From contig OZ361260.1 of NCBI GenBank assembly GCA_977018835.1, forward strand, positions 3,410,001 to 3,474,000: a stretch of DNA of 64,000 bases, in the 5' to 3' direction. How positions within the stretch are numbered: the first letter of the stretch is position 1; every line of letters begins with the position of its first letter. The position numbers and the translations under genes were made by a program. This DNA is from Minutocellus sp. GHC0000111 (lineage: Eukaryota). Of this stretch, positions 1 to 64,000 are shown one piece after another. The notes below the pieces were generated by a model. It saw nothing but the letters and a program-made list of their open reading frames with translations. It was not told the origin of the DNA and did not search any database.

Positions 1-896
1 GCCTCAAGTGCCGCGATGGCGTCGTCCTTGCGGTCGAGAAGCCCATCCCGAACAAGATGCTTCTCCCCACGAGTAACCGTAGAATCCACAGCGTCGATGA
101 GGCCCATGGGGTGGCCGTCACCGGCTTTGTTGCCGACGCTAGGCAGATTGTGAATCGGGCCCGCGACGAGGCCATCGGATACGAGGAGACGTGAGTGTGT
201 TGCTGCTGCCGGGTGTTGTGCCTCAGGCACATGTATGTATGCATGCATGTGTCGGTTATCGAAATGCACCGTGTACACGAACGTACCGGTGCCGACAATG
301 CCCGCATTATTTGATAGAGTCTAGATTGTCTTTGCGTATCTGACCAACATGTGCCTCATTGTTTCTTTTTTAAACCCACCTGCTATCACATCAGGTACGG
401 CACCAAAATCCCCCCGTCCGTCCTGTCCGATCGGCTGGCGGCATACGTGCATTACTTCACCCTGCACGGTGCCCTCCGACCCTTCGGTGCCACGGCCCTG
501 GTGGCATCCTACGACGACGAGACCAAGGAACACGCCCTCCACATGATCGAGCCCTCTGGAATGTCCCACCGGTACTTCGCCTGCGCCGCCGGGAAGGGAC
601 GGCAACCGGCCAAGACCGAGATGGAGAAGCTCACTCTCAACAACCGGGACGATCCCGCCCAAAACATCTCCGTCCGGGAGGGAGTCAAGCAGCTGGCCCG
701 GATCGTTCATGCCCTTCACGACGAGGCCAAGGACAAGCCCTTCGAGTTGGAGATGTCCTGGCTCTGCGAGGAGTCCGGATGGAAGCACAAGGGCGTCCCC
801 CGCGACGTCATCAAGGAGTCCGTCGAGTGGGCCAAGAAGGACATCGAGGAGGCCGAGGAGGAGGACGAGGACAGTGATGAGGAGATGGAGGGTTAA
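1..896 (+). CDS. PSMA3: 20S proteasome subunit alpha type-3 (alpha7), 5'-truncated by window edge; intron 191-394
   Basis: Exon 1 encodes ...DGVVLAVEKPIPNKML...RIHSVDEAHGVAVTGFVADARQIVNRARDEA. After a GT..AG intron it continues YGTKIP..LSDRLAAYVHYFTLHGALRPFG...IEPSG..RYFACAAGKGRQPAKTEMEKL...HDEAKDKPFELEMSW, ending in an acidic tail typical of alpha7. Confidence 0.95.
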
Positions 897-1338
897 TCTT
901 ATCATTCCTGCTATTTCATAATGCTCTGTTTTGATGATTTGGGTGGACAAGCAGTGTGAATCTTGTCGTCCCCCCTTCCTCGGTGAAGAAGTTGCACTCA
1001 GCATTTGAATATTTGTCCCACATCGAGCATTTATTTATGAAGTAGTGTGTTAACATATACATCTCTCTATATACAGACGAAATGTTTTGACATACATGTT
1101 CAATCCTTCGATTACAAGTCAACATTCTACGAGTACTGGTACGCAACTTATACTCTCGGTTCAGGATTACACACCACCTTCACCGTGGCCTTTTGTCTTT
1201 ACTCGATTGCTCCAGCTCGACTACGTAGCTACTAGCTAGTACGGGGAATATAATAAACAGCCGTTGAGATGTAAGAATTAGCTAGAGTCTGTTAGGATAA
1301 ACTTGTGGCTTTGACTCTCCCCCGGCATGGCCGACAGT

Positions 1339-3130
1339 TCACTTTTTGCCGCCCTTGGACGCAGCTGCGGAAAGGGATGACTGCTTCGAGCCTGTCTGCT
1401 TAGTATTCCCAGAGGCGCCGCCTTTCCCACCTCCTTTGCTGCTCTTGCCCTTGAATAGCTTCACCGAGCCGTCGGATTGCTTCTCGAATCGGCTCGGAGC
1501 GCGGTGCTGTTGCTTCTTTTCGCTCTTGCTTGCCTTACTCTTTTCTTCTCCATCGCCACCGCGACCGCGGCCTCCACCTCCACCTCCAGTCCGACCTCTC
1601 CCTCTTCCTCCATGTGTCCTGCCTCCTCTGCCTCCTCTGCCGCCGCCGCCACGTCCTCTGCCTCTTCGATTGCCACGGCTTCTGTTGGGACCAGTGCTGC
1701 TCGAGGCAGATTCGTCGTCGTGGTCGTGGTCATCATCATCGTCATCACCCCCAATGGTGATGCGGTAGGACACAGTTCCATCGGGAGCAGATACAACCTC
1801 AGTCTCCCCAACGACCCGGGCACCGCCCGTACTTTTGGCTCCACCCTTGCCACTCTTACCGCCGAGACCACCAAGAGCCCCGGATATCAGTCTCTTCGAT
1901 GCCGCTACATCAATGACCTTGCCCTTGCTGTCCTGGTCCTTTCCTCTCTTATCGTCCTCCTTTTTCTGATCCTTGGGCCGGGCCAAAATTTTCATCTCCC
2001 CCGGTTCCGAAGGCGTCGACGCATTTCCTTTCTCTGAACCTCCCTTTTTGCCATCGTCACTGCCATCGCCCTGTCGACCCTGATTCGCAGTATTTTGATC
2101 GGCCACCGCATCATCATCATCATTCGCTGGTGCTACCTTTTTGATTTCCAGCTTGGGCAGGGGCTTGGTCCGAGGAGCCAGCTGCAGCCTAGGCCTTCCA
2201 CCGGTGGGAGAATCCATCCTCGCGGACAGGGAGGACAGCCCCCCTCCGGCCGCAGCGGCCGCCAAGCTCGTCCCCCCGGCTCGGACGGGTGACGCCGGCG
2301 GGGATCGGGAGGCCAGACTGTGGCTGTGACTGTCGATGCTCCGCTCGCTGCCCTCCTTCCTCGGCGGGGCAAAGAGGCTCTTTTGCTTTTCGGCCCGTTC
2401 CTTGTGCATAACCTTTGTTGATGTTAGATGTATCAATAGAAGAATTTGGAATGTGGTGATGAGAAATCACATGTGTCATGTATGTTACAACAAGTGCAAG
2501 GAGCAACTAACTGTCTAACGAACTCACCTCGAGTGCCTCGGCCTGCTTGGCCCTGCGCCCGGCGGCCTCCTTCTCGGCCCTGACCCTTCGCTCCTCGTTG
2601 ATCTTGCGTGCCTCGGCCTCTTGCTGTTCCATCTTGGATTTTCGCTTGGCCATCCACGACGACCCGTCCAGCTTCTGGTTGTTGGTCGACATGGCCGACG
2701 CCGAGAACTGCGACGAGGCCCTGGCCTCGGCCTTCCAGTCGGTCCGATTGCCGCCTTTGCCGCCGCCACCGCCGCCTTTGCCGCCGCCTCCGCCTCCGCG
2801 TCGGCTGTTGCCGCGATCCCGATTGTTTTTGCTGCTGCTGCTGTTGTTGTTACCGCCGCCGCCGCCTCGGCCCTTTCGGGGTTCCTGCGATTGGCGGTAC
2901 GACCCACCACCGCCGCCGCCGCCGCCCCTACCGGACGGGGGCTGCTGCTGCTGCTGCTGATGCCGGAGATCCTGCTGCTCCTGGAACTGCCGATCGTAAA
3001 AGCCACCGTCGTCGTCGTCATCGTCGGCGGCACCGGCCTTTGCTGACGGCTGCTGCAGGTCGGTCCGGTACTGGCGCAGATCGTCCTCGTCGTCGGAGGA
3101 ATCCTCGTCGGCCCATCGCTTTCCGGACAT
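1339..3130 (-). CDS. Low-complexity Gly/RGG-rich putative RNA-binding protein with eIF4B/eIF4H-like motif; intron 2413-2527
   Basis: Two ORFs join in phase 0 across a GT..AG intron (EALE|VMHKE). N-terminus reads MSGKRWADEDSSDDEDD. It has RGG boxes and an RPRLQLAPRTKP motif resembling the RPxLxLxPR motif of eIF4B/4H. Confidence 0.65.
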
Positions 3131-3473
3131 GGTTGGTTGCGATATCTTGTACTAACAGTTGGTGTGAGAGGCGCGTTTGTTTTGTGCGTACCTCAGGTAG
3201 CGCTGGCCGCCTGCTACAATGAATTCAAAGAGATAATATAATGAGCCCTTGCAGCATGCGAATGCTTGCAGCAAGGGGCCGTCCCTTGCTTGCAGACTTG
3301 CAGAGCCGTCGCGTTGAGCGGTTGAGCGCCGCTACTCCTCCTCCGGGTGCTGCAGTGCCAACCGGCAGACTGCAGTCAGCCTCATTTTCGGCAACCGGCC
3401 GCCAATGAGAGGACCAAGGCCGAGCAAAAAAGTAAGTCACACCGGACAGGATAATATATTAATATTTGTCATC

Positions 3474-5754
3474 ATGGTGAAAAAGAAGCAGGGGAAGAAG
3501 CACAGCAATAAGTCGGGCGGCGGTCGCAAGCAGACGTCGCAGCCGAATGAGCATGTGCCGTCGTCATCTCCCCCCCCCAGCCACCACCACCACCACCACA
3601 GCCACGGCGGCTGCAGAGAAGAGACTCATTGCCGAGCTGTACACCCTCTCGCGATCGCTCCTGGCCAGCCTACCAGGATGCGCTCCAGATGGATCGCCTC
3701 TCACTCACCCCGACCATCCCCTGGCGCGCCTCCACTCGCAATTGATAGAAAAGGTATCGGAGCTGATGGCTCTGCAGAAGGAGCGAGCGAGTTCCAGCAC
3801 ATGCACGGACGCCAACAAAAGGTCTGGCAGCATCACAGATCGGGAGAATCCCGAGGCATGGACCGCATTCCAGGCATGGCTGAAAGAATGCGGCATCCAT
3901 GGACTGGAAGACGCTTCGGACGCAAAGGAATCATTTCCAGTCGAGATTCGACGCAGCAACGTCGCTGCCTCGTCGATTGGTGCTGACGAGCAGAAGGAGG
4001 AGGAGCAGGAGGAGGAGGGAAAGGACGGATCCACTTCGCAATGCTCAGACAAGATTCGACGCAGCAACGTCGCTGCCTCGTCGATTGGCGCTGACGAGCA
4101 GAAGGAGGAGAAGGACGAGGACGGACCTGCTTCGCCATGCTCAGACAATCACGAATACGGCCTCTTCGCGACGCGCGACATTGCATACGATGAAGTCGTA
4201 CTGAAGATACCCATTCATGCCATGATGTGTCCGTACTTCAAGCATGTGTTGGCAGCTGAGGATGATTCGGCCACGCCAATGCCCCCCCCACCATTCGATC
4301 CCAACCGTCCGCTTGCACAAGATCTGCCTCTCCGCCCTTTCTGTCTCATTACCTACCTGGCCAACGAGCGCTATCGTGGCGGCGACTCTGCCTTTGCCCC
4401 CTACATCGACACCCTCCCGGATGGACACCCAACCCCGCTGTACTGGTCGGTACAGGACATGCGACGGGGCCTCGCAGTGACCTGTCACCTAAGGCGGGCT
4501 GTCATGATGCAGGCCAAGCTGGTTTGGGATTACATCCAGGCAAGGGAGATGATCGACGAGACGCACAAGGAATCGGCCTCGCCGATTGAGGGTCTAATAC
4601 CAACGCGCGATTTCACCTTTGAACTCTTTCGATGGGCGACGGTGACGGCTCACACGAGGCAGAATCTCATACCATTTCCCGTTTCAATGTCAAGACGGCA
4701 TGGTATCGGCAGCGCTGAAGGAAATACAAATGACATTGAGCAGGCACACGGATTCATCCCTCTTTGGGATATTATTAACCATGAAGATAGTGACAGAGCT
4801 TGCAGGACCGATTGCGAATTTGTTGACGATGCAGTAGAGCCGGGCGTCGGCAAAGCAGTGAATGGCTACTTGATCTGGAAAACACCGTCGAATCGTCCCA
4901 AGGGAAATGTCCCCTGTTTCCATGCTGGCGAGGAGATCACTATGTACTATGGAGCTCGTAGTAATGCACAGCTTCTCTTCCACTCAGGGTTTGTGAACTG
5001 CTCGGAAGATATCCTCTCGGCCGAAGCTGAAGCCATGCTGTCCAGTGACATCAACTTATTGGCATCAACGAGCCATCGATTCAATAGAAACCGAACCGAT
5101 TGTGCTCTTCTTCGAATTGCGCTCCCACCCGCAGCCAAAGATGTTGGTCTGGATCGGATCCGCGAGATGATTGCAGCCCGCTTTGGTTTCAGAGCCTTCA
5201 CTGATCAGGGAATAAATCATGATGGGCTCGAAGCCGCCGAGGCAGCTGCAAGTGTTATTGAAACAAGCGGAGCTGACACAAAGCAGACCTCAAACGGTAA
5301 GGGCGAGCCAAAAAAGCCCGCTGCGGGAACGCTGCGAAAGGCCGCTGAAGTGGTCATGATGGAGGTCGAGGTATCTCCCGTCGATTGTGTTCCCATCGAT
5401 CTGCGAAACGCGCTTCTACTCTGCGTCGCGGACAAAGATGAGCTTACACATCTACTGCGCAATATGGACACATACATTTCGAGAGAAGATGCCTCTGCCA
5501 ATACCAGCGACAGCGGTAACGGAGTTGAGTCGCAAGATATACTCAAACTTGGGGAGAAACATCTGGTACTTGCCGAAGAACTCGTCAAGATCCAAAAGCG
5601 CAGGAGAAAGAAGAAGCAGGAGTCCATTGATCCAGCAAGCGGTACGGATTGTGCGTCCTTGAGGCTTGCCCTTTGCGACGAGGAAACTCTTTCAATTTGG
5701 TTGAATTCATTCCGATCTCACTTTGATAAGACCACGGGCGAAACAAACGCATAA
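3474..5754 (+). CDS. SET-domain protein methyltransferase (SETD3/Rubisco-LSMT type); apparent frameshift in poly-C at ~3570-3578
   Basis: Motifs YGLFATRDI..DEVVLKIP, SAFAPYIDTLP..HPTPLYW, FRWA, FIPLWDIINH and AGEEITMYYGARSNAQLLFHSGFV. The MVKKKQGKK N-terminus lies in another frame and joins across the C run. Confidence 0.85.
3944..4149 (+). repeat. In-frame tandem duplication (period 108 bp) inside the SET gene
   Basis: AGATTCGACGCAGCAACGTCGCTGCCTCGTCGATTGG... occurs at 3944 and 4052. The peptide IRRSNVAASSIGADEQKEE...CSD appears twice. Confidence 0.9.
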
Positions 5755-6176
5755 ATAAATAAGCTAGCTATTCGGTATCGGATGCATAAGCATAACATCT
5801 AATACATGACCAGACTAGATCTGCTACGTAGCTACGTAGCATATACCAATTGTTATCACTCAGCGCAGCCTCAGGTCACGACATTTACGTTATGACTCGA
5901 TACTATAATATATACATGCGAAGGATCACCAAGCAGTATGCGTAGCGAGCATCGCAGCAACACCACCTGGAGCCTAGTGCACCAGGAATCACCAGCAACA
6001 CATACATGCGTTGCACCTTCAACCTCTCTGGGCCGGGATGACACCAATACCATGGTACCTCACGGTGTTTGTCCCTACCAAAGTTGTAGGCCCAGAGTCT
6101 TCTGGTGTCTGATGCAAACCGCCTCATCAAAAAGCAAATGACATACCCTTCTTCAGGATACAACTCAACTCAAAAT

Positions 6177-6791
6177 TTACTGGCCGGGAAGGTATCCGCC
6201 GGGAAGGATGCTGACGCCCATAACCTCATGGGTGACCAGACCCCAGATACCCATCATTGCGGCGCGTCCGTTGTTGAGCTCAATAGTGCGCTTCTTCAAT
6301 TTCTCCTCGTCGCTGAACTTGTCCCATCCAAAGTCAAGGGCGCCGCTTCTGTAATCACCGATGAACTCGGGGGTGACACCGGTGACCTCGCTGGCATCTC
6401 TGTTGCAGATCTCAGCCATAACAAAGAAGGCGGCCATCTGGTAGAGCACCATCATGCCATCGGAGGACTTGAGAAGGGCAGGGAAGGCGGCAAGGCCATC
6501 GGGGATGTCCTCGGCACCGGGGAAGCGAACACCGGCGGCGGTGGTCAGGTATCCGACGACGGCAAGCATGGAGACGCGGCCGTGCTTCAACTCACGCTCA
6601 CGGAGGGCATCGAACTTGGCCTGGGAACCGTCCTTGCAGAGCTGAAGGGGGTCAAAATAGCCCAAAGGCGTCATGGCGCCGAGCTCCTTGCTCAGGTCGG
6701 CACGGAGGGCAGTGGAGGCCTTGCCGGTCTGAGCGGGAGCAAAGGCAGCAGCGCCAGCGACGAGGGAGGCAATGATGGCAGACTTGAACAT
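6177..6791 (-). CDS. Fucoxanthin-chlorophyll a/c light-harvesting protein (LHC/FCP, Lhcf-like)
   Basis: Signal peptide plus AAAFAP plastid motif, then GYFDPL, ERELKHGRVSMLAVVG and IELNNGRAAMMG chlorophyll-binding helices. Confidence 0.97.
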   Translation of the reverse strand: MFKSAIIASLVAGAAAFAPAQTGKASTALRADLSKELGAMTPLGYFDPLQLCKDGSQAKFDALRERELKHGRVSMLAVVGYLTTAAGVRFPGAEDIPDGLAAFPALLKSSDGMMVLYQMAAFFVMAEICNRDASEVTGVTPEFIGDYRSGALDFGWDKFSDEEKLKKRTIELNNGRAAMMGIWGLVTHEVMGVSILPGGYLPGQ

Positions 6792-7120
6792 GATAGTGGT
6801 GGTGGTGGCTTATGTATTGGAGGCAGAAGAGGAGATACCGGGGAAAATGCCATGGTCCGCGCAGAACACGTTGCCCGAATCCAGCGCGAATCCAAGCCCT
6901 TCAAGCTACACGTACGAGCTCGTATCGTACGTGTCCTAAGCCTAGTCGAGTAAGTCATGTACCGGTTTCGACCAGGCTGACTCACTCGATTGATTCGATT
7001 GCTGCAAAAAATTTGGGTGCGCGGCCAGGGGCCAGGGGCTCTTGACGCGCGGCGCAAGAATGAGCGAGAGTTGGCGGCATTGCTCGCCTTCTCACTTATT
7101 TTCCCGATTTGGTTTCAACA

Positions 7121-8253
7121 ATGAAACTGCTAATCCAAGCGTTTCCGACGATGCTGGTCGCATTGGCCCTCTGCCTGGTGTCGACAAAGGCCCAAGAGAC
7201 CGACTGTCCGCTTTCGTGCAAGCACGGGTCCGTCTGCAAGAAGGGCTTTGCCGACTTCGGTGGACTCGAGGCATTGAATCCCAATCTCATTCCCGACTGG
7301 CATGGATACAGCGGCCCCTTCTGTGAATACAAAGGTGACGCTCCCAAGTGCAGCATTCAATGCAAGAACGGAGGCGAGTGCCGTCATGGAGTCAATTACA
7401 AGTTTGAGGGAGGAATCAACGAGAAATTTGACCTTGGAGATGCCTTTAAGCAGGGTCATGTCAACTTTGAGTACTGCTCGTGTCCTGGTAAGTATCGGTA
7501 CATTGTAATGGGTAGAGCCAACGACATCGAAACTTGTAAGCCACCCGACCCTTCTCACACAAAATTTTTACCGTCATTCTTCATTCTTCTGTTGTATTGT
7601 TAGACGGCTACTATGGTATCGACTGCTCAATGAAAGTGAAGAAATGTGGCTCGGATGCAGATCCTGACCATGTGTGTGCAAATGATGGAGAGTGCGTGGT
7701 CGTTGGCACAAAAGATAATGGAAAGCCACAGTGGGGTTGCGACTGCAAGGGCGGCACATGGGCCGGCCAGCATTGTGAGAACGCAGCCACACAGCTCTGC
7801 GTTATCAGTGGCGACCCCATTGAGGCTGGTGAAAAGGGGGCCTTTTGTACTAATGGGTCAACCTGCGTTGAATTCACCGAAAAGAAGGAGCCCCATGCCG
7901 GATGTGATTGTCCTGTTGGATGGCACGGCTCAAAGTGCCAATACCCGAATGCCGTCGATTCCATCATTGAAGAGATTTCGACTCCTTCGTCCAGCAATAG
8001 TAAGTCCAAGCAGTCTTCTAGTTCCGGCAGCTCAGGTGGAGGAATGTCTAGCTCCGCCGTCTTCATCATTGTTGTTGTGACCGTCGGTTCAGTCCTGATT
8101 GTCATCTCCATGATTGTTCGTCGCAAGATGTCGGCCGGCTTCGGCATGGGTAAGAGCCCTGACCCTTTTGAGCACGTTAACCCTACTATGAACCTGTCTC
8201 CGGCCAAATCTGTTGACGATGATGGCGAATTTAAAGAAGTACACATGATCTAG
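7121..8253 (+). CDS. Secreted single-pass membrane protein with several EGF-like repeats; intron 7488-7603
   Basis: Signal peptide, repeated CxNGGxC / CxCPxGxxGxxC units, a Ser-rich stalk, TM helix AVFIIVVVTVGSVLIVISMIV followed by RRK. Phase-1 GT..AG intron. Confidence 0.85.
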
Positions 8254-8552
8254 ACCCTTATATTGTGCAGTTGCTTAGCATGTTAGAGGGCTGGAGATCA
8301 AGTCGAAAACATATCTTATCCCCGTTGCAATGTGCAACATTGACAATGATGGCACAATTAGAGAGAAATTATTTGTAAGAATAACTTGGAGAAATTACTT
8401 GTTTGTTTGTTTGTTTGTTAAATCGCGCACCTTTGTTATGATTTAAGCTTATTCATTTGATTAGTTTCAAGTTACGTGGCTTGACTTATATCACATGCCA
8501 CTTTGGTTGGTGCTCTCCCTCCCGTAATAAGTACTGTGCACACTTTCAGGCT

Positions 8553-10667
<2,115 letters not shown>

Positions 10668-11061
10668 GATGGGCGCTTGGACAACTCAAACCAACCAGCA
10701 GGGAGAATGAGTGGCCGGATTCAAAATGGTGGGCGCGTTGGTCGTGCAGCAGATAGACGGCCAGACTTCCTTGTGCCGCACGCCGCACGGGCAAAACCAG
10801 CGCGTGCAAACCAGATGATGCCAACCAGCTCAGATCCGAAGTGACTGAGACCCACAGCCGTGAATTCGAGAGATCATGCTTCCAGATAGAGGCCAATCAG
10901 GCGCTGGCCGCGGCGTTTTGCATCGAAAACGCAAACATAAACGCAGGTCAAGAGAGCCAAACGAAATGTGGGCCGTCAACCAAACACATCACTGTGTGCC
11001 GATGGGCATTGTCTGCACATGCCGAACCGCTGCCGCTCGTCAAAGATCTAACAAGAAGACG

Positions 11062-14000
11062 ATGCCGATGGTGATGCTTCAGCAGATGGTCGCTGTTGCA
11101 ATACTTCTCCAGGCCCTCCAAACTACACACGGGTTCACGAATGAACATATCCATTCCACTCACTATAGCTACCGTATGCGAGATCGGCCATCGCCGCAGG
11201 CATCGGCTTCGTCGCGAATGCATGCCTTGACCCCACCATCATTATCACCGACATCTTCCAGTGGTGACACCATCGGCACCAGCAGTTGCAAAGAACAAAC
11301 CAACCAAAGTGTCCCCGATGCCGATATCGCTCCTGAACAACTGCGACCCCTTGACGTCAACATTGTTCTCATCGACAACTACGATTCGTACACGTACAAT
11401 CTCTATCAATATCTGGCCTGTATCTGCGTCAACCCTCCCGTCGTTGTTGCCAACGATGCCTATGGGAGTTGGGAGGAATTAGTGGAGGCCGAATCGGCAC
11501 ACGGCCGACGAATTGATGCGGTTGTCATATCTCCTGGACCTGGAACACCCACCTGCGAAAAGGATGTCGGAATATGCCAGGAGGTAGTGAGAAACAACCC
11601 GCATCTTCCTATCTTGGGAGTTTGTCTTGGTCATCAATTGCTAGGTCATCATTATGGAGCCAACGTAACTCTTTCTCCGGGCGGTCCAGTCCACGGCATG
11701 GTGAGCCCAGTGAGATATACTCTTGATGATAGTTTCAGCAAGCTGGAAGTCGACGGTGACACCTGGAACCTTTTTGATGGAATCGAGCAGGATTTTGGTG
11801 TGGTTCGCTATCATTCTTTGGCGGTACAATTTCCCTCGAACGAGAATGATTTGGCATCTCTTGATATTGAGCCAATAGCATGGTGCGACGCTGTCCCGCC
11901 GTCAACTACAGCTAAAACCGATAATGGTGCCAATCCTGCAAAGCAGAGTGAAAAAATATCGACAAAGGTTTGTATGGCACTGAGACACAAATCCAGTCCT
12001 CATTACGGAGTTCAATTTCACCCTGAGTCCATTGGGACAGGCAAAGCGGGATATCAAATTTTGTATAATTTTTGCAAACACGTGGAGGCGAGTAGATTGC
12101 CAAAAGAACCCAAAGATTTGGAGGGAGCCTCTTCGATAAAGCAGGCTCTTTCATCCGGTCCGAAGGCGGAAGCAAAACTAAATGGAGCCACCGACGTCGA
12201 AGAGAACAAACCAATGAAAAGTGTGCACACAGTTCACATTCACAAAATTTCACCCACAGATGGCTCCCCGAATCCGATACCGCAAGTCGTGTTTGAGCAG
12301 CTATATGGAACATCGCCTAGTGCATTCTGGTTGGATAGCAGCACCGGTGAAGTATCTGACATCGATGGCAACTTCGTTGATCCCACCGCCGACAAGCCAA
12401 AGTGCCCAATCCGCTCCAATAGCCGATTTTCAATCATGGGCGACGACAGTGGACCCCTGTCCAAAAGAGTAGAATATTATGGCGAAGATCACGACGCTGC
12501 TGAGAGAGGTACCAAAATCTTTAGCCATCGCTCTGACGAACCTTCGGCCTACGAAATGCATTATGATCACGACAACATTCTGGACTATCTTCGCAAATCA
12601 ATGGGCGGTAGAGGTGTCAGCTTGTCCACCCGTTCGGTGTATTTTGACGACGCCGACGGCGAATCATACACCTTTGAAGACGTCGATGAGTTCTCGACCG
12701 ACAATTCTGCTGATAACCACGGCGCATCTAGCTCTGCGCTGCCCTTTGAGTATCGAGGTGGATATGTTGGTTATCTTGGATACGAAGTTCGACATGACAG
12801 CCGCAAATTTCTCTGTGAACAAGAGATATGCAACCTTGACATTGGATCAAGTCAGTCACGGCCATCGCCACAGATCCATTCCGATAAAAATATCCCCACA
12901 GCTGCTTTCCTCTTTGCCGACCGGAGCTTGGTGTACGATCACTTCACATCAGATTGGTATCTAGTGGGTGTTTCATCGAACGAAATTCATGCCGCTGGAA
13001 GTGGCGGAGTTGTTTCCACTGTCGAATGGATGCGGCAAGCGTCTGCCAAATTACAATCGCTTCAAAATCATCCCGTCGTAGGTACTATTGGTGATTCAAA
13101 AACGGACAAAAAATCTGAACTTTCGTTCCGTTTGGATAGATCCAAGGCGCAATATGAACAAGATATTAGGCGCTGCCACGAAGAAATAAGAAATGGCGAG
13201 AGCTATGAGCTTTGTCTGACCAATCAAATACGAAGCACCGTTCATTCAAATGATAGTGACGGGCCTTTTGGATTGTATAACATTCTTCGGCGGCGAAACC
13301 CGGCGCCATTTTCTGCCTTTTTAAGGCTTGCTCGCCTCTCGATTGAAGAAGACGAAACCATTGTTTCTTCCAGTAGCAGCAGTAGATCAGCATCCGTTTC
13401 CATTTGCTGCTCATCACCGGAACGCTTTCTTTCCGTTAACAAGCTCGTAGCGGCTGAAGATCTCGCTGACTCAGATGATGCTTACAGCCATGGATGGGAG
13501 TTTGCCCCTCGTCGAACTAGTGATAGATCTTCTCATGACTTGGGGTACAAATACCAAGTGGAATCCAAGCCTATCAAAGGAACCACAGCAAGGATATTTG
13601 CGCAGGATACTGATGGTAGCGGAGGTGATCACAGCGAAGAAGACGCGAGGGTGGCTGAAGAGCTGCGGCTAGATGTCAAAAATCGAGCCGAGAACTTGAT
13701 GATCGTTGACTTGCTTCGAAATGATCTCAGCCGAGTTTGTGAGGTCGGTTCGGTCCATGTTCCTCGTCTGATGCACATTGAGAGCTTTACGACTGTCCAT
13801 CAGCTTGTTTCGACTATTCGGGGGGTGATCAATTCCATAGAAGCCAACGCGGTAGACGTAATATCGGCATGCTTTCCGGGAGGAAGCATGACGGGGGCTC
13901 CGAAGATTCGAAGTGTCGACATTCTTAACGAGATGGAGCAGGGAGTAAGCCGGGGACCATATTCTGGATCCCTCGGCTACATCAGTCTCAATGGCTGCAT

Positions 14001-14226
14001 GGACATGAATATCATAATTCGAACAGCAGTAGTTACGCCGGCCAAGGGTGATGAAATTTTGAAAGAACAGAACTGTGAGTGGAATGTGAGCATTGGTTGT
14101 GGCGGTGCCATCACAGCTTTGAGTGACAGCGAAGATGAATACAACGAAATGCTCTTGAAAGCCAGGGCAGTTAAAGAGGCTGTTGAATATTGGGCAGGTG
14201 ATACAGATTCGACTGGGAGGATCTAG
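11062..14226 (+). CDS. ADCS: Bifunctional aminodeoxychorismate synthase (PabA-PabB fusion), probably plastid-targeted
   Basis: GATase part: IDNYDSYTYNL, SPGPG, LGVCLGHQ, VRYHSL, GVQFHPES. Chorismate-binding part: GESYELCLT, SSPERFL, KPIKGT, KNRAENLMIVDLLRNDL, FPGGSMTGAPK. Signal peptide ends THG|F. Confidence 0.95.
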   Translation: MPMVMLQQMVAVAILLQALQTTHGFTNEHIHSTHYSYRMRDRPSPQASASSRMHALTPPSLSPTSSSGDTIGTSSCKEQTNQSVPDADIAPEQLRPLDVNIVLIDNYDSYTYNLYQYLACICVNPPVVVANDAYGSWEELVEAESAHGRRIDAVVISPGPGTPTCEKDVGICQEVVRNNPHLPILGVCLGHQLLGHHYGANVTLSPGGPVHGMVSPVRYTLDDSFSKLEVDGDTWNLFDGIEQDFGVVRYHSLAVQFPSNENDLASLDIEPIAWCDAVPPSTTAKTDNGANPAKQSEKISTKVCMALRHKSSPHYGVQFHPESIGTGKAGYQILYNFCKHVEASRLPKEPKDLEGASSIKQALSSGPKAEAKLNGATDVEENKPMKSVHTVHIHKISPTDGSPNPIPQVVFEQLYGTSPSAFWLDSSTGEVSDIDGNFVDPTADKPKCPIRSNSRFSIMGDDSGPLSKRVEYYGEDHDAAERGTKIFSHRSDEPSAYEMHYDHDNILDYLRKSMGGRGVSLSTRSVYFDDADGESYTFEDVDEFSTDNSADNHGASSSALPFEYRGGYVGYLGYEVRHDSRKFLCEQEICNLDIGSSQSRPSPQIHSDKNIPTAAFLFADRSLVYDHFTSDWYLVGVSSNEIHAAGSGGVVSTVEWMRQASAKLQSLQNHPVVGTIGDSKTDKKSELSFRLDRSKAQYEQDIRRCHEEIRNGESYELCLTNQIRSTVHSNDSDGPFGLYNILRRRNPAPFSAFLRLARLSIEEDETIVSSSSSSRSASVSICCSSPERFLSVNKLVAAEDLADSDDAYSHGWEFAPRRTSDRSSHDLGYKYQVESKPIKGTTARIFAQDTDGSGGDHSEEDARVAEELRLDVKNRAENLMIVDLLRNDLSRVCEVGSVHVPRLMHIESFTTVHQLVSTIRGVINSIEANAVDVISACFPGGSMTGAPKIRSVDILNEMEQGVSRGPYSGSLGYISLNGCMDMNIIIRTAVVTPAKGDEILKEQNCEWNVSIGCGGAITALSDSEDEYNEMLLKARAVKEAVEYWAGDTDSTGRI

Positions 14227-14554
14227 CTACGTAGATAGAGGGACAACAGGGGAGGATATGTAAAAAGTAAAGTACCTTTCCCACCCGGTCTAGAACGAAT
14301 CTACAGGTAGATCTACATGAAGATGTATTGGCACAGTACATCGGCACCTTTGGACTTTCGATAGATCTACTTTCGATCTTTCGATTATTTTCCGCCGACC
14401 GATCTGTCCTTCGTCCGTCTCATGATACGAGGCTTCGTACCTACGTAGGTAAGAGGCCTTGTGTCTACGTACGGCACACTGACTCGGCGCAAACGTCATC
14501 ACGAGCATCTCTGCCTCGCCTCACATAAAAAACCAAACCAAACCCCCTGCCACC

Positions 14555-15334
14555 ATGTTCAGCCGCCCCTCCCTCCTCATCGCTGCCATCGTCCTGGCCG
14601 CCGTATCTGTCCCCTCGGCGCAAGCATATGTTCCTCAATCATCCTCCGCATTCGGTGGATCGGCCGTGCTCTCGGCTCCACCAGCCAACAGCGCATCTGC
14701 CGCTCCTCGTAAGGGCGACATGAGCATGAAGAAGGGCAAGCCCAATGTTCCAGTCAACATGCGATCGAACTACCGCAAGCAGCAGCAGATGTCTGGAATG
14801 AGGGATCAGATGATTGCGGCATCAACCGCTGGGGAGGATGGTCTGCCCGTATTCAATCTGTTCGTTCGGACGAAGAAGGCAAATGTAAGTTCAATTGCCA
14901 TCACTGATTTCAATTGATCGACTTTCTTCTTTGGAACTCTGTAGCCGAAGCACCCACTCATCCTTTCTTCATCTCAAACATCAATATTGCCAATGGGCAA
15001 AAATAACCTTCAGATGTGGTATCCCTGTGGGTCGTTCAAGGGAGACGAGCGGTCAGCGGCCCTTGCCTCCAACTATCGTGACCAGGGAATGATGTCTGGA
15101 ATCTCCAAGAAGCAACTTGACGGAGGCGTTGCGGGCAGCCTCTACCGGGACCTTCCCAAGCTCAAGGAGAGTGTCGTTCGTGGCTACCCTCAGCTGCGAA
15201 AGGCCAAGGATGAGTTGGAGTGGGGCTACAGATTGAGCTACGAGGGATTGAGCGAGGAACTTGGCAAGGTTCAGGTCGTCGAGCCGAAAGAAAAAAAAGG
15301 CGTCTTTGATGGAATCAAGAACATCTTCGGCTAA
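14555..15334 (+). CDS. Plastid HHL1-like protein (PSII repair/high-light); intron 14885-15013
   Basis: Signal peptide + AQA|Y transit. The spliced GLPVFNLFVRTKKAN|MWYPCGSFKG...SLYRD..KLKESVVRGYPQLRKAKDELEWGYRL matches my recollection of the plant HHL1 core (F..F.R...WYP...YRD.K....R.LR...F.YGYK). Confidence 0.75.
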
Positions 15335-15778
15335 GAAGTGAGAAGTATGTGTACAGTGTACGGCGGCGTTTGATTGGACTGAAAAAGAAAAATATTCCCT
15401 TGCGCTACCAAGTGCGATTGAATTCAAATGGCAGTACTTATCCAGCATTGCAAATTGTTACCTAGCCTACGTTGATATTGCTTTCATTCTGGTGCGGTGC
15501 GACGTGTACAGAATGATTTTCAGCATGCTCGAAAAGTCCCAGTGCCAGATACATATACTCTTTAAAATAGTGTCTTGATTGCTGCATACATACAACAGTG
15601 TTCACAAGTCACGGTAAAAGAATCGTTCTATAGAAACTCGTTTACATTAACATGTTTATACTACATTCTGTTTCTCCGTGCACCCATTGATCTAATGTTC
15701 CATACAAAAAATACAAAAAATGCCATCGACTTCTCCATAGTGCACCGACCTACCTACGTGCAATTAACTCTAGACTAG

Positions 15779-18054
15779 CTAGATTTGAACCGCCCCATTC
15801 TCTTCTAAAAATTCACGGACGAACCCATCTTCGTCAAGAGGATGACCAAGATCAGTTGTTATGGTTTCGGTGAAAAAATCGTTTGGCAGCGACGCATCTG
15901 ACAAGCGCTTATCGGGTGGGTCGTCCATCTGCAGTTTTTGTTGGTGGTGATGAGCGCCTGCCAATGCGGAAGTGAAGATCTCGGGGTTGTACCCTAGGGA
16001 TTGTAGAGTCGTGCCAAGGCTTGAGAGACGACGGGCCTTCTCGTTCCTTGCCTTGGGAAGCATAGCCGCATCAGAGATAGATGAACGTTTGAGGGAGCCG
16101 CCATTGGGTAGAACTGGTACACTACTGCCGCTATTGTCTTCAAATGACTTGAGGATGTCGCCCTCACCATTCCCGTCAGCCCAACTACCATTTGTCTCCT
16201 CGTCCTCATCATCCCTCGGAGGAGGAGTAGAGATGAGACCATCCTCTCCACGCCTTCAGCAGAACCCCGTAGGACAGCATCGTTGCGAATGTCTTCGCTA
16301 GAGAAGAGACCGCCGCTGTCGCTCCAAAAGTTTAGTGCTTCCTCGAGTGAGTCTCCCGTATCACGACGACCTTCCGTAGGTGAGGCCGAAGAAGATGGTG
16401 TGATGGTGGCCTGGATATCATACGTTCCGGATACTTCTGTCTGCTGGTACGGAGGAGAAATGCTACCGGCCAGAGTGTTGTTGCCGCCGGTTTCCATGGG
16501 AAGAGGTTCAGCACAAGCGGTGGTAGGTGGCGGCCTTGGATAGGAATACCCTGGAGGTGGGGGCATATCACAACCGTTGCCGCCAGCAGCGACATGAGGA
16601 TGAGGATGGCCAGGAGGTGGGCAGTAGGGGGGATACGCTCCATGATGAAATTGCGGTGCCCCTCCTCGGTGGTACGGCATTGGCGGGTACGGAAGAACAA
16701 CCTTTCCTGGAAGTGGTGGCGGTAATGAATTTGGCGGCGGCATCATATTTGGGTGCTGAAAGAAGGGTGCCGATGGTACGAGGGGTGGAGGGACGGCAAC
16801 GGTTGCCTCCAAAGGCGGCATTTCCTCTTCGTTTACAGACATCAGATCGCTCTCGTACCGATTCCGAAGACGAGAGTTGGCTGGGCTGGTAGTCTTGGTC
16901 CGGGCCTTGCCCCTCGATCTGGTAGTATTTGCTTGGCGTCGTGTGGTAGTGGCATTCTTGCCACGTCCCTTCTTGGTGGCACCACCGAGCGACGTCGTCG
17001 AATGCAAACTCTTGAGGGGCTCCCCACCGAGCTGCTTCTTCTCTCTGTCATCCGCCAAGAAGAGAAAATCGAGAAAGTGATGGGGCTTCTTGCCATGCTC
17101 GACAGTGGCCTTGAGGTTGCGCTTCCGAACGTTGGTGGTCCAGTTGACCACCTGAGAGTACGTGAGACCGGCGGCTTCGCTAAGGGCTTGAATCTGATTC
17201 TGGTCCGGAAATGGATGAGACTGCGTGAAGATAAAGGGGACAATAGGACAAGACAGTGTGAGGAAGACGCATCGCAAAACGGATATTCGCTCACTGCCCG
17301 ACCTTTTACTTACTCTGTTCTGAATCATCCAATCCGTGAGAATATCGGTTTGTTCCTTGGAATATTTGACGGCAATGGATTGGCTTGCATTGCCACCGGC
17401 CTTCTTTTTGCCCTTGGGTGGTTTCTTCCTAGCTTTCTTGGCGGAGGGAGCGACATCATCGTCGTCAGCGTTGTTGCCATTGGCGGCATTGGTTCCTTGA
17501 ACAATCGAGAAGCACCGATCAAACTCAGCAACGAGCGAATCAATCGTTTCATCGACGAGGGCATCGGTGTAAGGGAACAGACCCCGGGGCAAGATTGACG
17601 GATGGGACGATGAAGACGACGTACATGTGTTCTCACGGACAATGGCGGCGGCCTTGTTGGAATGCAAGTCCGATAGGGCAAGGTTAATTATACCTGGGGT
17701 CTTGTCGGCTGCCGGATTCGGGGCATCAGCATCAGCATCCACCAAAGAGCCCTGCTGCTGGGACTGAAGATTCTTCAATTTGGCAGCCGTAGAGAGAATC
17801 TTGGCAAAGTCTTGATGCCGAACAAGGCGATCAAAGTCGCAAATGGCGGCTGCATCCTCAGAAGACATGCCCTCGGGCAAGCATCCCGTATTGATCAGGG
17901 CAGGAGGTGAAGGAGGAGTAGGCATGTCTGGTTGAGATGGATTGTTATGTAACCGTGGGGGGAGTGTGGTTGTTGGTGGCAACGGCGGTATCGACTCGCG
18001 GGCTCCACCATTACTAGTACAATCGCTTCCCCGTGCCGAATAATTCGGAATCAT
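15779..18054 (-). CDS. TALE-class (Homeobox_KN) homeodomain transcription factor; 93-bp in-frame intron 17221-17313; probable 1-nt frameshift at ~16250
   Basis: Spliced KYSKEQTDILTDWMIQNR|SHPFPDQNQIQALSEAAGLTYSQVVNWTTNVRKRNLK, followed by a Pro-rich region. The C-terminus continues in another frame (EDGLISTPPP...AMLPKARNEK...) to the stop at 15779. Confidence 0.85.
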
Positions 18055-18786
18055 CTTTAGATTGAGTTGGGTCTACGTTGCTCCGAATCTTGGGGCTGGG
18101 CTGGCCGACTCGACTCGAATCTTACACGATGCGATTGATCTTTCGATGGGTTATGATCGAGCGATGTGTATGTCGAATTCTGTCTTTCTGCAACGGAATG
18201 CGGGCTGCATGTGCATCGTGCTTCCGCAAAAAGAGCTTCAAGTGTTCCGTGTTTCGTGTCGAAGCACATCAATTCTGTCGAAACACGTAGATTCTGTCGA
18301 CAGCCATCATTCCATCATTCCCACCATTTCTGGTTTGAATTCAAAGTCGAAGTCTAACTCTGGTCGATAGCCATCATATCATTTGTCACATCGCGAGGTA
18401 TGGACATGCCATTGACTCTTGCCCGACCCCTCGAGGTGCATGTTGCCCTCATCGCTATGATTGAATTATTTGATTCCTTCAATTGCTGGCCTTGCTCGGT
18501 CGAGTCATACATGCATCAGGTTGTTGGTTATCTCTCGCTCAGGCGCCAGTCCGCCTACACACTTTGCAAAAAGTGAGAGCATCGTTCCCATTCTACAACG
18601 CCATGTGCACCATTTTGGAGACACGCTGCAAGTGATAAGATAGGCCTACCAGTACTCGTATGTGCTAACACACCCGTGGGGTCACAAGGGAGGCGCATGG
18701 CGTGCTGAAGTGCGTATCTTTGCATATCTTTTTTATTGCGTTGCTGCTTTGCTTGGCTGCCGCGCTGATTGCTACGATTGAGCGAG

Positions 18787-20969
18787 CACAGCCCCATCTC
18801 GTCTTGTTTCGCCGGTCGGATGAAGCGTTTTTCGGCAGAAGACGAACACGTCACGAAGAAACCCACCAAAACCCAATCTCGTTCGTCACCCATTCTTTGA
18901 CCGTCCAACACCATGGTGGTCCGTCGGCGTTGCGCCGGCGCATAACTATATTTTCGTACCAAATACGCATTCATTATCATGTTTGGATATAGTTGAAGCT
19001 TATTGTATCCTCAGATTGGCCTCCGCTGCGTATCAACGCCACGAACCATCAGCCTACTTTTCCTCCATCTGTCGGCCGTTCGTTCGTTTTTTTCTCTGGG
19101 GTGGCACCATTGCTCCGTCTTTGTGCTCGTCGTGCTCCCGTTGTGATGCCCCAGACCCTCTGGTACTTTCCCACGTTGTTGTTGATGATAAACTGCCGGG
19201 ATTGCGCCGCACCCCCCGTATGACCGACTCTCGCTGATCCCGACCGATCGCATCCCCACTCGACCTCCCCCCCGGAATTCCGACAATGGTTTTGCGCCCG
19301 AGGAGAGACAGATAGCATTGGGATAAGTTTATGCAACAATCAACCCAACAAAGGGACTTTTTGGTCTGGGAGATAAATGGGTGAGTTAAGAAGGACGTGA
19401 TGTGTTTGTTTGGGTGCACTGTTTACTTTTTTGCTCAATCGCAACACTGTTTGTAAAGTTGGATTGTGCAATTCATTTGTCATTGTGTGTAGCAGCAGTG
19501 TAATTTCATTTTCTAATTTTGTGCATGCCCTGCTCCCATCTCTACATCCTCATCTCCATCGGTGGCCATCATGATCATTTGTTGGCGCTTGTCATCAGTT
19601 TCTGCTTTAACAGCTTCGGTCCTTGTCCTTTTCCTTGTTCTTGCCACCCGAGAGTTTCGCTCCCGCCTCTCCTCGACCTTTGGATTGGATGCCCTCTCCT
19701 CAGCCTTGAACCTGTTGTCCCCGGCAATTGGATCGTCATACTTCGTCTCTGAAACCAGCAGGAGAGTTCCTTTGGTGGAGGTGTTATGGTGGATGAACTC
19801 TGTTGTCCTTGGTTTCTTCTTGTTGTTGCCATCAGAAACATCAATGGATAAAGCTCTCCAGCATTCTGCCAGCACTGCCCTCATTTTACCTGAGTCGGCC
19901 GCCTCAATGCCGGCGTTTTTCAGGAAATGGAAGTGAGGGGCATCGTCATCCTCGGCATCATCGACAGCTCCCATCTCTGGCTCGCCATCACCGTGCTTCT
20001 GACGATTCTTCTCAAAGTGCTGCTGCATGCATGCATGCATGCGCCTCATGTGTAGCGTCCTCTCTTGCAATGTCAGCTTCGTCCTCACAACAGGGCACAC
20101 AGTCCTCGTCTTCGTCGTCATCGTCCTCACTGATCTCGCCGGCCTCCGTCGTGGTCAGGGTGCCCACCGTCCCAACATCGTCGTCATTGTTGTCCCACCC
20201 ATCGTCCTGGCCATTGCACCCACCAGGGAACTTCTGGGCCTCGAGCAACATCTGCCTGTTGATTTCGTAGTCCATCGCCGCATGTCCCACCGACACATGT
20301 GGTGCGACCGACTTGAGGAATGCATTGCATGTTTTCGTCAAATTGAGCCTCGGCGGCGGCATTTCGAGGCGAAATTGTTGTTGCTCGACCGTGACCACAT
20401 GTCGAAAGCCATCCATCCATCATCATCATGGAGAGAGCGTCGGCTGCACGAGGATTGATTGAACCGAGGCGAACAAACATGCTCTTTTTGTGTGGGGTTC
20501 GCTGAACGTCGTCGGCAAGGCAGTGTCTTGATGCCATTTCATCCCATCCATTCTGGTTGTCTGTCCTCACAAAAAAACACATCGCAGTCTTCTTCGTGTT
20601 TCTTCTTCTTCAAACCCAAGATGCCCGCAGTGTGTGCATGACGGCGCCGCACATGATGGGACTGCATCCCAACACATTCATCAAGGAGTCGTTGTTGTTG
20701 CCGATGAAATTGTAGCAATGAAGTTCCTTTCTGCGAAGACGGACGAGCAGTTCAGCCAGGGCGTCCTGCACCGCAACTCTGTGTCTGCGGGGTGTTGACC
20801 GCGGGATTGCGGCCGTTGTTTTTTTTTGCTCATGGAGAGTTGTGGATCGAGACCAACGGGAACATCACCAGGATGTCGCGGGAGCACCTGGTTGGTCTCG
20901 TGCCGCAACTCTCCCACACCAGCGCGAGACATCGCCTTCGTTCTGCACGTAGCGGCGGCAATTTGAATT
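18787..20969 (-). mobile_element. Chapaev/CMC-like DNA transposon copy A (left TIR present, right end truncated, internal deletion)
   Basis: Begins with the same CACAGCCCCATCT terminus as the 58261-60902 copy and is colinear with it up to ...ATTTGAATT (20969 = 60787). Confidence 0.85.
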
Positions 20970-22331
20970 CACACACATCGGTGGGATGTGCGGCGATGGA
21001 CTACGAAATCAACAGGCAGATGTTGCTCGAGGCCCAGAAGTTCCCTGGTGGGTGTAATGGCCAGGACGATGGGTGGGACAATGACGACGATGTTGGGACG
21101 GTGGGCACCCTGACCACGACGGAGGCCGGCGAGATCAGTGAGGACGATGACGACGAAGACGAGGACTGTGTGCCCTGTTGTGAGGACGAAGCTGACATTG
21201 CAAGAGAGGACGCTACACATGAGGCACACATGCAGCAGTGCTTTGAGAAGAATCGTCAGAGAAGCACGGTGATGGCGAGCCAGAGATGGGAGCTGTCGAT
21301 GATGCCGAGGATGACGATGCCCCTCACTTCCATTTCCTGAAAAACGCCGGCATTGAGGCGGCCGACTCAGGTAAAACAAGGGCAGTGCTGGCAGAATGCT
21401 GGAGAGCTTTATCCATTGATGTTTCTGATGGCAACAACAAGAAGAAACCAAGGACAACAGAGTTCATCCACCATAACACCTCCACCAAAGGAACTCTCCT
21501 AGAGCACAATCGCGAGGAAGATGGCATGACGGATGACGACATCAAAGAGCTCTGCAAAGCTTGCTCTAATTTGCTCCACACTCTTGACGCAACATGTTCC
21601 AGGTTTCTGAAATGGTGCATGAAATGGGATGATGAGGCAAAGAAGGCTGTGAGAGAGCTTGAAGCATTGATTGCAAGTGCCCTCAAGCAAGCACGGGCAA
21701 TCGGTGTTAGCATAACGCCCAAGTGGCACTTACTCGAAGATCACATCTTGGACCAACACATTTGGCTAGTAGTGAAGAATGGATGGGGCGGCATCTATTG
21801 GCTCGACGAATCGTTTGTAGAGCGAGCCCACCAAGAGGGCGTTAAGTAAGGAAGATCGTCGGACTCAGGGCGTCAAGGGATATGAGGCCCAACAGACGGC
21901 GCAGTTCAAGGCTGAGGAGAGGGCATCCAATCCAAAGGTCGAGGAGAGGCGGGAGCGAAACTCTCGGGTGGCAAGAACAAGGAAAAGGACAAGGACCGAA
22001 GCTGTTAAAGCAGAAACTGATGACAAGCGCCAACAAATGATCATGATGGCCACCGATGGAGATGAGGATGTAGAGATGGGAGCAGGGCATGTATAAAATT
22101 AGAAAATGAAATTACACTACTACTACACAATAACAAATGAATTGCATAATCCAACTTTTACAAACAGTATCGCGATTGAGCAAAAAAGTAAATAGTACAC
22201 CCAAACAAACACATCACGTCCTTCTTAACTCACCCATTTATCTCCCAGACCAAAAGTCCCTTTGTCGGGTTGATTGTTGCATAAACTTATCCCAATGCTA
22301 TCTGTCTCTCCTCGGGCGCAAAATTATTGTC
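20970..22331 (+). mobile_element. Inverted internal fragment (copy A') of the same transposon, with transposase C-terminus
   Basis: Reverse complement of ~58748-60123. Encodes VSITPKWHLLEDHI...GGIYWLDESFVERAHQ, the H-x4-H plus catalytic-E region of CMC/Transib-type DDE transposases. A 4-bp TAAG duplication at ~21843-21850 creates a stop. Confidence 0.85.
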
Positions 22332-22746
22332 CAAAGCGATAAGGCCGAAACGAAAAAGAGGCAAGGATAAAAAACGAAGTGCTTGGCCAGACACTGGGCA
22401 AACCGCTGGGCAAACCGATCGCGGAGACGATGATGCCAGGCGTTGGATGCATGTACCAGATAGATAGTATGATAATATGTGTACTCCTAGTTATATTTTG
22501 AAGCAAGATGCACAACAATCAGCCATTATTCTCGTGTTCGAGCAGTCAGCACAACACGTTTGCCCGTCCGCTACGTGTACGAAGTCCGTTTCGCGAGAAA
22601 TCGAGCGCAGCAACCGCCTGAATCTTAGATCTACCGGCATTGAATACATGTACAATGCAAAGTACATGTATTGCAGCAGCTAGTATCCAGATCTACAATC
22701 CAATCTAGTATTATTAAACACAACATAACTTAAAAGCACCGCAGGA

Positions 22747-24089
22747 CTAATTATCCATGGTTGGATCAGCAGGAGGAGGAGCGATAATTTTCCCATCTAT
22801 CCGAACCATGCCATTTTCAGTCGGCCTGAAATCCTTTCGCACCCCAACATGCATGCCTTCACCGTTTCCAAGAAAATCATTGTTGCCTTTTGCAACGATT
22901 ACCTTCTTTGCAATTCTATGAGCCTGTATGTATGCCGATGCGATCTTCCAGTTTTCCAGCCCCATCCAAACTTCCTCCGCTGCATCCCAAGTCTGATCCT
23001 CTGTCAAAACCTTCAGCCCCTCCCGATCGCGGCACAACATTGTATGCTGCTTTGACATGCAAGGGAAAACAGACAGATCAAGAACATTCATATGGGGCAT
23101 TGCGGGGCCTGAGGTTCCCAACGCCATCCCTTGTCCCGACAGTATCCTTCCACATATTCCACAAATTCAGTCTCGGCATGGGGCCCAGCATTGTCGCCCT
23201 GGAAAATAGGGACATAGCCTTCAAACTTTCCGCCAGGTCCGACCAAAGCCTCAACATCCGGAAATATCTTGTTCTCAAACAAAGCTTTCAGTGGGAACTT
23301 GGGATTATCAAGGGTGCCATGGCTGCATCCAGTCACCGCGCAATCCACAAGGTATAGATCGTCTTTCTTCCGAACCACCGGGCCGCAATATTTGATTCTA
23401 CCATCTGCCTGCCGCACCGCCTCCCTTACCATCTGCCTCGCAATTTTATGCGCCTGAGCCCGAAAAAGTCCAAGCTTGAACGCAATGCCGCCATTCTCAA
23501 TGCTGTCAATAAAAGCCAAGGCAGTGACAGCCACCACCATGCACTTGTTGATGTGATTTCGGTGATATGCCGAGAAGGACCGAGGATCAACACCCAATTC
23601 TGCAACTTGCTTGGCATGCGATCGAAGAACCAAGCCCCAAAACCACTTCTCATCGAACATAACAAGGAGAAACTTGCCACCGCCGAGCCCCCAATTGTTT
23701 CGGAATTTCCGCGCAAATGCCAAATGTTTCTCCATCTGATGTGTAGTAAGGAGAGGGATGATCCTTTCGGCATAGTACCGGAACCCTTCCCGCGACATTA
23801 TCCACCGCCGTATTGCCGAGTAGGAACACCAAAAGTTGACATCCACCTCCAGCTCCCGCCAAGATTCCCGAGGATTTCGTATCAGAGCATCAACAATAAC
23901 ATCTCGAATGTATGGCTGCATAGCCAGATGAGATCTCCTCTTCATCTCCCACATCGCCTTCTCAGATGCAGGTAGAGCACCATACGCCTTCATCCATCCC
24001 GAAAATCGTGCACCATGCTCTGCGCTGGACAGCACCGAATAGTCCACCTTTGCCTGCTCTCCCTGCACTTGGCAATTGCAAAGAGACAT
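22747..24089 (-). mobile_element. IS630-Tc1-mariner transposase related to the plant-mariner (DD39D) group, here DD38D; 1-nt frameshift at ~23100
   Basis: IIPLLT..QMEKHLAFA, VMFDEKWFW, HINKCMVVAV, IFQGDNAGPH and QAPQ(M)PHMNVLDLSVFP. After restoring the frame there are 38 residues between the second and third D. Confidence 0.85.
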
Positions 24090-24128
24090 GGTGCAGTATG
24101 CCGCCGGGTCGCCGTTGCAAGATCGTCG

Positions 24129-24670
24129 ATGACAGAACGGAAGGCGGCCGAATCAGATGAATCATCGGCACTCGTTGGGAAGCAGTATACCGGTCCAAGT
24201 ATGCCGATCGCGTCATCGAAATGCTCAGCTTCGACTTCCGCCCGAGACACAAATGGATTGAACACATACTCACCGCTGTCTTGGCCATCATCATTGACCA
24301 GGAGAAAACTCTCAAGATTGACGGGCCCGAGGATTTTGAGAAGCACATGCTCCTCAATGTCGTCAGTCGACTCGTCTGCCGGGCGATAAGGGCCGAGAAC
24401 ATGCCCCTCGACATGGATGATGTCGTGGCAATAACTGAATCGGTGTACGACAAGGCCGCGGAGATGTTCCACTCCTCAGTTACCTTCATCTACAAGTTAA
24501 ACGGCGTGAAGCGGGAGCTAAAGAAGCTCAAGCTCATCCCGGATTGGCTGTGGTGCGAGATCCGGGACGAATGCATCGTACTGCCGATCCGAGGCGAGTA
24601 TCATGCCATCGTTCAAGATGAAGACGAGATGGAGGCCGAACCGTCGCGTCGCACGAACGCGTCCATTTGA
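24129..24670 (+). CDS. Orphan ORF (~180 aa) divergent from the mariner transposase; probable frameshift at ~24160
   Basis: Protein-like sequence with strong GC3 bias (IIGTRWEAVYRSKYADRVIEMLSFDFRPRHKWIEHIL...WLWCEIRDECIVLP). No family recognised. Confidence 0.4.
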
Positions 24671-24865
24671 TTAGAGCCGCTGAAATCTAAAGTCTTATCC
24701 GAATTATTGTTTCACATGAAGATAAATCAAAATTAGAGTAAAAATAGCCATTTTCTTAAATATTTCAGCATGACTATTCTTCGAGGCGCTTTTCAATCCC
24801 CTCGAAAGCAGTCAAAAACCGGGCGCTCGATTTCTCGCGAATCTGACCTCGTAGTTGTGCCAACG

Positions 24866-25480
24866 ATGGCGAGACCTCCTCATTCTCGACGTCGCCGTAC
24901 CTCATTTGCTCGTGATAGACAAAATGATCGATTCTCTCATCTTGCAACGCTTGTAATCGTTCTTGATGAGGAAGAAGTGGAACATCTCGGTTCGAAACTT
25001 GGTTGTAAAAACACACCAAGAGTTCGGAAAAGCGTTGAGAAGATGATTCTCGAGCTCGGCATTAGCGCAAGAAAGGCATTGCGAATGGACCCCAATGTCT
25101 TTTACCATCTCCATGATGTTCTCGAGGCTGGCATTGCTGCAAAGTTCTGTTCTCGAAAGGCTGGCGATGCCACTGGGGGTCAACTCGCTCCCAACGGTTT
25201 GGTGTCAACCAAGCTTCGGCTAAGTTGCGCCATGCGATGCTTCGCCGGCGCGGCCGTGTACGATCTCATCCTTACTCACGGCATGGGACGATCGACCATA
25301 TATCAATCCATATGGGGCATCGTAGACGTCATTAATCAGAGCGATGATCTTGCACTCAATGCCGACAGTGCACCATTTCCTTCCATTGCCGAGCAGGAAG
25401 ACATTGCTGCTGGTTTTCTTGAAAAAAGTAGAGTTGGATTCGACAATGTTATTGGTGCTATTGATGCATTGCTTGTTACA
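24866..25480 (+). pseudogene. PIF/Harbinger transposase (DDE_Tnp_4 type), 5' half only
   Basis: LRMDPNVFYHLHDVL, NGLVSTKLRLSCAMRCFAGAAVYDL..HGMGRSTIYQSIW.IVDVIN, FP...EQ..IAAGF..KS..GFDNVIGAIDALLV. Similarity stops right after the first catalytic D. Confidence 0.85.
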
Positions 25481-25503
25481 ATTGATTACCAAAATATCAC
25501 ACA

Positions 25504-27063
25504 TCAATGCACACAGGTGCTCACTTCGGGCACGCTCGTCATTGTAGCAGCAGCATTGCGATCAAGGCACTGCTTCACTTCCTCTAGCATATTTCCATCT
25601 AGAGAGAGAATGTACTTCAGATAATAAACTACAATCATGTCGAGTTGGCTGCCGGGTCCGTTGACAAAAGTGACGAATTCGTTGTCATCGACAAATTGCA
25701 AATCGATGTTGCCGTTGCTGTCCGTGGGGACAATGTTCCCATCCCCATTGCCACTTCTCTTGAAGTTGGCTTGAAGCTGCACATGTAATTGGAATGGAGT
25801 AGTTGCACACTTATGGGTTAGAACATAACATGGCCAGAACAATTGAAATGATGCGCATTAAACAATACTGACTTACCGTAGTGACATTGGAACGGACTTT
25901 TGTGAGGGTATCTTTCATGTCCTTCTCTGTTGCTGGTCTGTTGGAAGATGGCGGTGGCAGATCATTCGCTTTGTTGAAGGGTTCGGGTAAATCAGGCATC
26001 TCAATCGACTGAATTGACACATCACTGTTGCACATTTGAGCGGCCTTCTCGTAGAAATTGAGAGGGCGGTTGGGGGAGTTACGATCGTCAAGCTCCCTGG
26101 CAGTTGCGGAGTTGTTTCGGTTCACAAGATCATCACGGAGAGAGGGGTGAAGCATCACATGGAAGCGTCGGAGTACAGCAAATGTGCTGGCATGGGCGAC
26201 TTGGCTGGCATCTTCCTCAAGCTTTGAGCAGAGATTTGTGAGCAGGGCGTTGACAACGGGACGCTCATTGGGAACAATGATCTCGCTAAGATATTTTTCC
26301 AGCTCCGATTTGGTCCAATTGGTACACTTCGGCATCTGCCTTGGCTCGTCGGAAGCATCATTAAGGAGGACGACGCGGCGCAATACCTCGCGTTTCATCA
26401 CGATCGGATTCGACTACGGAACTCCTTTCTTCATTCCATACTTTTTGCCCTTCTTTCCGACAAAGTTCTGGAGGGTTTCGTGTTCAAGAGGATCGACAGC
26501 ATATTCGGTACCGACAGTCATGGCAATAAGAACAGCTGGTTCGTCCAAGGCCTTATCATACCATTTCTGGGGCCGAAGTTTGTCAGCATCAATACTGAAG
26601 ATAGTATACAAATCATTGGCCAACGTTTGTGATGGGCGAGCGGGGGAAGACTGGGCTGGCCTGGAACGTGATGAACCACTCAAGCTGTTGTTGCTGGAAC
26701 TACTGTTGGAAAGGGAACTGGGAAGATGGTTGCGGCATCGAGTTCGGTTACTGTCGGGGTTGATGTCCGACCATCCATTCATACACTCGACGCAAAAGGC
26801 GATGCCGCAGATGCGGTCGAGGTGATGGGGCCGGGGCGGTAAGCAACAGTACTTTGTGGCACGATGAAGCGGCAGATGTTCTCAGTGAGGGTAGAAGTAG
26901 AGCACATGCTACATCGGACAGGTTCAAACTTGTTGACTGAATAGTTGAATGAAAGGATGGTCAAACCATCCTCGTCGGCATCGGATGCGGCGGTAGCACC
27001 GCCCGCTGCTGCGGAAGCGGAAGCGGCGGAAACCTCTGACGCCTCTGTCCGCGTGTTTGCCAT
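25504..27063 (-). pseudogene. Harbinger-associated second ORF (N-terminal Cys/His zinc finger; Myb/SANT-like accessory), disrupted
   Basis: Convergent with the transposase. CSMC..C...RICGIAFCVEC...RCRNH after a 1-nt frameshift at ~26820, an in-frame TAG at 26414-26416, then LNFYEKAAQMCN...NFKRSGNGDG and a probable intron near 25790-25877. Confidence 0.55.
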
Positions 27064-27365
27064 GACGGCGGCGGCCTCTGGTAGCAGACGCACAAGATAC
27101 GGTGCACAGAAGGCCGGGCAAGGATGCAAAGCCCGATGCCGGGCGGGCCCGAGATAAATGGCTCAACCTTTTGAAGGAGAGCGTGATGGGCGGACTCCGT
27201 CGATAGATACCGCCCATTTTCACTGCGGAAAGAGGAGCTTGGCTCTTTCTCCGCCCCTCTCAAAGACGTTTGTCGACCTTGGAGCGAACGGCATTTCATC
27301 GAAGACCTCCGGGTGCTTTTGGAAAAACATCGAAGTTGATCAACGTCTTGAAGTACACAAAACCA

Positions 27366-27815
27366 TTACCTACTTGCCTCAAATTCGCACTTCCCACAAA
27401 AACTCTCTTGTTTGGACCGCCTCTGAGCCATTGGAATACCGTCGATCTCACCACCTGCCTCTTCTTCATCAGAAGAGGCAATGTCAATGATGTCCTCTTG
27501 CGCGGTGATTTTCACCAGAACTCGGCTAGAACTTGTCCTGTAAGTTGAAGTCAGCGCTGCATCGTAGTTGGTATGGGTAGGGCTCACCTCATCGTCGAAA
27601 AGAATGCCTTCCATCTTCAATTGCTCTCCGCTATGCCAGAGACCAAGGACTCTCCACGCGTTAGCAACGCCATCTTGGAGAAATGATTGGTGAAAGGCTT
27701 GATTCAAAGTATATTCCCGAGGGCAAAAGACACAGAGGGCTTTGTCCTCGAAGCGCGTGTCTTCGCGTTGGATCACGAATTTTACACGGATGTCGGGGCT
27801 ACTTGCAATACTCAT
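27366..27815 (-). CDS. Orphan ORF inside the transposon island
   Basis: ~150-aa ATG-initiated ORF (MSIASSPDIRVKFVIQ...). No recognised domain. Confidence 0.35.
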   Translation of the reverse strand: MSIASSPDIRVKFVIQREDTRFEDKALCVFCPREYTLNQAFHQSFLQDGVANAWRVLGLWHSGEQLKMEGILFDDEVSPTHTNYDAALTSTYRTSSSRVLVKITAQEDIIDIASSDEEEAGGEIDGIPMAQRRSKQESFCGKCEFEASR

Positions 27816-28052
27816 CTTGGAGGAGAAAATTATAGGTATGAATAGAAGCAATGGGTTCGAGGTCGGCTTATTATTAATATTTGGATAAATGAAAAAGAGA
27901 CAATCGCTGATTTGAATAGACAGATTTTTGCGCACCGTGGAACGCATCGAATGCAACGTGTCACTCCGATGTCAGTTCAAATCGGCATTTTCATTCTCTA
28001 AGCTCGCCAAATTGTGAATAGTTAGCGACACACATACAACCCCTCAATTCCA

Positions 28053-29159
28053 TTAGTTCAACACAGCAAAATCATGAATATCCTTCAGTACGTCCTCGAC
28101 GAAGCGACTATCATGCATGAAGAAATGATCTCCACCATCATATACCTTGAGGACTGAGTTGACTTCATTTGAAGTATCACAAAGGTTTAGCCATAGCTCT
28201 TCGGAGTCTCTGTAGTCTTTGCTCCCGTTCATAAAGCACATGGGTATATCGAGCTCAGGAATGTGCTTCGCTGGAGCAACGCTCCGAAGAATTGTAACCT
28301 GCTCTTCTCCTTGCTCAAAGAACCACCCGGCAGCAAAAGTTGATTCAATCACCCATTGGTCGGCGGGGGACATTTTGGTAACATCTAGCATCATCTTGGC
28401 CAATTTCTTGTTGCTGTAGTGTTTTGCGACATAAGATAGCAGATGCAAACCCAGCGATGCTTTGAGACTTCTCCCAGGACCAACGTTTTGGCCGCAATCC
28501 ATCAGCACGGCGCTGTTGAATACTTTCTTGAATTCGTCTAGCAGGTAAAACCCAACGTAGGCACCGAGTGATCCACCAACATAAACAATCTTCTCTTTTG
28601 AATTTGTCCTCCTTCCGTCTTCTTCTTGAATGATCTTGTTCTCTTCGAGAACATTTTTCAGTTCCTCCCAACACGTATCAAAAGATAGCTCGACTTCAGC
28701 TAGACTGCCATGCCCTGGTAGATCGAGAAGGATGCATCGATGACCATGCCGAACCATTAGCTCTTGTGCGTGGTGACGAAACATGGCTCGACTGCCACCA
28801 CCACCGTGAACGAAGACGAATGTGACACCAGACTTCTTGGCATCGGCTGATGGCTCAATCACGTCGTAAGTTTTTGTGAAGTCCAGGACGGATAGTCGTT
28901 GGAAGCAGGACTTGCAGAAGCTTTGAATGTGCGCCTTCTTTTGAAGATCTTTGTCGCGTCCCGACGAATTCTCATCACAATCCTTCATCAAGACCAACGG
29001 ATATGACTCGTAGCATACCTTACAAAGTTCAGCGTCACAAGATTCGCACGAAAAGGAGGCCGCTGAGCAGAAGAGCCCGTGCCGTTTGATGGGCTGATCG
29101 CAATCGTTGCAGGTTGTCATGAGTGAGTGGCGGAAATCAGCGGCAGGTGCTGGTGTCAT
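28053..29159 (-). CDS. Alpha/beta hydrolase with N-terminal Cys-rich (FYVE-like) zinc finger
   Basis: Four CxxC pairs (CNDC, CESC, CKVC, CKSC), then VFVHGGGGS, DLPGHG, nucleophile elbow GGSLG, NGSKD and GGDHF. Confidence 0.85.
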   Translation of the reverse strand: MTPAPAADFRHSLMTTCNDCDQPIKRHGLFCSAASFSCESCDAELCKVCYESYPLVLMKDCDENSSGRDKDLQKKAHIQSFCKSCFQRLSVLDFTKTYDVIEPSADAKKSGVTFVFVHGGGGSRAMFRHHAQELMVRHGHRCILLDLPGHGSLAEVELSFDTCWEELKNVLEENKIIQEEDGRRTNSKEKIVYVGGSLGAYVGFYLLDEFKKVFNSAVLMDCGQNVGPGRSLKASLGLHLLSYVAKHYSNKKLAKMMLDVTKMSPADQWVIESTFAAGWFFEQGEEQVTILRSVAPAKHIPELDIPMCFMNGSKDYRDSEELWLNLCDTSNEVNSVLKVYDGGDHFFMHDSRFVEDVLKDIHDFAVLN

Positions 29160-29833
29160 CAGACGTACTCTTCTATTGTGTTCTCGTTCGTTTCAGTGCT
29201 TAACATGCACGCCCGTATACGTACGTATAAACAGCCTGAGCACACGCGTTCAATGCGTGTTTAGTGCTGATGCGATGATGTTCTAGTGGCTAACGCAAGC
29301 TCAGGGAGGGGGCACCCATCCGCGCACATAGAGACAGTTTGCTATGATTTCCTTTGTTCCGGCAAGTAGTCAGATTCGTGTGGATAGTTGCGCTACAGCA
29401 GATGGCCCGGGTGCCCCGATGAGTTGAATGCGTGCAGAGAGAAGCAAGCATGTTGTTGTGTTGCAATCCACAAACAACGGGTGTGTGCAACACATGTGGA
29501 GAGGAGCAGCTGCCAAAACAAGGCGGTGCACTTTATGAGCAAGGCGGAGCTACTTGTCATCCGCCAACCCTGACTGCAGCCACTAGGTAATTACTAGTAG
29601 AAGCTAGCGCTACTAGTAGGTAACAACCACTGCCAAAACGCTCATCATCTGCCCCCATTCGAGGGAGGCGGGACCAACATGTTTTTTGACAGGACCAAGC
29701 CCATTTGCTAGCAGTTTGTTAGCCGCCTTGTTTCGTCACTCGGTCAGAGCTCGAGGCGGAGCCTCGAAATTTCTTTTCCCTCTGCTTGGCACCTTCTCGT
29801 CAAAATGAGCGAGCGACATGATGTTTCTAGAGT

Positions 29834-30202
29834 GCAGCTAGCTAGCCCGTCTTTCTTTTCTTGGCTCTCTTGGCTTCTTGTCGTCGTCGTCGCTCTCTGC
29901 TTCGTAGTCGGACGCGTCAGCAGCTGCGGCCGCCACGGCAGCAGCTACGGCCACGGCAGCGACTTCATCGGCATCGTCCTCGTCGTCGGACGGGCTGAAA
30001 GTGGTCGTCGAGCCAAGAGCAGCTAGCTAGCCCGTCTTTCTTTTCTTGGCTCTCTTGGCTTCTTGTCGTCGTCGTCGCTCTCTGCTTCGCAGTCGGACGC
30101 GTCAGCAGCTGCGGCCGCCACGGCAGCAGCTACGGCCACGGCAGCGACTTCATCGGCAGCATCGTCCTCGTCGTCGGACGGGCTGAAAGTGGTCGTCGAG
30201 CC
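29834..30202. repeat. Tandem duplication, period 185 bp, of the 3' end of a degenerate minus-strand ORF
   Basis: Units 29834-30014 and 30019-30202 are identical except for a 3-bp indel and one TA/CA substitution (29905 vs 30090). Confidence 0.9.
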
Positions 30203-30830
30203 GCCAGTGCTCACGCTGGCACCACTTCTTTCCAGCGGCGCGCGGCGTTTTTTCACCCGTCCAATGATGTCTCCGTCCAAGGCAAGGGAGTGTCTCGCGG
30301 CCGGCTTGAAGGTTGTCGGCGATGGACGTGATCAGGTCCATCGCCTCATCGTCTATCAGGCCGCGAACGCCGGCAGGCATCATGAGGAGGACGTCGGCGT
30401 CACCAGCCAGCCAGGCAGGCCGAGGTGCAGTGTCTCGGACTTTGCGTGCTTGTAGGTTGCTCCGAAAGGGGGACCGATGCATGCCACCCGGCCATCAAGA
30501 GGTGGAGAAAAATGCTGCGCAAGTCCAATGACAGCACTGTGCATGCGGCGGGGACGACCTCGCGCAACAACGGAGCCTGAGTTCGTCCAGCTTTAGGTGA
30601 GCCACTCGACCCGCGAAAAGTAACAATGCATCTTGCCGTCGTGGGATACGTACGTACGTACACATACGTACGGTACGTACGGTGATCAGACCACTGAGTG
30701 CCCTCTCCTGACCGTTGATCCATGGGCCAACGACATCTCCGATGGCCCATTTTTCATCTACGTAGGTCCTATTAACCTCTACTAGCTATATCTATCTAGC
30801 TTAGCTTTAGGACCTCTTAGCAGACCTACG

Positions 30831-31750
30831 TGATGCATCTTTTCCACCCGTGCTCGCCCCATTTCGGCTGGTTCGCACCTCACCGGTCGGTTTGTCTTGC
30901 TTGGTTGGGTTCTCACTCGTCACGCAAGAAAAACCGACACATTTTCAATCGGCCAAAACGACCGTTTCTTTCGACAACATTGGAACGACGATCCAATCCC
31001 TTCCCCGAAAGTCCTGACCAGATCGACCCATCCAATCGATCACACTTCTCTCTGGATCGAACCTTCTCTGTCGATCACACGTCTCGCAGCAGCAACACCG
31101 CCGTGCTGCCTGCCTGTCTTTGTCGCTGACTGAAACACCAGCATGAATCCCGACGCAGTTTTTGGCCAACCTCTCGGCGCAGCGCCGATTCTCCCCACCA
31201 AGTTAATCACACGCATGAATGACCCAGGACAACCTCCCAACGCGAGCGTGTTGCCAAAGCGCTCAAGGAACTTCAACAAGCGGCGGCCACCAGCGTTCCA
31301 GCAGCAGGGTGCAATGTGACCATGACCTCGGCCATTTGGGCCTCGTCGTCAGCGATGCCGAATACACAACCGAAAGTAACGGCCGACCACATGTGCCTCC
31401 GGCAAATGCTGGCCCCAGCCCCACCATTCCCGCCGTGGCCAATCTAGACCAACGCGATCGTGCAATCCGGGGACATTGCATCGAAAAGGGCCACTGCAAC
31501 TTGTGCGAGCAAGTCAACACGGCGCTCAAGAATCTCCTCCTCGACTCGACCGACGCCGTCTACATCAATCATCTCGAAGATGACATGCTCGGTTTCCAGC
31601 CAGTCACCATCCGCCAAATCATCGACAGCATCACCGATCGCCACTTGAAATTCAAAACGAGAGAGACTCAGAAGGAGGAATTAGAGAAGCAGCTCGAGAA
31701 GCAGTGCGACGGGGGACCCATCGACACCCACATCGCCATGTTTAACTCGG
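30831..31750 (+). mobile_element. Truncated Ty1/Copia (CoDi-like) LTR retrotransposon relic: candidate 5' LTR 30831-30979, candidate PBS at 30981, gag N-terminus from 31143
   Basis: TG...CAACA followed by T-TGG. The frameshifted peptide ...KELQQAA.SVP...GHLGLVVSDAEY...P.VPP...VNTALKNLLLDSTDAVYINHLEDDMLGFQPVTIRQIIDSITDRH matches the diatom Copia gag pattern as I recall it (GHLGLV..AEY; ALK..L..A.D..Y...L.D..LGF..VT). Confidence 0.7.
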
Positions 31751-32600
31751 CCTTTGGGCACGTTGGAGGGATGAGTGTTTCAACAGTTCGAGCCCGGCAC
31801 AGCAGCCCATCCAACATCAACTCCCCTGCGCTCTCCGGACGGTCTTGCCTTTTCCTTCCGAAGGCAAACAACACCAACGGCCTGTTCACGACGACTCAGG
31901 CGACGTGACGGAGCAACCAGGGAAGGAAGGACCACCAGGAGCATGGCCTCGATCGATCGGCTTGTCGATGAGGCGAGATTTGGCAGCAGGCCACCACATG
32001 TTGGTGACCAGCACAGCAGGGCCGTCATGATGGAAGAGGTGGACGGCCGCGTTGATGTGAACGACCATCCACAGCGCTGCAGCGAAGACGGCATCACTGT
32101 CAGCCCCCCTGCACCCAAAAAAGCGATTGGAACTCGGAGGCATGCGTCGCGGACAGATCGTGGACCGACCACCAGACTGTCCGGCACACTCCTCCTCGCC
32201 AGAGGTTGGCTGGCTTGAGAGCATGGCCCGACAGCAAACACCATGAGACGGCAGACTCATCTTGGCGTGCTACTAGTAGCAGCATGTAGCATGTGACGGG
32301 TGCGTTTTTCAGCATGGCTGGCGCCTCGAAAATTTCAGCAGAAGCGCGCGAAAAATTCGGAAACAACCATTCGGCAGAAAAAAGGTGAAGCGGGGCCAAA
32401 ACAATTAGCAAAAGACGATGAGGAAACACTATGTAGGCTCTGTGAATTTGCCGCGGAAGATGCGATTATTTGCATTGTTAATATTTTTTATCTTCGGGGG
32501 TGTTTTCGGGTTGTGCCCCGCTTCGATCATTGATTTTTCTCCGTTCATGAAGATTGTTATAACCCGGGAACTTCACCCCATTTCTCCATGTTACCGTTGT

Positions 32601-32935
32601 GAGGCGGCTCCAAAAAAGCTCATAGGTTTTCTTTTTGGCATAGGTTTTCACTATTGTTTGCCGGCGCTAAAACTGCCATCACTGCATGTGCATGTTTGTG
32701 GCATAGATTTAAGGGTGCGTGTAACAACAAGACAGTTAAGTTCCCCTTCATTTGGTTTTGCTGCAAAAATTTGGAAAAATCTAGCTGCCCAGAGGCAGAA
32801 AAACTTAGGTTTTGACAATGAAAACTAACAACTTAGGCCATTTTTGGCACAGGTTTTGCATGAAAAAAAGCTCATAGATTTTGAGGCGGCTCCAAAAAAA
32901 AGCTCATAGGTTTTCAAAATGGTCATAGGTTTTCT
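32601..32935. repeat. Cluster of short direct repeats, core CATAGGTTTT, in AT-rich non-coding DNA
   Basis: GAGGCGGCTCCAAAAAA(AA)GCTCATAGGTTTT at 32601 and 32883. CATAG(G/A)TTT and variants also at ~32639, 32702, 32848, 32873 and 32924. Confidence 0.7.
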
Positions 32936-33519
32936 ATGATGATTAGGGTGCATGTACTCTCTGATGATTATTGCTCTGGCGCCCTTTCAGCTTGTACTTG
33001 CTGTTGCTGGGCCTGATGTTGAACTTTGCGCATAAAAATCTTCATGGCTGAATATTTTGCGAGGCAAAATTTGAAGATAAAAACATACACGTACGTGCGA
33101 AGATTGTCCCAAATCAAACAAAAAAGGGGGGCACCGATAGCCAAATCTTCACAGTACGCCATGTAAAAGCCTGCCTAAAATGGCGATGCCATCCTCGGCC
33201 GGCTTGCTTGTTAGTACCAGATCTACATAAGCTACTGCAGCAGTCGTGCAAAATTTTTCGATGCATGCATTTCTTTAAGTAACAACCCTAATGACCCTAT
33301 GACTTTTCGATGCAAGGTCCACCAGATCCCCCCTCCTGACAGCACCTCCACTCCACCCCCTACAAAACTAGCAAGCTAACTTTGTCGCTGAGGGCTCGGT
33401 TACCTCGAGCCAACTTTTGTGGCACTCATACCAATTTGTATTCTATTGCCCTTACGTCTAGTAGCTCTATGCACACTGAATCTATCTAAAAAAAAACAGA
33501 AAGCAGTACCCGGGTAACG

Positions 33520-34575
33520 TCATTCTTCAGCAGTCGAACTTCTGCGAACAATCGAGACTGTGGGATACGGCGCAGTGTATGCCTCGATATCCTCTTGTAG
33601 ATTATAGCTTGGATGGAAGGGAATCATTGAAACATAATCTCCGATAGGAATATCCTCCCAGTCCTCGCCGGCCATGGCCTCATAGGCCATGGCCTCTTCT
33701 TGCAGTCGACTCTCAAGGTCTGAAGCAAATGACCAGAATGCGTCCAAGCTGATCACATCCGAAAAGAAATATTCGTCTTCCTCCTCGAGTTTGGCATCCA
33801 GCGCTTCTGAATTCGTATAGGCATCTACCGTATCGGGAGCGGCGACAACAAATGTCCCGGTGAATGTGGTAGTATCATCGGCCTGGAGCAGTTCGAGAGC
33901 GGCTTCTCTTATTGCGTCCTCTACACCCTCAAGGCCGAAGGAAGCTGGTACTATCTTGAACCTTACAGACTCTCTAGTATGCATGGACTCACTTTTGTCT
34001 GGCCGAATGAAGCTATGGCACCAAGCCTTTGTCTTTGTTGTGATTTGATCTGCCAATGAAATTAGATTGGCTGGCTGACTCCATACATCATCCTCCGACG
34101 GAGTCATAACGACAGAGGACCCAAGCGTCTCTTTGATGTCAGGTCGAAGATGAATCCATTTCGTGGGTTCGAAGAAGTCCTCAATAAAGGCACACTCGTG
34201 CAGCCCGTCGCCTTCGTCATCGCAGCTTGTGTAGGCCTCGACGTCGGCATACTTGTATTCAAATTCTTCCACTGACATGTGCATATCATGCGCACATTTT
34301 TGTGCCGTTTCCAATGTGATCCACGGGGTGATCTTTCCACCGCTTACAAGCCAGGCGCTGTAATCAACCCCGGCATCGTGTGATGGCAAAGTTTGGGGTG
34401 CTGCAGAAGCCGATATATCCGATGCTACCGCCGTTGATGGTGATGATGACAGTTTCGAAAGTTGACGGCTAGAATGGGAAGCACGAGAAAACGAAGCCGC
34501 TGATTGGAGATATGAGGCGGAAAGCAGGATTTGCAATGCCGCTGCGCGTAAACGTCGATCGCTGAGGGCGGTCAT
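33520..34575 (-). CDS. Putative plastid-targeted protein with DUF1415-like C-terminal domain
   Basis: Signal peptide + AAS|F and a Ser-rich transit peptide. TKAWCHSFI and IPFHPSY...TAPYPTVSIVR resemble the DUF1415 FHP / SPYP.LHLLR motifs. Confidence 0.6.
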   Translation of the reverse strand: MTALSDRRLRAAALQILLSASYLQSAASFSRASHSSRQLSKLSSSPSTAVASDISASAAPQTLPSHDAGVDYSAWLVSGGKITPWITLETAQKCAHDMHMSVEEFEYKYADVEAYTSCDDEGDGLHECAFIEDFFEPTKWIHLRPDIKETLGSSVVMTPSEDDVWSQPANLISLADQITTKTKAWCHSFIRPDKSESMHTRESVRFKIVPASFGLEGVEDAIREAALELLQADDTTTFTGTFVVAAPDTVDAYTNSEALDAKLEEEDEYFFSDVISLDAFWSFASDLESRLQEEAMAYEAMAGEDWEDIPIGDYVSMIPFHPSYNLQEDIEAYTAPYPTVSIVRRSSTAEE

Positions 34576-34851
34576 TTCTTTCGGCGTATGTGCTTCAGAT
34601 ATTTGAACAATAATGAAGTAAGATCTTACTCGTACCGTCGTGGGAAATTGATGCGCGGCGACGCGAGAACAATCAAGTCAAGAAGCTTGACGTGGCCATG
34701 TCACAACAGCTGGGTGACTGGTAATGAAGCATGAATTCAATAAATTGCAACGCAACCACTATAATTTCTCATAATAGTGCCTATAATTATTCGATTCGAT
34801 TTTTGTGTCAGTTGTCAGAGAGAGACGATGCTCTCTGTTTGTTGCTCTCCT

Positions 34852-36482
34852 TCAGGTTTGGTAGATCATGTTATCAATTCCACCTCGTCTCCAGGGCTCG
34901 CATACAATTGCTCCTTCCTGTTGAAACTTTTCCAGTTCCTGATGGCACTCTCCCACATCTGAAAGCAAAACAAATTTGTCAATTTTCGGTCTGATGCGTC
35001 GAAGGGCAAGCAGGTTAAAAATGTACGCCAAGTCGCTCTTGTAGAGAGTAGTATTCTTCTCGACGCTGTAGAAAACATCATGTAGTGCCGCCCTAGATGC
35101 ATTTGTAGTGAATGCAATTTGGGCGACACTGCAAAAGTTTCGGATTGGTGCTGGCACCAACGACGGCTTGCTTTCAGGTGGAGGGGGGACCGGGGGCAGA
35201 GCTAACCGTACCAATCTCCCGCTGGTCTTGAGGAACTGTTGTTGCGCCTTGCCTGAGACTTTGCCAGCATCAACCAAAATATCTACCTTCTCCTTTATTT
35301 TTCGTGCCCAATCATCAACATTTTTATTTTTGCGGTATCGCCCCGAGAGATTTGATTTGATCGTGGTAATCTGTAGGAGACACAATGAATGTCTTCTTCG
35401 CGCTGCTGACCTTGCAAAGTGATGCTATTGCCAAACCCACAATGCCGGTATTTTCTGCGACCAATATCTGTTTGCCTTTGAGAGACGCCTTGTAGCGTAG
35501 TGGCGGGCTCACTCCCGACTGCAATATCCGGAAGCATTGCTCCAGATGCTTCGCTGGGATCAATGTCGTCGCGTGCCTTTATCAGAGAGTCCGCAGGTAA
35601 GCTAATGTATCTAGCATTTCCACCGCATCGATTGATGCAAGCAACTCGTTCGCCTTCGCTGATACAACTGAGAAAGGCCTCTTGGCCACATTTCACGACG
35701 GTACCAATAATATCGCAACCCGGTGTGTAGTCAGACATAATTGCAGCTCTTCCATCGAATCCTCGCCGCACAACACAGTCAAGAGCCGAAATCGACGACG
35801 CTTCGATAGCTATAATGACATCTGTCGGAAGAACAGGCATGGGCATATGCTGGCCTGTCTTTAAATCAAATGCTGATGCCACAGATAGCGGCGTTCCGTC
35901 CTCGGTTATGAGTGGGTCTCTCTTGCAAACTACTCGGACATCCTGCTCATCGCCGTCGGGAATGGCGAATGTAAAATGCGCCTCTGAATTGCTGGCAGGT
36001 GTTTCCTGCGATCTCTCAATACTTTGGCCTTCGTCAACGTGGCGGCTTGTGGGTTCGTCATCTCGCTCTCCTGCAGATTCGCTCTCAATGCTCGTTTTTC
36101 GTTTGGAAGTTGGAGGTTTGCTACCCGAGGCGCCTGAGGCGGCGTTGGTAATGATCATCAAATCTTTGGCGGAAAGCGAACTCGACGTTCTCCTGCGATC
36201 GGCAACGCTTTTGTCCGATGTTTTTGTTTTAGTAACCATGATGCCTCCATTGTTGCCCATCTTGCGAGTTGATGAACTTGTCTGGATTATCTTCCGAAAC
36301 TCGATGTATTCTGTATTGGTATGACGAACAGAAACCTCCTCGTCATCTTGGCTAGGCGCATCCATTTCTGATTCCATCCCTTCCTCATTCAAGTCAACAT
36401 CTTCGAGACTATCGCCGTTGAGCAATAGACTATTGAATCGAACTGCTCTTTGCAGGGACGAAGATCTCGGGCGGGGCATCAT
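34852..36482 (-). CDS. MDR-superfamily (GroES-like, quinone oxidoreductase/VAT1-like) protein with long disordered N-terminus; two apparent frameshifts (~35545, ~35325)
   Basis: DVIIAIEASSIS..DC.VRRG, TPGCDIIGTVVKCG, GERVACI..GGNARYISLP..L and LKGKQILV...GIVGLAIASLC...A. Confidence 0.7.
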
Positions 36483-37003
36483 CTTCGACAATTACTTGAA
36501 TTGTAGCCGCGCAGAATTGTAGAAAGAAAAAGTGGGAAAACTTGCGTGCAATCAAACGAGTGATTTTGCCAAATGTTGTGCTCGGCTTGTTCTATCTTCA
36601 CAAATTTCTACTCATTCGTTGCAATCGAGTGTGCTGAGCTCCTCAACATCTCCTCATTCTTCTTCATTGCAGTCGATGAGTACCACTCCTGCCACTTGCG
36701 CTCAACGGACGGCCAGTATCAACCAACAACCAACAACTCCGAGGGTGGGACATGAGTCGAGTGAGTCCATCGAAAAGGAGGCACTCTAGCTACGTGCTAG
36801 TGCCTAGGTAGCTAGCCTCTGCGCCAGCTGCTGCGTGAATTTTTATCCGGTCTGCCTTCTCTACGTAGCCAGACTAGATCTGTTAATTGCGGTGATTTGA
36901 ACAAACAAGATGTGTTGCAAAGCAAACTGTGTATTATAATCATGTATAGGCGTGTGTGTATTTGAGGCACAAGCCACATTCACATGGCGTCAAATTTCTT
37001 TTG

Positions 37004-38434
37004 TTAAAAGCAAAGAGGCTCATCACCGTCGTCATCGTCCTCGCCAAGCACAAAGCTCTCATCATTGGCATGGTTGCCGGTGCCCTCGGCCTTGGATTTG
37101 CCCGCAGATGCAGTGATCTGCCCTGAGCTGTCGACACGAGAGTTGGCCAGCCCCTCCTCGCTCCGGGCGCAGAGCCGGAGGAGATTCCGACGAGTCACCA
37201 GGACGTCCTCGTGGTCCTCCTCGAGATGGTGCTCTCGGATCCACAGAGCCTCCTTGAGGGCTACCATGGCGGCATACGAGTCGTCGACGTGCGTCAGTGC
37301 GCAGCCGATGTAGTTGAGGGTTTCGGCCACGGCGAGGTGGTCGGTGCCCAGCTCCTCCCTCTGGAGGAGAAGGACCTCGTTGAAATGAACAATGGCCTCG
37401 GCGCATTGTTCGTTGTCGAGATGGTCGACGCCAGCTTGGAGGGGTTCGGCCCATCTAGCTTCGTGGTCTTCTTCTTCGCCATGGTCGTCGTCGCTGCCTT
37501 GCTCATCGTCTTCGGCGGTGGCAACGGTGGCAGTGGCATGGGAGCACTTCTTGACATTGTCGTTGTCTTCGTCGTCGTCGGTGTCCTCCTCTTCGTTGAT
37601 GATCTCATCCCACAAGACGTTGAGGAGCTTGCCTATGCTAGAGACTCGAGGTGGGGGCTTGGTGTTCGGTTCGAGAGGGTTGCCGTCATTGTCTTGGTTG
37701 TCGTTGTCTTCGTCATCACTATCAACGTCGAGGCTGGCCGTGCCAGACGAGCGTCTTCTTTGATCTGGCATCATGGACGATGGTGCGTCCTTGGGGCTGG
37801 TGCCGAGCATGTTCAGTGCCGCACTTGACAGCCGTTTGACGCCGGCACCAATGCCACCGCTGGCGTTCATGGAATTCGTCGACGAATCGAAGTTGGTGCG
37901 ACGATTGTTCCCGCCGACCGGAGCAGACGACAGGCTGCGATCGTCGGAGCTTTGCCTCCACGAGGCGAGGCTGGATCGACGATTCGCCGAGGAGTCATTT
38001 TTGGTAGCAGCGGGCGCAGCTTCTGCGGTGGCCGCGGCGGTGGTTTCGTCCTGGAAGGTCTTCATCATGCGAGCCAATCCGCTGGGTCCCTTGAGATCCT
38101 CCTCGTCCTGCCTGGCCTTGGCCGTGGCCTTGACCATCTCGTCGAGTGCGACCGGACATCGAAGATTCATCGTCGCCGACGGATCAGGTCTAGCCATGTT
38201 GTTTTTGTTGGCGGCACCTTTGGGCTCGTCGTGGACGCTGCCGCTTCTCCCCCGCCGACGGCCGGCGGCTTGTGCTGGGGAGGAGTACGAATGGGGATCG
38301 TCTCCGTCGTCGTCTTGCTCTTGAACTCCCTTTTGGATCAAGTCCATTCCTCGTCGAATCCAGTTGCCGCCACCCTCGGCATCGCCGTCGGCATCTCGGC
38401 CCAGCACCTCGCAGCACGCTCCGTGGTTGACCAT
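37004..38434 (-). CDS. TPR protein (kinesin-light-chain-type repeats) with acidic disordered N-terminus
   Basis: AIVHFNEVLLLQREELGTDHLAVAETLNYIG...ALKEALWIREHHLEEDHEDV. Confidence 0.8.
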   Translation of the reverse strand: MVNHGACCEVLGRDADGDAEGGGNWIRRGMDLIQKGVQEQDDDGDDPHSYSSPAQAAGRRRGRSGSVHDEPKGAANKNNMARPDPSATMNLRCPVALDEMVKATAKARQDEEDLKGPSGLARMMKTFQDETTAAATAEAAPAATKNDSSANRRSSLASWRQSSDDRSLSSAPVGGNNRRTNFDSSTNSMNASGGIGAGVKRLSSAALNMLGTSPKDAPSSMMPDQRRRSSGTASLDVDSDDEDNDNQDNDGNPLEPNTKPPPRVSSIGKLLNVLWDEIINEEEDTDDDEDNDNVKKCSHATATVATAEDDEQGSDDDHGEEEDHEARWAEPLQAGVDHLDNEQCAEAIVHFNEVLLLQREELGTDHLAVAETLNYIGCALTHVDDSYAAMVALKEALWIREHHLEEDHEDVLVTRRNLLRLCARSEEGLANSRVDSSGQITASAGKSKAEGTGNHANDESFVLGEDDDDGDEPLCF

Positions 38435-38813
38435 GTTCGCTCGGATACGTAGGCGTATGTTCTAATGGCTTGAAAGGATACTAGCTAGTATTCTTTGTGC
38501 CATGTGCCATTCGCGGCTACGCACGGTAATGTGCAATGAAACAGAGCGGGCATAAAAACACGTGGCGCGCCGCACATAGGCAAATTATTATGGCGAGTTT
38601 CGCGCAAGGAGCAAAAGACACTTTCGATGTCTGAAATCACATTGGCCCCTTCCGGCCATTTCGCCTGCGTGGCACTTCTCATACAAAGTTGTTTCCCACT
38701 TTTGCTCGAGTTAGCGTTTGCAAGTTGATGGTTTCGTTCCGCATAAGTTTTGGAGGACCCCAAAGATACGCTTGCGTTGCGTCAGCCGCCTCATTTCATT
38801 TTTTTCATCAACC

Positions 38814-39845
38814 ATGAAGATTCCCCTCCTCCTTCTCGCTCTACTGCCTGCCGTGCAGGCATTCCAACCCAGCGTCCCGAATGCCGCCCGCGTCGGCGCT
38901 GGCATGCGCGTATCAGCGCTTCGCATGGCTGCTGCTGAAGAACGCCCAATATCAGCTGGCAATTTGGCGGGAGACACCTCGGGCAAGGGGCTAAAAGTCA
39001 CGGTTGTAGGAGGGTCGGGCTTTGTCGGTTCTCGCGTGTGCAAGATATTGGTAGATTGCGGTGCCGACGTGACCAGCGTGAGCAAGTCTGGCCAGGTCCC
39101 CAAGTGGGCCAGCGGGCAGGACTGGGCCGGTGCCGTCGACTGGAAGGCTGTCGATTTGCTCGGCGGTGACGAGGCGGAGCTGGATGCTGCCATGGGTTCG
39201 CCGGATGCCGTCGTTTCAACGGTGGGTGTGGTCGGTACCGATCTGGACGTGCTGCTCAAGGGCAACGGCGATACCAACGCCGCCGCATTTGCATCGTGCA
39301 AGCGCAAGGGTGTTTCTCGAATTGCCTATGTGTCGGTGGACGAAGAGGTTGCGGCATGTCAGGAGAATTGGCTGCCCGAGTTCTTCAGTGGATATTTCGA
39401 TGGGAAAGTCATTGCGGAAGCTGCTGCTTTGGAGGCACTGGGTGACGATTCCAGTCGACTGTGCTTGGTAAAGCCAACATTCATTTACGGTGGCGATTCC
39501 TTTGAACTCCTTCCGCCGCGAGTCACGTACGATTACGGATCGGGTATTGAACAGCTCTTGTCATTTGGTTTGATCAAGATTGTTGCCGATATAACACCGG
39601 GACTGATCAAGGTGGCCTTGAGGCCTCCCGTGAGCGTTGATTCAGTGGCCAGCGCATGCGCTGCAGCGGCACTGGGAAAAGAATCGGCGAATGGAAAGGT
39701 ACTGGACGGCACAAAGGCCATCAATGGTGCGACGGATCAGCCTGATGCCACTGGCTTATCGGAGGCTTTCGAGTGGACGAAGGAAAACACAATCAAGTTC
39801 TACAATTGGGCCAAGGAAAAAATTGAGGAGTCCAAAAAAGAATGA
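38814..39845 (+). CDS. Plastid-targeted NAD(P)-binding Rossmann (atypical SDR/epimerase) protein
   Basis: MKIPLLLLALLPAVQA|FQP presequence, then VTVVGGSGFVGSRVC, DAVVSTVG, GYFDGK..AE, KPTFIYG and PPVSVDSVA. Confidence 0.9.
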   Translation: MKIPLLLLALLPAVQAFQPSVPNAARVGAGMRVSALRMAAAEERPISAGNLAGDTSGKGLKVTVVGGSGFVGSRVCKILVDCGADVTSVSKSGQVPKWASGQDWAGAVDWKAVDLLGGDEAELDAAMGSPDAVVSTVGVVGTDLDVLLKGNGDTNAAAFASCKRKGVSRIAYVSVDEEVAACQENWLPEFFSGYFDGKVIAEAAALEALGDDSSRLCLVKPTFIYGGDSFELLPPRVTYDYGSGIEQLLSFGLIKIVADITPGLIKVALRPPVSVDSVASACAAAALGKESANGKVLDGTKAINGATDQPDATGLSEAFEWTKENTIKFYNWAKEKIEESKKE

Positions 39846-39933
39846 GACCATTGAGTAGACGTAATGCTGCTACGTCGTGCAATCATTTATTTTTATTGCA
39901 TCTTTGATGGAACTAATGATATGGAATATGGAC

Positions 39934-41067
39934 TTAGTTCTCGCCCTTGCTGTTTGGTGTAACGGCCTTCTCCAAATTGCTCACAATTCTACACCAGATT
40001 CGACTGGAAGGGTCCTTCCGAAGCATTTCTTTAGCGCGTACCATTGGAGATATAGCCATATCAAATGAACCGTTGGGATCAGCACCTGCACCCAATAGAA
40101 TCGAAATCTTTTCCTCCAAAACACGAGGTGAATGTTCTTCTTCGTCGAAATTACGAAAAGTCGCCAGCAATTCGACAAGCATAAAAAGAGCAGAAACTTT
40201 CAGCCCATTGATGAATGTTGGTCTTTAAGGATCAAAGTATGGGCGCTTCGTGATCTTTTGGAGAATTTCAGGAGGGACGTGTGGATTTGCAACCATGTAT
40301 TGAAAGAGCGACAAATCGTCGCATTTGAGGCTACTTGCTGGTGCGGACATATCAACCTTTTGCGATATGAGATATCCAAATGAAGGAGAGTGCAAGCCCA
40401 TGTCAGTTATCACTAGATTCAATCTCAAATCATTGGTATAGTCAGACCACCTTAGCTCGTTGATGTTGATTCCCTTTGCTTCGACTAGAAATGACAGGAC
40501 CTCGGTGAGGCCAAATGCAATTGCCACGGCAGGATTGTTGAGAATAGCGTCTGGGTGGATTATGCGAGCAGAGCCACAGAGCTCGTTCTTGGACCATACA
40601 TCTTCGAATCGTTTCATCTTCTCGTCGGTAATTCGATCCCTCCAGTCGGTGTTGACTTTGATCCACTCGGCGGCCTTGGTTTGGCAAAAAAGGAGCGCAT
40701 TCTTTCGATGCACATCAATCGTGTCCTCACGGATATTTCCAAGGTGATGAACAAAGTAGTTGAGAATGAAGCAAAGATAACTATCGTTATTACGCAAATA
40801 TGAACGACGAATGATATTTGCATCTTCCCTGCCGACGGATAAGCACATGTTCATCAAGGTGCTGTTGTTATGGGGACCGGAGGACGCATTGCAACCGCTC
40901 TCACAACGTGGAAGAGTGAGAGGAAGAAAAGTCGACACTTGGCCGAGTATTTCGAGGCCGACGTCGGGATTTCGGTTGTTTGGACGGGACCTCACTGGCC
41001 CAGCCCTTTTGCATCTCTTAGTTGGGGGGTCCATCGCGGCGGTTAGTCGAGGTGGCCATGGCGCCAT
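39934..41067 (-). pseudogene. Hypothetical protein with degenerate ankyrin-like segments; in-frame TAA at 40225-40227
   Basis: PAVAIAFGLTEVLSFLVEAKGININ and ILLGAGADP. The reading frame continues through a single stop (YFDP*RPTFING...). Confidence 0.5.
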
Positions 41068-41254
41068 GGCCTCCGATCCGATAGTGATCCGATGCTGGCG
41101 ATGGCCAGAGGTTCTGAAGAATTTGCGGGCGAGAATCTGCTCGGCATGCACGCATACCTGTAGTCGTCGTATCATTACGTACGTATTTGGGGCCCTAGGT
41201 TGTACGTAAGCAAATTGTAGCCTCTCATTTTTTCGCCTCTCGCCATCTCTCGCC

Positions 41255-42228
41255 ATGCCATCCCCACCCTTCAAGGCTGACGCATCTCGCCACTGCCCCG
41301 TCTCTTCTGAGATTGTGTGTGGAGAAGAGCATGTCTCTCCGGACGATGAACTGCACGAATATGGCAACTACACCTTTCATATGACTCTTCCTGGTATGAC
41401 CAGACGGATGGAATTTTCCTGTCGAGATCCCAGTTGTGGCGTCCTCAAGGAAGGGGAGGATGCCGCCGAAAAGATTGCCGACGGTCGTGTTGATCCGTTT
41501 CTATTTGAACCGGATTATTATCTAGAGGCCAAGACGGGATTTCAGGTGTGGCCAGGATCTCGACTGCTCGTGGAGGCACTAACATGTCCCAAGGCGTATG
41601 CAGATTGTCCGGCAATGCTGGAGTGGCAAGAGAAGTTGGCCAATGGGGCGAATGTGGTGGAGCTTGGAGCAGGTATTGGCGTAGTAGGAACCTGCCTCGC
41701 AGCGGCAGGTGGAAATATTGCGATTACTGATCTAACAACGCTGGTGAACAATGCAGTCGTTCCCAACATTGTGAGAAATAGCGAAGAAAGTTCAGAGGAA
41801 GAGACGTGCCCACAATGGATGAGAGATGCATCAACGGCGAAGGACGCGGCGCCATGTAAGATTGGCCGTGGGTGGGCAGGCGGTGCCGTCATTGATTGGA
41901 TGATCCCTTTGGATTCGCAACTTTCAACGGATGTGATTTCTGATATCGATGTCGTTGTGGGATGCGATTGTTTTTTTGGATGAAAAAGCTCATCGATCCG
42001 GTGCTATCGATAGTTGCCGATGTGTTTGCGAAGTTCAATAAGAGGCCAACATTCTTGGCCACATACCAACGGCGTGAGGCATCTCCGGCATTATTTTCGA
42101 CTGTTGATGAAGTATTGGATGCAATGCGCTCTCGCGGCTGGACCTTTGAATGCCATGCATGGAGGTCCAACAAAATTGGAGAGGACGGGGATAACGAGGT
42201 GTTTCTATTTGAGATCTCGCCTCGATGA
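41255..42228 (+). CDS. METTL21/Methyltransf_16-family protein lysine methyltransferase; frameshift in poly-T ~41970-41977
   Basis: TGFQVWPGSRLL, NVVELGAGIGVVG, ITDL, IDW and DVVVGCDC. Confidence 0.85.
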
Positions 42229-42320
42229 ATACTTCGAAATGAAAAATAGTCATTTAAGATATGTGATCTATCGCCTGCTATGTTGCGTGCTTTCGACGCT
42301 ATCCTATAAAAAAAAACTCC

Positions 42321-43250
42321 CTACAATATCTCATCTCCTTTCCAACCATAAATGTCAACCTGCCACAGGCTTACTCCCCAGCCGTGGTCTGAACTCCGAA
42401 TCACAATCCTGATGGCATCAATGAGCTTTGGTTCTTGCCTTAATGTAGCATTGTGAATATAATGAAGTGGCATTTCCTTCTTTACCCCAGGGCTCTTCCC
42501 AGAAGTGGTTGTATCATACGCATGCTTCTTGGAGTCGAACAATACTGTCCATGCATCACCTTCATCTGCCAACCTTCGTCGTCCAGAAACCACATAGTCC
42601 GTCGACACGGCTGTTTCCCAGTCCAGTACAGCGTAGGCGGGCCAAACGGCTGCATGCTGTTCTCGCATTCGAGTGAAATCCAACTCAACCCAATGCTGAC
42701 CCTTGATTTCGGTCCCATGCATGTCGGATGCCGCCTGCCACCTATCTTTGAGCCAGTCTTTTCCTGGAACGACTTGATTGAGTACCGAAGGAGGACCCAA
42801 ATTACCCCCAACATCTGTTGTTACCTCCACACCCTGCTGATCACGAGATAAAAGCACAGCAGGTTGCTGCATTGCTCGCTCGTAAGCTTGCCGCTCTTGT
42901 TCTTTCTCCTGCTTCTGCATCTTGACAAGGTTCATATTGTCTCGCTCTCGTTGTATCGCAATCCCATCCTCTTTGGAAGGAAGCATCATCTGCCCCCGTA
43001 TAAATGGCGGTTGGCGCAACCGTCGTTTCTTCGGTGGCCACTCATTGTTGCCCGATATTATAAGCACGATGAAAAAGACGGCCACAATTGTCCCGATGAC
43101 AGAAGCAGGTGTGATGGCAGAAGGTTGCTCCTTGGAGCGCTTACTCGTATTGGCGGCAGCGCCATCGGCGTCTTCTGTAAAAGAATGATTGGAAGAGGAG
43201 GCAACACCGCTTCCACGAGGTGCAGATGCGTACTCTGCCCTTCTCCTCAT
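42321..43250 (-). CDS. Type II membrane protein with C-terminal F5/8-type-C (discoidin/CBM32-like) domain
   Basis: One N-proximal TM segment, then RW.......QHWVELDF, LDWETA..DY and IRIVI....WGVSLWQVDIYG. Confidence 0.7.
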   Translation of the reverse strand: MRRRAEYASAPRGSGVASSSNHSFTEDADGAAANTSKRSKEQPSAITPASVIGTIVAVFFIVLIISGNNEWPPKKRRLRQPPFIRGQMMLPSKEDGIAIQRERDNMNLVKMQKQEKEQERQAYERAMQQPAVLLSRDQQGVEVTTDVGGNLGPPSVLNQVVPGKDWLKDRWQAASDMHGTEIKGQHWVELDFTRMREQHAAVWPAYAVLDWETAVSTDYVVSGRRRLADEGDAWTVLFDSKKHAYDTTTSGKSPGVKKEMPLHYIHNATLRQEPKLIDAIRIVIRSSDHGWGVSLWQVDIYGWKGDEIL

Positions 43251-43406
43251 ACTGATGCGCTGGGCCTGGTCTGTTGTTGGTCTTGGCTCAGCTCATACCT
43301 AGGTACTAGATTACTGTGGCGGTTTGCGGGAGATCGCGGTAGCGGTCGGTTGTAACACGTCATGTCGAAATCCTTGTTCATTTGCATTTCAAGCATCAAC
43401 GCAACC

Positions 43407-44257
43407 ATGGACGACGACGTCAAGCTCGCCATGTTGACCTCGATGGGGTTCGGCCTGGATGTCGCCAGATCATCCCTCGCAGCTAGCAATGGAGATGTGG
43501 AGCGCGCCATCGAGCACTGCTTGGGAGGTGGTGGCGATGGCTCCTCGTCCACCTCTATTCCTGCGGCGGCCGCCGCCACACCTGGCACCTTGGTGAGGGT
43601 TTCCGATAGCAGTCAATATACGTTGGGTTCCGAGGGTCGATCAGCGTGTACTTGCATTGCACTTTGTTATGCCAAACAATTCCTGCAAGCCATTTCTCAG
43701 ACACAGGCATCGGCAACAGCTGCCGATGTCATCGGCGAATCTTTTTGCTGGAGGGACTGCAGCACGGAGTGACCTTGTACAAGACGATGAAAAGTAGTGA
43801 TAGTAATACCAGCGTTGAGCACATGTCTGCCGAGGAGGTGTTGGCTAGCGCACATGGCAAGGTTGAATTTGCCAACCGCAAGTTGGATGGCCTAGTACGA
43901 CAGGGTATGTTATCTCCCGATCCGTCTTCTCCGCTCGGTATGCATGCGGTCTTGAGTGGATGTCAGAGTGAGAGCCAATGGGTAGCTGTGATCATCACCA
44001 AGAGTCCAGAGACGGTCGTCGTTGCTTTGCCACCATCAGTTCAGCAGGCATCCCAATATCGGGGGTGGCTCCTACTAGATTCACATCCTCGCCCTCAATT
44101 CACAGCCAGTGCTTCTTACGTTATGGCTCATGATAACATCGAATCACTTGTTCAGACTCTCTTGGAGATATTTCCCTTCACCGATTTGGGTAGCGACGTG
44201 GGAGAGATGATGCAAATGATGTACAATAGCTTTGATGCATACGCATTGCATATGTAA
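43407..44257 (+). CDS. UBA domain + putative herpes-tegument-like (C76/VTD) cysteine protease; frameshift in poly-T ~43742-43746
   Basis: UBA: LAMLTSMGF..DVARSSLAASNGDVERAIEHCL. Protease motifs: SQY...GRSACTCIAL and LLLDSHPR. Confidence 0.7.
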
Positions 44258-44377
44258 ACTTTCCATTATAGGATTACATAAGTGAAATCGATAGTATCTA
44301 CTATACACGAGATGATATTATATGAAAGAAGTTGAGTTGCTTGTGTTTCACTCAAATGAAATAAAGGTGTATCAAAA

Positions 44378-46208
44378 TCATGCTCTCAAGACATTCATCA
44401 GTGCTTGTCCGGTGCAAGATCCAACAATGGTGAGGGCAGTGGCGATGAGAAGTAAGATGGTTGGTTTTCCTCCTGGCACCACACTGGGTGTAAGCTGAGA
44501 GTTGTCCACGCCCTCCTTCTTGGCTCTGTGTCGAAGTACCAAAGCTGCCAACGGAGGTGCCAAACCGTAGAGTAAAGTGGTGGGATAGGCGCCTGAAAAT
44601 GCCAAGAGCGGGAGATATAGGCCCGGACCAGCAAGAGCTGCGACACAGGGAAGAGCGACTGTCAATAACCGTGCCACGTTCATCCACTTCAAATCACAAA
44701 ATCCAACGAAGGTGCAAATCACATCCGATGCAAAGTGACTCATGGCGAGAAAGGAAGCCAGCAAGGTAGTGCCAATGGCGCCGACTGATAGGAGACCGAC
44801 GGGCACAGATATGGCAGGAGTAGCTGATAGGAGAAAGGTGATGGGATCGGCAGAGGTTGGATCGACGAGCGCCGTCGAAATTGCCGCCCACAAAAGGCAA
44901 AGGCTGAGAGGAACGAAAGCTCCGAGTGCAGTCGCTGTTTTGGCATCCTTTTGAGCCTTGGCTCGGATTTCGATGGTATCATCGACTCCACCGTTAATAT
45001 TGTTCTCTTCCTCGCTGGCATTTACATCGCCGATTCCTCTGCTGGAAGATTTTGATGTGGCTTCAACTATACGCTCGGTCAGTAAAGGCATGGCTTCGCC
45101 CCATGCCAACAGCTTCATGAGAACAGGGATGGACCAGGTGGCCTTGGAGGTTGGGAGGAGGCTTGCCCAATCGGCTCGCGCAAAGCATGCGGCCGATGCG
45201 GCACCGGCATTGCCAACAGTGGCCGCCGCGACGCAAAGGAGGGCAAATCCACCGATCATCATCCCCGTCAGACTCGTGTTGGCACCCTCCACCACCTCCG
45301 GCCGGGCATCCCATGGCGTAGGGCATGCCGGTCAGCTGAGACGTAATGGCCGCACCCTTGACCACTTGGATGGCCATAACGGCAATCATCTGCGCAATGA
45401 AGGCCAGGCCGCTGACGATGCCCCAACGCTTGCCAAATGCCTCCCGAATAATGGACGAGATGGCCAGCCCACCCTCGGTGTCTTCGTCCTTCTTGTACGT
45501 CGGCGACTTTTCCTTGCGGGATCGTGCATCGGACACCAGCCCCGCGGCCTCGATAAAGGCAAAGGCACTCAACAGAAGAAATCCCCACGATGCCACCAGA
45601 CCCAGGGCCGTGGGTCCATATCCAATGGGACTCGTCACACTGGGCAGCGCGAGGAATCCACCCCCGATGGCCGTACCGGCAATGATCGAGGCGGCATCCT
45701 TGATCTTCATCGGGGGTGGTTCGCGGGACTTTTCTCGTATGTCGTCCTGCGCATCCTTGATTTTGGTAAGGCGCAAGTTGATCGCCTTCTTCATCCGCAG
45801 CTCGGCCTCGATCTCGTCGATTTCCAGATCCAGTCCATCTTCTACGATGTTGTGAAGTGCCGAGCTCTTTTGTTTGTTGCTATTGTTGGAGCCCGATATA
45901 TTATTGCTATTGTTGCTGTGTTTGCTGGTCGATGTCGATTTGTTCAGAAGTCTGCTTATGGGATTCCGTCGAGTAGACGAGGCTAGACGACTGCCAAAGG
46001 AGGAGAAAGAATGAGACGCATGAAGTGCCGATGTCGATGTCGTTGTTGCTTTACCATAATATTGTTGGTGGCATCGGCTGCTGCCGCTGGACCGAGCGCA
46101 AGATATGTGAGAATTGTATGCTGAGATCTGCAAAGACGAGGATGGTGGAGGGGACCAGGCCAAGACGACGGCCGGTCCCAAGAGGAGGAACGTCGACGTC
46201 CGCAGCAT
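44378..46208 (-). CDS. Aromatic amino-acid permease (TyrP/Mtr, HAAAP family), probably plastid-targeted; frame break at ~45305
   Basis: ASIIAGTAIGGGFLALP plus multiple TM helices. Signal peptide VLA|W followed by a Ser-rich transit peptide. Confidence 0.8.
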
Positions 46209-46489
46209 GGTTGGGAAGTAATTATGCGGAGCCAAGGGGTTGTCAAAGATATGCGTCTGGGGCATTCTTCCCTCCCATCTTGGCGCCTCGCTTGCTTGAA
46301 GAAGAACGACACGTCAGCCGATCAGCCGAACTGCTGCGAAGAAAATTGAAATTGCGCCAAAAGAACCCGGATACGGATCCCGGAGCAAACAATAGGTCTG
46401 TCCTTCATCAGAGGAGCGGCACGACTTTTGACGTATCGGCACAAAGTCACGCCGCGTGGGTGCCCTGCCCAACCAACCTCCCCAGCGCC

Positions 46490-49400
46490 ATGGACGACGA
46501 CGAGAAGGAGGTCCGCCGGAAGCGGCAGGCCAAGAAGATGACCAAGATCATCGCCAAGGCTTGGAATCTCCCGCACGCCGAACACTTTACCCAGGTTTCG
46601 TCCTCGGCGCCGACGGCTGCTGCAGCTGGCGGTTCCTCCGAGGGAGCCGCTCCGCAGGACCTCACCGGTATTGGCCAGGCTCTCGATGCCGGTGCCTACC
46701 ACCTCGGTCGGCATGGGTGGGAGAAGTTTGCAGCGGATCTAGGTGGCGTTTACAATCGATTCATTGCGTAAGTTTGGATCGATACATCTTGTGCTTGTTT
46801 TGCTGGTTTGTGCTGATGCGTCGTGTAAAGCATTGTCCCTCACACGCTCGTCCCTCATTCGCAACCTTCACCAAATTCAATTTATGGACACAACCAGCCA
46901 AGGAAAGCATAAGAAATCCGCGAGGCGCAACCTCGACGAAGTCAAGACCTTCCTTGCGAAGGTCGATGCGCATTTGGCGGAAATTGCCGAAACGTCCGGC
47001 GCTTCCGCCGGTGCTGCCGCTGGTGGGGAATCGTCCGCCAAAAGTGCCAAGGCAGAGGTCAAAACTCCAGCGTCCGGGAAGAAGCGCAAGCCATCTGATG
47101 CTACGGGTGGCAAGGAATCGTCCAAGAAGAAGAAAGCTGCCAAGGAGGATCTGGGACCACTCACCATACCGCAGAGGGAACAGAGAGCCCTGGAGCAGCT
47201 GGGCAACTACCTTGAGGAGGTCGGAGGTGAGTCCTCGGCATTTATTTTTGTTTGATTGATATCATTGGCAAGGTGGTCATTGTTATTGCAGACATTCGCA
47301 ATCTCACTTACGCCTTCAATTTGTGCCCAATCTACTTGGCAGGCAAGCGCAAGCAGGCCGCCGACTTCACCTGCAAGGTGACGGAGGCATCGACGAGCGG
47401 GAAGTATGACACCGTCTTCTACAGCCAGGCCGGGAAGCGATTGCGGTCGATGATTGCCGTGGCCAAATTTCTCAACCTCATCGAAGATGACAAGTCCGCG
47501 GTATCCGCCCCGTCTAAAAAGAGCAAGGCCGGATCCGCATCCAGCAGCAAGGGGCCCGTGAAGCAGGGCGTCGGCAGGCCGAAGAACAAGCGTGAGCTGG
47601 AGTCGGAGCAGAAGAAGTTGAAGAAGGAGATGGACAAGCTCCTCAAGGCGCACGAGAAGGCGACCAAGGTGCTGGACGATCATCGGAATGATCACAAGAA
47701 TGATCGCTACCCGGTAGAGGACGAGGTTCTGATCGAAGAGGAGGAGGCCGAAGAGGTGGCGCAGAATGGAGGGCCGTCATCGTCTGTGGCCGATCTCCGC
47801 CATCTAGCCAATCCCGACATCGATGGCTTCCCTGGTATCCCGGTCGAATGCACGCCGGACCTGCTCATGTGCTGGGATTTTCTTTGTAAGTGCACTTTGG
47901 ATCGTGGTATATTTTACCTGCAGCTATCAGAACCTGCATTTCACATCTAACAGCGGTCCCCGACGAATCTCTCCTCATCTTGTATCAGGTACCTTCTCTC
48001 GGCCTCTCAGCCTCGAACCCATTTCTCTCGATGATTTTGCCGCGGCTCTCGTCAACCGACCCGTTGATGCAGCAGCATCCCCTCCGCTATACCTGGCCGA
48101 GGCGCATATCGCACTTCTAAGACTACTTCTTGGTGATACATCAAGCGATGAATGGTGGTGGAGCACCTTGGAAACAGAAGAGACTGAGGTGGAAGAGGCC
48201 GGCAAGGCAGCTGGCGCCGAGTACTCCAAGAAGAAGCGCGAGGAGCAGCTGATCCCTGTCATCAAATGCGATCTTGCCGCCATTTTTGCCGTGGAGGAGG
48301 ACTCACAGATGACAATCAAGTGGTTGCAGGCCTTGGAGGACGTGCGTACTAAGAAACCCAATTCAGCAGGCCCCATCAAGAGTGCCGTTAAGACCGCTAT
48401 TTCGCTCACAACCAACTCTCTCGTCAAGGCGTATTTGAGAAAATCAATGAAGCAGATGAAGCCGAATTCTGCAGGTTTGACGAAGCGTGCCGTCGTCTGG
48501 CTCGTTGATAGATTCAGAGAAGGCCGGCCAGATCTACTAGGGCGCACCATGATGGCCCAAGAGGTTGCACAGCAGACCAAGGCAGTCGCGGACGAGGCCG
48601 CTCAGTATATGGATCAAGTGGATGAGATTGCCAATGCGGCGAAGTTGAACGCCGTAGCCTTTGATGACGACGACATGGAACAAGATTCCGACTCAGATGA
48701 CGACGGCGGATTGGTTTCAGATGATGATGAAGATGAGGAAATGGACGACGCTGCGGCTTCTGCTTTGGTCGAAGGTGGTGCTACTGATAAGAAAGGTCCG
48801 GCGAAATCAGATCATGATACTCAGGTACCCACCTGCGTTCCTCCAAAACCAGCTCCAACCATTGTCGATTTGCTGCTGCCGCCGGGAAAGCCCCAGCCTG
48901 GAACTGATTTGGTCTCGCCCTTTACTTGGCCCTGCTTAGCTGGCGCAGCTTCCTGCCGTATCCTGCACAAGTACAAGAAGACGCGAAATCAAGTTGATGA
49001 TAACTTGCGTGAATTTCGGGAACTTCCGCCGCTCTCTGTTGCAGAGAGGAAGCGAAGAGAAGCTGATTCGGTCAAGCGTATTCTTTCAGAGTGCTTCTTG
49101 ACTGAACGATTTGGAGAGGCACCAATCGAAGCCGCCGTCCAGCAACTGTGTGGCGGAGGTGGATACACCGATCTGTCTCCTATCCAAAAGTTGTCGATCA
49201 TGCGCGTTCTTGTTGAGGCCGCTTATGACTCCCAGCGAGTCTTTAGCTGCGTCGAAGACAATATTCAGAGTCGAATCACTGCGTCGAAGGCCCTTGACAA
49301 TGAAATGCGCCGTGCGAAGAAGCTTGAGAAGGAGGAGAAGGCCGAGGTCGAAGCAAGGGCGCGTGAACGTTTGGCTGAAGAGGCCAAAGATGCCTTTATT

Positions 49401-51758
49401 CAGAAGAAGCGTCGAGAGCTAGTTCGTGAGAACAAGAAAACGTCGCGATTCACCAATGACTTCCTCGAGGCTTTGACAGATCAAGAGATCACTGAATTTG
49501 ACGACGATACCAAGGCCGAGTTTGAAGCACTTCCCGGCCCATCGTGCTTTAGCCGAAGCAACGTAAATGCCATGGTTTCCAAGATCCACGAGGAAGATGC
49601 CTTCGAAACCGAGACACTCGTCGTTCTCACCTTGGAGGAAATCGAGGCTAGGGAGGACGAGATGCTTGCTGAGATGAACAAGGAGCTTGCCCAATACGGT
49701 GACGTTGAAGCAGTCTACGAACGTTCTGATCGAGAGACGACGGCTAAGATTGACAAGTTGAAAAGGGAGATCAACGACTTCAAGGAATCTTTACTCACGC
49801 TCCCCCAAGTCCGGGCTTCTGCTATGGACGGACTTCGAGATGCCATTGAAGATGGAACTATCAAGGCGCTCAAAACGGCCATCAGGGCTGCTGAGAATGC
49901 ATGGCTTACTAGTGATGACGATGAAACAGGCGGTGTCTGGGCGCTGGATTTGCTCCGTGATGCCAACCTTGAGCTCTCCTCGGCTGAGAAGCGTAAGAGA
50001 GTCACCCAGGCTCAGCGAGATCTCATTGCCAAGCGCAACAAATGCTTCGTTCGTACCGAGCCCATCGGCCAGGATAAGTATCGTAATAGCTTCTGGAACT
50101 TGGACAACGACGATGAAGGCCGTGTTTGGGTCGAGGCTGAGTACGCTCTCAAGGCAAACGACTCCGTGCCAGACGACGAAAACGATGACAACCTGGTGGA
50201 ATCAACCGAGGGCGTCAAGATCGGCGTCGACGATGAAGAAAAGGATATGTTGAGCGATGAACTCTACTTCGTCGATGGTGCTCGGGATAAATTTGTGCAC
50301 TTCTCCAGACAGGAGTATCATTCTTCTGGTTTGGTGGCCTCCCTCGCGAAGCGTCACTGGGGCTGTGAAGCAACTGACAAATCGTTGCGCATGCTTATGA
50401 AGAACCTCGACGGGAGAGGTCTTCGCGAATCGGCTCTCAAGAGCAGTCTGAAGGAGATTGTCGAAGCAATCGCTGTGGTTTCGGCTGACGGAGGTGCCGA
50501 CGATGACGCCGCCAAAGTTAAAGATGAAAATGCGAAAGCGGCATCTCAAGCAGATGCAAAAGGCAAGGACGCCAAGGCCAAGTATCAGACGACCGGCGAC
50601 GACGAAGAATTCACCAAGGCGGTATCTGCGGGCGCTGGCTCAGCTTGTCGCATAGCGTTTGACCTTATTGAGGATGTGTCTTCGGCTATCAGCCAGCGCG
50701 TGAGGCTTCGCAAGGTCGAAGATCCGGTCGATGCCCCTGAAGAAGCCGAGTATGTGATGGGCACCGTTACTGGCTGGAAGATGACCGAAATTGTTTCAGA
50801 TGTTGGACAAGAAAATACCGAACCGAGCGAAGAGAATGCCAATGGTGAAACTTCGACTAAAACAGCCCCTGTCTGGGTCGTCGATATTGATAATGGTGGT
50901 GAGGAGGAGCTATCGGCCGTCCAAATTGTCGAGGGCGTATCTCGATATTTGATGTGGCGAACACAATATGATGGCTACTCGGAAGAAAATTTCAACCTTC
51001 GGGAATACAGAAATGGTTTGGGGCGCTACTGTGGTAGGGCTGCCGATGCGCCGTATGCTTCTACACCCGCTTTCTTGGCATGGCTCATGATCAAAAAGGA
51101 GCAAGATTTGTATCCTCCCCTCAAAAATCGCGTCTATGAGAATGAGTGGGGTGGTAAGAGTGGGGCTCGAAATGCTTGGGTTGCATCAATCAAGGAGTAT
51201 GGCCATGATCTTGCCACCCTCCGAAATGGTCTGCTGACGCTTGAAGAAACTTTCTTCAATTTCTGTGGTCGATTTGATGCTCATGCCGGCGTTCCAGAAC
51301 TGGAAGCGGCCCTAAAAGACCAACGCACTGGCAAAGAGATTTTGGAAGATGACAAGCTGGTCTTCGAGATCGAGCTAGAGACTTTTGGCCAGGCCGCAAA
51401 GATGGGATTGTGGAATTCTCCCATCTCAAGAAAGGTCTTTCAGCAAATTGTTTTGGGAAAGTGGCAGTGTGTGCTGAGCGAATGTGCTGCATAGCTCTTT
51501 GCTTATTGAACTATTGTGAATATCATCTCACCTATCTTTATCATTTCGTTTCTCGTTACAGACTGTAAGAATGTTGGCACTCTGGCTCTTTGCCTGGATT
51601 TATTATGTCGCAATGCCAAGGGTTTCCTCGATGCAAATCAAGTCAAGACTACGACAAGAAACCAAGCTGTGGCATCATTCGAACAGCCTGAGTTGGTTTG
51701 GGGAACAAGCCGCCGATCTGCCGCGAGGCAGACTTCGTATTCTCAGTTTTTCGATTGA
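46490..51758 (+). CDS. BAZ2/TIP5-like ISWI accessory chromatin protein: degenerate bromo-like + MBD + DDT + WHIM1 + WSD; introns 46768-46897, 47227-47342, 47886-47988, ~51457-51561
   Basis: MBD: GKYDTVFYSQAGKRLRSMIAVAKFL. DDT: DLLMCWDFLCTFSRPLSLEPISLDDFAAAL. WHIM1: GYTDLSPIQKLSIMRVLVE. WSD: RTEPIGQDKYRNSFW and LMKNLDGRGLRESALKSSL. Exon phases are consistent. Confidence 0.85.
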
Positions 51759-51875
51759 TTTAAAATAAATTAGATGCGCACAATCGGAAAGTAGATCTAA
51801 CTATATTCTATGCTTGATTGCAAAGACTTGTATTCTACCTAGAAATCTAAATTAGATCAGAAGCTTTTCCTCTTC

Positions 51876-52372
51876 TACCTTCTTGCTCTATTACGCATGA
51901 CCTGCATCGCAAGCATTGCAGTGAGCGCATCAGAGACTCCTTCGTCGGCATTGGCGCTATGATGGTGGATAACTTTCCGCCCGCCGCGCACAATGACATC
52001 ATCAGGACTCTTCAAGCCAGGAATAGCCTCCGCGTCGCCAACCCAGTACAAGATATGTCAGTCGGCGTGTCCCTATGCTTGCAGATGAACTGTTCCGTTT
52101 TCTCCTCCGCTGAGACACATGCCGAGGGGCTGGCGAAAGTCGACGTCAAGGCTACTGTTGCCTTGCTCATGAATGTGATTTATGCCGCAATGAGCAATGC
52201 ACACCCATTTTCTATCGACGCCTACAAACAGCTGAAAGTCGCCAGAATCGCTGTTGTCACATTCGATGTAGCAGCCTCGAATGTCGTCCTTCTTTTGATT
52301 CTTGCCTTTGGTGTAACGCATGACTTCCAGCCCGCCAGCGTCGACGACGATGCGGCTCGTATTGGCTGCCAT
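51876..52372 (-). pseudogene. Small orphan ORF interrupted by two in-frame stops
   Basis: MAANTSRIVVDAGG...HLQA*GHAD*HILYWVGDAEAIPGLKSPDDVIVRGG... The frame stays protein-like past both stops. Confidence 0.4.
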
Positions 52373-52583
52373 GGTTCGTCGTCACAATCGTGGAAAATGA
52401 AAAAAAAATGAGCCATTGGCCATTTTGGAACCCGGAAGGGCTTTCCAGTACCGTACCGCGGCATGGGCGCATGCATGGCGAGATGAAGTCAAGTCGAAAG
52501 TCGAGAGAACCATCACATGACTGAAGGCAAGCAAAGCAAAGAGAGCAACGAAACCAACATAAATTCTGAGTAGCAAACACATC

Positions 52584-54314
52584 ATGAAGACGAAAGCATC
52601 TCCGCTGGTATCGCCATGCCTGGAGTCCACGCGGTGCTATCTGACTTGCGCCTCTCGCGACGTCCTTCTTTCTTGCAACTCCAGCGCAAAAGTAGGCACC
52701 AAGATGAATCTAGCTGACTCGTGCAGCGTCAATGAAGAATGGTCCATTATCCCTATGGAGGATGGTCGCGTGGCCTTGTATTCACTCAAGACCAAACGAT
52801 ATCTTTCAGCCGGAGCGGGCGGTGCGCATGGCAGCAGAGATGGAAAGTGCCAAATCGCCGCAGTAGAGGGCTGTGACTCGGATCAGCAGCGATGGAAAGT
52901 CGAACCATCGTCGGCTGAGAAGGGTGGCATCCATCTCCTCTCGGCGGCAAGGAAGCAGTCCAAGCTGGCGTGCAATGAAGATGGCGAGCTGTATTTATCC
53001 GAAAATATTTACGAAGGTCTGGGAGAGACGTGGCATATTGAATTCCTGAGTGGCGAGCTGTGCTACATATCTTCCCAGAATTCTCACCACGACGTCCGTG
53101 TTCGATGCGATCCCACTGGAATTCTCGACGTTTCTGAGAACTGGAAGGGCTGGGAGGTTTTCCGTTTCATTGAAGCTGGAGATGGCAGAGTTTACATTTC
53201 GTCGTGGACGCACTCGAAATATTTCCTAAGTTCGAATTCTGATGGGAGAGTCGCCGCTAGAAAGAAGCGGACAGCAGATGAGAAGTGGTTGGTCAAGAAG
53301 AGCAAGGATCAGCCGGGGGTTCTTATCATCTCCCAGCAACACGGCAAGGCCTTGGCCACCAATGGCAGACGCTTGATCACAATGGATCCATTTGATATTC
53401 TTGCGTCAGGCGATGGCGGCGACGTAGACGATGGTGACTCAAAGAAATGCTTTAGCGGGCTCTGGGATCTCGTGGCTGGGAATAAAAACACTTTCTTCGT
53501 TGCGTCCAATTCGAGCGGCCAGTGCATCGGGTCCAGTCCCTGCAAGAAGGCTGGTCCATCTGATGCCATTATGACCAATAAACGCAAGGCTTGGCAGCAG
53601 TGGACTTTATCTGAAACGGACGATGGTTCAATAACCTTGAAGAGCAGCGCTCACAACCTCTACATTGGAGTTGACAAGAGTAACAAGGTCACGCTGAACC
53701 AAAATGCTGGTCCCAACGAGATGTGGTCGCTTGAGGAGTCGCCACACGGTGGTATCTATCTAATTTCCGACGAGCATCGTGTCTGTCTGAGCTGCAATGA
53801 GTCTGGCGTCCTCGGGGCGGTATCGGGAAAGGATGGTGCAGAAGAGACTTGGACGTTAGTGCGCTCGATGTCATCTAGTCTCAGTGGGCCTGTAATTGGA
53901 ACCATGGTGGGACTTGGGCTTGCTACCGCTGCTTTTGCATGTGCCGCTCCATTCATGGTAACTGGTGCAGTAGCAGCTCTGGGATTTGGAGAGGCTGGCA
54001 TTGTTGGTGGATCAACAGCTGCAGCGATGATGAGCGCTGAAGCGATGGCTGCCAGCACAGGTGGAGTAGCGGCGGGAGGACTAGTCGCAACATGTCAGTC
54101 GATAAGAGCTGCAGGTTTGGGATTTGTCGGTACATCGACCGCTATCGCTGGTTTTGCTCTAGTTGGTGGAACTTTGTCTGCGGCTACGGTTGCTGGGGTC
54201 AGTAATGCGAGCAAGAAGAAGTCTGACCAAACAGCCGATGAAAATAGTAAAGAAGGAGTGGATTGCCTTGCACCCACAACCAACCGACCCTTTTGTGCTT
54301 GGCGCACATGGTAG
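52584..54314 (+). CDS. Fascin-like/beta-trefoil repeat protein with C-terminal IFI27/ISG12 (Ifi-6-16) domain
   Basis: Repeated E.W.I....DG.V.L.S....YLS units. C-terminus APFMVTGAVAALGFGEAGIVGGSTAAAMMSAEAMA..GGVAAGGLVATCQSI.AAG is the ISG12 motif. Confidence 0.8.
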   Translation: MKTKASPLVSPCLESTRCYLTCASRDVLLSCNSSAKVGTKMNLADSCSVNEEWSIIPMEDGRVALYSLKTKRYLSAGAGGAHGSRDGKCQIAAVEGCDSDQQRWKVEPSSAEKGGIHLLSAARKQSKLACNEDGELYLSENIYEGLGETWHIEFLSGELCYISSQNSHHDVRVRCDPTGILDVSENWKGWEVFRFIEAGDGRVYISSWTHSKYFLSSNSDGRVAARKKRTADEKWLVKKSKDQPGVLIISQQHGKALATNGRRLITMDPFDILASGDGGDVDDGDSKKCFSGLWDLVAGNKNTFFVASNSSGQCIGSSPCKKAGPSDAIMTNKRKAWQQWTLSETDDGSITLKSSAHNLYIGVDKSNKVTLNQNAGPNEMWSLEESPHGGIYLISDEHRVCLSCNESGVLGAVSGKDGAEETWTLVRSMSSSLSGPVIGTMVGLGLATAAFACAAPFMVTGAVAALGFGEAGIVGGSTAAAMMSAEAMAASTGGVAAGGLVATCQSIRAAGLGFVGTSTAIAGFALVGGTLSAATVAGVSNASKKKSDQTADENSKEGVDCLAPTTNRPFCAWRTW

Positions 54315-54839
54315 AATGGATTTAGTTAGTAGTAGAGTATTGCAGTGTTTCATCTAAATTTACTTATATGAAACAACCAAACTATTGTCCGTGTTTGATG
54401 TCCCAATAAGCTTCCCCGTCTTCGTCGAGGCTTCCCCTTTAGCCTCAAGTCCTTGCCCATCGTCCAGCTTAAATCTAATATCGGTTGAAATTTCACCAAT
54501 CCCTTTCCCACCGTCCAAATTCTCGCGATAATAGCCAATATGCCCAACCATAGAGGGATGTGTCTCCAAAAGAGCCAGCTTAGTGCCGACGATGAAGTCA
54601 AAGTTAAGTAGTGTGTCCGTGGGATAATTCTTAGCGCTCACCGTTTCTCGATCGGAAGAAGTGACTGAGACCGGCGTGGTGGAGCCCAACTCCAAAGGAT
54701 AGAGTGTGGCTAGGCTCATCACCCTTGCCTTCACCCTCCCGCCCGGCGACCGACCCTCACATTGCTGGAATGGCGTTTGGCGAGTAGCCTCGCAGCCGCC
54801 AACTACATCACATACCACTACTGGAAAGAGTTTGTGGGC

Positions 54840-57005
54840 ATGCCGTCCAAGAAGCGAAGGCAGAATGGCGCCACGGGTCGAGAAGGGAAGCCTGGCGTTT
54901 CGGCAAAACAAAATCGAGGAGGCTCGTTAGCTTCAAACTCGACTTCAACTTCGGCATCCCTACGTGTACTTCCACTCATTGCCTTTGCCGTCCTGTCCTC
55001 TCTGGCCCTTTACGGCAACACCTGCGAGAATGAGTTCGTATATGATGATTTGGTGGCTGTAGTTCAGAATCCTGATGTTCGGGGTGAACGATCGATCTCG
55101 GATCTTTTCAGAAATGACTTTTGGGGTGCCACGCTTGCATCGCCTGGATCGCACAAAAGCTACAGACCCATCACCACGCTTGCGTATCGGCTGACGGCAT
55201 CGTGGGCAGGCATGGAACCGAGAGCCTTTCACATTGTCAACTCGTTTGTAAACGCTGTCGCGGTGGGATTGGCAGTCAAGTGCATTGATCTTGTGTCGAG
55301 GGATGTACAAGGGATGGGCGGCAACAAAGATAAAGATCCTCCTCGGATCTTTGGGATGCCTACATTTCAAGTGATTGCCACAGCACTTTACGTGTTCCAC
55401 CCGATTCACACTGAAGCGGTAAATGGAATCGTCGGTCTGGCCGACTTGCTTGCTGCCACCTTTGGATATCTGGCTTTTATCTTTCATGACATGGGCATGT
55501 CCAACACAACAGATGTCGCACGGCAAACTATCCATCTCTTGATATGTTTGGTTTTGTCTTGGTTATCCGCATTGTCCAAAGAAACGGGTCTCATGACCCT
55601 GGCAACATGTGGCGCCAGAGAAATAACACGATATTGGCTGCCATGGTTGAGTAGAAAAGGCAACAACTCAATTCAACCATCCATTATTCGATTTACATTG
55701 TTGGCCTCTACTGGCGTTGGCTTCCTTTTATTTCGCAAATCCATCAACGGGGAAAATACTGGAATTGTGCTGGGAGATTCAGTATGCGACAATCCCTTGG
55801 TCACGGCAAAATCGACGCTCAGCTATGTGTTATCGGCATTGCTGGTTTTATCCGTCTATCTTTGGAAATTGATCAATCCTTTTGCAAAATTAGTCTGTGA
55901 CTGGGGCTACAATACAATTCCTTTGATTGAAGGTTGGAACGATTTGCGTAACTTGGCCATTCTTGCCGCCATCGGTGGTGTCACAATGGCAATCACAATT
56001 GGATTGAAAAAGGCAGTTGACAAGGACCATCCCGATGGAAGATTGCTCATCGGACTCGCTTGGGTCATTGGCCCGCTGCTTCCTGCGTCACATATATTTA
56101 CTATTGGTACTGTGTTAGCTGAACGATTGCTCTTTGTGCCGTCATTGGGAAGCTGTATGCTGGTTGGCGTTCTTGTAGAGCGCTTCCAAGCATTGTCGAG
56201 TCAAAAGAGGAGGTCTAGCGTTACTGGCAATTTTCAAGCTGTCATTGTTCCTCTCCTCGTCCTTATTTTGGCCGTCCTTGCACAGCGCATATCGGCAAGG
56301 AATGCAGACTGGAAGGATAACAGGACACTGTGCAATAGAGATTTCCACACGAATCCAAACAACGTGAAATTGGCCAAAGCCTATGCATCAGAGCTCGAGC
56401 TGGCGGGGAAGCTTGATGAGGCGTTTCACGTGATAAAGGATGTAACGGGGCTTGGTCCGTACCAGCGGGTCGAAGTATGTCTGGTGAAGAGCCGGGTGAT
56501 CGCCATGTCTTCAGCAGCAGGGCGCAACTACGATCTTGGGCATAGAATATTGGATGAGTGCATAGCGGAAGTAGAAGCTTTGCCCAAGATGACAACAAAT
56601 TCACATCAGCTTTACGGGAGCAAGGCGTATTTGTTCCATTTTCAGGGCAAGATCAAGGAGGCAGTGCCTTTCTTCGAGAGGGCAGCGTTTGTTGCCGAGA
56701 AGGTGGATAAGCGTAATCTGCAGCCCGTTTGCAATGTTGGCGAAATATACGGCGCTGTCAATAGATGGGAGGAAGCAGTTGGGCATCTCGAACAATGCGT
56801 GGCTTGGGGCGAGAGGGCAAGAGAGGTCAAGGAACGACGGGCCCCCGCGCTTGCCAATCTCGGGGTCGCTTACATGAGGACAGGACAATATGCCAAAGCA
56901 AGCTCCGCACTCAAGAAGTCCATTAATCTCCATCAAACAGACCAGGCCATCAAACACTTGAATGAACTCCAAAAGTATCTAGAGAAACAAAACAAGAGTA
57001 ATTAA
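54840..57005 (+). CDS. TMTC: TMTC-family protein O-mannosyltransferase (TM + DUF1736 + TPR)
   Basis: FVYDD..AV.QN.DV, NDFWG..L....SHKSYRPITTL, HPIHTEAV.GIVG.ADL, SKETG, DNPL, IGTVLAERLLFVPSLG and C-terminal TPRs. Confidence 0.93.
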   Translation: MPSKKRRQNGATGREGKPGVSAKQNRGGSLASNSTSTSASLRVLPLIAFAVLSSLALYGNTCENEFVYDDLVAVVQNPDVRGERSISDLFRNDFWGATLASPGSHKSYRPITTLAYRLTASWAGMEPRAFHIVNSFVNAVAVGLAVKCIDLVSRDVQGMGGNKDKDPPRIFGMPTFQVIATALYVFHPIHTEAVNGIVGLADLLAATFGYLAFIFHDMGMSNTTDVARQTIHLLICLVLSWLSALSKETGLMTLATCGAREITRYWLPWLSRKGNNSIQPSIIRFTLLASTGVGFLLFRKSINGENTGIVLGDSVCDNPLVTAKSTLSYVLSALLVLSVYLWKLINPFAKLVCDWGYNTIPLIEGWNDLRNLAILAAIGGVTMAITIGLKKAVDKDHPDGRLLIGLAWVIGPLLPASHIFTIGTVLAERLLFVPSLGSCMLVGVLVERFQALSSQKRRSSVTGNFQAVIVPLLVLILAVLAQRISARNADWKDNRTLCNRDFHTNPNNVKLAKAYASELELAGKLDEAFHVIKDVTGLGPYQRVEVCLVKSRVIAMSSAAGRNYDLGHRILDECIAEVEALPKMTTNSHQLYGSKAYLFHFQGKIKEAVPFFERAAFVAEKVDKRNLQPVCNVGEIYGAVNRWEEAVGHLEQCVAWGERAREVKERRAPALANLGVAYMRTGQYAKASSALKKSINLHQTDQAIKHLNELQKYLEKQNKSN

Positions 57006-57299
57006 TAAGCAAGCAATGGCTCGGAGGGTGGGGAGCACGTGATGGTAAAAATGTAATTATTATAATGAATTTGCCGGGCCTTTCGACATCAAAATGGTGG
57101 GCATAGCTTTCACTCTGTCCCCTTTCTACGATTCGCAGTATCTGTTTTTATATACGGCATCAATAATCGCCGGCCGACTTTCCCAAATCGACCTTTGCCA
57201 AAATGCTCGTGCCGGCCGTGTCGCCAGCCGCCAAGTCCTCCTGCCGCCAATGATTCTGCTCTGCCTCTTCATTCATCGCATGAAACAACTTTTGATTTA

Positions 57300-58143
<844 letters not shown>

Positions 58144-58260
58144 GGTTGAACGATAAGCTTTATGTGGTGGAAAACAAACACAATCCTCGTCAATACCAAT
58201 GAAATGCCCAACCAAGAGCCACACGAGTTGTGTGCGTTGGATGGAGCGAGAGCGGCGGGG

Positions 58261-60902
58261 CACAGCCCCATCTCGTCTTGTTTCGCCGGTCGGATGAAGC
58301 GTTTTTCGGCAGAAGACGAACACGTCACGAAGAAACCCACCAAAACCCAATCTCGTTCGTCACCCATTCTTTGACCGTCCAACACCATGGTGGTCCGTCG
58401 GCGTTGCGCCGGCGTGTAACTATATTTTCGTACCAAACACGCATTCATTATCATGTTTGGATATAGTTGAAGCTTACTGTATCCTCAGATTGGCCTCCGC
58501 TGCGTATCAACGCCACGAACCATCGGCCTGCTTTTCCTCCATCTGTCGGCCGTTCGTTTCTCTGGGGTGGCACCATTGCTCCGTCTTTGTGCTCGTCGTG
58601 CTCCCGTTGTGATGCCCCAGACCCTCTGGTACTTTCCCACGTTGTTGTTGATGATAAACTGCCGGGATTGCGCCGCACCCCCCGTATGACCGACTCTCGC
58701 TGATCCCGACCGATCGCATCCCCACTCGACCTCTCCCGGAATTCCGAGACAATAATTTTGCGCCCGAGGAGAGACAGATAGTATTGGGATAAGTTTATGC
58801 AACAATCAACCCGACAAAGGGACTTTTTGGTCTGGGAGATAAATGGGTGAGTTAAGAAGGACGTGATGTGTTTGTTTGGGTGTACTATTTACTTTTTTGC
58901 TCAATCGCGATACTGTTTGTAAAAGTTGGACTATGCAATTCATTTGTTGTTGTGTAGCAGTGGTGTAATTTCATTTTCTAATTTTACACATGCCCTGCTC
59001 CCATCTCTACATCCTCATCTCCATCGGTGGCCATCATGATCATTTGTTGGCGCTTGTCATCAGTTTCTGCTTTAACAGCTTCGGTCCTTGTCCTTTTCCT
59101 TGTTCTTGCCACACCCGAGAGTTTCGCTCCCGCCTCTCCTCGACCTTTGGATTGGATGCCCTCTCCTCAGCCTTGAACTGCGCCGTCTGTTGGGCCTCAC
59201 ATCCCTTGACGCCCTGAGTCCGACGATCTTCCTTAACGCCCTCTTGGTGGGCTCGCTCTACAAACGATTCGTCGAGCCAACAGATGCCGCCCCATCCATT
59301 CTTCACTGCTAGCCAAATGTGTTGGTCCAAGATGTGATCTTCGAGTAAGTGCCACTTGGGCGTTGTGCTAATGCCGATTGCCCGTGCTTGCTTGAGGGCA
59401 CTTGCAATCAATGCTTCAAGCTCTCTCACAGCCTTCTTTGCCTCATCATCCCATTTCATGTGCCATTTCAGAAAAACCTGGAAGAATGTGTTGCGTCAAG
59501 AGTGTGGAGCAAATTAGAGCAAGCTTTGCAGAGCTCTTTGATGTCGTCATCCGTCATGCCATCTTCCTCGCGATTGTGCTCTAGGAGAGTTCCTTTGGTG
59601 GAGGTGTTGTGGTGGATGAACTCTGTTGTCCTTGGTTTCTTCTTGTTGTTGTTGCCATCAGAAACATTAATAGACAAAGCTCTCCAGCATTCTGCCAGCA
59701 CTGCCCTTATTTTACCTGAGTCGGCCGCCTCAATGCCGGCCTTTTTCAGGAAATGGAAGTGAGGGGCATCGTCATCCTCGGCATCATCGACAGCTCCCAT
59801 CTCTGGCTCGCCATCACCGTGCTTCTGACGATTCTTCTCAAAGTGCTGCTGCATGTGTGTGCGCTTCATGTGCAGCGTCCTCTCTTGCAATGTCAGCTTC
59901 GTCCTCACAACAGGGCACATAGTCCTCGTCTTCGTCGTCATCGTCCTCACTGATCTCGCCGGCCTCCGTCGTGGTCAGGGTGCCCACCGTCCCAACATCG
60001 TCGTCATTGTCCCACCCATCGTCCTGGCCATTGTCACACACCCACCAGGGAACTTCTGGGCCTCGAGCAACATCTGCCTGTTGATTTCGTAGTCCATCGC
60101 CGCACATCCCACCGATGTGTGTGGTGCGACCGACTTGAGGAATGCATTACATGCCGTCATCAAATTGAGCCGCGGCGGCGGCGTTTCGAGGCGAAATTGT
60201 TGCTCTCGACCGTGACCATGTCGAAAGCCATCCATCCATCATCATGGAGAGCGTCGGCTGCACGAGGATTGATAGAACCGAGGCGAACAAATATGCTCTT
60301 TTTGTATGGGGTTCGCTGAACGTCGTCGGCAAGGCAGTGTCTTGATACCATTTCATCCCATCCATTCTGGTTGTCTGTCCTCACAAAAAACACATCGCAG
60401 TCTTCGTGTGTTTCTTCTTCTTCAAACCCAAGATGCCCGCAGTGCACATGACGGCGCCGTACATGATGGGACTGCATCCCAACACATTCATCAAGGAGTC
60501 GTTGTTGTTGCCGATGAAATTGTAGCAATGAAGTTCCTTTCTGCGAAGACGGACGAGCAGTTCAGCCAGGGCGTCCTCCTGCACCGACGGACCGCAACAA
60601 CTTCTGTCTGCGGTGTTGACCGCGGGATTGCGGCCGTTGTTTTTTTTGCTCATGGAGAATTGTGGATCGAGACCAACGGGAATATCACCAGGATGTCGGG
60701 AGTACCTGGTTGGTCTCGTGCCGTAATTCTCCCGCACCAGCGCGAGATATCGCCTTCGTTCTGCACGTAGCGGCGGCAATTTGAATTTTTGCCGCCATGG
60801 TGGCTCGCGTTGGGCGCGCCGGTCGGTTGCTTCGCGCGCCGGCCGGCCACCGAAAGTGCGACCAAAAGTATGCGAGTCATCCGGCTGGCAGATGGTGCTG
60901 TG
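58261..60902 (-). mobile_element. Chapaev/CMC-like non-autonomous DNA transposon copy B (2642 bp) with both TIRs and 4-bp GGGG TSD; degenerate transposase ~60798-58984
   Basis: Left end CACAGCCCCATCT, right end reverse-complement CACAGCACCATCT (1 mismatch), flanked by GGGG on both sides. Encodes the TPKWHLLEDH...DESFVERAHQ motif. Confidence 0.85.
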
Positions 60903-61209
60903 GGGGGGCCGCCGCGCGGGGGTCGGCGGGTGCATGTGCCACGTGGCATATCATGTACCATGGTAATGATGATGTAATCGAAATCTCCACTCGCTACGTA
61001 CGTACGGCTGACGATGATCACGACATCGCCGTTTACCTAGTAGCTAGCTAGGTACGTTTTCATCATCCATTTCTCTCTTCTCCGAAGAAGGAACTCAGTT
61101 CATGCTGATCTTATCCATCGTCAAAAGGTCTCTCGTTGTTCGCCGATCTCCGCCCAAACGCCTAATAAGGGCCCTTAGCTGCGCTGTGCAAAGCAACAGT
61201 CCTTGAAGC

Positions 61210-62217
61210 ATGTCCTGTTCGAAGCAGAGCGAACCCACGCCCACCGAGGCTGCCGGCACTGACGCCAACGCTGACGCCTCGTCCCTGTCCTACAGCGAGG
61301 GTGCCAAGCTGCCCGAGAACGCACCGGCGTGGGCCGTGGCGGCCAGCGAACGGCTCAAGGAACGACGTGAGAACGGATACGTGCCCGACCTCGACGTCCC
61401 GCCCGGCGTCAAGCGCGTCCTCCTGCACAGCTGCTGCGCGCCGTGCAGTGGGGCCATGGTCGAGGAGATGTGCTCGTCCGACAAGCTCGACGAGGTGGTG
61501 GTCTTCTTTTACAACCCCAACATTCACCCTCGCAAGGAATACGAGATCCGCAAGGTGGAAAACAAGAAATTCTGTGAAAAGCTCGGCATCGAGTTTGTCG
61601 ACTGTGATTACGATCCTGAGAACTGGTATGATCGGATGAAGGGGATGGAATACGATCCCGAGCGTGGCAAGCGCTGTACCGAGTGCTTCGACATGCGGAT
61701 GGAACGGACGGCGTTGTATGCCCATGAGAATGGGTTCGATGCCATCGCCACGACCAATGCCACCAGCCGATATAAGGATGCCAAGCAGGTCGACGGTAGT
61801 GGGTACCGGGCCGCGGAGCGATATCCGGGTCTGCACTACTGGTGCAAGGACTGGCAGAGCGATGAAATGACGTTAAGGAAATATGAGATATCGGCCAAGG
61901 AGCACTTCTTCAAGCAGGAGTATTGCGGATGTTCGTATTCCTTGCGGGATTCCAACGATTGGCGCAAGGCCAACGGCATTCCCAAGATTGCGATTGGTGG
62001 AGACAAGGCTGGTCTGGGGGATCGCTACTTTAGCAACCCAATTGCTGATGCCGCCGAGGAGAGTCAGGATGTTGTGGATGAGTTCTTCAAGCAGGCCAAC
62101 GAAATTGCCGAAGTCGGACGAGATGTCAAGAAGAGAAAGGAGGCACTGTCGGTCTACAAGGACAGGCGTAAGAATGAAGCGGCCGATGGCAGGCTGGATG
62201 GTCTGAATAACTGGTGA
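61210..62217 (+). CDS. queH: Epoxyqueuosine reductase QueH (DUF208), intronless
   Basis: LLHSCCAPCS, FFYNPNIHP..EY..RK.EN, PERG.RC..CFDMRMERTALYAHENGF and KQEYCGCSYSLRD. Confidence 0.92.
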   Translation: MSCSKQSEPTPTEAAGTDANADASSLSYSEGAKLPENAPAWAVAASERLKERRENGYVPDLDVPPGVKRVLLHSCCAPCSGAMVEEMCSSDKLDEVVVFFYNPNIHPRKEYEIRKVENKKFCEKLGIEFVDCDYDPENWYDRMKGMEYDPERGKRCTECFDMRMERTALYAHENGFDAIATTNATSRYKDAKQVDGSGYRAAERYPGLHYWCKDWQSDEMTLRKYEISAKEHFFKQEYCGCSYSLRDSNDWRKANGIPKIAIGGDKAGLGDRYFSNPIADAAEESQDVVDEFFKQANEIAEVGRDVKKRKEALSVYKDRRKNEAADGRLDGLNNW

Positions 62218-62533
62218 TAAAGGCAGGCAGGTAGAACACTTTAACGAATAAGCAAGTCGTATCTATCCATTAAAAATGCTTATACCCGGCGCCTGACGTG
62301 TAAGAATGCACATCACCAGAGAGTATTGTCCTCCCAAATCAGCGCAAATTATAACACGCCGGCTGCACTAGTAGCGCAAAAGAAAAGCCCAAGCAGGTGT
62401 ACAGGATTCGCATCCGTCGGCATTATCGCCCGCGGATGGCATCCATCGTCGCGTCTCAGCCCGGCACTTTTTCCCTGGTTCATACACTCATTCATTCATT
62501 CATTCAAATGTAAGTCAGCTCAGCTCCGCACTT

Positions 62534-63793
62534 TTAGAAGACGACGTCCTCGTCATCCTGAGCATCAAATTGCGCCGTGATATCCGCACTGTGCTCCTTT
62601 CCGACGGACTTTCCAGATTTGAGCGCCACCTTCTTCTCGGCCTCCTTCCGCTTCAACTCCTCTTCGATCTCGCTTTCCTTCTTTCCTTGCACAAGCTTCA
62701 GCCGGGTGAAATCTGTATTGATTCGATAATTGGATGGCATAGAGACAAATTGGTGAGCGAATAGCATATGATAAAAGATTTACGAAGATATATCAAGATC
62801 ACACAGCCAAAGCAACACATGATGATAGCACATAATAAAAACTCACCCTCACGCTCAAGCTCATCGAGCTCCCTGGAAATGTAATCCAAAACAGCCTGAA
62901 TCTTGGGGATGGTCACATTCTCCAAAGCATTGACACGACGGTTGGTCACCTTTAGTGCCTCGTCCAAGGTAACGAAACTGGTTTGCAAACTGGCCAACTT
63001 GATGAGCATTTCGATAAAGTTGGTAAACTTGTCCCGGACGTTCTGAATTTCTTACCACCGCCGACCAGACCGAGGGATTGGTTGTCGGCCGTCGCACCGG
63101 TCTCGTACAGGGTGAAGACGGGGATCTTGACACCGGCGACGTTGTCGACGCCGGCCCCGACGCGGATCCGGGCCGTCATGGGACCCTCGGCCACCTTGTT
63201 CTTGAAGTTGCCCGCGGCGTATTCGGCCTGGGTCAGCGAGAAGAAGGCCGAGGCGGCGTCGGACGACATGTTGGCCTTGGTCTCGGCGATTGCTTTGGCA
63301 TAGTCACGGAATTTTACCTGGAGATGAGTTGGATTGGATATAATATCGAGGATGTGGGTGAGATTTTAAGGTATTGGTATGGATGTAGTTGAGGGACGAG
63401 CAGGCGGAGTTGTGTTTCCGTCGGCCCCACGCCGCATGCTGCCGCCGCATCAAATCGTAGCACAAAACTGTTCTGCAGATACCAGCTGCAATTGAACAAC
63501 CACCAGGACACCCGCACCCACAACCCATAAAATGACGACAAGAGTGCGGCTTGGGCCGCCTACCACCCTGCCTTGTCCCAGTTCACATGCTGCAAAACCA
63601 ACGCCGGGGAAGCATCCGGCATTTATTTTTCATCATCCACCATCCGAACACATCATCATGCCAGATTTTTCTCCAAGAATCTCACCTTGAGCGCATCGGC
63701 CTTCTTCTTCAGCAGCTTGTATCCACCCTCGGCGGCCTTCTTCTTGACCTTGAAGATCTGCTGGTTCATACGCGTTGGCGGTACCTCCGACAT
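62534..63793 (-). CDS. ATP6V1D: V-type H+-ATPase subunit D; introns 63318-63685 and 62713-62846; 1-nt frameshift at ~63050
   Basis: PTRMN...GYKLLKKKADALK, DNVAGVKIP, LIKLASLQTSFVTLDEALKVTNRRVNALENVTIP and ELDELEREDFTRLK. Confidence 0.97.
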
Positions 63794-64000
63794 GGTTGCG
63801 GTTCTCTCTATTCTCTCCTCTCTGGACCAAAATGGCGTCGCCAAATTTGGGTTGGAAGTTTGGGAAAGGGGGTCGAAAACCGGGAGATTGGAAAATGAAT
63901 TTTCTGTAGGTCTAATTCGTCTGGCCGTCGCCACGTTCTGCCGTTCTGCCGTCATAACCGCAGAAGCAGGGCGGTAGGAATATCGTTCCAGTTGCATTCT

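Follow-up and report, generated by a model that had tools for sequence, protein, structure and literature searches.

TpA-targeted A-to-G hypermutation of DNA transposon copies in a diatom

Results

The window and its transposon copies

The window is the whole stretch of DNA that we analyzed, 64,000 nucleotides of Minutocellus sp. GHC0000111 (contig OZ361260.1, positions 3,410,001 to 3,474,000). It is gene-dense, and it contains three copies of one element at the coordinates given by an earlier, sequence-only reading, which our alignment confirms.

6177-6809: chlorophyll a/b-binding protein gene, with what we take to be a diatom-type targeting motif
18787-20969, minus strand: copy A, a DNA transposon of predicted RAG1/Transib fold, right-truncated and internally deleted, with its transposase on the minus strand
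20970-22331, plus strand: copy A', a partial inverted copy directly adjoining A
58261-60902, minus strand: copy B, a deletion derivative keeping both termini, CACAG...CTGTG

Pairwise identity among A, A' and B is 93-96% in the alignment. The site of B is empty in public sequencing runs X1, X2 and X4, where we checked the junctions (joint 58250-60911). The G-rich flanks of B are compatible with a target-site duplication of either 4 or 5 bp; that of Transib is 5 bp.

The class of the transposase was not given by Pfam or by PDB sequence searches, and the fold alone classified it. Full-length relatives of the transposase have about 1090 residues, and the predicted model of one of them (mean pLDDT 74) matched RAG1 (E 6e-11), BbRAGL and HzTransib in a fold search. 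The element has the CAC termini and the predicted RAG1-core fold in common with RAG1/Transib transposons, but shares only about 10% identity with them and has no Pfam match. On the termini, the empty site and the modeled fold we classify it as a RAG1/Transib-type DNA transposon, of which the copies in the window are deletion derivatives. Two scans of metagenome contigs were negative, one giving 325 pattern matches without any relative among them and the other 0 matches.

Variation among the copies is concentrated at TpA

Taking all aligned columns of A, A' and B away from gaps, 69 are variable. TA is present in one copy in 36 of these, 15 show CA versus TG only, six are CG-type, eight are other transitions and four are transversions, so that the TA/TG/CA class makes up 51 of the 69. 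Only one of the four transversions touches a TA. The TA-class accounts for 36 of 50 observed transitions against 20% of the transition opportunities (p 4e-15). TA sites vary in 34 of 69 cases compared with 9 of 152 for CG sites (Fisher p 4e-13), and the surviving CpG remarked on from the sequence alone is stable among the copies. The hand counts made in that reading over a three-way block of about 250 bp (A 19281-19530, B 58748-59000, A' 22075-22331), whereby 10 of 13 substitutions between A and A' and five of six between B and A' exchange TA with TG or CA, were reproduced on recounting. The Tyr/Cys/His variants of the transposase and the conversion of the TAA stop codon to CAA in copy A are likewise present in the sequence.

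Ancestral TA is found at 76 sites, 41 of which have changed in one copy or more. The load is highest in A (29/62), intermediate in B (21/76) and lowest in A' (11/48), and within 19800-20969 of copy A the TA rho value is 0.10. We conclude that TA-targeted hypermutation of the transposon copies is confirmed.

The same sites vary in public sequencing runs

A relative is present in the public runs, its unique DNA diverging by a few percent. Within 58860-59480 there are 17 places that vary at a level of at least 8% among the contigs of X1, and these comprise 16 TA, one AA and no CG; none of the 25 CG sites in this interval varies at that level. Many of the X1 variants are carried by the Illumina run X6. 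Summed contig depths were used for presence only, and not for copy number or allele frequency. Since the same variants occur in public runs including an Illumina run, they are not read artefacts, and many of the differences recur in Illumina reads, the kind of check that the sequence-only reading had proposed.

Unique DNA and host genes provide the controls. Among the 38 SNPs listed between the window and related runs in unique DNA, five are TA-class and 15 are transversions; this is a small, inter-strain control covering one gene, with 528 further rows outside the count. In three host genes none of the 213 comparisons at Tyr showed a change to Cys or His, and TA-class changes made up 18 of the 131 distinct variants. 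There is therefore no TA-class excess in unique DNA, as the hypothesis of repeat-targeted mutation had required.

TA is the ancestral state

Sequence comparison places TA as the ancestral state at the sites tested, and four lines agree on this. A relative in run X16 has TA as its majority state at each of the 12 TA sites that are variable in X1; a minor X16 contig carrying unrelated differences was left out. The outgroup transposases P0010 and P0011 (75-77% identity) have Tyr or Ile where the family has Tyr/Cys/His and Ile/Thr/Met. Because these outgroups have Ile at site 1000, that site is uninformative.

Forty-four of the 45 family proteins contributed to counts at 17 Tyr-class sites, giving 383 observations: 136 Tyr, 130 Cys, 115 His, two Ser and no Arg. 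Cys or His is therefore found in 245 of 383, and Arg in 0 of 383, while Arg CGN codons were changed in 4 of 341 cases in the same proteins. The family proteins are related copies, probably derived largely from the assembly of the window itself, and these counts are consequently not independent events. Finally, all eight of the CA-versus-TG-only sites examined have R..Y flanks, compared with 32 of 178 CG sites. The TA ancestor proposed from the sequence alone is borne out by the X16 relative, by the outgroup proteins and by the lack of Arg.

The edit prefers 5'-TAY-3' and occurs on both strands

On the edited strand TAY was changed in 47 of 96 cases and TAR in 5 of 56 (p 2e-7). When the CA/TG-only sites are left out the preference is retained (TAY 31/80, TAR 5/56; p 7e-5). 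The 5' flanking base has no effect on TA change (p 0.73). AA was changed at about 6 of 306 sites compared with 52 of 152 for TA, about 17-fold less. The few AA-to-AG changes noticed earlier number about six, five of them at AAT on our reading of the columns, and the target is not strictly TA. CA-to-CG is rare, with one clear case at 60734.

Changes to TG (28) and CA (33) show no strand bias (p 0.6), and both strands are changed inside single copies. Together with the 130 Cys and 115 His in the proteins, this upholds the strand-symmetric A-to-G process in TpA context that had been suggested. In the protein set, 92 of 206 observations that follow a purine read His, compared with 14 of 147 that follow a pyrimidine (p 0.003 at the level of sites). 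His requires an edit on the opposite strand, and so its association with purine agrees with the TAY preference. There are exceptions at TAR, with Ile973 changed to Met in 14 of 24 and site 222 reading His in 6 of 35, and also at residue 1000. In sum, A becomes G on either strand, preferentially at 5'-TAY-3'.

Other targets in the window

Further loci in the window were compared for the same class of change.

22747-24152, minus strand: Tc1-like transposase gene, lightly affected, belonging to a young family of high copy number
25811-26782, minus strand: split ORF of a 4-member cluster, with 5 of 10 variants TA-class and no Pfam match
29831-30202, no strand assigned: tandem duplication of about 186 bp, with one of its two substitutions TA/CA
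31100-32250, plus strand: decayed element with an ORF that we take to be gag-like, with 7 TA in 1151 bp (rho 0.14)
37001-38434, minus strand: host TPR-domain gene, with Cys at three of six Tyr positions (TA rho 0.19)

The Tc1-like family is about 99% identical, with protein clusters of 146, 54 and 46 members; named relatives of a window transposase come from Cylindrotheca closterium and Fragilaria crotonensis, which like the chlorophyll a/b-binding protein indicates diatom DNA. In its main ORF 12 of 28 distinct amino acid variants are TA-class (p 0.001 against the host genes), and Tyr was changed to Cys or His in only 7 of 136 cases. Its C-terminal ORF shows no excess (TA-class 1-2 of 21 variants), and pooling both ORFs gives 13 of 49 against 18 of 131 in host genes, which is marginal (p 0.05). 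The ORF at 24221-24670 has no excess either (3 of 25 variants). The split ORF at 25811-26782 is probably transposon-borne. In the decayed element, four of the seven surviving TA lie in the spared YTAR context; the gag-like label carries no Pfam match, and the ORF is absent from the protein collection, so its decay is judged on composition alone.

The TPR gene has the lowest TA rho of 16 host ORFs. Relatives with 42-83% identity retain Tyr where the window gene reads Cys. The copies found on two other contigs still read Tyr at two of the Cys positions and have independent Tyr-to-His changes elsewhere; the neighboring genes are also on these contigs, which therefore look homologous. P0167, a protein encoded on the window's contig, is one residue different from the window TPR protein, so that this contig may carry a duplicate. 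The host controls are spared yet one host gene is affected; of the proposal that mutation acts within repeats, the part that is upheld is the concentration of changes in transposons.

Discussion

A precedent in Bigelowiella natans

The sequence-only reading was not aware of a description of such a mechanism. In this it does not hold, as the main text of a preprint by Mettrop et al. (bioRxiv 10.64898/2026.01.13.699255) reports the same TpA-only signature and proposes the same kind of enzyme. In Bigelowiella natans A-to-G hypermutation occurs only at TpA, about 1000-fold over background, and in some lines only. Two regions are targeted, a giant-virus insertion present in single copy and a virophage region. 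Transposon domains are enriched among TpA-poor coding sequences, and an ADAT2-like deaminase was proposed (bioRxiv 10.64898/2026.01.13.699255).

In both organisms TpA becomes TpG or CpA on both strands of foreign-type DNA, and by analogy the process described here appears to work like that in B. natans. There are also differences. B. natans is a rhizarian in which the changes were measured de novo, whereas here the organism is a diatom and the evidence comparative. The DNA affected there is viral and virophage, and here multicopy DNA transposons together with a host gene. The main text of the preprint gives no flanking-base preference or trinucleotide context, where we find TAY with a minor contribution of AAT, and it does not mention diatoms. 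A literature search, in which subscription papers were thinly covered, gave no diatom report of TpA hypermutation, and a 2025 diatom transposon preprint makes no mention of any of six relevant terms.

A candidate deaminase

On balance we lean toward a TadA/ADAT2-type DNA adenine deaminase, encoded by the host, as the source of the A-to-G changes at TAY. The candidate enzyme would likely be steered to silenced or foreign loci, where A would be deaminated to hypoxanthine and then copied as G. One hit would convert TA to TG or CA, and the target would be lost on both strands, so that CG should not build up and the load should grow with the time for which a copy has been silenced. In the copies Tyr, Ile and stop codons have been lost, with hits independent copy by copy. 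That a DNA transposon is changed on both strands suggests that the edit is made on chromosomal DNA rather than on an RNA intermediate. ADAR-type RNA editing fixed by reverse transcription was rejected, given a DNA transposon with both strands changed within single copies.

The pure transitions, near-obligatory 5' T and 3' pyrimidine match deaminases of the TadA type. ABE7.10, which is derived from TadA, prefers YAY and disfavors AAA (PMC10188366). As here, the TadA-derived editors ABE7.10 and ABE8e-YA make A-to-G changes in DNA, with YAY above YAR and AAA disfavored (PMC10188366, PMC12528748). These editors are engineered, guided by Cas9 and accept CAY, whereas here the 5' T is nearly obligatory. 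No match to deaminase families was found in the 30 window ORFs scanned.

Duplication or silencing as a possible trigger

It is possible, though we think it somewhat doubtful, that sequence duplication itself triggers the edits, as a true reverse form of RIP; this is compatible with a deaminase. All the affected transposon families that were checked are multicopy, and the window's contig may carry a second TPR copy (P0167). In a full-length copy, the ends that are common to abundant deletion derivatives are changed at 9 of 17 sites against 4 of 17 in the low-copy interior, although these are hand counts and the difference is not significant (p 0.16). Set against this, A' is an arm of an inverted pair and yet is the least affected copy, the Tc1-like family with its clusters of 146, 54 and 46 members has only 7 of 136 Tyr changes, and the B. 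natans target is single-copy. With the least load in A', a lightly affected high-copy family and an affected host TPR gene, repetition alone has no predictive value for load. It is more likely that the load is set by age and silencing, and an effect of homology is possible.

RIP in ascomycetes is a homology-dependent change of C to T, mostly at CpA, that makes TA (PMC2621366, PMC3318451). Both processes produce dense, dinucleotide-specific transitions on both strands and wreck the reading frames of transposons, but the process in the diatom destroys TA and raises GC. It is not RIP.

Other chemistries

An unlikely alternative to the deaminase is that a symmetric covalent mark at TpA in silenced DNA, whether on adenine (a methyl group, for example) or as a modified thymine, converts A:T into G:C through decay or mispairing, just as 5-methylcytosine does at CpG. 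TpA is self-complementary, the changes are on both strands and only silenced-type loci are involved, and a sequence-specific transferase could yield the TAY preference. We know of no TpA mark of this kind, and 6-methyladenine in eukaryotes is known from ApT in active genes, which counts against it. Passive decay is also hard to reconcile with the on/off, 1000-fold rate reported in B. natans.

We regard as more unlikely still an error-prone patch repair by a polymerase eta-like enzyme in methylated transposon chromatin, giving A-to-G at WA. Diatom transposons bear 5-methylcytosine that could initiate repair (PMC9998398), and the approximately six AA-to-AG changes are present. The signature of polymerase eta in non-canonical AID action resembles ours in that A is changed after T or A. 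It converts A to C or G at both AA and TA, with many transversions at WA (PMC4686820), whereas here there are nearly pure transitions with a strong TA bias, AA is about 17-fold below TA, one of only four transversions is at a TA and CG decay is rare. Of the two candidates named from the sequence alone the TadA/ADAT-like deaminase is therefore the better fit, the TAY preference, the low AA frequency and the scarcity of transversions speaking against polymerase eta.

Reverse polarity, by which CpG decay or a fungal-type CA-to-TA RIP would have acted on CG, CA or TG ancestors, could account for the 15 columns with CA versus TG only and the six CG-type columns. At the sites tested it is very improbable given TA at 12/12 sites in the outgroup DNA, Arg at 0/383 Tyr-class positions, stable CG sites and the RTAY-type flanks of every CA/TG-only site. 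CpG methylation decay as the main cause was rejected with 9/152 CG sites variable and 4/341 Arg CGN codons changed, and fungal RIP, in which C-to-T makes TpA, with the polarity here opposite; the earlier dismissal of both processes is supported by the TA polarity and the CG stability. An artefact of sequencing or assembly has a negligible probability: the recurrence of the variants is drawn from other runs and not from reads of the window's own strain, but over 58860-59480 variation at these sites recurs in X1 and in Illumina run X6, and the unique flanks have a normal spectrum.

Implications

What is new here is the occurrence in diatoms, in half-edited multicopy DNA transposons, together with an unedited relative from which the direction can be read, a TAY motif and a host gene as a casualty. 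We tentatively propose, as a possibility that falls short of being probable, a natural adenine base editor in diatoms. A nuclear TadA/ADAT-type enzyme, guided to silenced loci, would convert TAY to TGY in chromosomal DNA, retire transposon families copy by copy and be able to ruin silenced host genes as well. Together with the process in B. natans this might constitute a SAR-wide A-to-G defence pathway.

The known mutagenic defences, RIP and APOBEC, convert C into T, and their A-to-G chromosomal counterpart is so far represented by one preprint in which no enzyme is in hand. A half-edited family that can be polarized by an unedited relative provides the direction, the strand symmetry and the TAY context that any candidate enzyme must reproduce, and diatoms include models tractable to CRISPR. 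The process might yield a DNA adenine deaminase of natural origin. In diatoms it would distort the dating of transposons, the building of consensus sequences and the Tyr, Cys and His content of gene predictions.

Uneven loss of TA within the window

Outside the copies of the RAG1/Transib-fold transposon, the features that bear on TA content are:

22400-27000, further mobile-element ORF cluster (Tc1-like and unclassified)
31100-32250, decayed element with strong TA depletion
37001-38434, (-) strand, host TPR gene in which Tyr codons have become Cys at TA sites

The TPR gene has the lowest TA content among 16 host ORFs, and TA is retained in its flanks. On homologous contigs its copies have changed Tyr to His independently, and one of them is split. 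The decayed element contains an ORF that we take to be gag-like. The mobile-element cluster has a gene-like TA content although it directly adjoins the TA-poor copies A and A', and TA depletion therefore spreads unevenly.

Within the transposon itself, most TA is kept at the left end (58261-58750 in copy B and 18787-19280 in copy A), with 3 of 16 sites changed; the retained sites include RTAY, and this end lies downstream of the transposase gene. A and A' together form a head-to-head inverted repeat (18787-22331), with arms at 19760-20293 and 20978-21500. In the inverted-repeat part A and A' have common states that differ from B, whereas in the 3' block A' is closer to B. Their sequences thus suggest a mosaic history or gene conversion of the pair.

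Elsewhere in the window lies a further host ORF:

52563-54314, (+) strand, beta-trefoil lectin/fascin repeats and an Ifi-6-16 domain in a single fused protein

At 51565-52477 we find three joints in the public sequencing runs X1, X2 and X4, leaving out 104-427 bases, and an exact match on a separate contig of lower depth. This is possibly another insertion polymorphism.

Relatives of the transposon

On one contig of X1, the element's right end (60902) is followed after three letters by its left end (58260), as in a tandemly arranged copy or in a circle formed by excision.

Two near full-length transposase ORFs of the family (P0180 and P0183, ~1090 residues) carry many Tyr-to-Cys/His changes and are still open, because changing TA to TG or CA destroys stop codons and creates none. 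Over 58860-59480 the run X16 contains a relative with TA at all the TA sites that vary among X1 contigs, together with other substitutions of its own. The TA-changing process seems to be weak or off for the element family in the X16 lineage.

What the first reader, a model, noticed from the sequence alone, without database searches (positions are those of the whole stretch)
30831..32270. 1.4-kb almost TpA-free domain over a Copia gag relic with Tyr->His/Cys changes (independent support for the TpA mutator)
Seen: I count only 7 TA dinucleotides in 30831-32270, with none in 30831-31203 or ~31745-32270. For comparison, there are 7 in just 120 bp of the nearby hydrolase gene (28081-28200). CpG is plentiful. 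The gag peptide has His/Cys where diatom Copia gags, as I recall them, carry Tyr (PHVPP, HCIEKGHCNLCEQ, DRHLK, KQCDG, DTHIA), which is what TAY->CAY/TGY produces. Several surviving sites are in TTA/TAA context, hinting at context preference. Inference: an unrelated TE class has been driven close to saturation by the same process, which acts on both coding and non-coding parts.
Basis: partly seen in the sequence, partly recalled or inferred. Interest (0 to 1): 0.8.

Follow-up and report, generated by a model that had tools for sequence, protein, structure and literature searches.

The report
TA-erasing mutator spares retrotransposon promoter
Dozens of dead copies of two unrelated jumping genes, in what is likely a diatom, have each had T-A steps rewritten to T-G or C-A on both strands, likely by a host adenine-editing defence, while the front end of the retrotransposon (its likely promoter) has kept its T-A steps.

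Summary
The count is right: 7 TA in 30831-32270 (observed/expected 0.11; window 0.54). The element is a truncated Copia LTR-gag fragment (30640-31746); the last 524 bp belong to other sequence.

Across 35 near-identical gag copies, 210 of 380 ancestral-Tyr cells are His or Cys, and 0 of 415 ancestral His/Cys cells are Tyr. The direction is therefore TA to CA/TG, the reverse of fungal RIP. Both strands are hit, and copies changed independently. The mutated A prefers a 3' pyrimidine. A second, RAG1/Transib-like family (56 copies) repeats all of this.

A high-copy Tc1-like neighbour is barely hit.

The signature is in print for Bigelowiella viral inserts (2026 preprint). My searches found no diatom report, but this scan noted the signature and the context rule in other diatom genomes. 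The enzyme is inferred (TadA/ADAT-like), not shown.

The parts
29230..32955 (.). Repeat nest hit by the TpA process: only 2 RTAY sites in the 3.5 kb outside the island (window mean 10.4 per kb)
   Evidence: multi-copy depth table 2
29230..30639 (.). Left flank, low- to mid-copy repeat of unknown kind; 34 TA but 0 RTAY in 1410 bp
   Evidence: other contigs read TA at 29681 and 29707; no protein homologue for ORF 30153-30494
30640..30833 (+). LTR head (likely U3/promoter): island keeping 22 TA (9 RTAY, 6 YTAY, 1 RTAR, 6 YTAR); the first few bases of the LTR terminus seen in other copies are missing
   Evidence: loose ends at 30640 and near-invariant high-depth contigs over 30679-30820; 163 of 185 aligned bases identical to outgroup LTR L002
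30834..31142 (+). Rest of LTR and leader, TA-free; first changed site at 30834-30835
   Evidence: 0 of 9 outgroup TA kept; other copies read TA at 30835 and 30978
31143..31746 (+). 5' part of a Copia gag, frameshifted near 31235 and 31289-31302 and cut at 31746; 7 of 9 Tyr codons changed to His/Cys plus Ile(ATA) to Met
   Evidence: fold of intact relative matches copia and Ty1 capsid
31747..31886 (.). 140-bp TA-free filler after the gag break
   Evidence: bridged by a contig of run X1 (31713-31921, 0 other letters); no cover in X15 and X16 at 31760-31873
31887..32270 (.). Low-copy right flank, not Copia, TA-free; joined to about 30472 in contigs of four runs
   Evidence: table 5; TA/CA and TA/TG differences at 32232, 32269, 32272
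18786..20969 (-). Family 2, copy 1: RAG1/Transib-like DNA transposon relic, also TpA-erased
20970..22331 (+). Family 2, copy 2 (inverted, abutting copy 1)
58260..60787 (-). Family 2, copy 3
22580..24860 (-). Control: high-copy Tc1-like element with normal TpA (80 TA, o/e 0.56, 30 RTAY)

Best explanation
Copies of a Copia retrotransposon and of an unrelated transposon family have had TpA changed to TpG or CpA on both strands, copy by copy, likely after insertion and likely by a host TadA/ADAT-type adenine deaminase aimed at silenced repeat DNA, which would be kept off the LTR head by proteins bound to that likely promoter. Shown: direction, both strands, independence of copies, preference for a pyrimidine 3' of the mutated A (rough hazards from four sets of Tyr columns: RTAY 0.7-1.15, YTAY 0.3-0.5, RTAR about 0.1), sparing of host genes, and the island in this copy. 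Inferred: action on chromosomal DNA after insertion (about 0.85), A-to-inosine chemistry by a deaminase (about 0.65), targeting through repeat chromatin or small RNA (untested), protection of the head by bound protein (about 0.5), and a defensive role through loss of Tyr/Ile codons.
For: Direction: 16 ancestral-Tyr columns in 35 gag copies hold Y169, C127, H83, F1, while 18 ancestral His/Cys columns hold 0 Tyr in 415 cells and all other columns vary in 163 of 9584 cells. His and Cys at one site each need a single step from TAY. Family 2 has 1 Tyr in 569 cells of 15 outgroup His/Cys columns (summed by hand). DNA: among differences with a defined context between the window's family-2 copies, 16 of 20, 16 of 29 and 9 of 17 are T[A/G] transitions, and 33 of 39 with a defined 3' base are TAY (pairs share copy 3). 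Context: His is common when the preceding codon must end in a purine (gag H47 C34 Y16; family 2 H61 C38 Y18) and rare when it must end in a pyrimidine (H8 C33 Y52; H10 C40 Y103); all 8 purine columns exceed all 10 pyrimidine columns, P=0.0002. Independence: His/Cys choice shows no tree signal (P=0.67, 0.55) while load per copy is over-dispersed (P=0.0005 in both). TadA-derived editors edit best at TAY (PMC10879117, passages). The same TpA signature arises de novo in chromosomal DNA of Bigelowiella (10.64898/2026.01.13.699255). Island: 12 of 14 outgroup TA kept and no transition, against 0 of 9 and 2 of 8 downstream.
Against: No enzyme, methylome or chromatin data were available, and no whole genome was held. 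An A-centred and a T-centred lesion give the same sequence outcome. No replicated strand-coordinated clusters or patches, which a processive single-strand deaminase might leave (gag P=0.03 within 20 codons but family 2 P=0.66; patchiness P=0.19 and 0.35). The TAY match comes from engineered editors, not a natural DNA deaminase. Copy statistics rest on predicted proteins from unnamed long contigs; only copies with a called ORF count and one locus may appear twice. A high-copy Tc1-like element is barely hit, so copy number alone does not trigger it. Family-wide sparing of the head rests on contigs that drop rare variants and may pool other LTR families sharing the core; 8 of the 9 RTAY in the island lie in a TACG repeat that slippage could renew. 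Some pyrimidine-class columns depart from the class mean (family-2 column 80 is 95% Cys, column 182 is 3%).
Confidence: 0.6

Rival explanations
1. Same targeting, different chemistry: an error-prone polymerase (pol eta-like, which from memory favours A-to-G at WA) fills repair gaps in repeat chromatin.
For: Would hit both strands after insertion without clusters; a few A[A/G] differences occur (2, 4 and 2).
Against: Changes at TA are nearly pure transitions (1 Phe in 380 Tyr cells); ApA is not depleted (o/e 1.02-1.18); the roughly tenfold 3'-pyrimidine preference matches TadA-type editors.
Confidence: 0.14
2. A base modification laid on repeats at TpA (a modified A that decays to inosine, or a modified T that mispairs with G) mutates passively, as methyl-CpG does.
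For: Fits slow, independent, strand-symmetric, unclustered accumulation with over-dispersed load and escape of young or protein-bound DNA. Diatom TEs carry repeat-specific methylation (PMC9998398, PMC2806351, passages).
Against: No such mark is known to me in diatoms (recalled). The known mark is CpG methylation, and CpG is not eroded in the finding or the nest (o/e 0.98, 0.99; 0.81-0.89 in family 2).
Confidence: 0.1
3. The changes arise during retrotransposition (editing of element RNA and of single-stranded cDNA), which could spare U3 as APOBEC3 gradients do (recalled).
For: Sharp border at 30834 just past the TA-rich likely promoter; both change types could come from RNA plus minus-strand editing.
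Against: A RAG1/Transib-like family, which would have no reverse-transcription step, shows the same spectrum and context; non-Copia flanks are hit; no tree signal or strand coordination.
Confidence: 0.07
4. TpA is hypermutable genome-wide and simply shows where selection is absent.
For: Window-wide TpA o/e is 0.54, and one host-like TPR gene reaches 0.24. TA-type differences also occur in low-copy DNA at 25014-27126.
Against: Fourteen unique non-coding stretches keep TpA and RTAY; a 1924-bp unique contig shows 0 substitutions against the window while repeats differ; the Tc1-like element and the LTR head are unhit.
Confidence: 0.07
5. The pattern is fungal-type RIP (CA to TA) read backwards, or an assembly artefact.
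For: Diatoms have RID-related DNMT4 (PMC9998398, passages). The window copy has many small indels relative to other contigs.
Against: 0 of 415 and 1 of 569 ancestral His/Cys cells became Tyr. Short-read contigs match the TA-free flank letter for letter (run X1, which may be the source sample), and both TA and TG are present at 31496 and 31505 within runs X15, X16 and X1.
Confidence: 0.02

Closest known systems
TpA hypermutation of integrated NCLDV and virophage DNA in Bigelowiella natans (Mettrop et al., bioRxiv 10.64898/2026.01.13.699255; read parts 1-4 of 5, supplements not seen)
   Same: TpA to TpG/CpA transitions on both strands in foreign-derived chromosomal DNA; host genes spared; ADAT2-like deaminase proposed; TE domains enriched among TpA-poor CDS.
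   Different: Here the host is likely a diatom and the targets are multi-copy TE families read copy by copy, with preferred contexts near saturation. The preprint's main text has no occurrence of 'diatom', 'LTR', 'trinucleotide' or 'context'; its Table S2, unseen, may hold flank data. Its evidence is de novo mutation, mine is retrospective.
Repeat-induced point mutation (RIP) of fungi (RID/DNMT4-dependent C-to-T, mostly CpA to TpA)
   Same: Repeat-focused, dinucleotide-specific transitions on both strands that wreck TE coding sequence.
   Different: Opposite direction: TpA is consumed, not made. Homology pairing and a sexual-cycle trigger are untested; a high-copy Tc1-like element is barely hit.
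TadA/ADAT deaminases and adenine base editors
   Same: A-to-G with best efficiency at TAY (PMC10879117, passages).
   Different: Those are engineered or tRNA enzymes; no such gene was located or tested for this organism.
Ty1/copia elements of diatoms (CoDi lineages, PMC2806351, passages)
   Same: Copia-type capsid fold; intact relative has gag, one stop, then protease-like and integrase-like motifs in copia order; gag look-alike clusters are recorded as Bacillariophyta.
   Different: The window copy is a truncated LTR-gag fragment without pol; placement in CoDiI, CoDiII or CoDi6 was not tested.

Membership tests
Bigelowiella-type TpA hypermutation | Changes are TpA to TpG/CpA transitions, one-way | tested here: met
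Bigelowiella-type TpA hypermutation | Both strands are hit | tested here: met
   His and Cys at the same Tyr columns and within single copies
Bigelowiella-type TpA hypermutation | Confined to foreign or mobile DNA, host genes spared | tested here: met
   10 of 11 host-like ORFs at TpA o/e 0.42-0.58; one TPR gene at 0.24 is an unexplained exception
Bigelowiella-type TpA hypermutation | Acts on integrated chromosomal DNA | tested here: inconclusive
   Supported indirectly by copy independence, a DNA-transposon-like family and hit flanks; 5'/3' LTR pairs were not available
Bigelowiella-type TpA hypermutation | De novo rate about 1000-fold above background, on in only some lines | not testable with these tools
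   needs mutation-accumulation lines
Bigelowiella-type TpA hypermutation | Candidate ADAT2/3 deaminase in the genome | not testable with these tools
   no whole genome held
Fungal RIP | C-to-T at CpA, enriching TpA | tested here: not met
   0 of 415 and 1 of 569 ancestral His/Cys cells became Tyr; TpA is depleted
Fungal RIP | Triggered by repeat homology in the sexual cycle | not testable with these tools
   the Tc1-like control argues that copy number alone is not enough
Ty1/copia LTR retrotransposon | Gag with retrotransposon capsid fold | tested here: met
   model of intact relative P0036 (pLDDT 85.7): Drosophila copia capsid Z 13.0, rmsd 6.6, 179 aligned; Ty1-derived CA-CTD Z 10.8, rmsd 2.3, 88 aligned; Foldseek rank 1 is the same entry but at E 0.16; 7 of 100 relatives hit Pfam Retrotran_gag_4 weakly
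Ty1/copia LTR retrotransposon | pol order PR-IN-RT-RH | tested here: inconclusive
   In L001 protease-like and DDE-like motifs (read by eye, recalled patterns) follow gag directly with no RT between; Pfam support is weak (SH3_retrovirus E 0.002, DDE_3 E 0.06); RT lies beyond the contig; the window has no pol
Ty1/copia LTR retrotransposon | Paired LTRs, primer site and target duplication | tested here: inconclusive
   one LTR head with diverse 5' flanks in other copies; this copy is cut at both ends
CoDiI / CoDiII lineage | Placement on the RT tree | not tested
   no RT of this family was in hand
RAG1/Transib-like DNA transposon (family 2) | RAG1-type DDE transposase core | tested here: inconclusive
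   Atlas features 0.92-0.93 to RAG1 RNase H clusters, top hit DUF1280 at 12% of members; no Pfam or PDB sequence hit

The most novel reading that the evidence does not exclude
Diatoms run an inherited 'reverse RIP': a TadA/ADAT-type deaminase edits repeat DNA at R-TA-Y across retrotransposons, DNA transposons and adjoining sequence, and is blocked by proteins on a conserved LTR promoter module. Surviving TA islands would then be a fossil footprint of protein-bound DNA, and a natural DNA adenine deaminase would be shared between stramenopiles and Rhizaria.
Probability: 0.35. Interest if true: 0.88.

Novelty: new member of a known kind. Interest (0 to 1): 0.7.

Why it matters
A repeat-directed A-to-G mutator has been described once, as a preprint on viral inserts of a chlorarachniophyte. 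This locus shows the same one-way signature in two unrelated TE families of a likely diatom. It adds a replicated context rule and independence of copies, which narrows the enzyme to a testable class. A natural DNA adenine deaminase acting in genome defence would matter for eukaryote immunity and for base-editor biology. The spared LTR head gives a sharp internal control for how the mutator is targeted or blocked. In practice, loss of TA removes TAA/TAG stops and Tyr codons, which would inflate ORF calls, TE ages and dN/dS in such genomes.

Tried and rejected
No whole genome was held, so there was no genome-wide scan and no deaminase search. Locus searches with the family alignment found nothing in metagenome or viral contigs; the search with the outgroup protein gave 3 loci. 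No DNA of the near copies was obtained, so copy statistics are from proteins.

Strand-coordinated clusters: weak in gag (51 of 87, P=0.03), absent in family 2 (67 of 132, P=0.66); not accepted. Spatial patches beyond row and column totals: none (P=0.19, 0.35). A coding-strand excess expected from co-transcriptional single-strand editing: not seen (at RTAY, A>G hazard 0.72-0.76 versus T>C 1.05-1.15; site contexts differ). RIP direction: rejected. Context alone as the cause of the island: P about 4e-9 if 9 RTAY and 6 YTAY sites are independent, about 0.01 without the 8 TACG-repeat sites (hand arithmetic from the same rates).

Pfam gave no hit for the window gag or the other ORFs in the interval. 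The left-flank ORF has no homologue among longer proteins (weak evidence). L001 pol and the family-2 protein had no PDB sequence hit. Lack of cover at 31760-31873 in X15/X16 is not proof of absence.

Literature searches for a diatom report (listings only, apart from the four papers opened) returned only the Bigelowiella preprint for this signature. The library lacks most subscription papers. The species name used as a term was a guess from memory and is not a result.

Full report
Observation. The interval 30831-32270 holds exactly 7 TA (31204, 31363, 31377, 31445, 31561, 31682, 31743), TpA o/e 0.11 against 0.54 for the window, with CpG at 0.98. Of 574 overlapping GC-matched 1440-bp windows outside the repeats the median is 34 TA and the minimum 11; that minimum is a host-like TPR gene at 37007-38461. 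The only equally poor stretch in the window is inside a second repeat family near 19900. The count is therefore real and extreme, but composition alone would not prove a mutator.

What the DNA is. A search with the gag core found 9 proteins at 78-92% identity; cluster look-up and the representative search added more, giving 35 near rows including the window's own and a 10-member outgroup cluster. An AlphaFold model of an intact outgroup member (P0036, 100-row alignment, pLDDT 85.7) matches the Drosophila copia capsid best (Z 13.0, rmsd 6.6, 179 aligned) and a Ty1-derived capsid domain next (Z 10.8, rmsd 2.3) (Foldseek puts the same entry first at E 0.16). Outgroup locus L001 has gag, one in-frame TGA, then protease-like and integrase-like motifs with no RT between, the copia order; Pfam support is weak. 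Atlas look-alikes are recorded as Bacillariophyta on very few members, so 'diatom' is likely but not tested on host genes. Contigs of other runs show diverse flanks before 30640 and run on into gag after 31746. The window copy is thus an LTR-gag fragment at 30640-31746. Then come 140 bp of filler, bridged in run X1 (which may be the source sample), and a low-copy flank from 31887 that other contigs join to about 30472.

Direction and strands. At 16 ancestral-Tyr columns (15 with outgroup Tyr, one inferred) the 35 rows hold Y169, C127, H83, F1; all other columns vary in 163 of 9584 cells, many of kinds a TA change could give (T>A, N>D, I/M/T). His and Cys at the same column are each one step from TAY, so Tyr is ancestral. 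The 18 columns that are His or Cys in both outgroup and family hold 0 Tyr in 415 cells, which excludes the RIP direction. The outgroup cluster has 103 Tyr and 1 Cys in 104 cells; it may be unhit or a collapsed short-read consensus. The window copy changed 6 of 8 Tyr codons in its main frame, Ile(ATA) to Met, and one more Tyr upstream of a frameshift. At DNA level, laid contigs read TA at 30835, 30978, 31496, 31505, 31632 and 31642 where the window has TG or CA; both forms occur within single runs at 31496 and 31505. That table showed 40 of 91 rows.

Independent family. Three copies of another repeat lie in the window (18786-20969, 20970-22331 inverted, 58260-60787). Among their differences with a defined context, 16 of 20, 16 of 29 and 9 of 17 are T[A/G] transitions (6, 13 and 7 further differences had an altered neighbour and were set aside); 33 of 39 with a defined 3' base are TAY. 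Its protein (56 near rows) resembles RAG1/Transib-type transposases by Atlas features (0.92-0.93) without Pfam or PDB sequence support, so 'DNA transposon' is a lead. It shows the same Y/H/C columns and 1 Tyr in 569 cells of 15 outgroup His/Cys columns (summed by hand).

Context rule. If the codon before a Tyr must end in a purine, His is common (gag H47 C34 Y16; family 2 H61 C38 Y18); if it must end in a pyrimidine, His is rare (H8 C33 Y52; H10 C40 Y103). With columns as units all 8 purine columns exceed all 10 pyrimidine columns (P=0.0002). This means the mutated A needs a 3' pyrimidine. Rough hazards are RTAY 0.7-1.15, YTAY 0.3-0.5 and RTAR about 0.1. Four of the 7 survivors in the interval are YTAR, the class refractory on both strands. 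TadA-derived editors are most efficient at TAY (PMC10879117, passages). I derived the rule before seeing that an earlier scan note reported it in another diatom genome.

Timing. His/Cys choice shows no tree structure in either family (P=0.67, 0.55), 204 of 280 site pairs fail the four-gamete test in gag, and load per copy is over-dispersed (P=0.0005 in both; gag copies range 0.10-0.91). This fits independent accumulation in each inserted copy with different exposure. Strand-coordinated clusters and patches were not replicated. Caveats: rows are predicted proteins from unnamed long contigs, only open frames are seen, and some rows may be one locus twice (P0201 and P0204 are near-identical; all 35 gag rows differ in pattern or extent).

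Extent and the island. Using RTAY as marker (10.4 per kb window-wide), the hit zone runs from about 29230 to 32955: 0 RTAY in the 1410 bp left of the LTR and 2 in the 2122 bp right of the head. Between them the 194-bp LTR head (30640-30833) keeps 22 TA, 9 of them RTAY. Against outgroup LTR L002 it keeps 12 of 14 TA with no transition and is 163 of 185 identical; downstream 0 of 9 and 2 of 8 are kept at 75-80% identity. The first changed site, 30834, lies about 45 bp past a TATA-like stretch at 30787 (promoter role inferred). Contigs over 30703-30819 (depth 15,471, 0 other letters) and 30679-30820 (depth 17,578, 1 other letter) against 106 for a single-copy gene suggest the head is spared family-wide. 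Contigs drop rare variants, though, and the core is covered in run X3 where 30848-31132 is not, so other LTR families may add depth. Eight of the 9 RTAY lie in a TACG repeat; without them the chance of survival at family rates is about 0.01. The distal end of family 2 also keeps several RTAY in both copies while showing a few hits. Protection by bound protein is my lead reading; conversion from young copies and repeat slippage remain open.

Controls. Ten of 11 host-like ORFs have TpA o/e 0.42-0.58 with RTAY present, and 14 unique non-coding stretches have 0.37-1.42. A 1924-bp unique contig shows 0 substitutions against the window in three runs. A Tc1-like element at 22580-24860, at very high depth, has o/e 0.56 and 30 RTAY, so high copy number is not sufficient; it may simply be young. 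Against a clean picture: the TPR gene at o/e 0.24, and TA-type differences in low-copy DNA at 25014-27126 that is not RTAY-poor.

Mechanism. Most likely a host process converts A to G at TpA in repeat DNA after insertion, on either strand, one site at a time. A TadA/ADAT-type deaminase is the best candidate (overall confidence 0.6); an error-prone polymerase (0.14), a passive modified base (0.10), editing during retrotransposition (0.07) and genome-wide hypermutability (0.07) are the rivals. No enzyme could be sought, as no genome was held.

Known and new. Mettrop et al. (bioRxiv 10.64898/2026.01.13.699255; parts 1-4 of 5 read; supplements not seen) report de novo TpA to TpG/CpA hypermutation of integrated viral DNA in Bigelowiella natans, TE domains among TpA-poor CDS, and an ADAT2 candidate. 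Diatom TE methylation and RID-related DNMT4 are described in PMC9998398 and CoDi elements in PMC2806351 (passages). Seven searches found no diatom report in the held library. Earlier scan notes describe the signature and the context rule in other diatom genomes; none was found for this genome, this gag or the LTR island. I file it as a new member of the Bigelowiella-type kind, with the spared LTR head and the two-family, copy-level polarity and independence tests as this locus's own contribution. Interest 0.7.

Noticed in passing
L001:1572-1577 and L001 pol residues 612-656: The intact outgroup element has gag and pol in one frame separated by a single TGA (read-through candidate), and a Tudor-like domain (PF21743, E 9e-12) after the integrase region, a possible chromatin-targeting module.
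   Followed up: no
window 22580-24860: High-copy Tc1-like element with short inverted ends and an open 354-aa frame keeps normal TpA next to heavily hit family-2 copies; young or escaping.
   Followed up: partly
window 18786-22331 and 58260-60787: Family 2 encodes a protein of about 1090 aa in full-length copies with RAG1/Transib-like features and no Pfam hit; two window copies abut in inverted orientation at 20969/20970.
   Followed up: partly
window 37007-38461: Host-like TPR gene with TpA o/e 0.24, 0.6% Tyr and a 1-kb RTAY-free run, but no CA+TG excess; either low-complexity composition or a past hit.
   Followed up: partly
window 18500-33500: The window's repeat copies carry many 1-8 bp insertions relative to laid contigs (231 indel rows, 66, 12 shown each), and the ENA copies often show doubled residues; a second mutational process or assembly error.
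   Followed up: no
window 30740-30833: Conserved LTR core with inverted arms that fold into a hairpin (-11.7 kcal/mol, DNA parameters, no shuffle control); covered in run X3 where the adjoining 30848-31132 is not, so possibly shared by several LTR families.
   Followed up: partly
window 29831-30202: 185-bp tandem duplication whose copies differ by two substitutions, one of them of the TA type; some contigs have a single unit.
   Followed up: no
window 25013-27300: Low-copy stretch with several TA/TG and TA/CA differences from laid contigs but no RTAY depletion; perhaps an early stage of the process.
   Followed up: no
window 52563-54314: ORF combining beta-trefoil (ricin-type lectin/fascin) domains with an Ifi-6-16 domain.
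   Followed up: no
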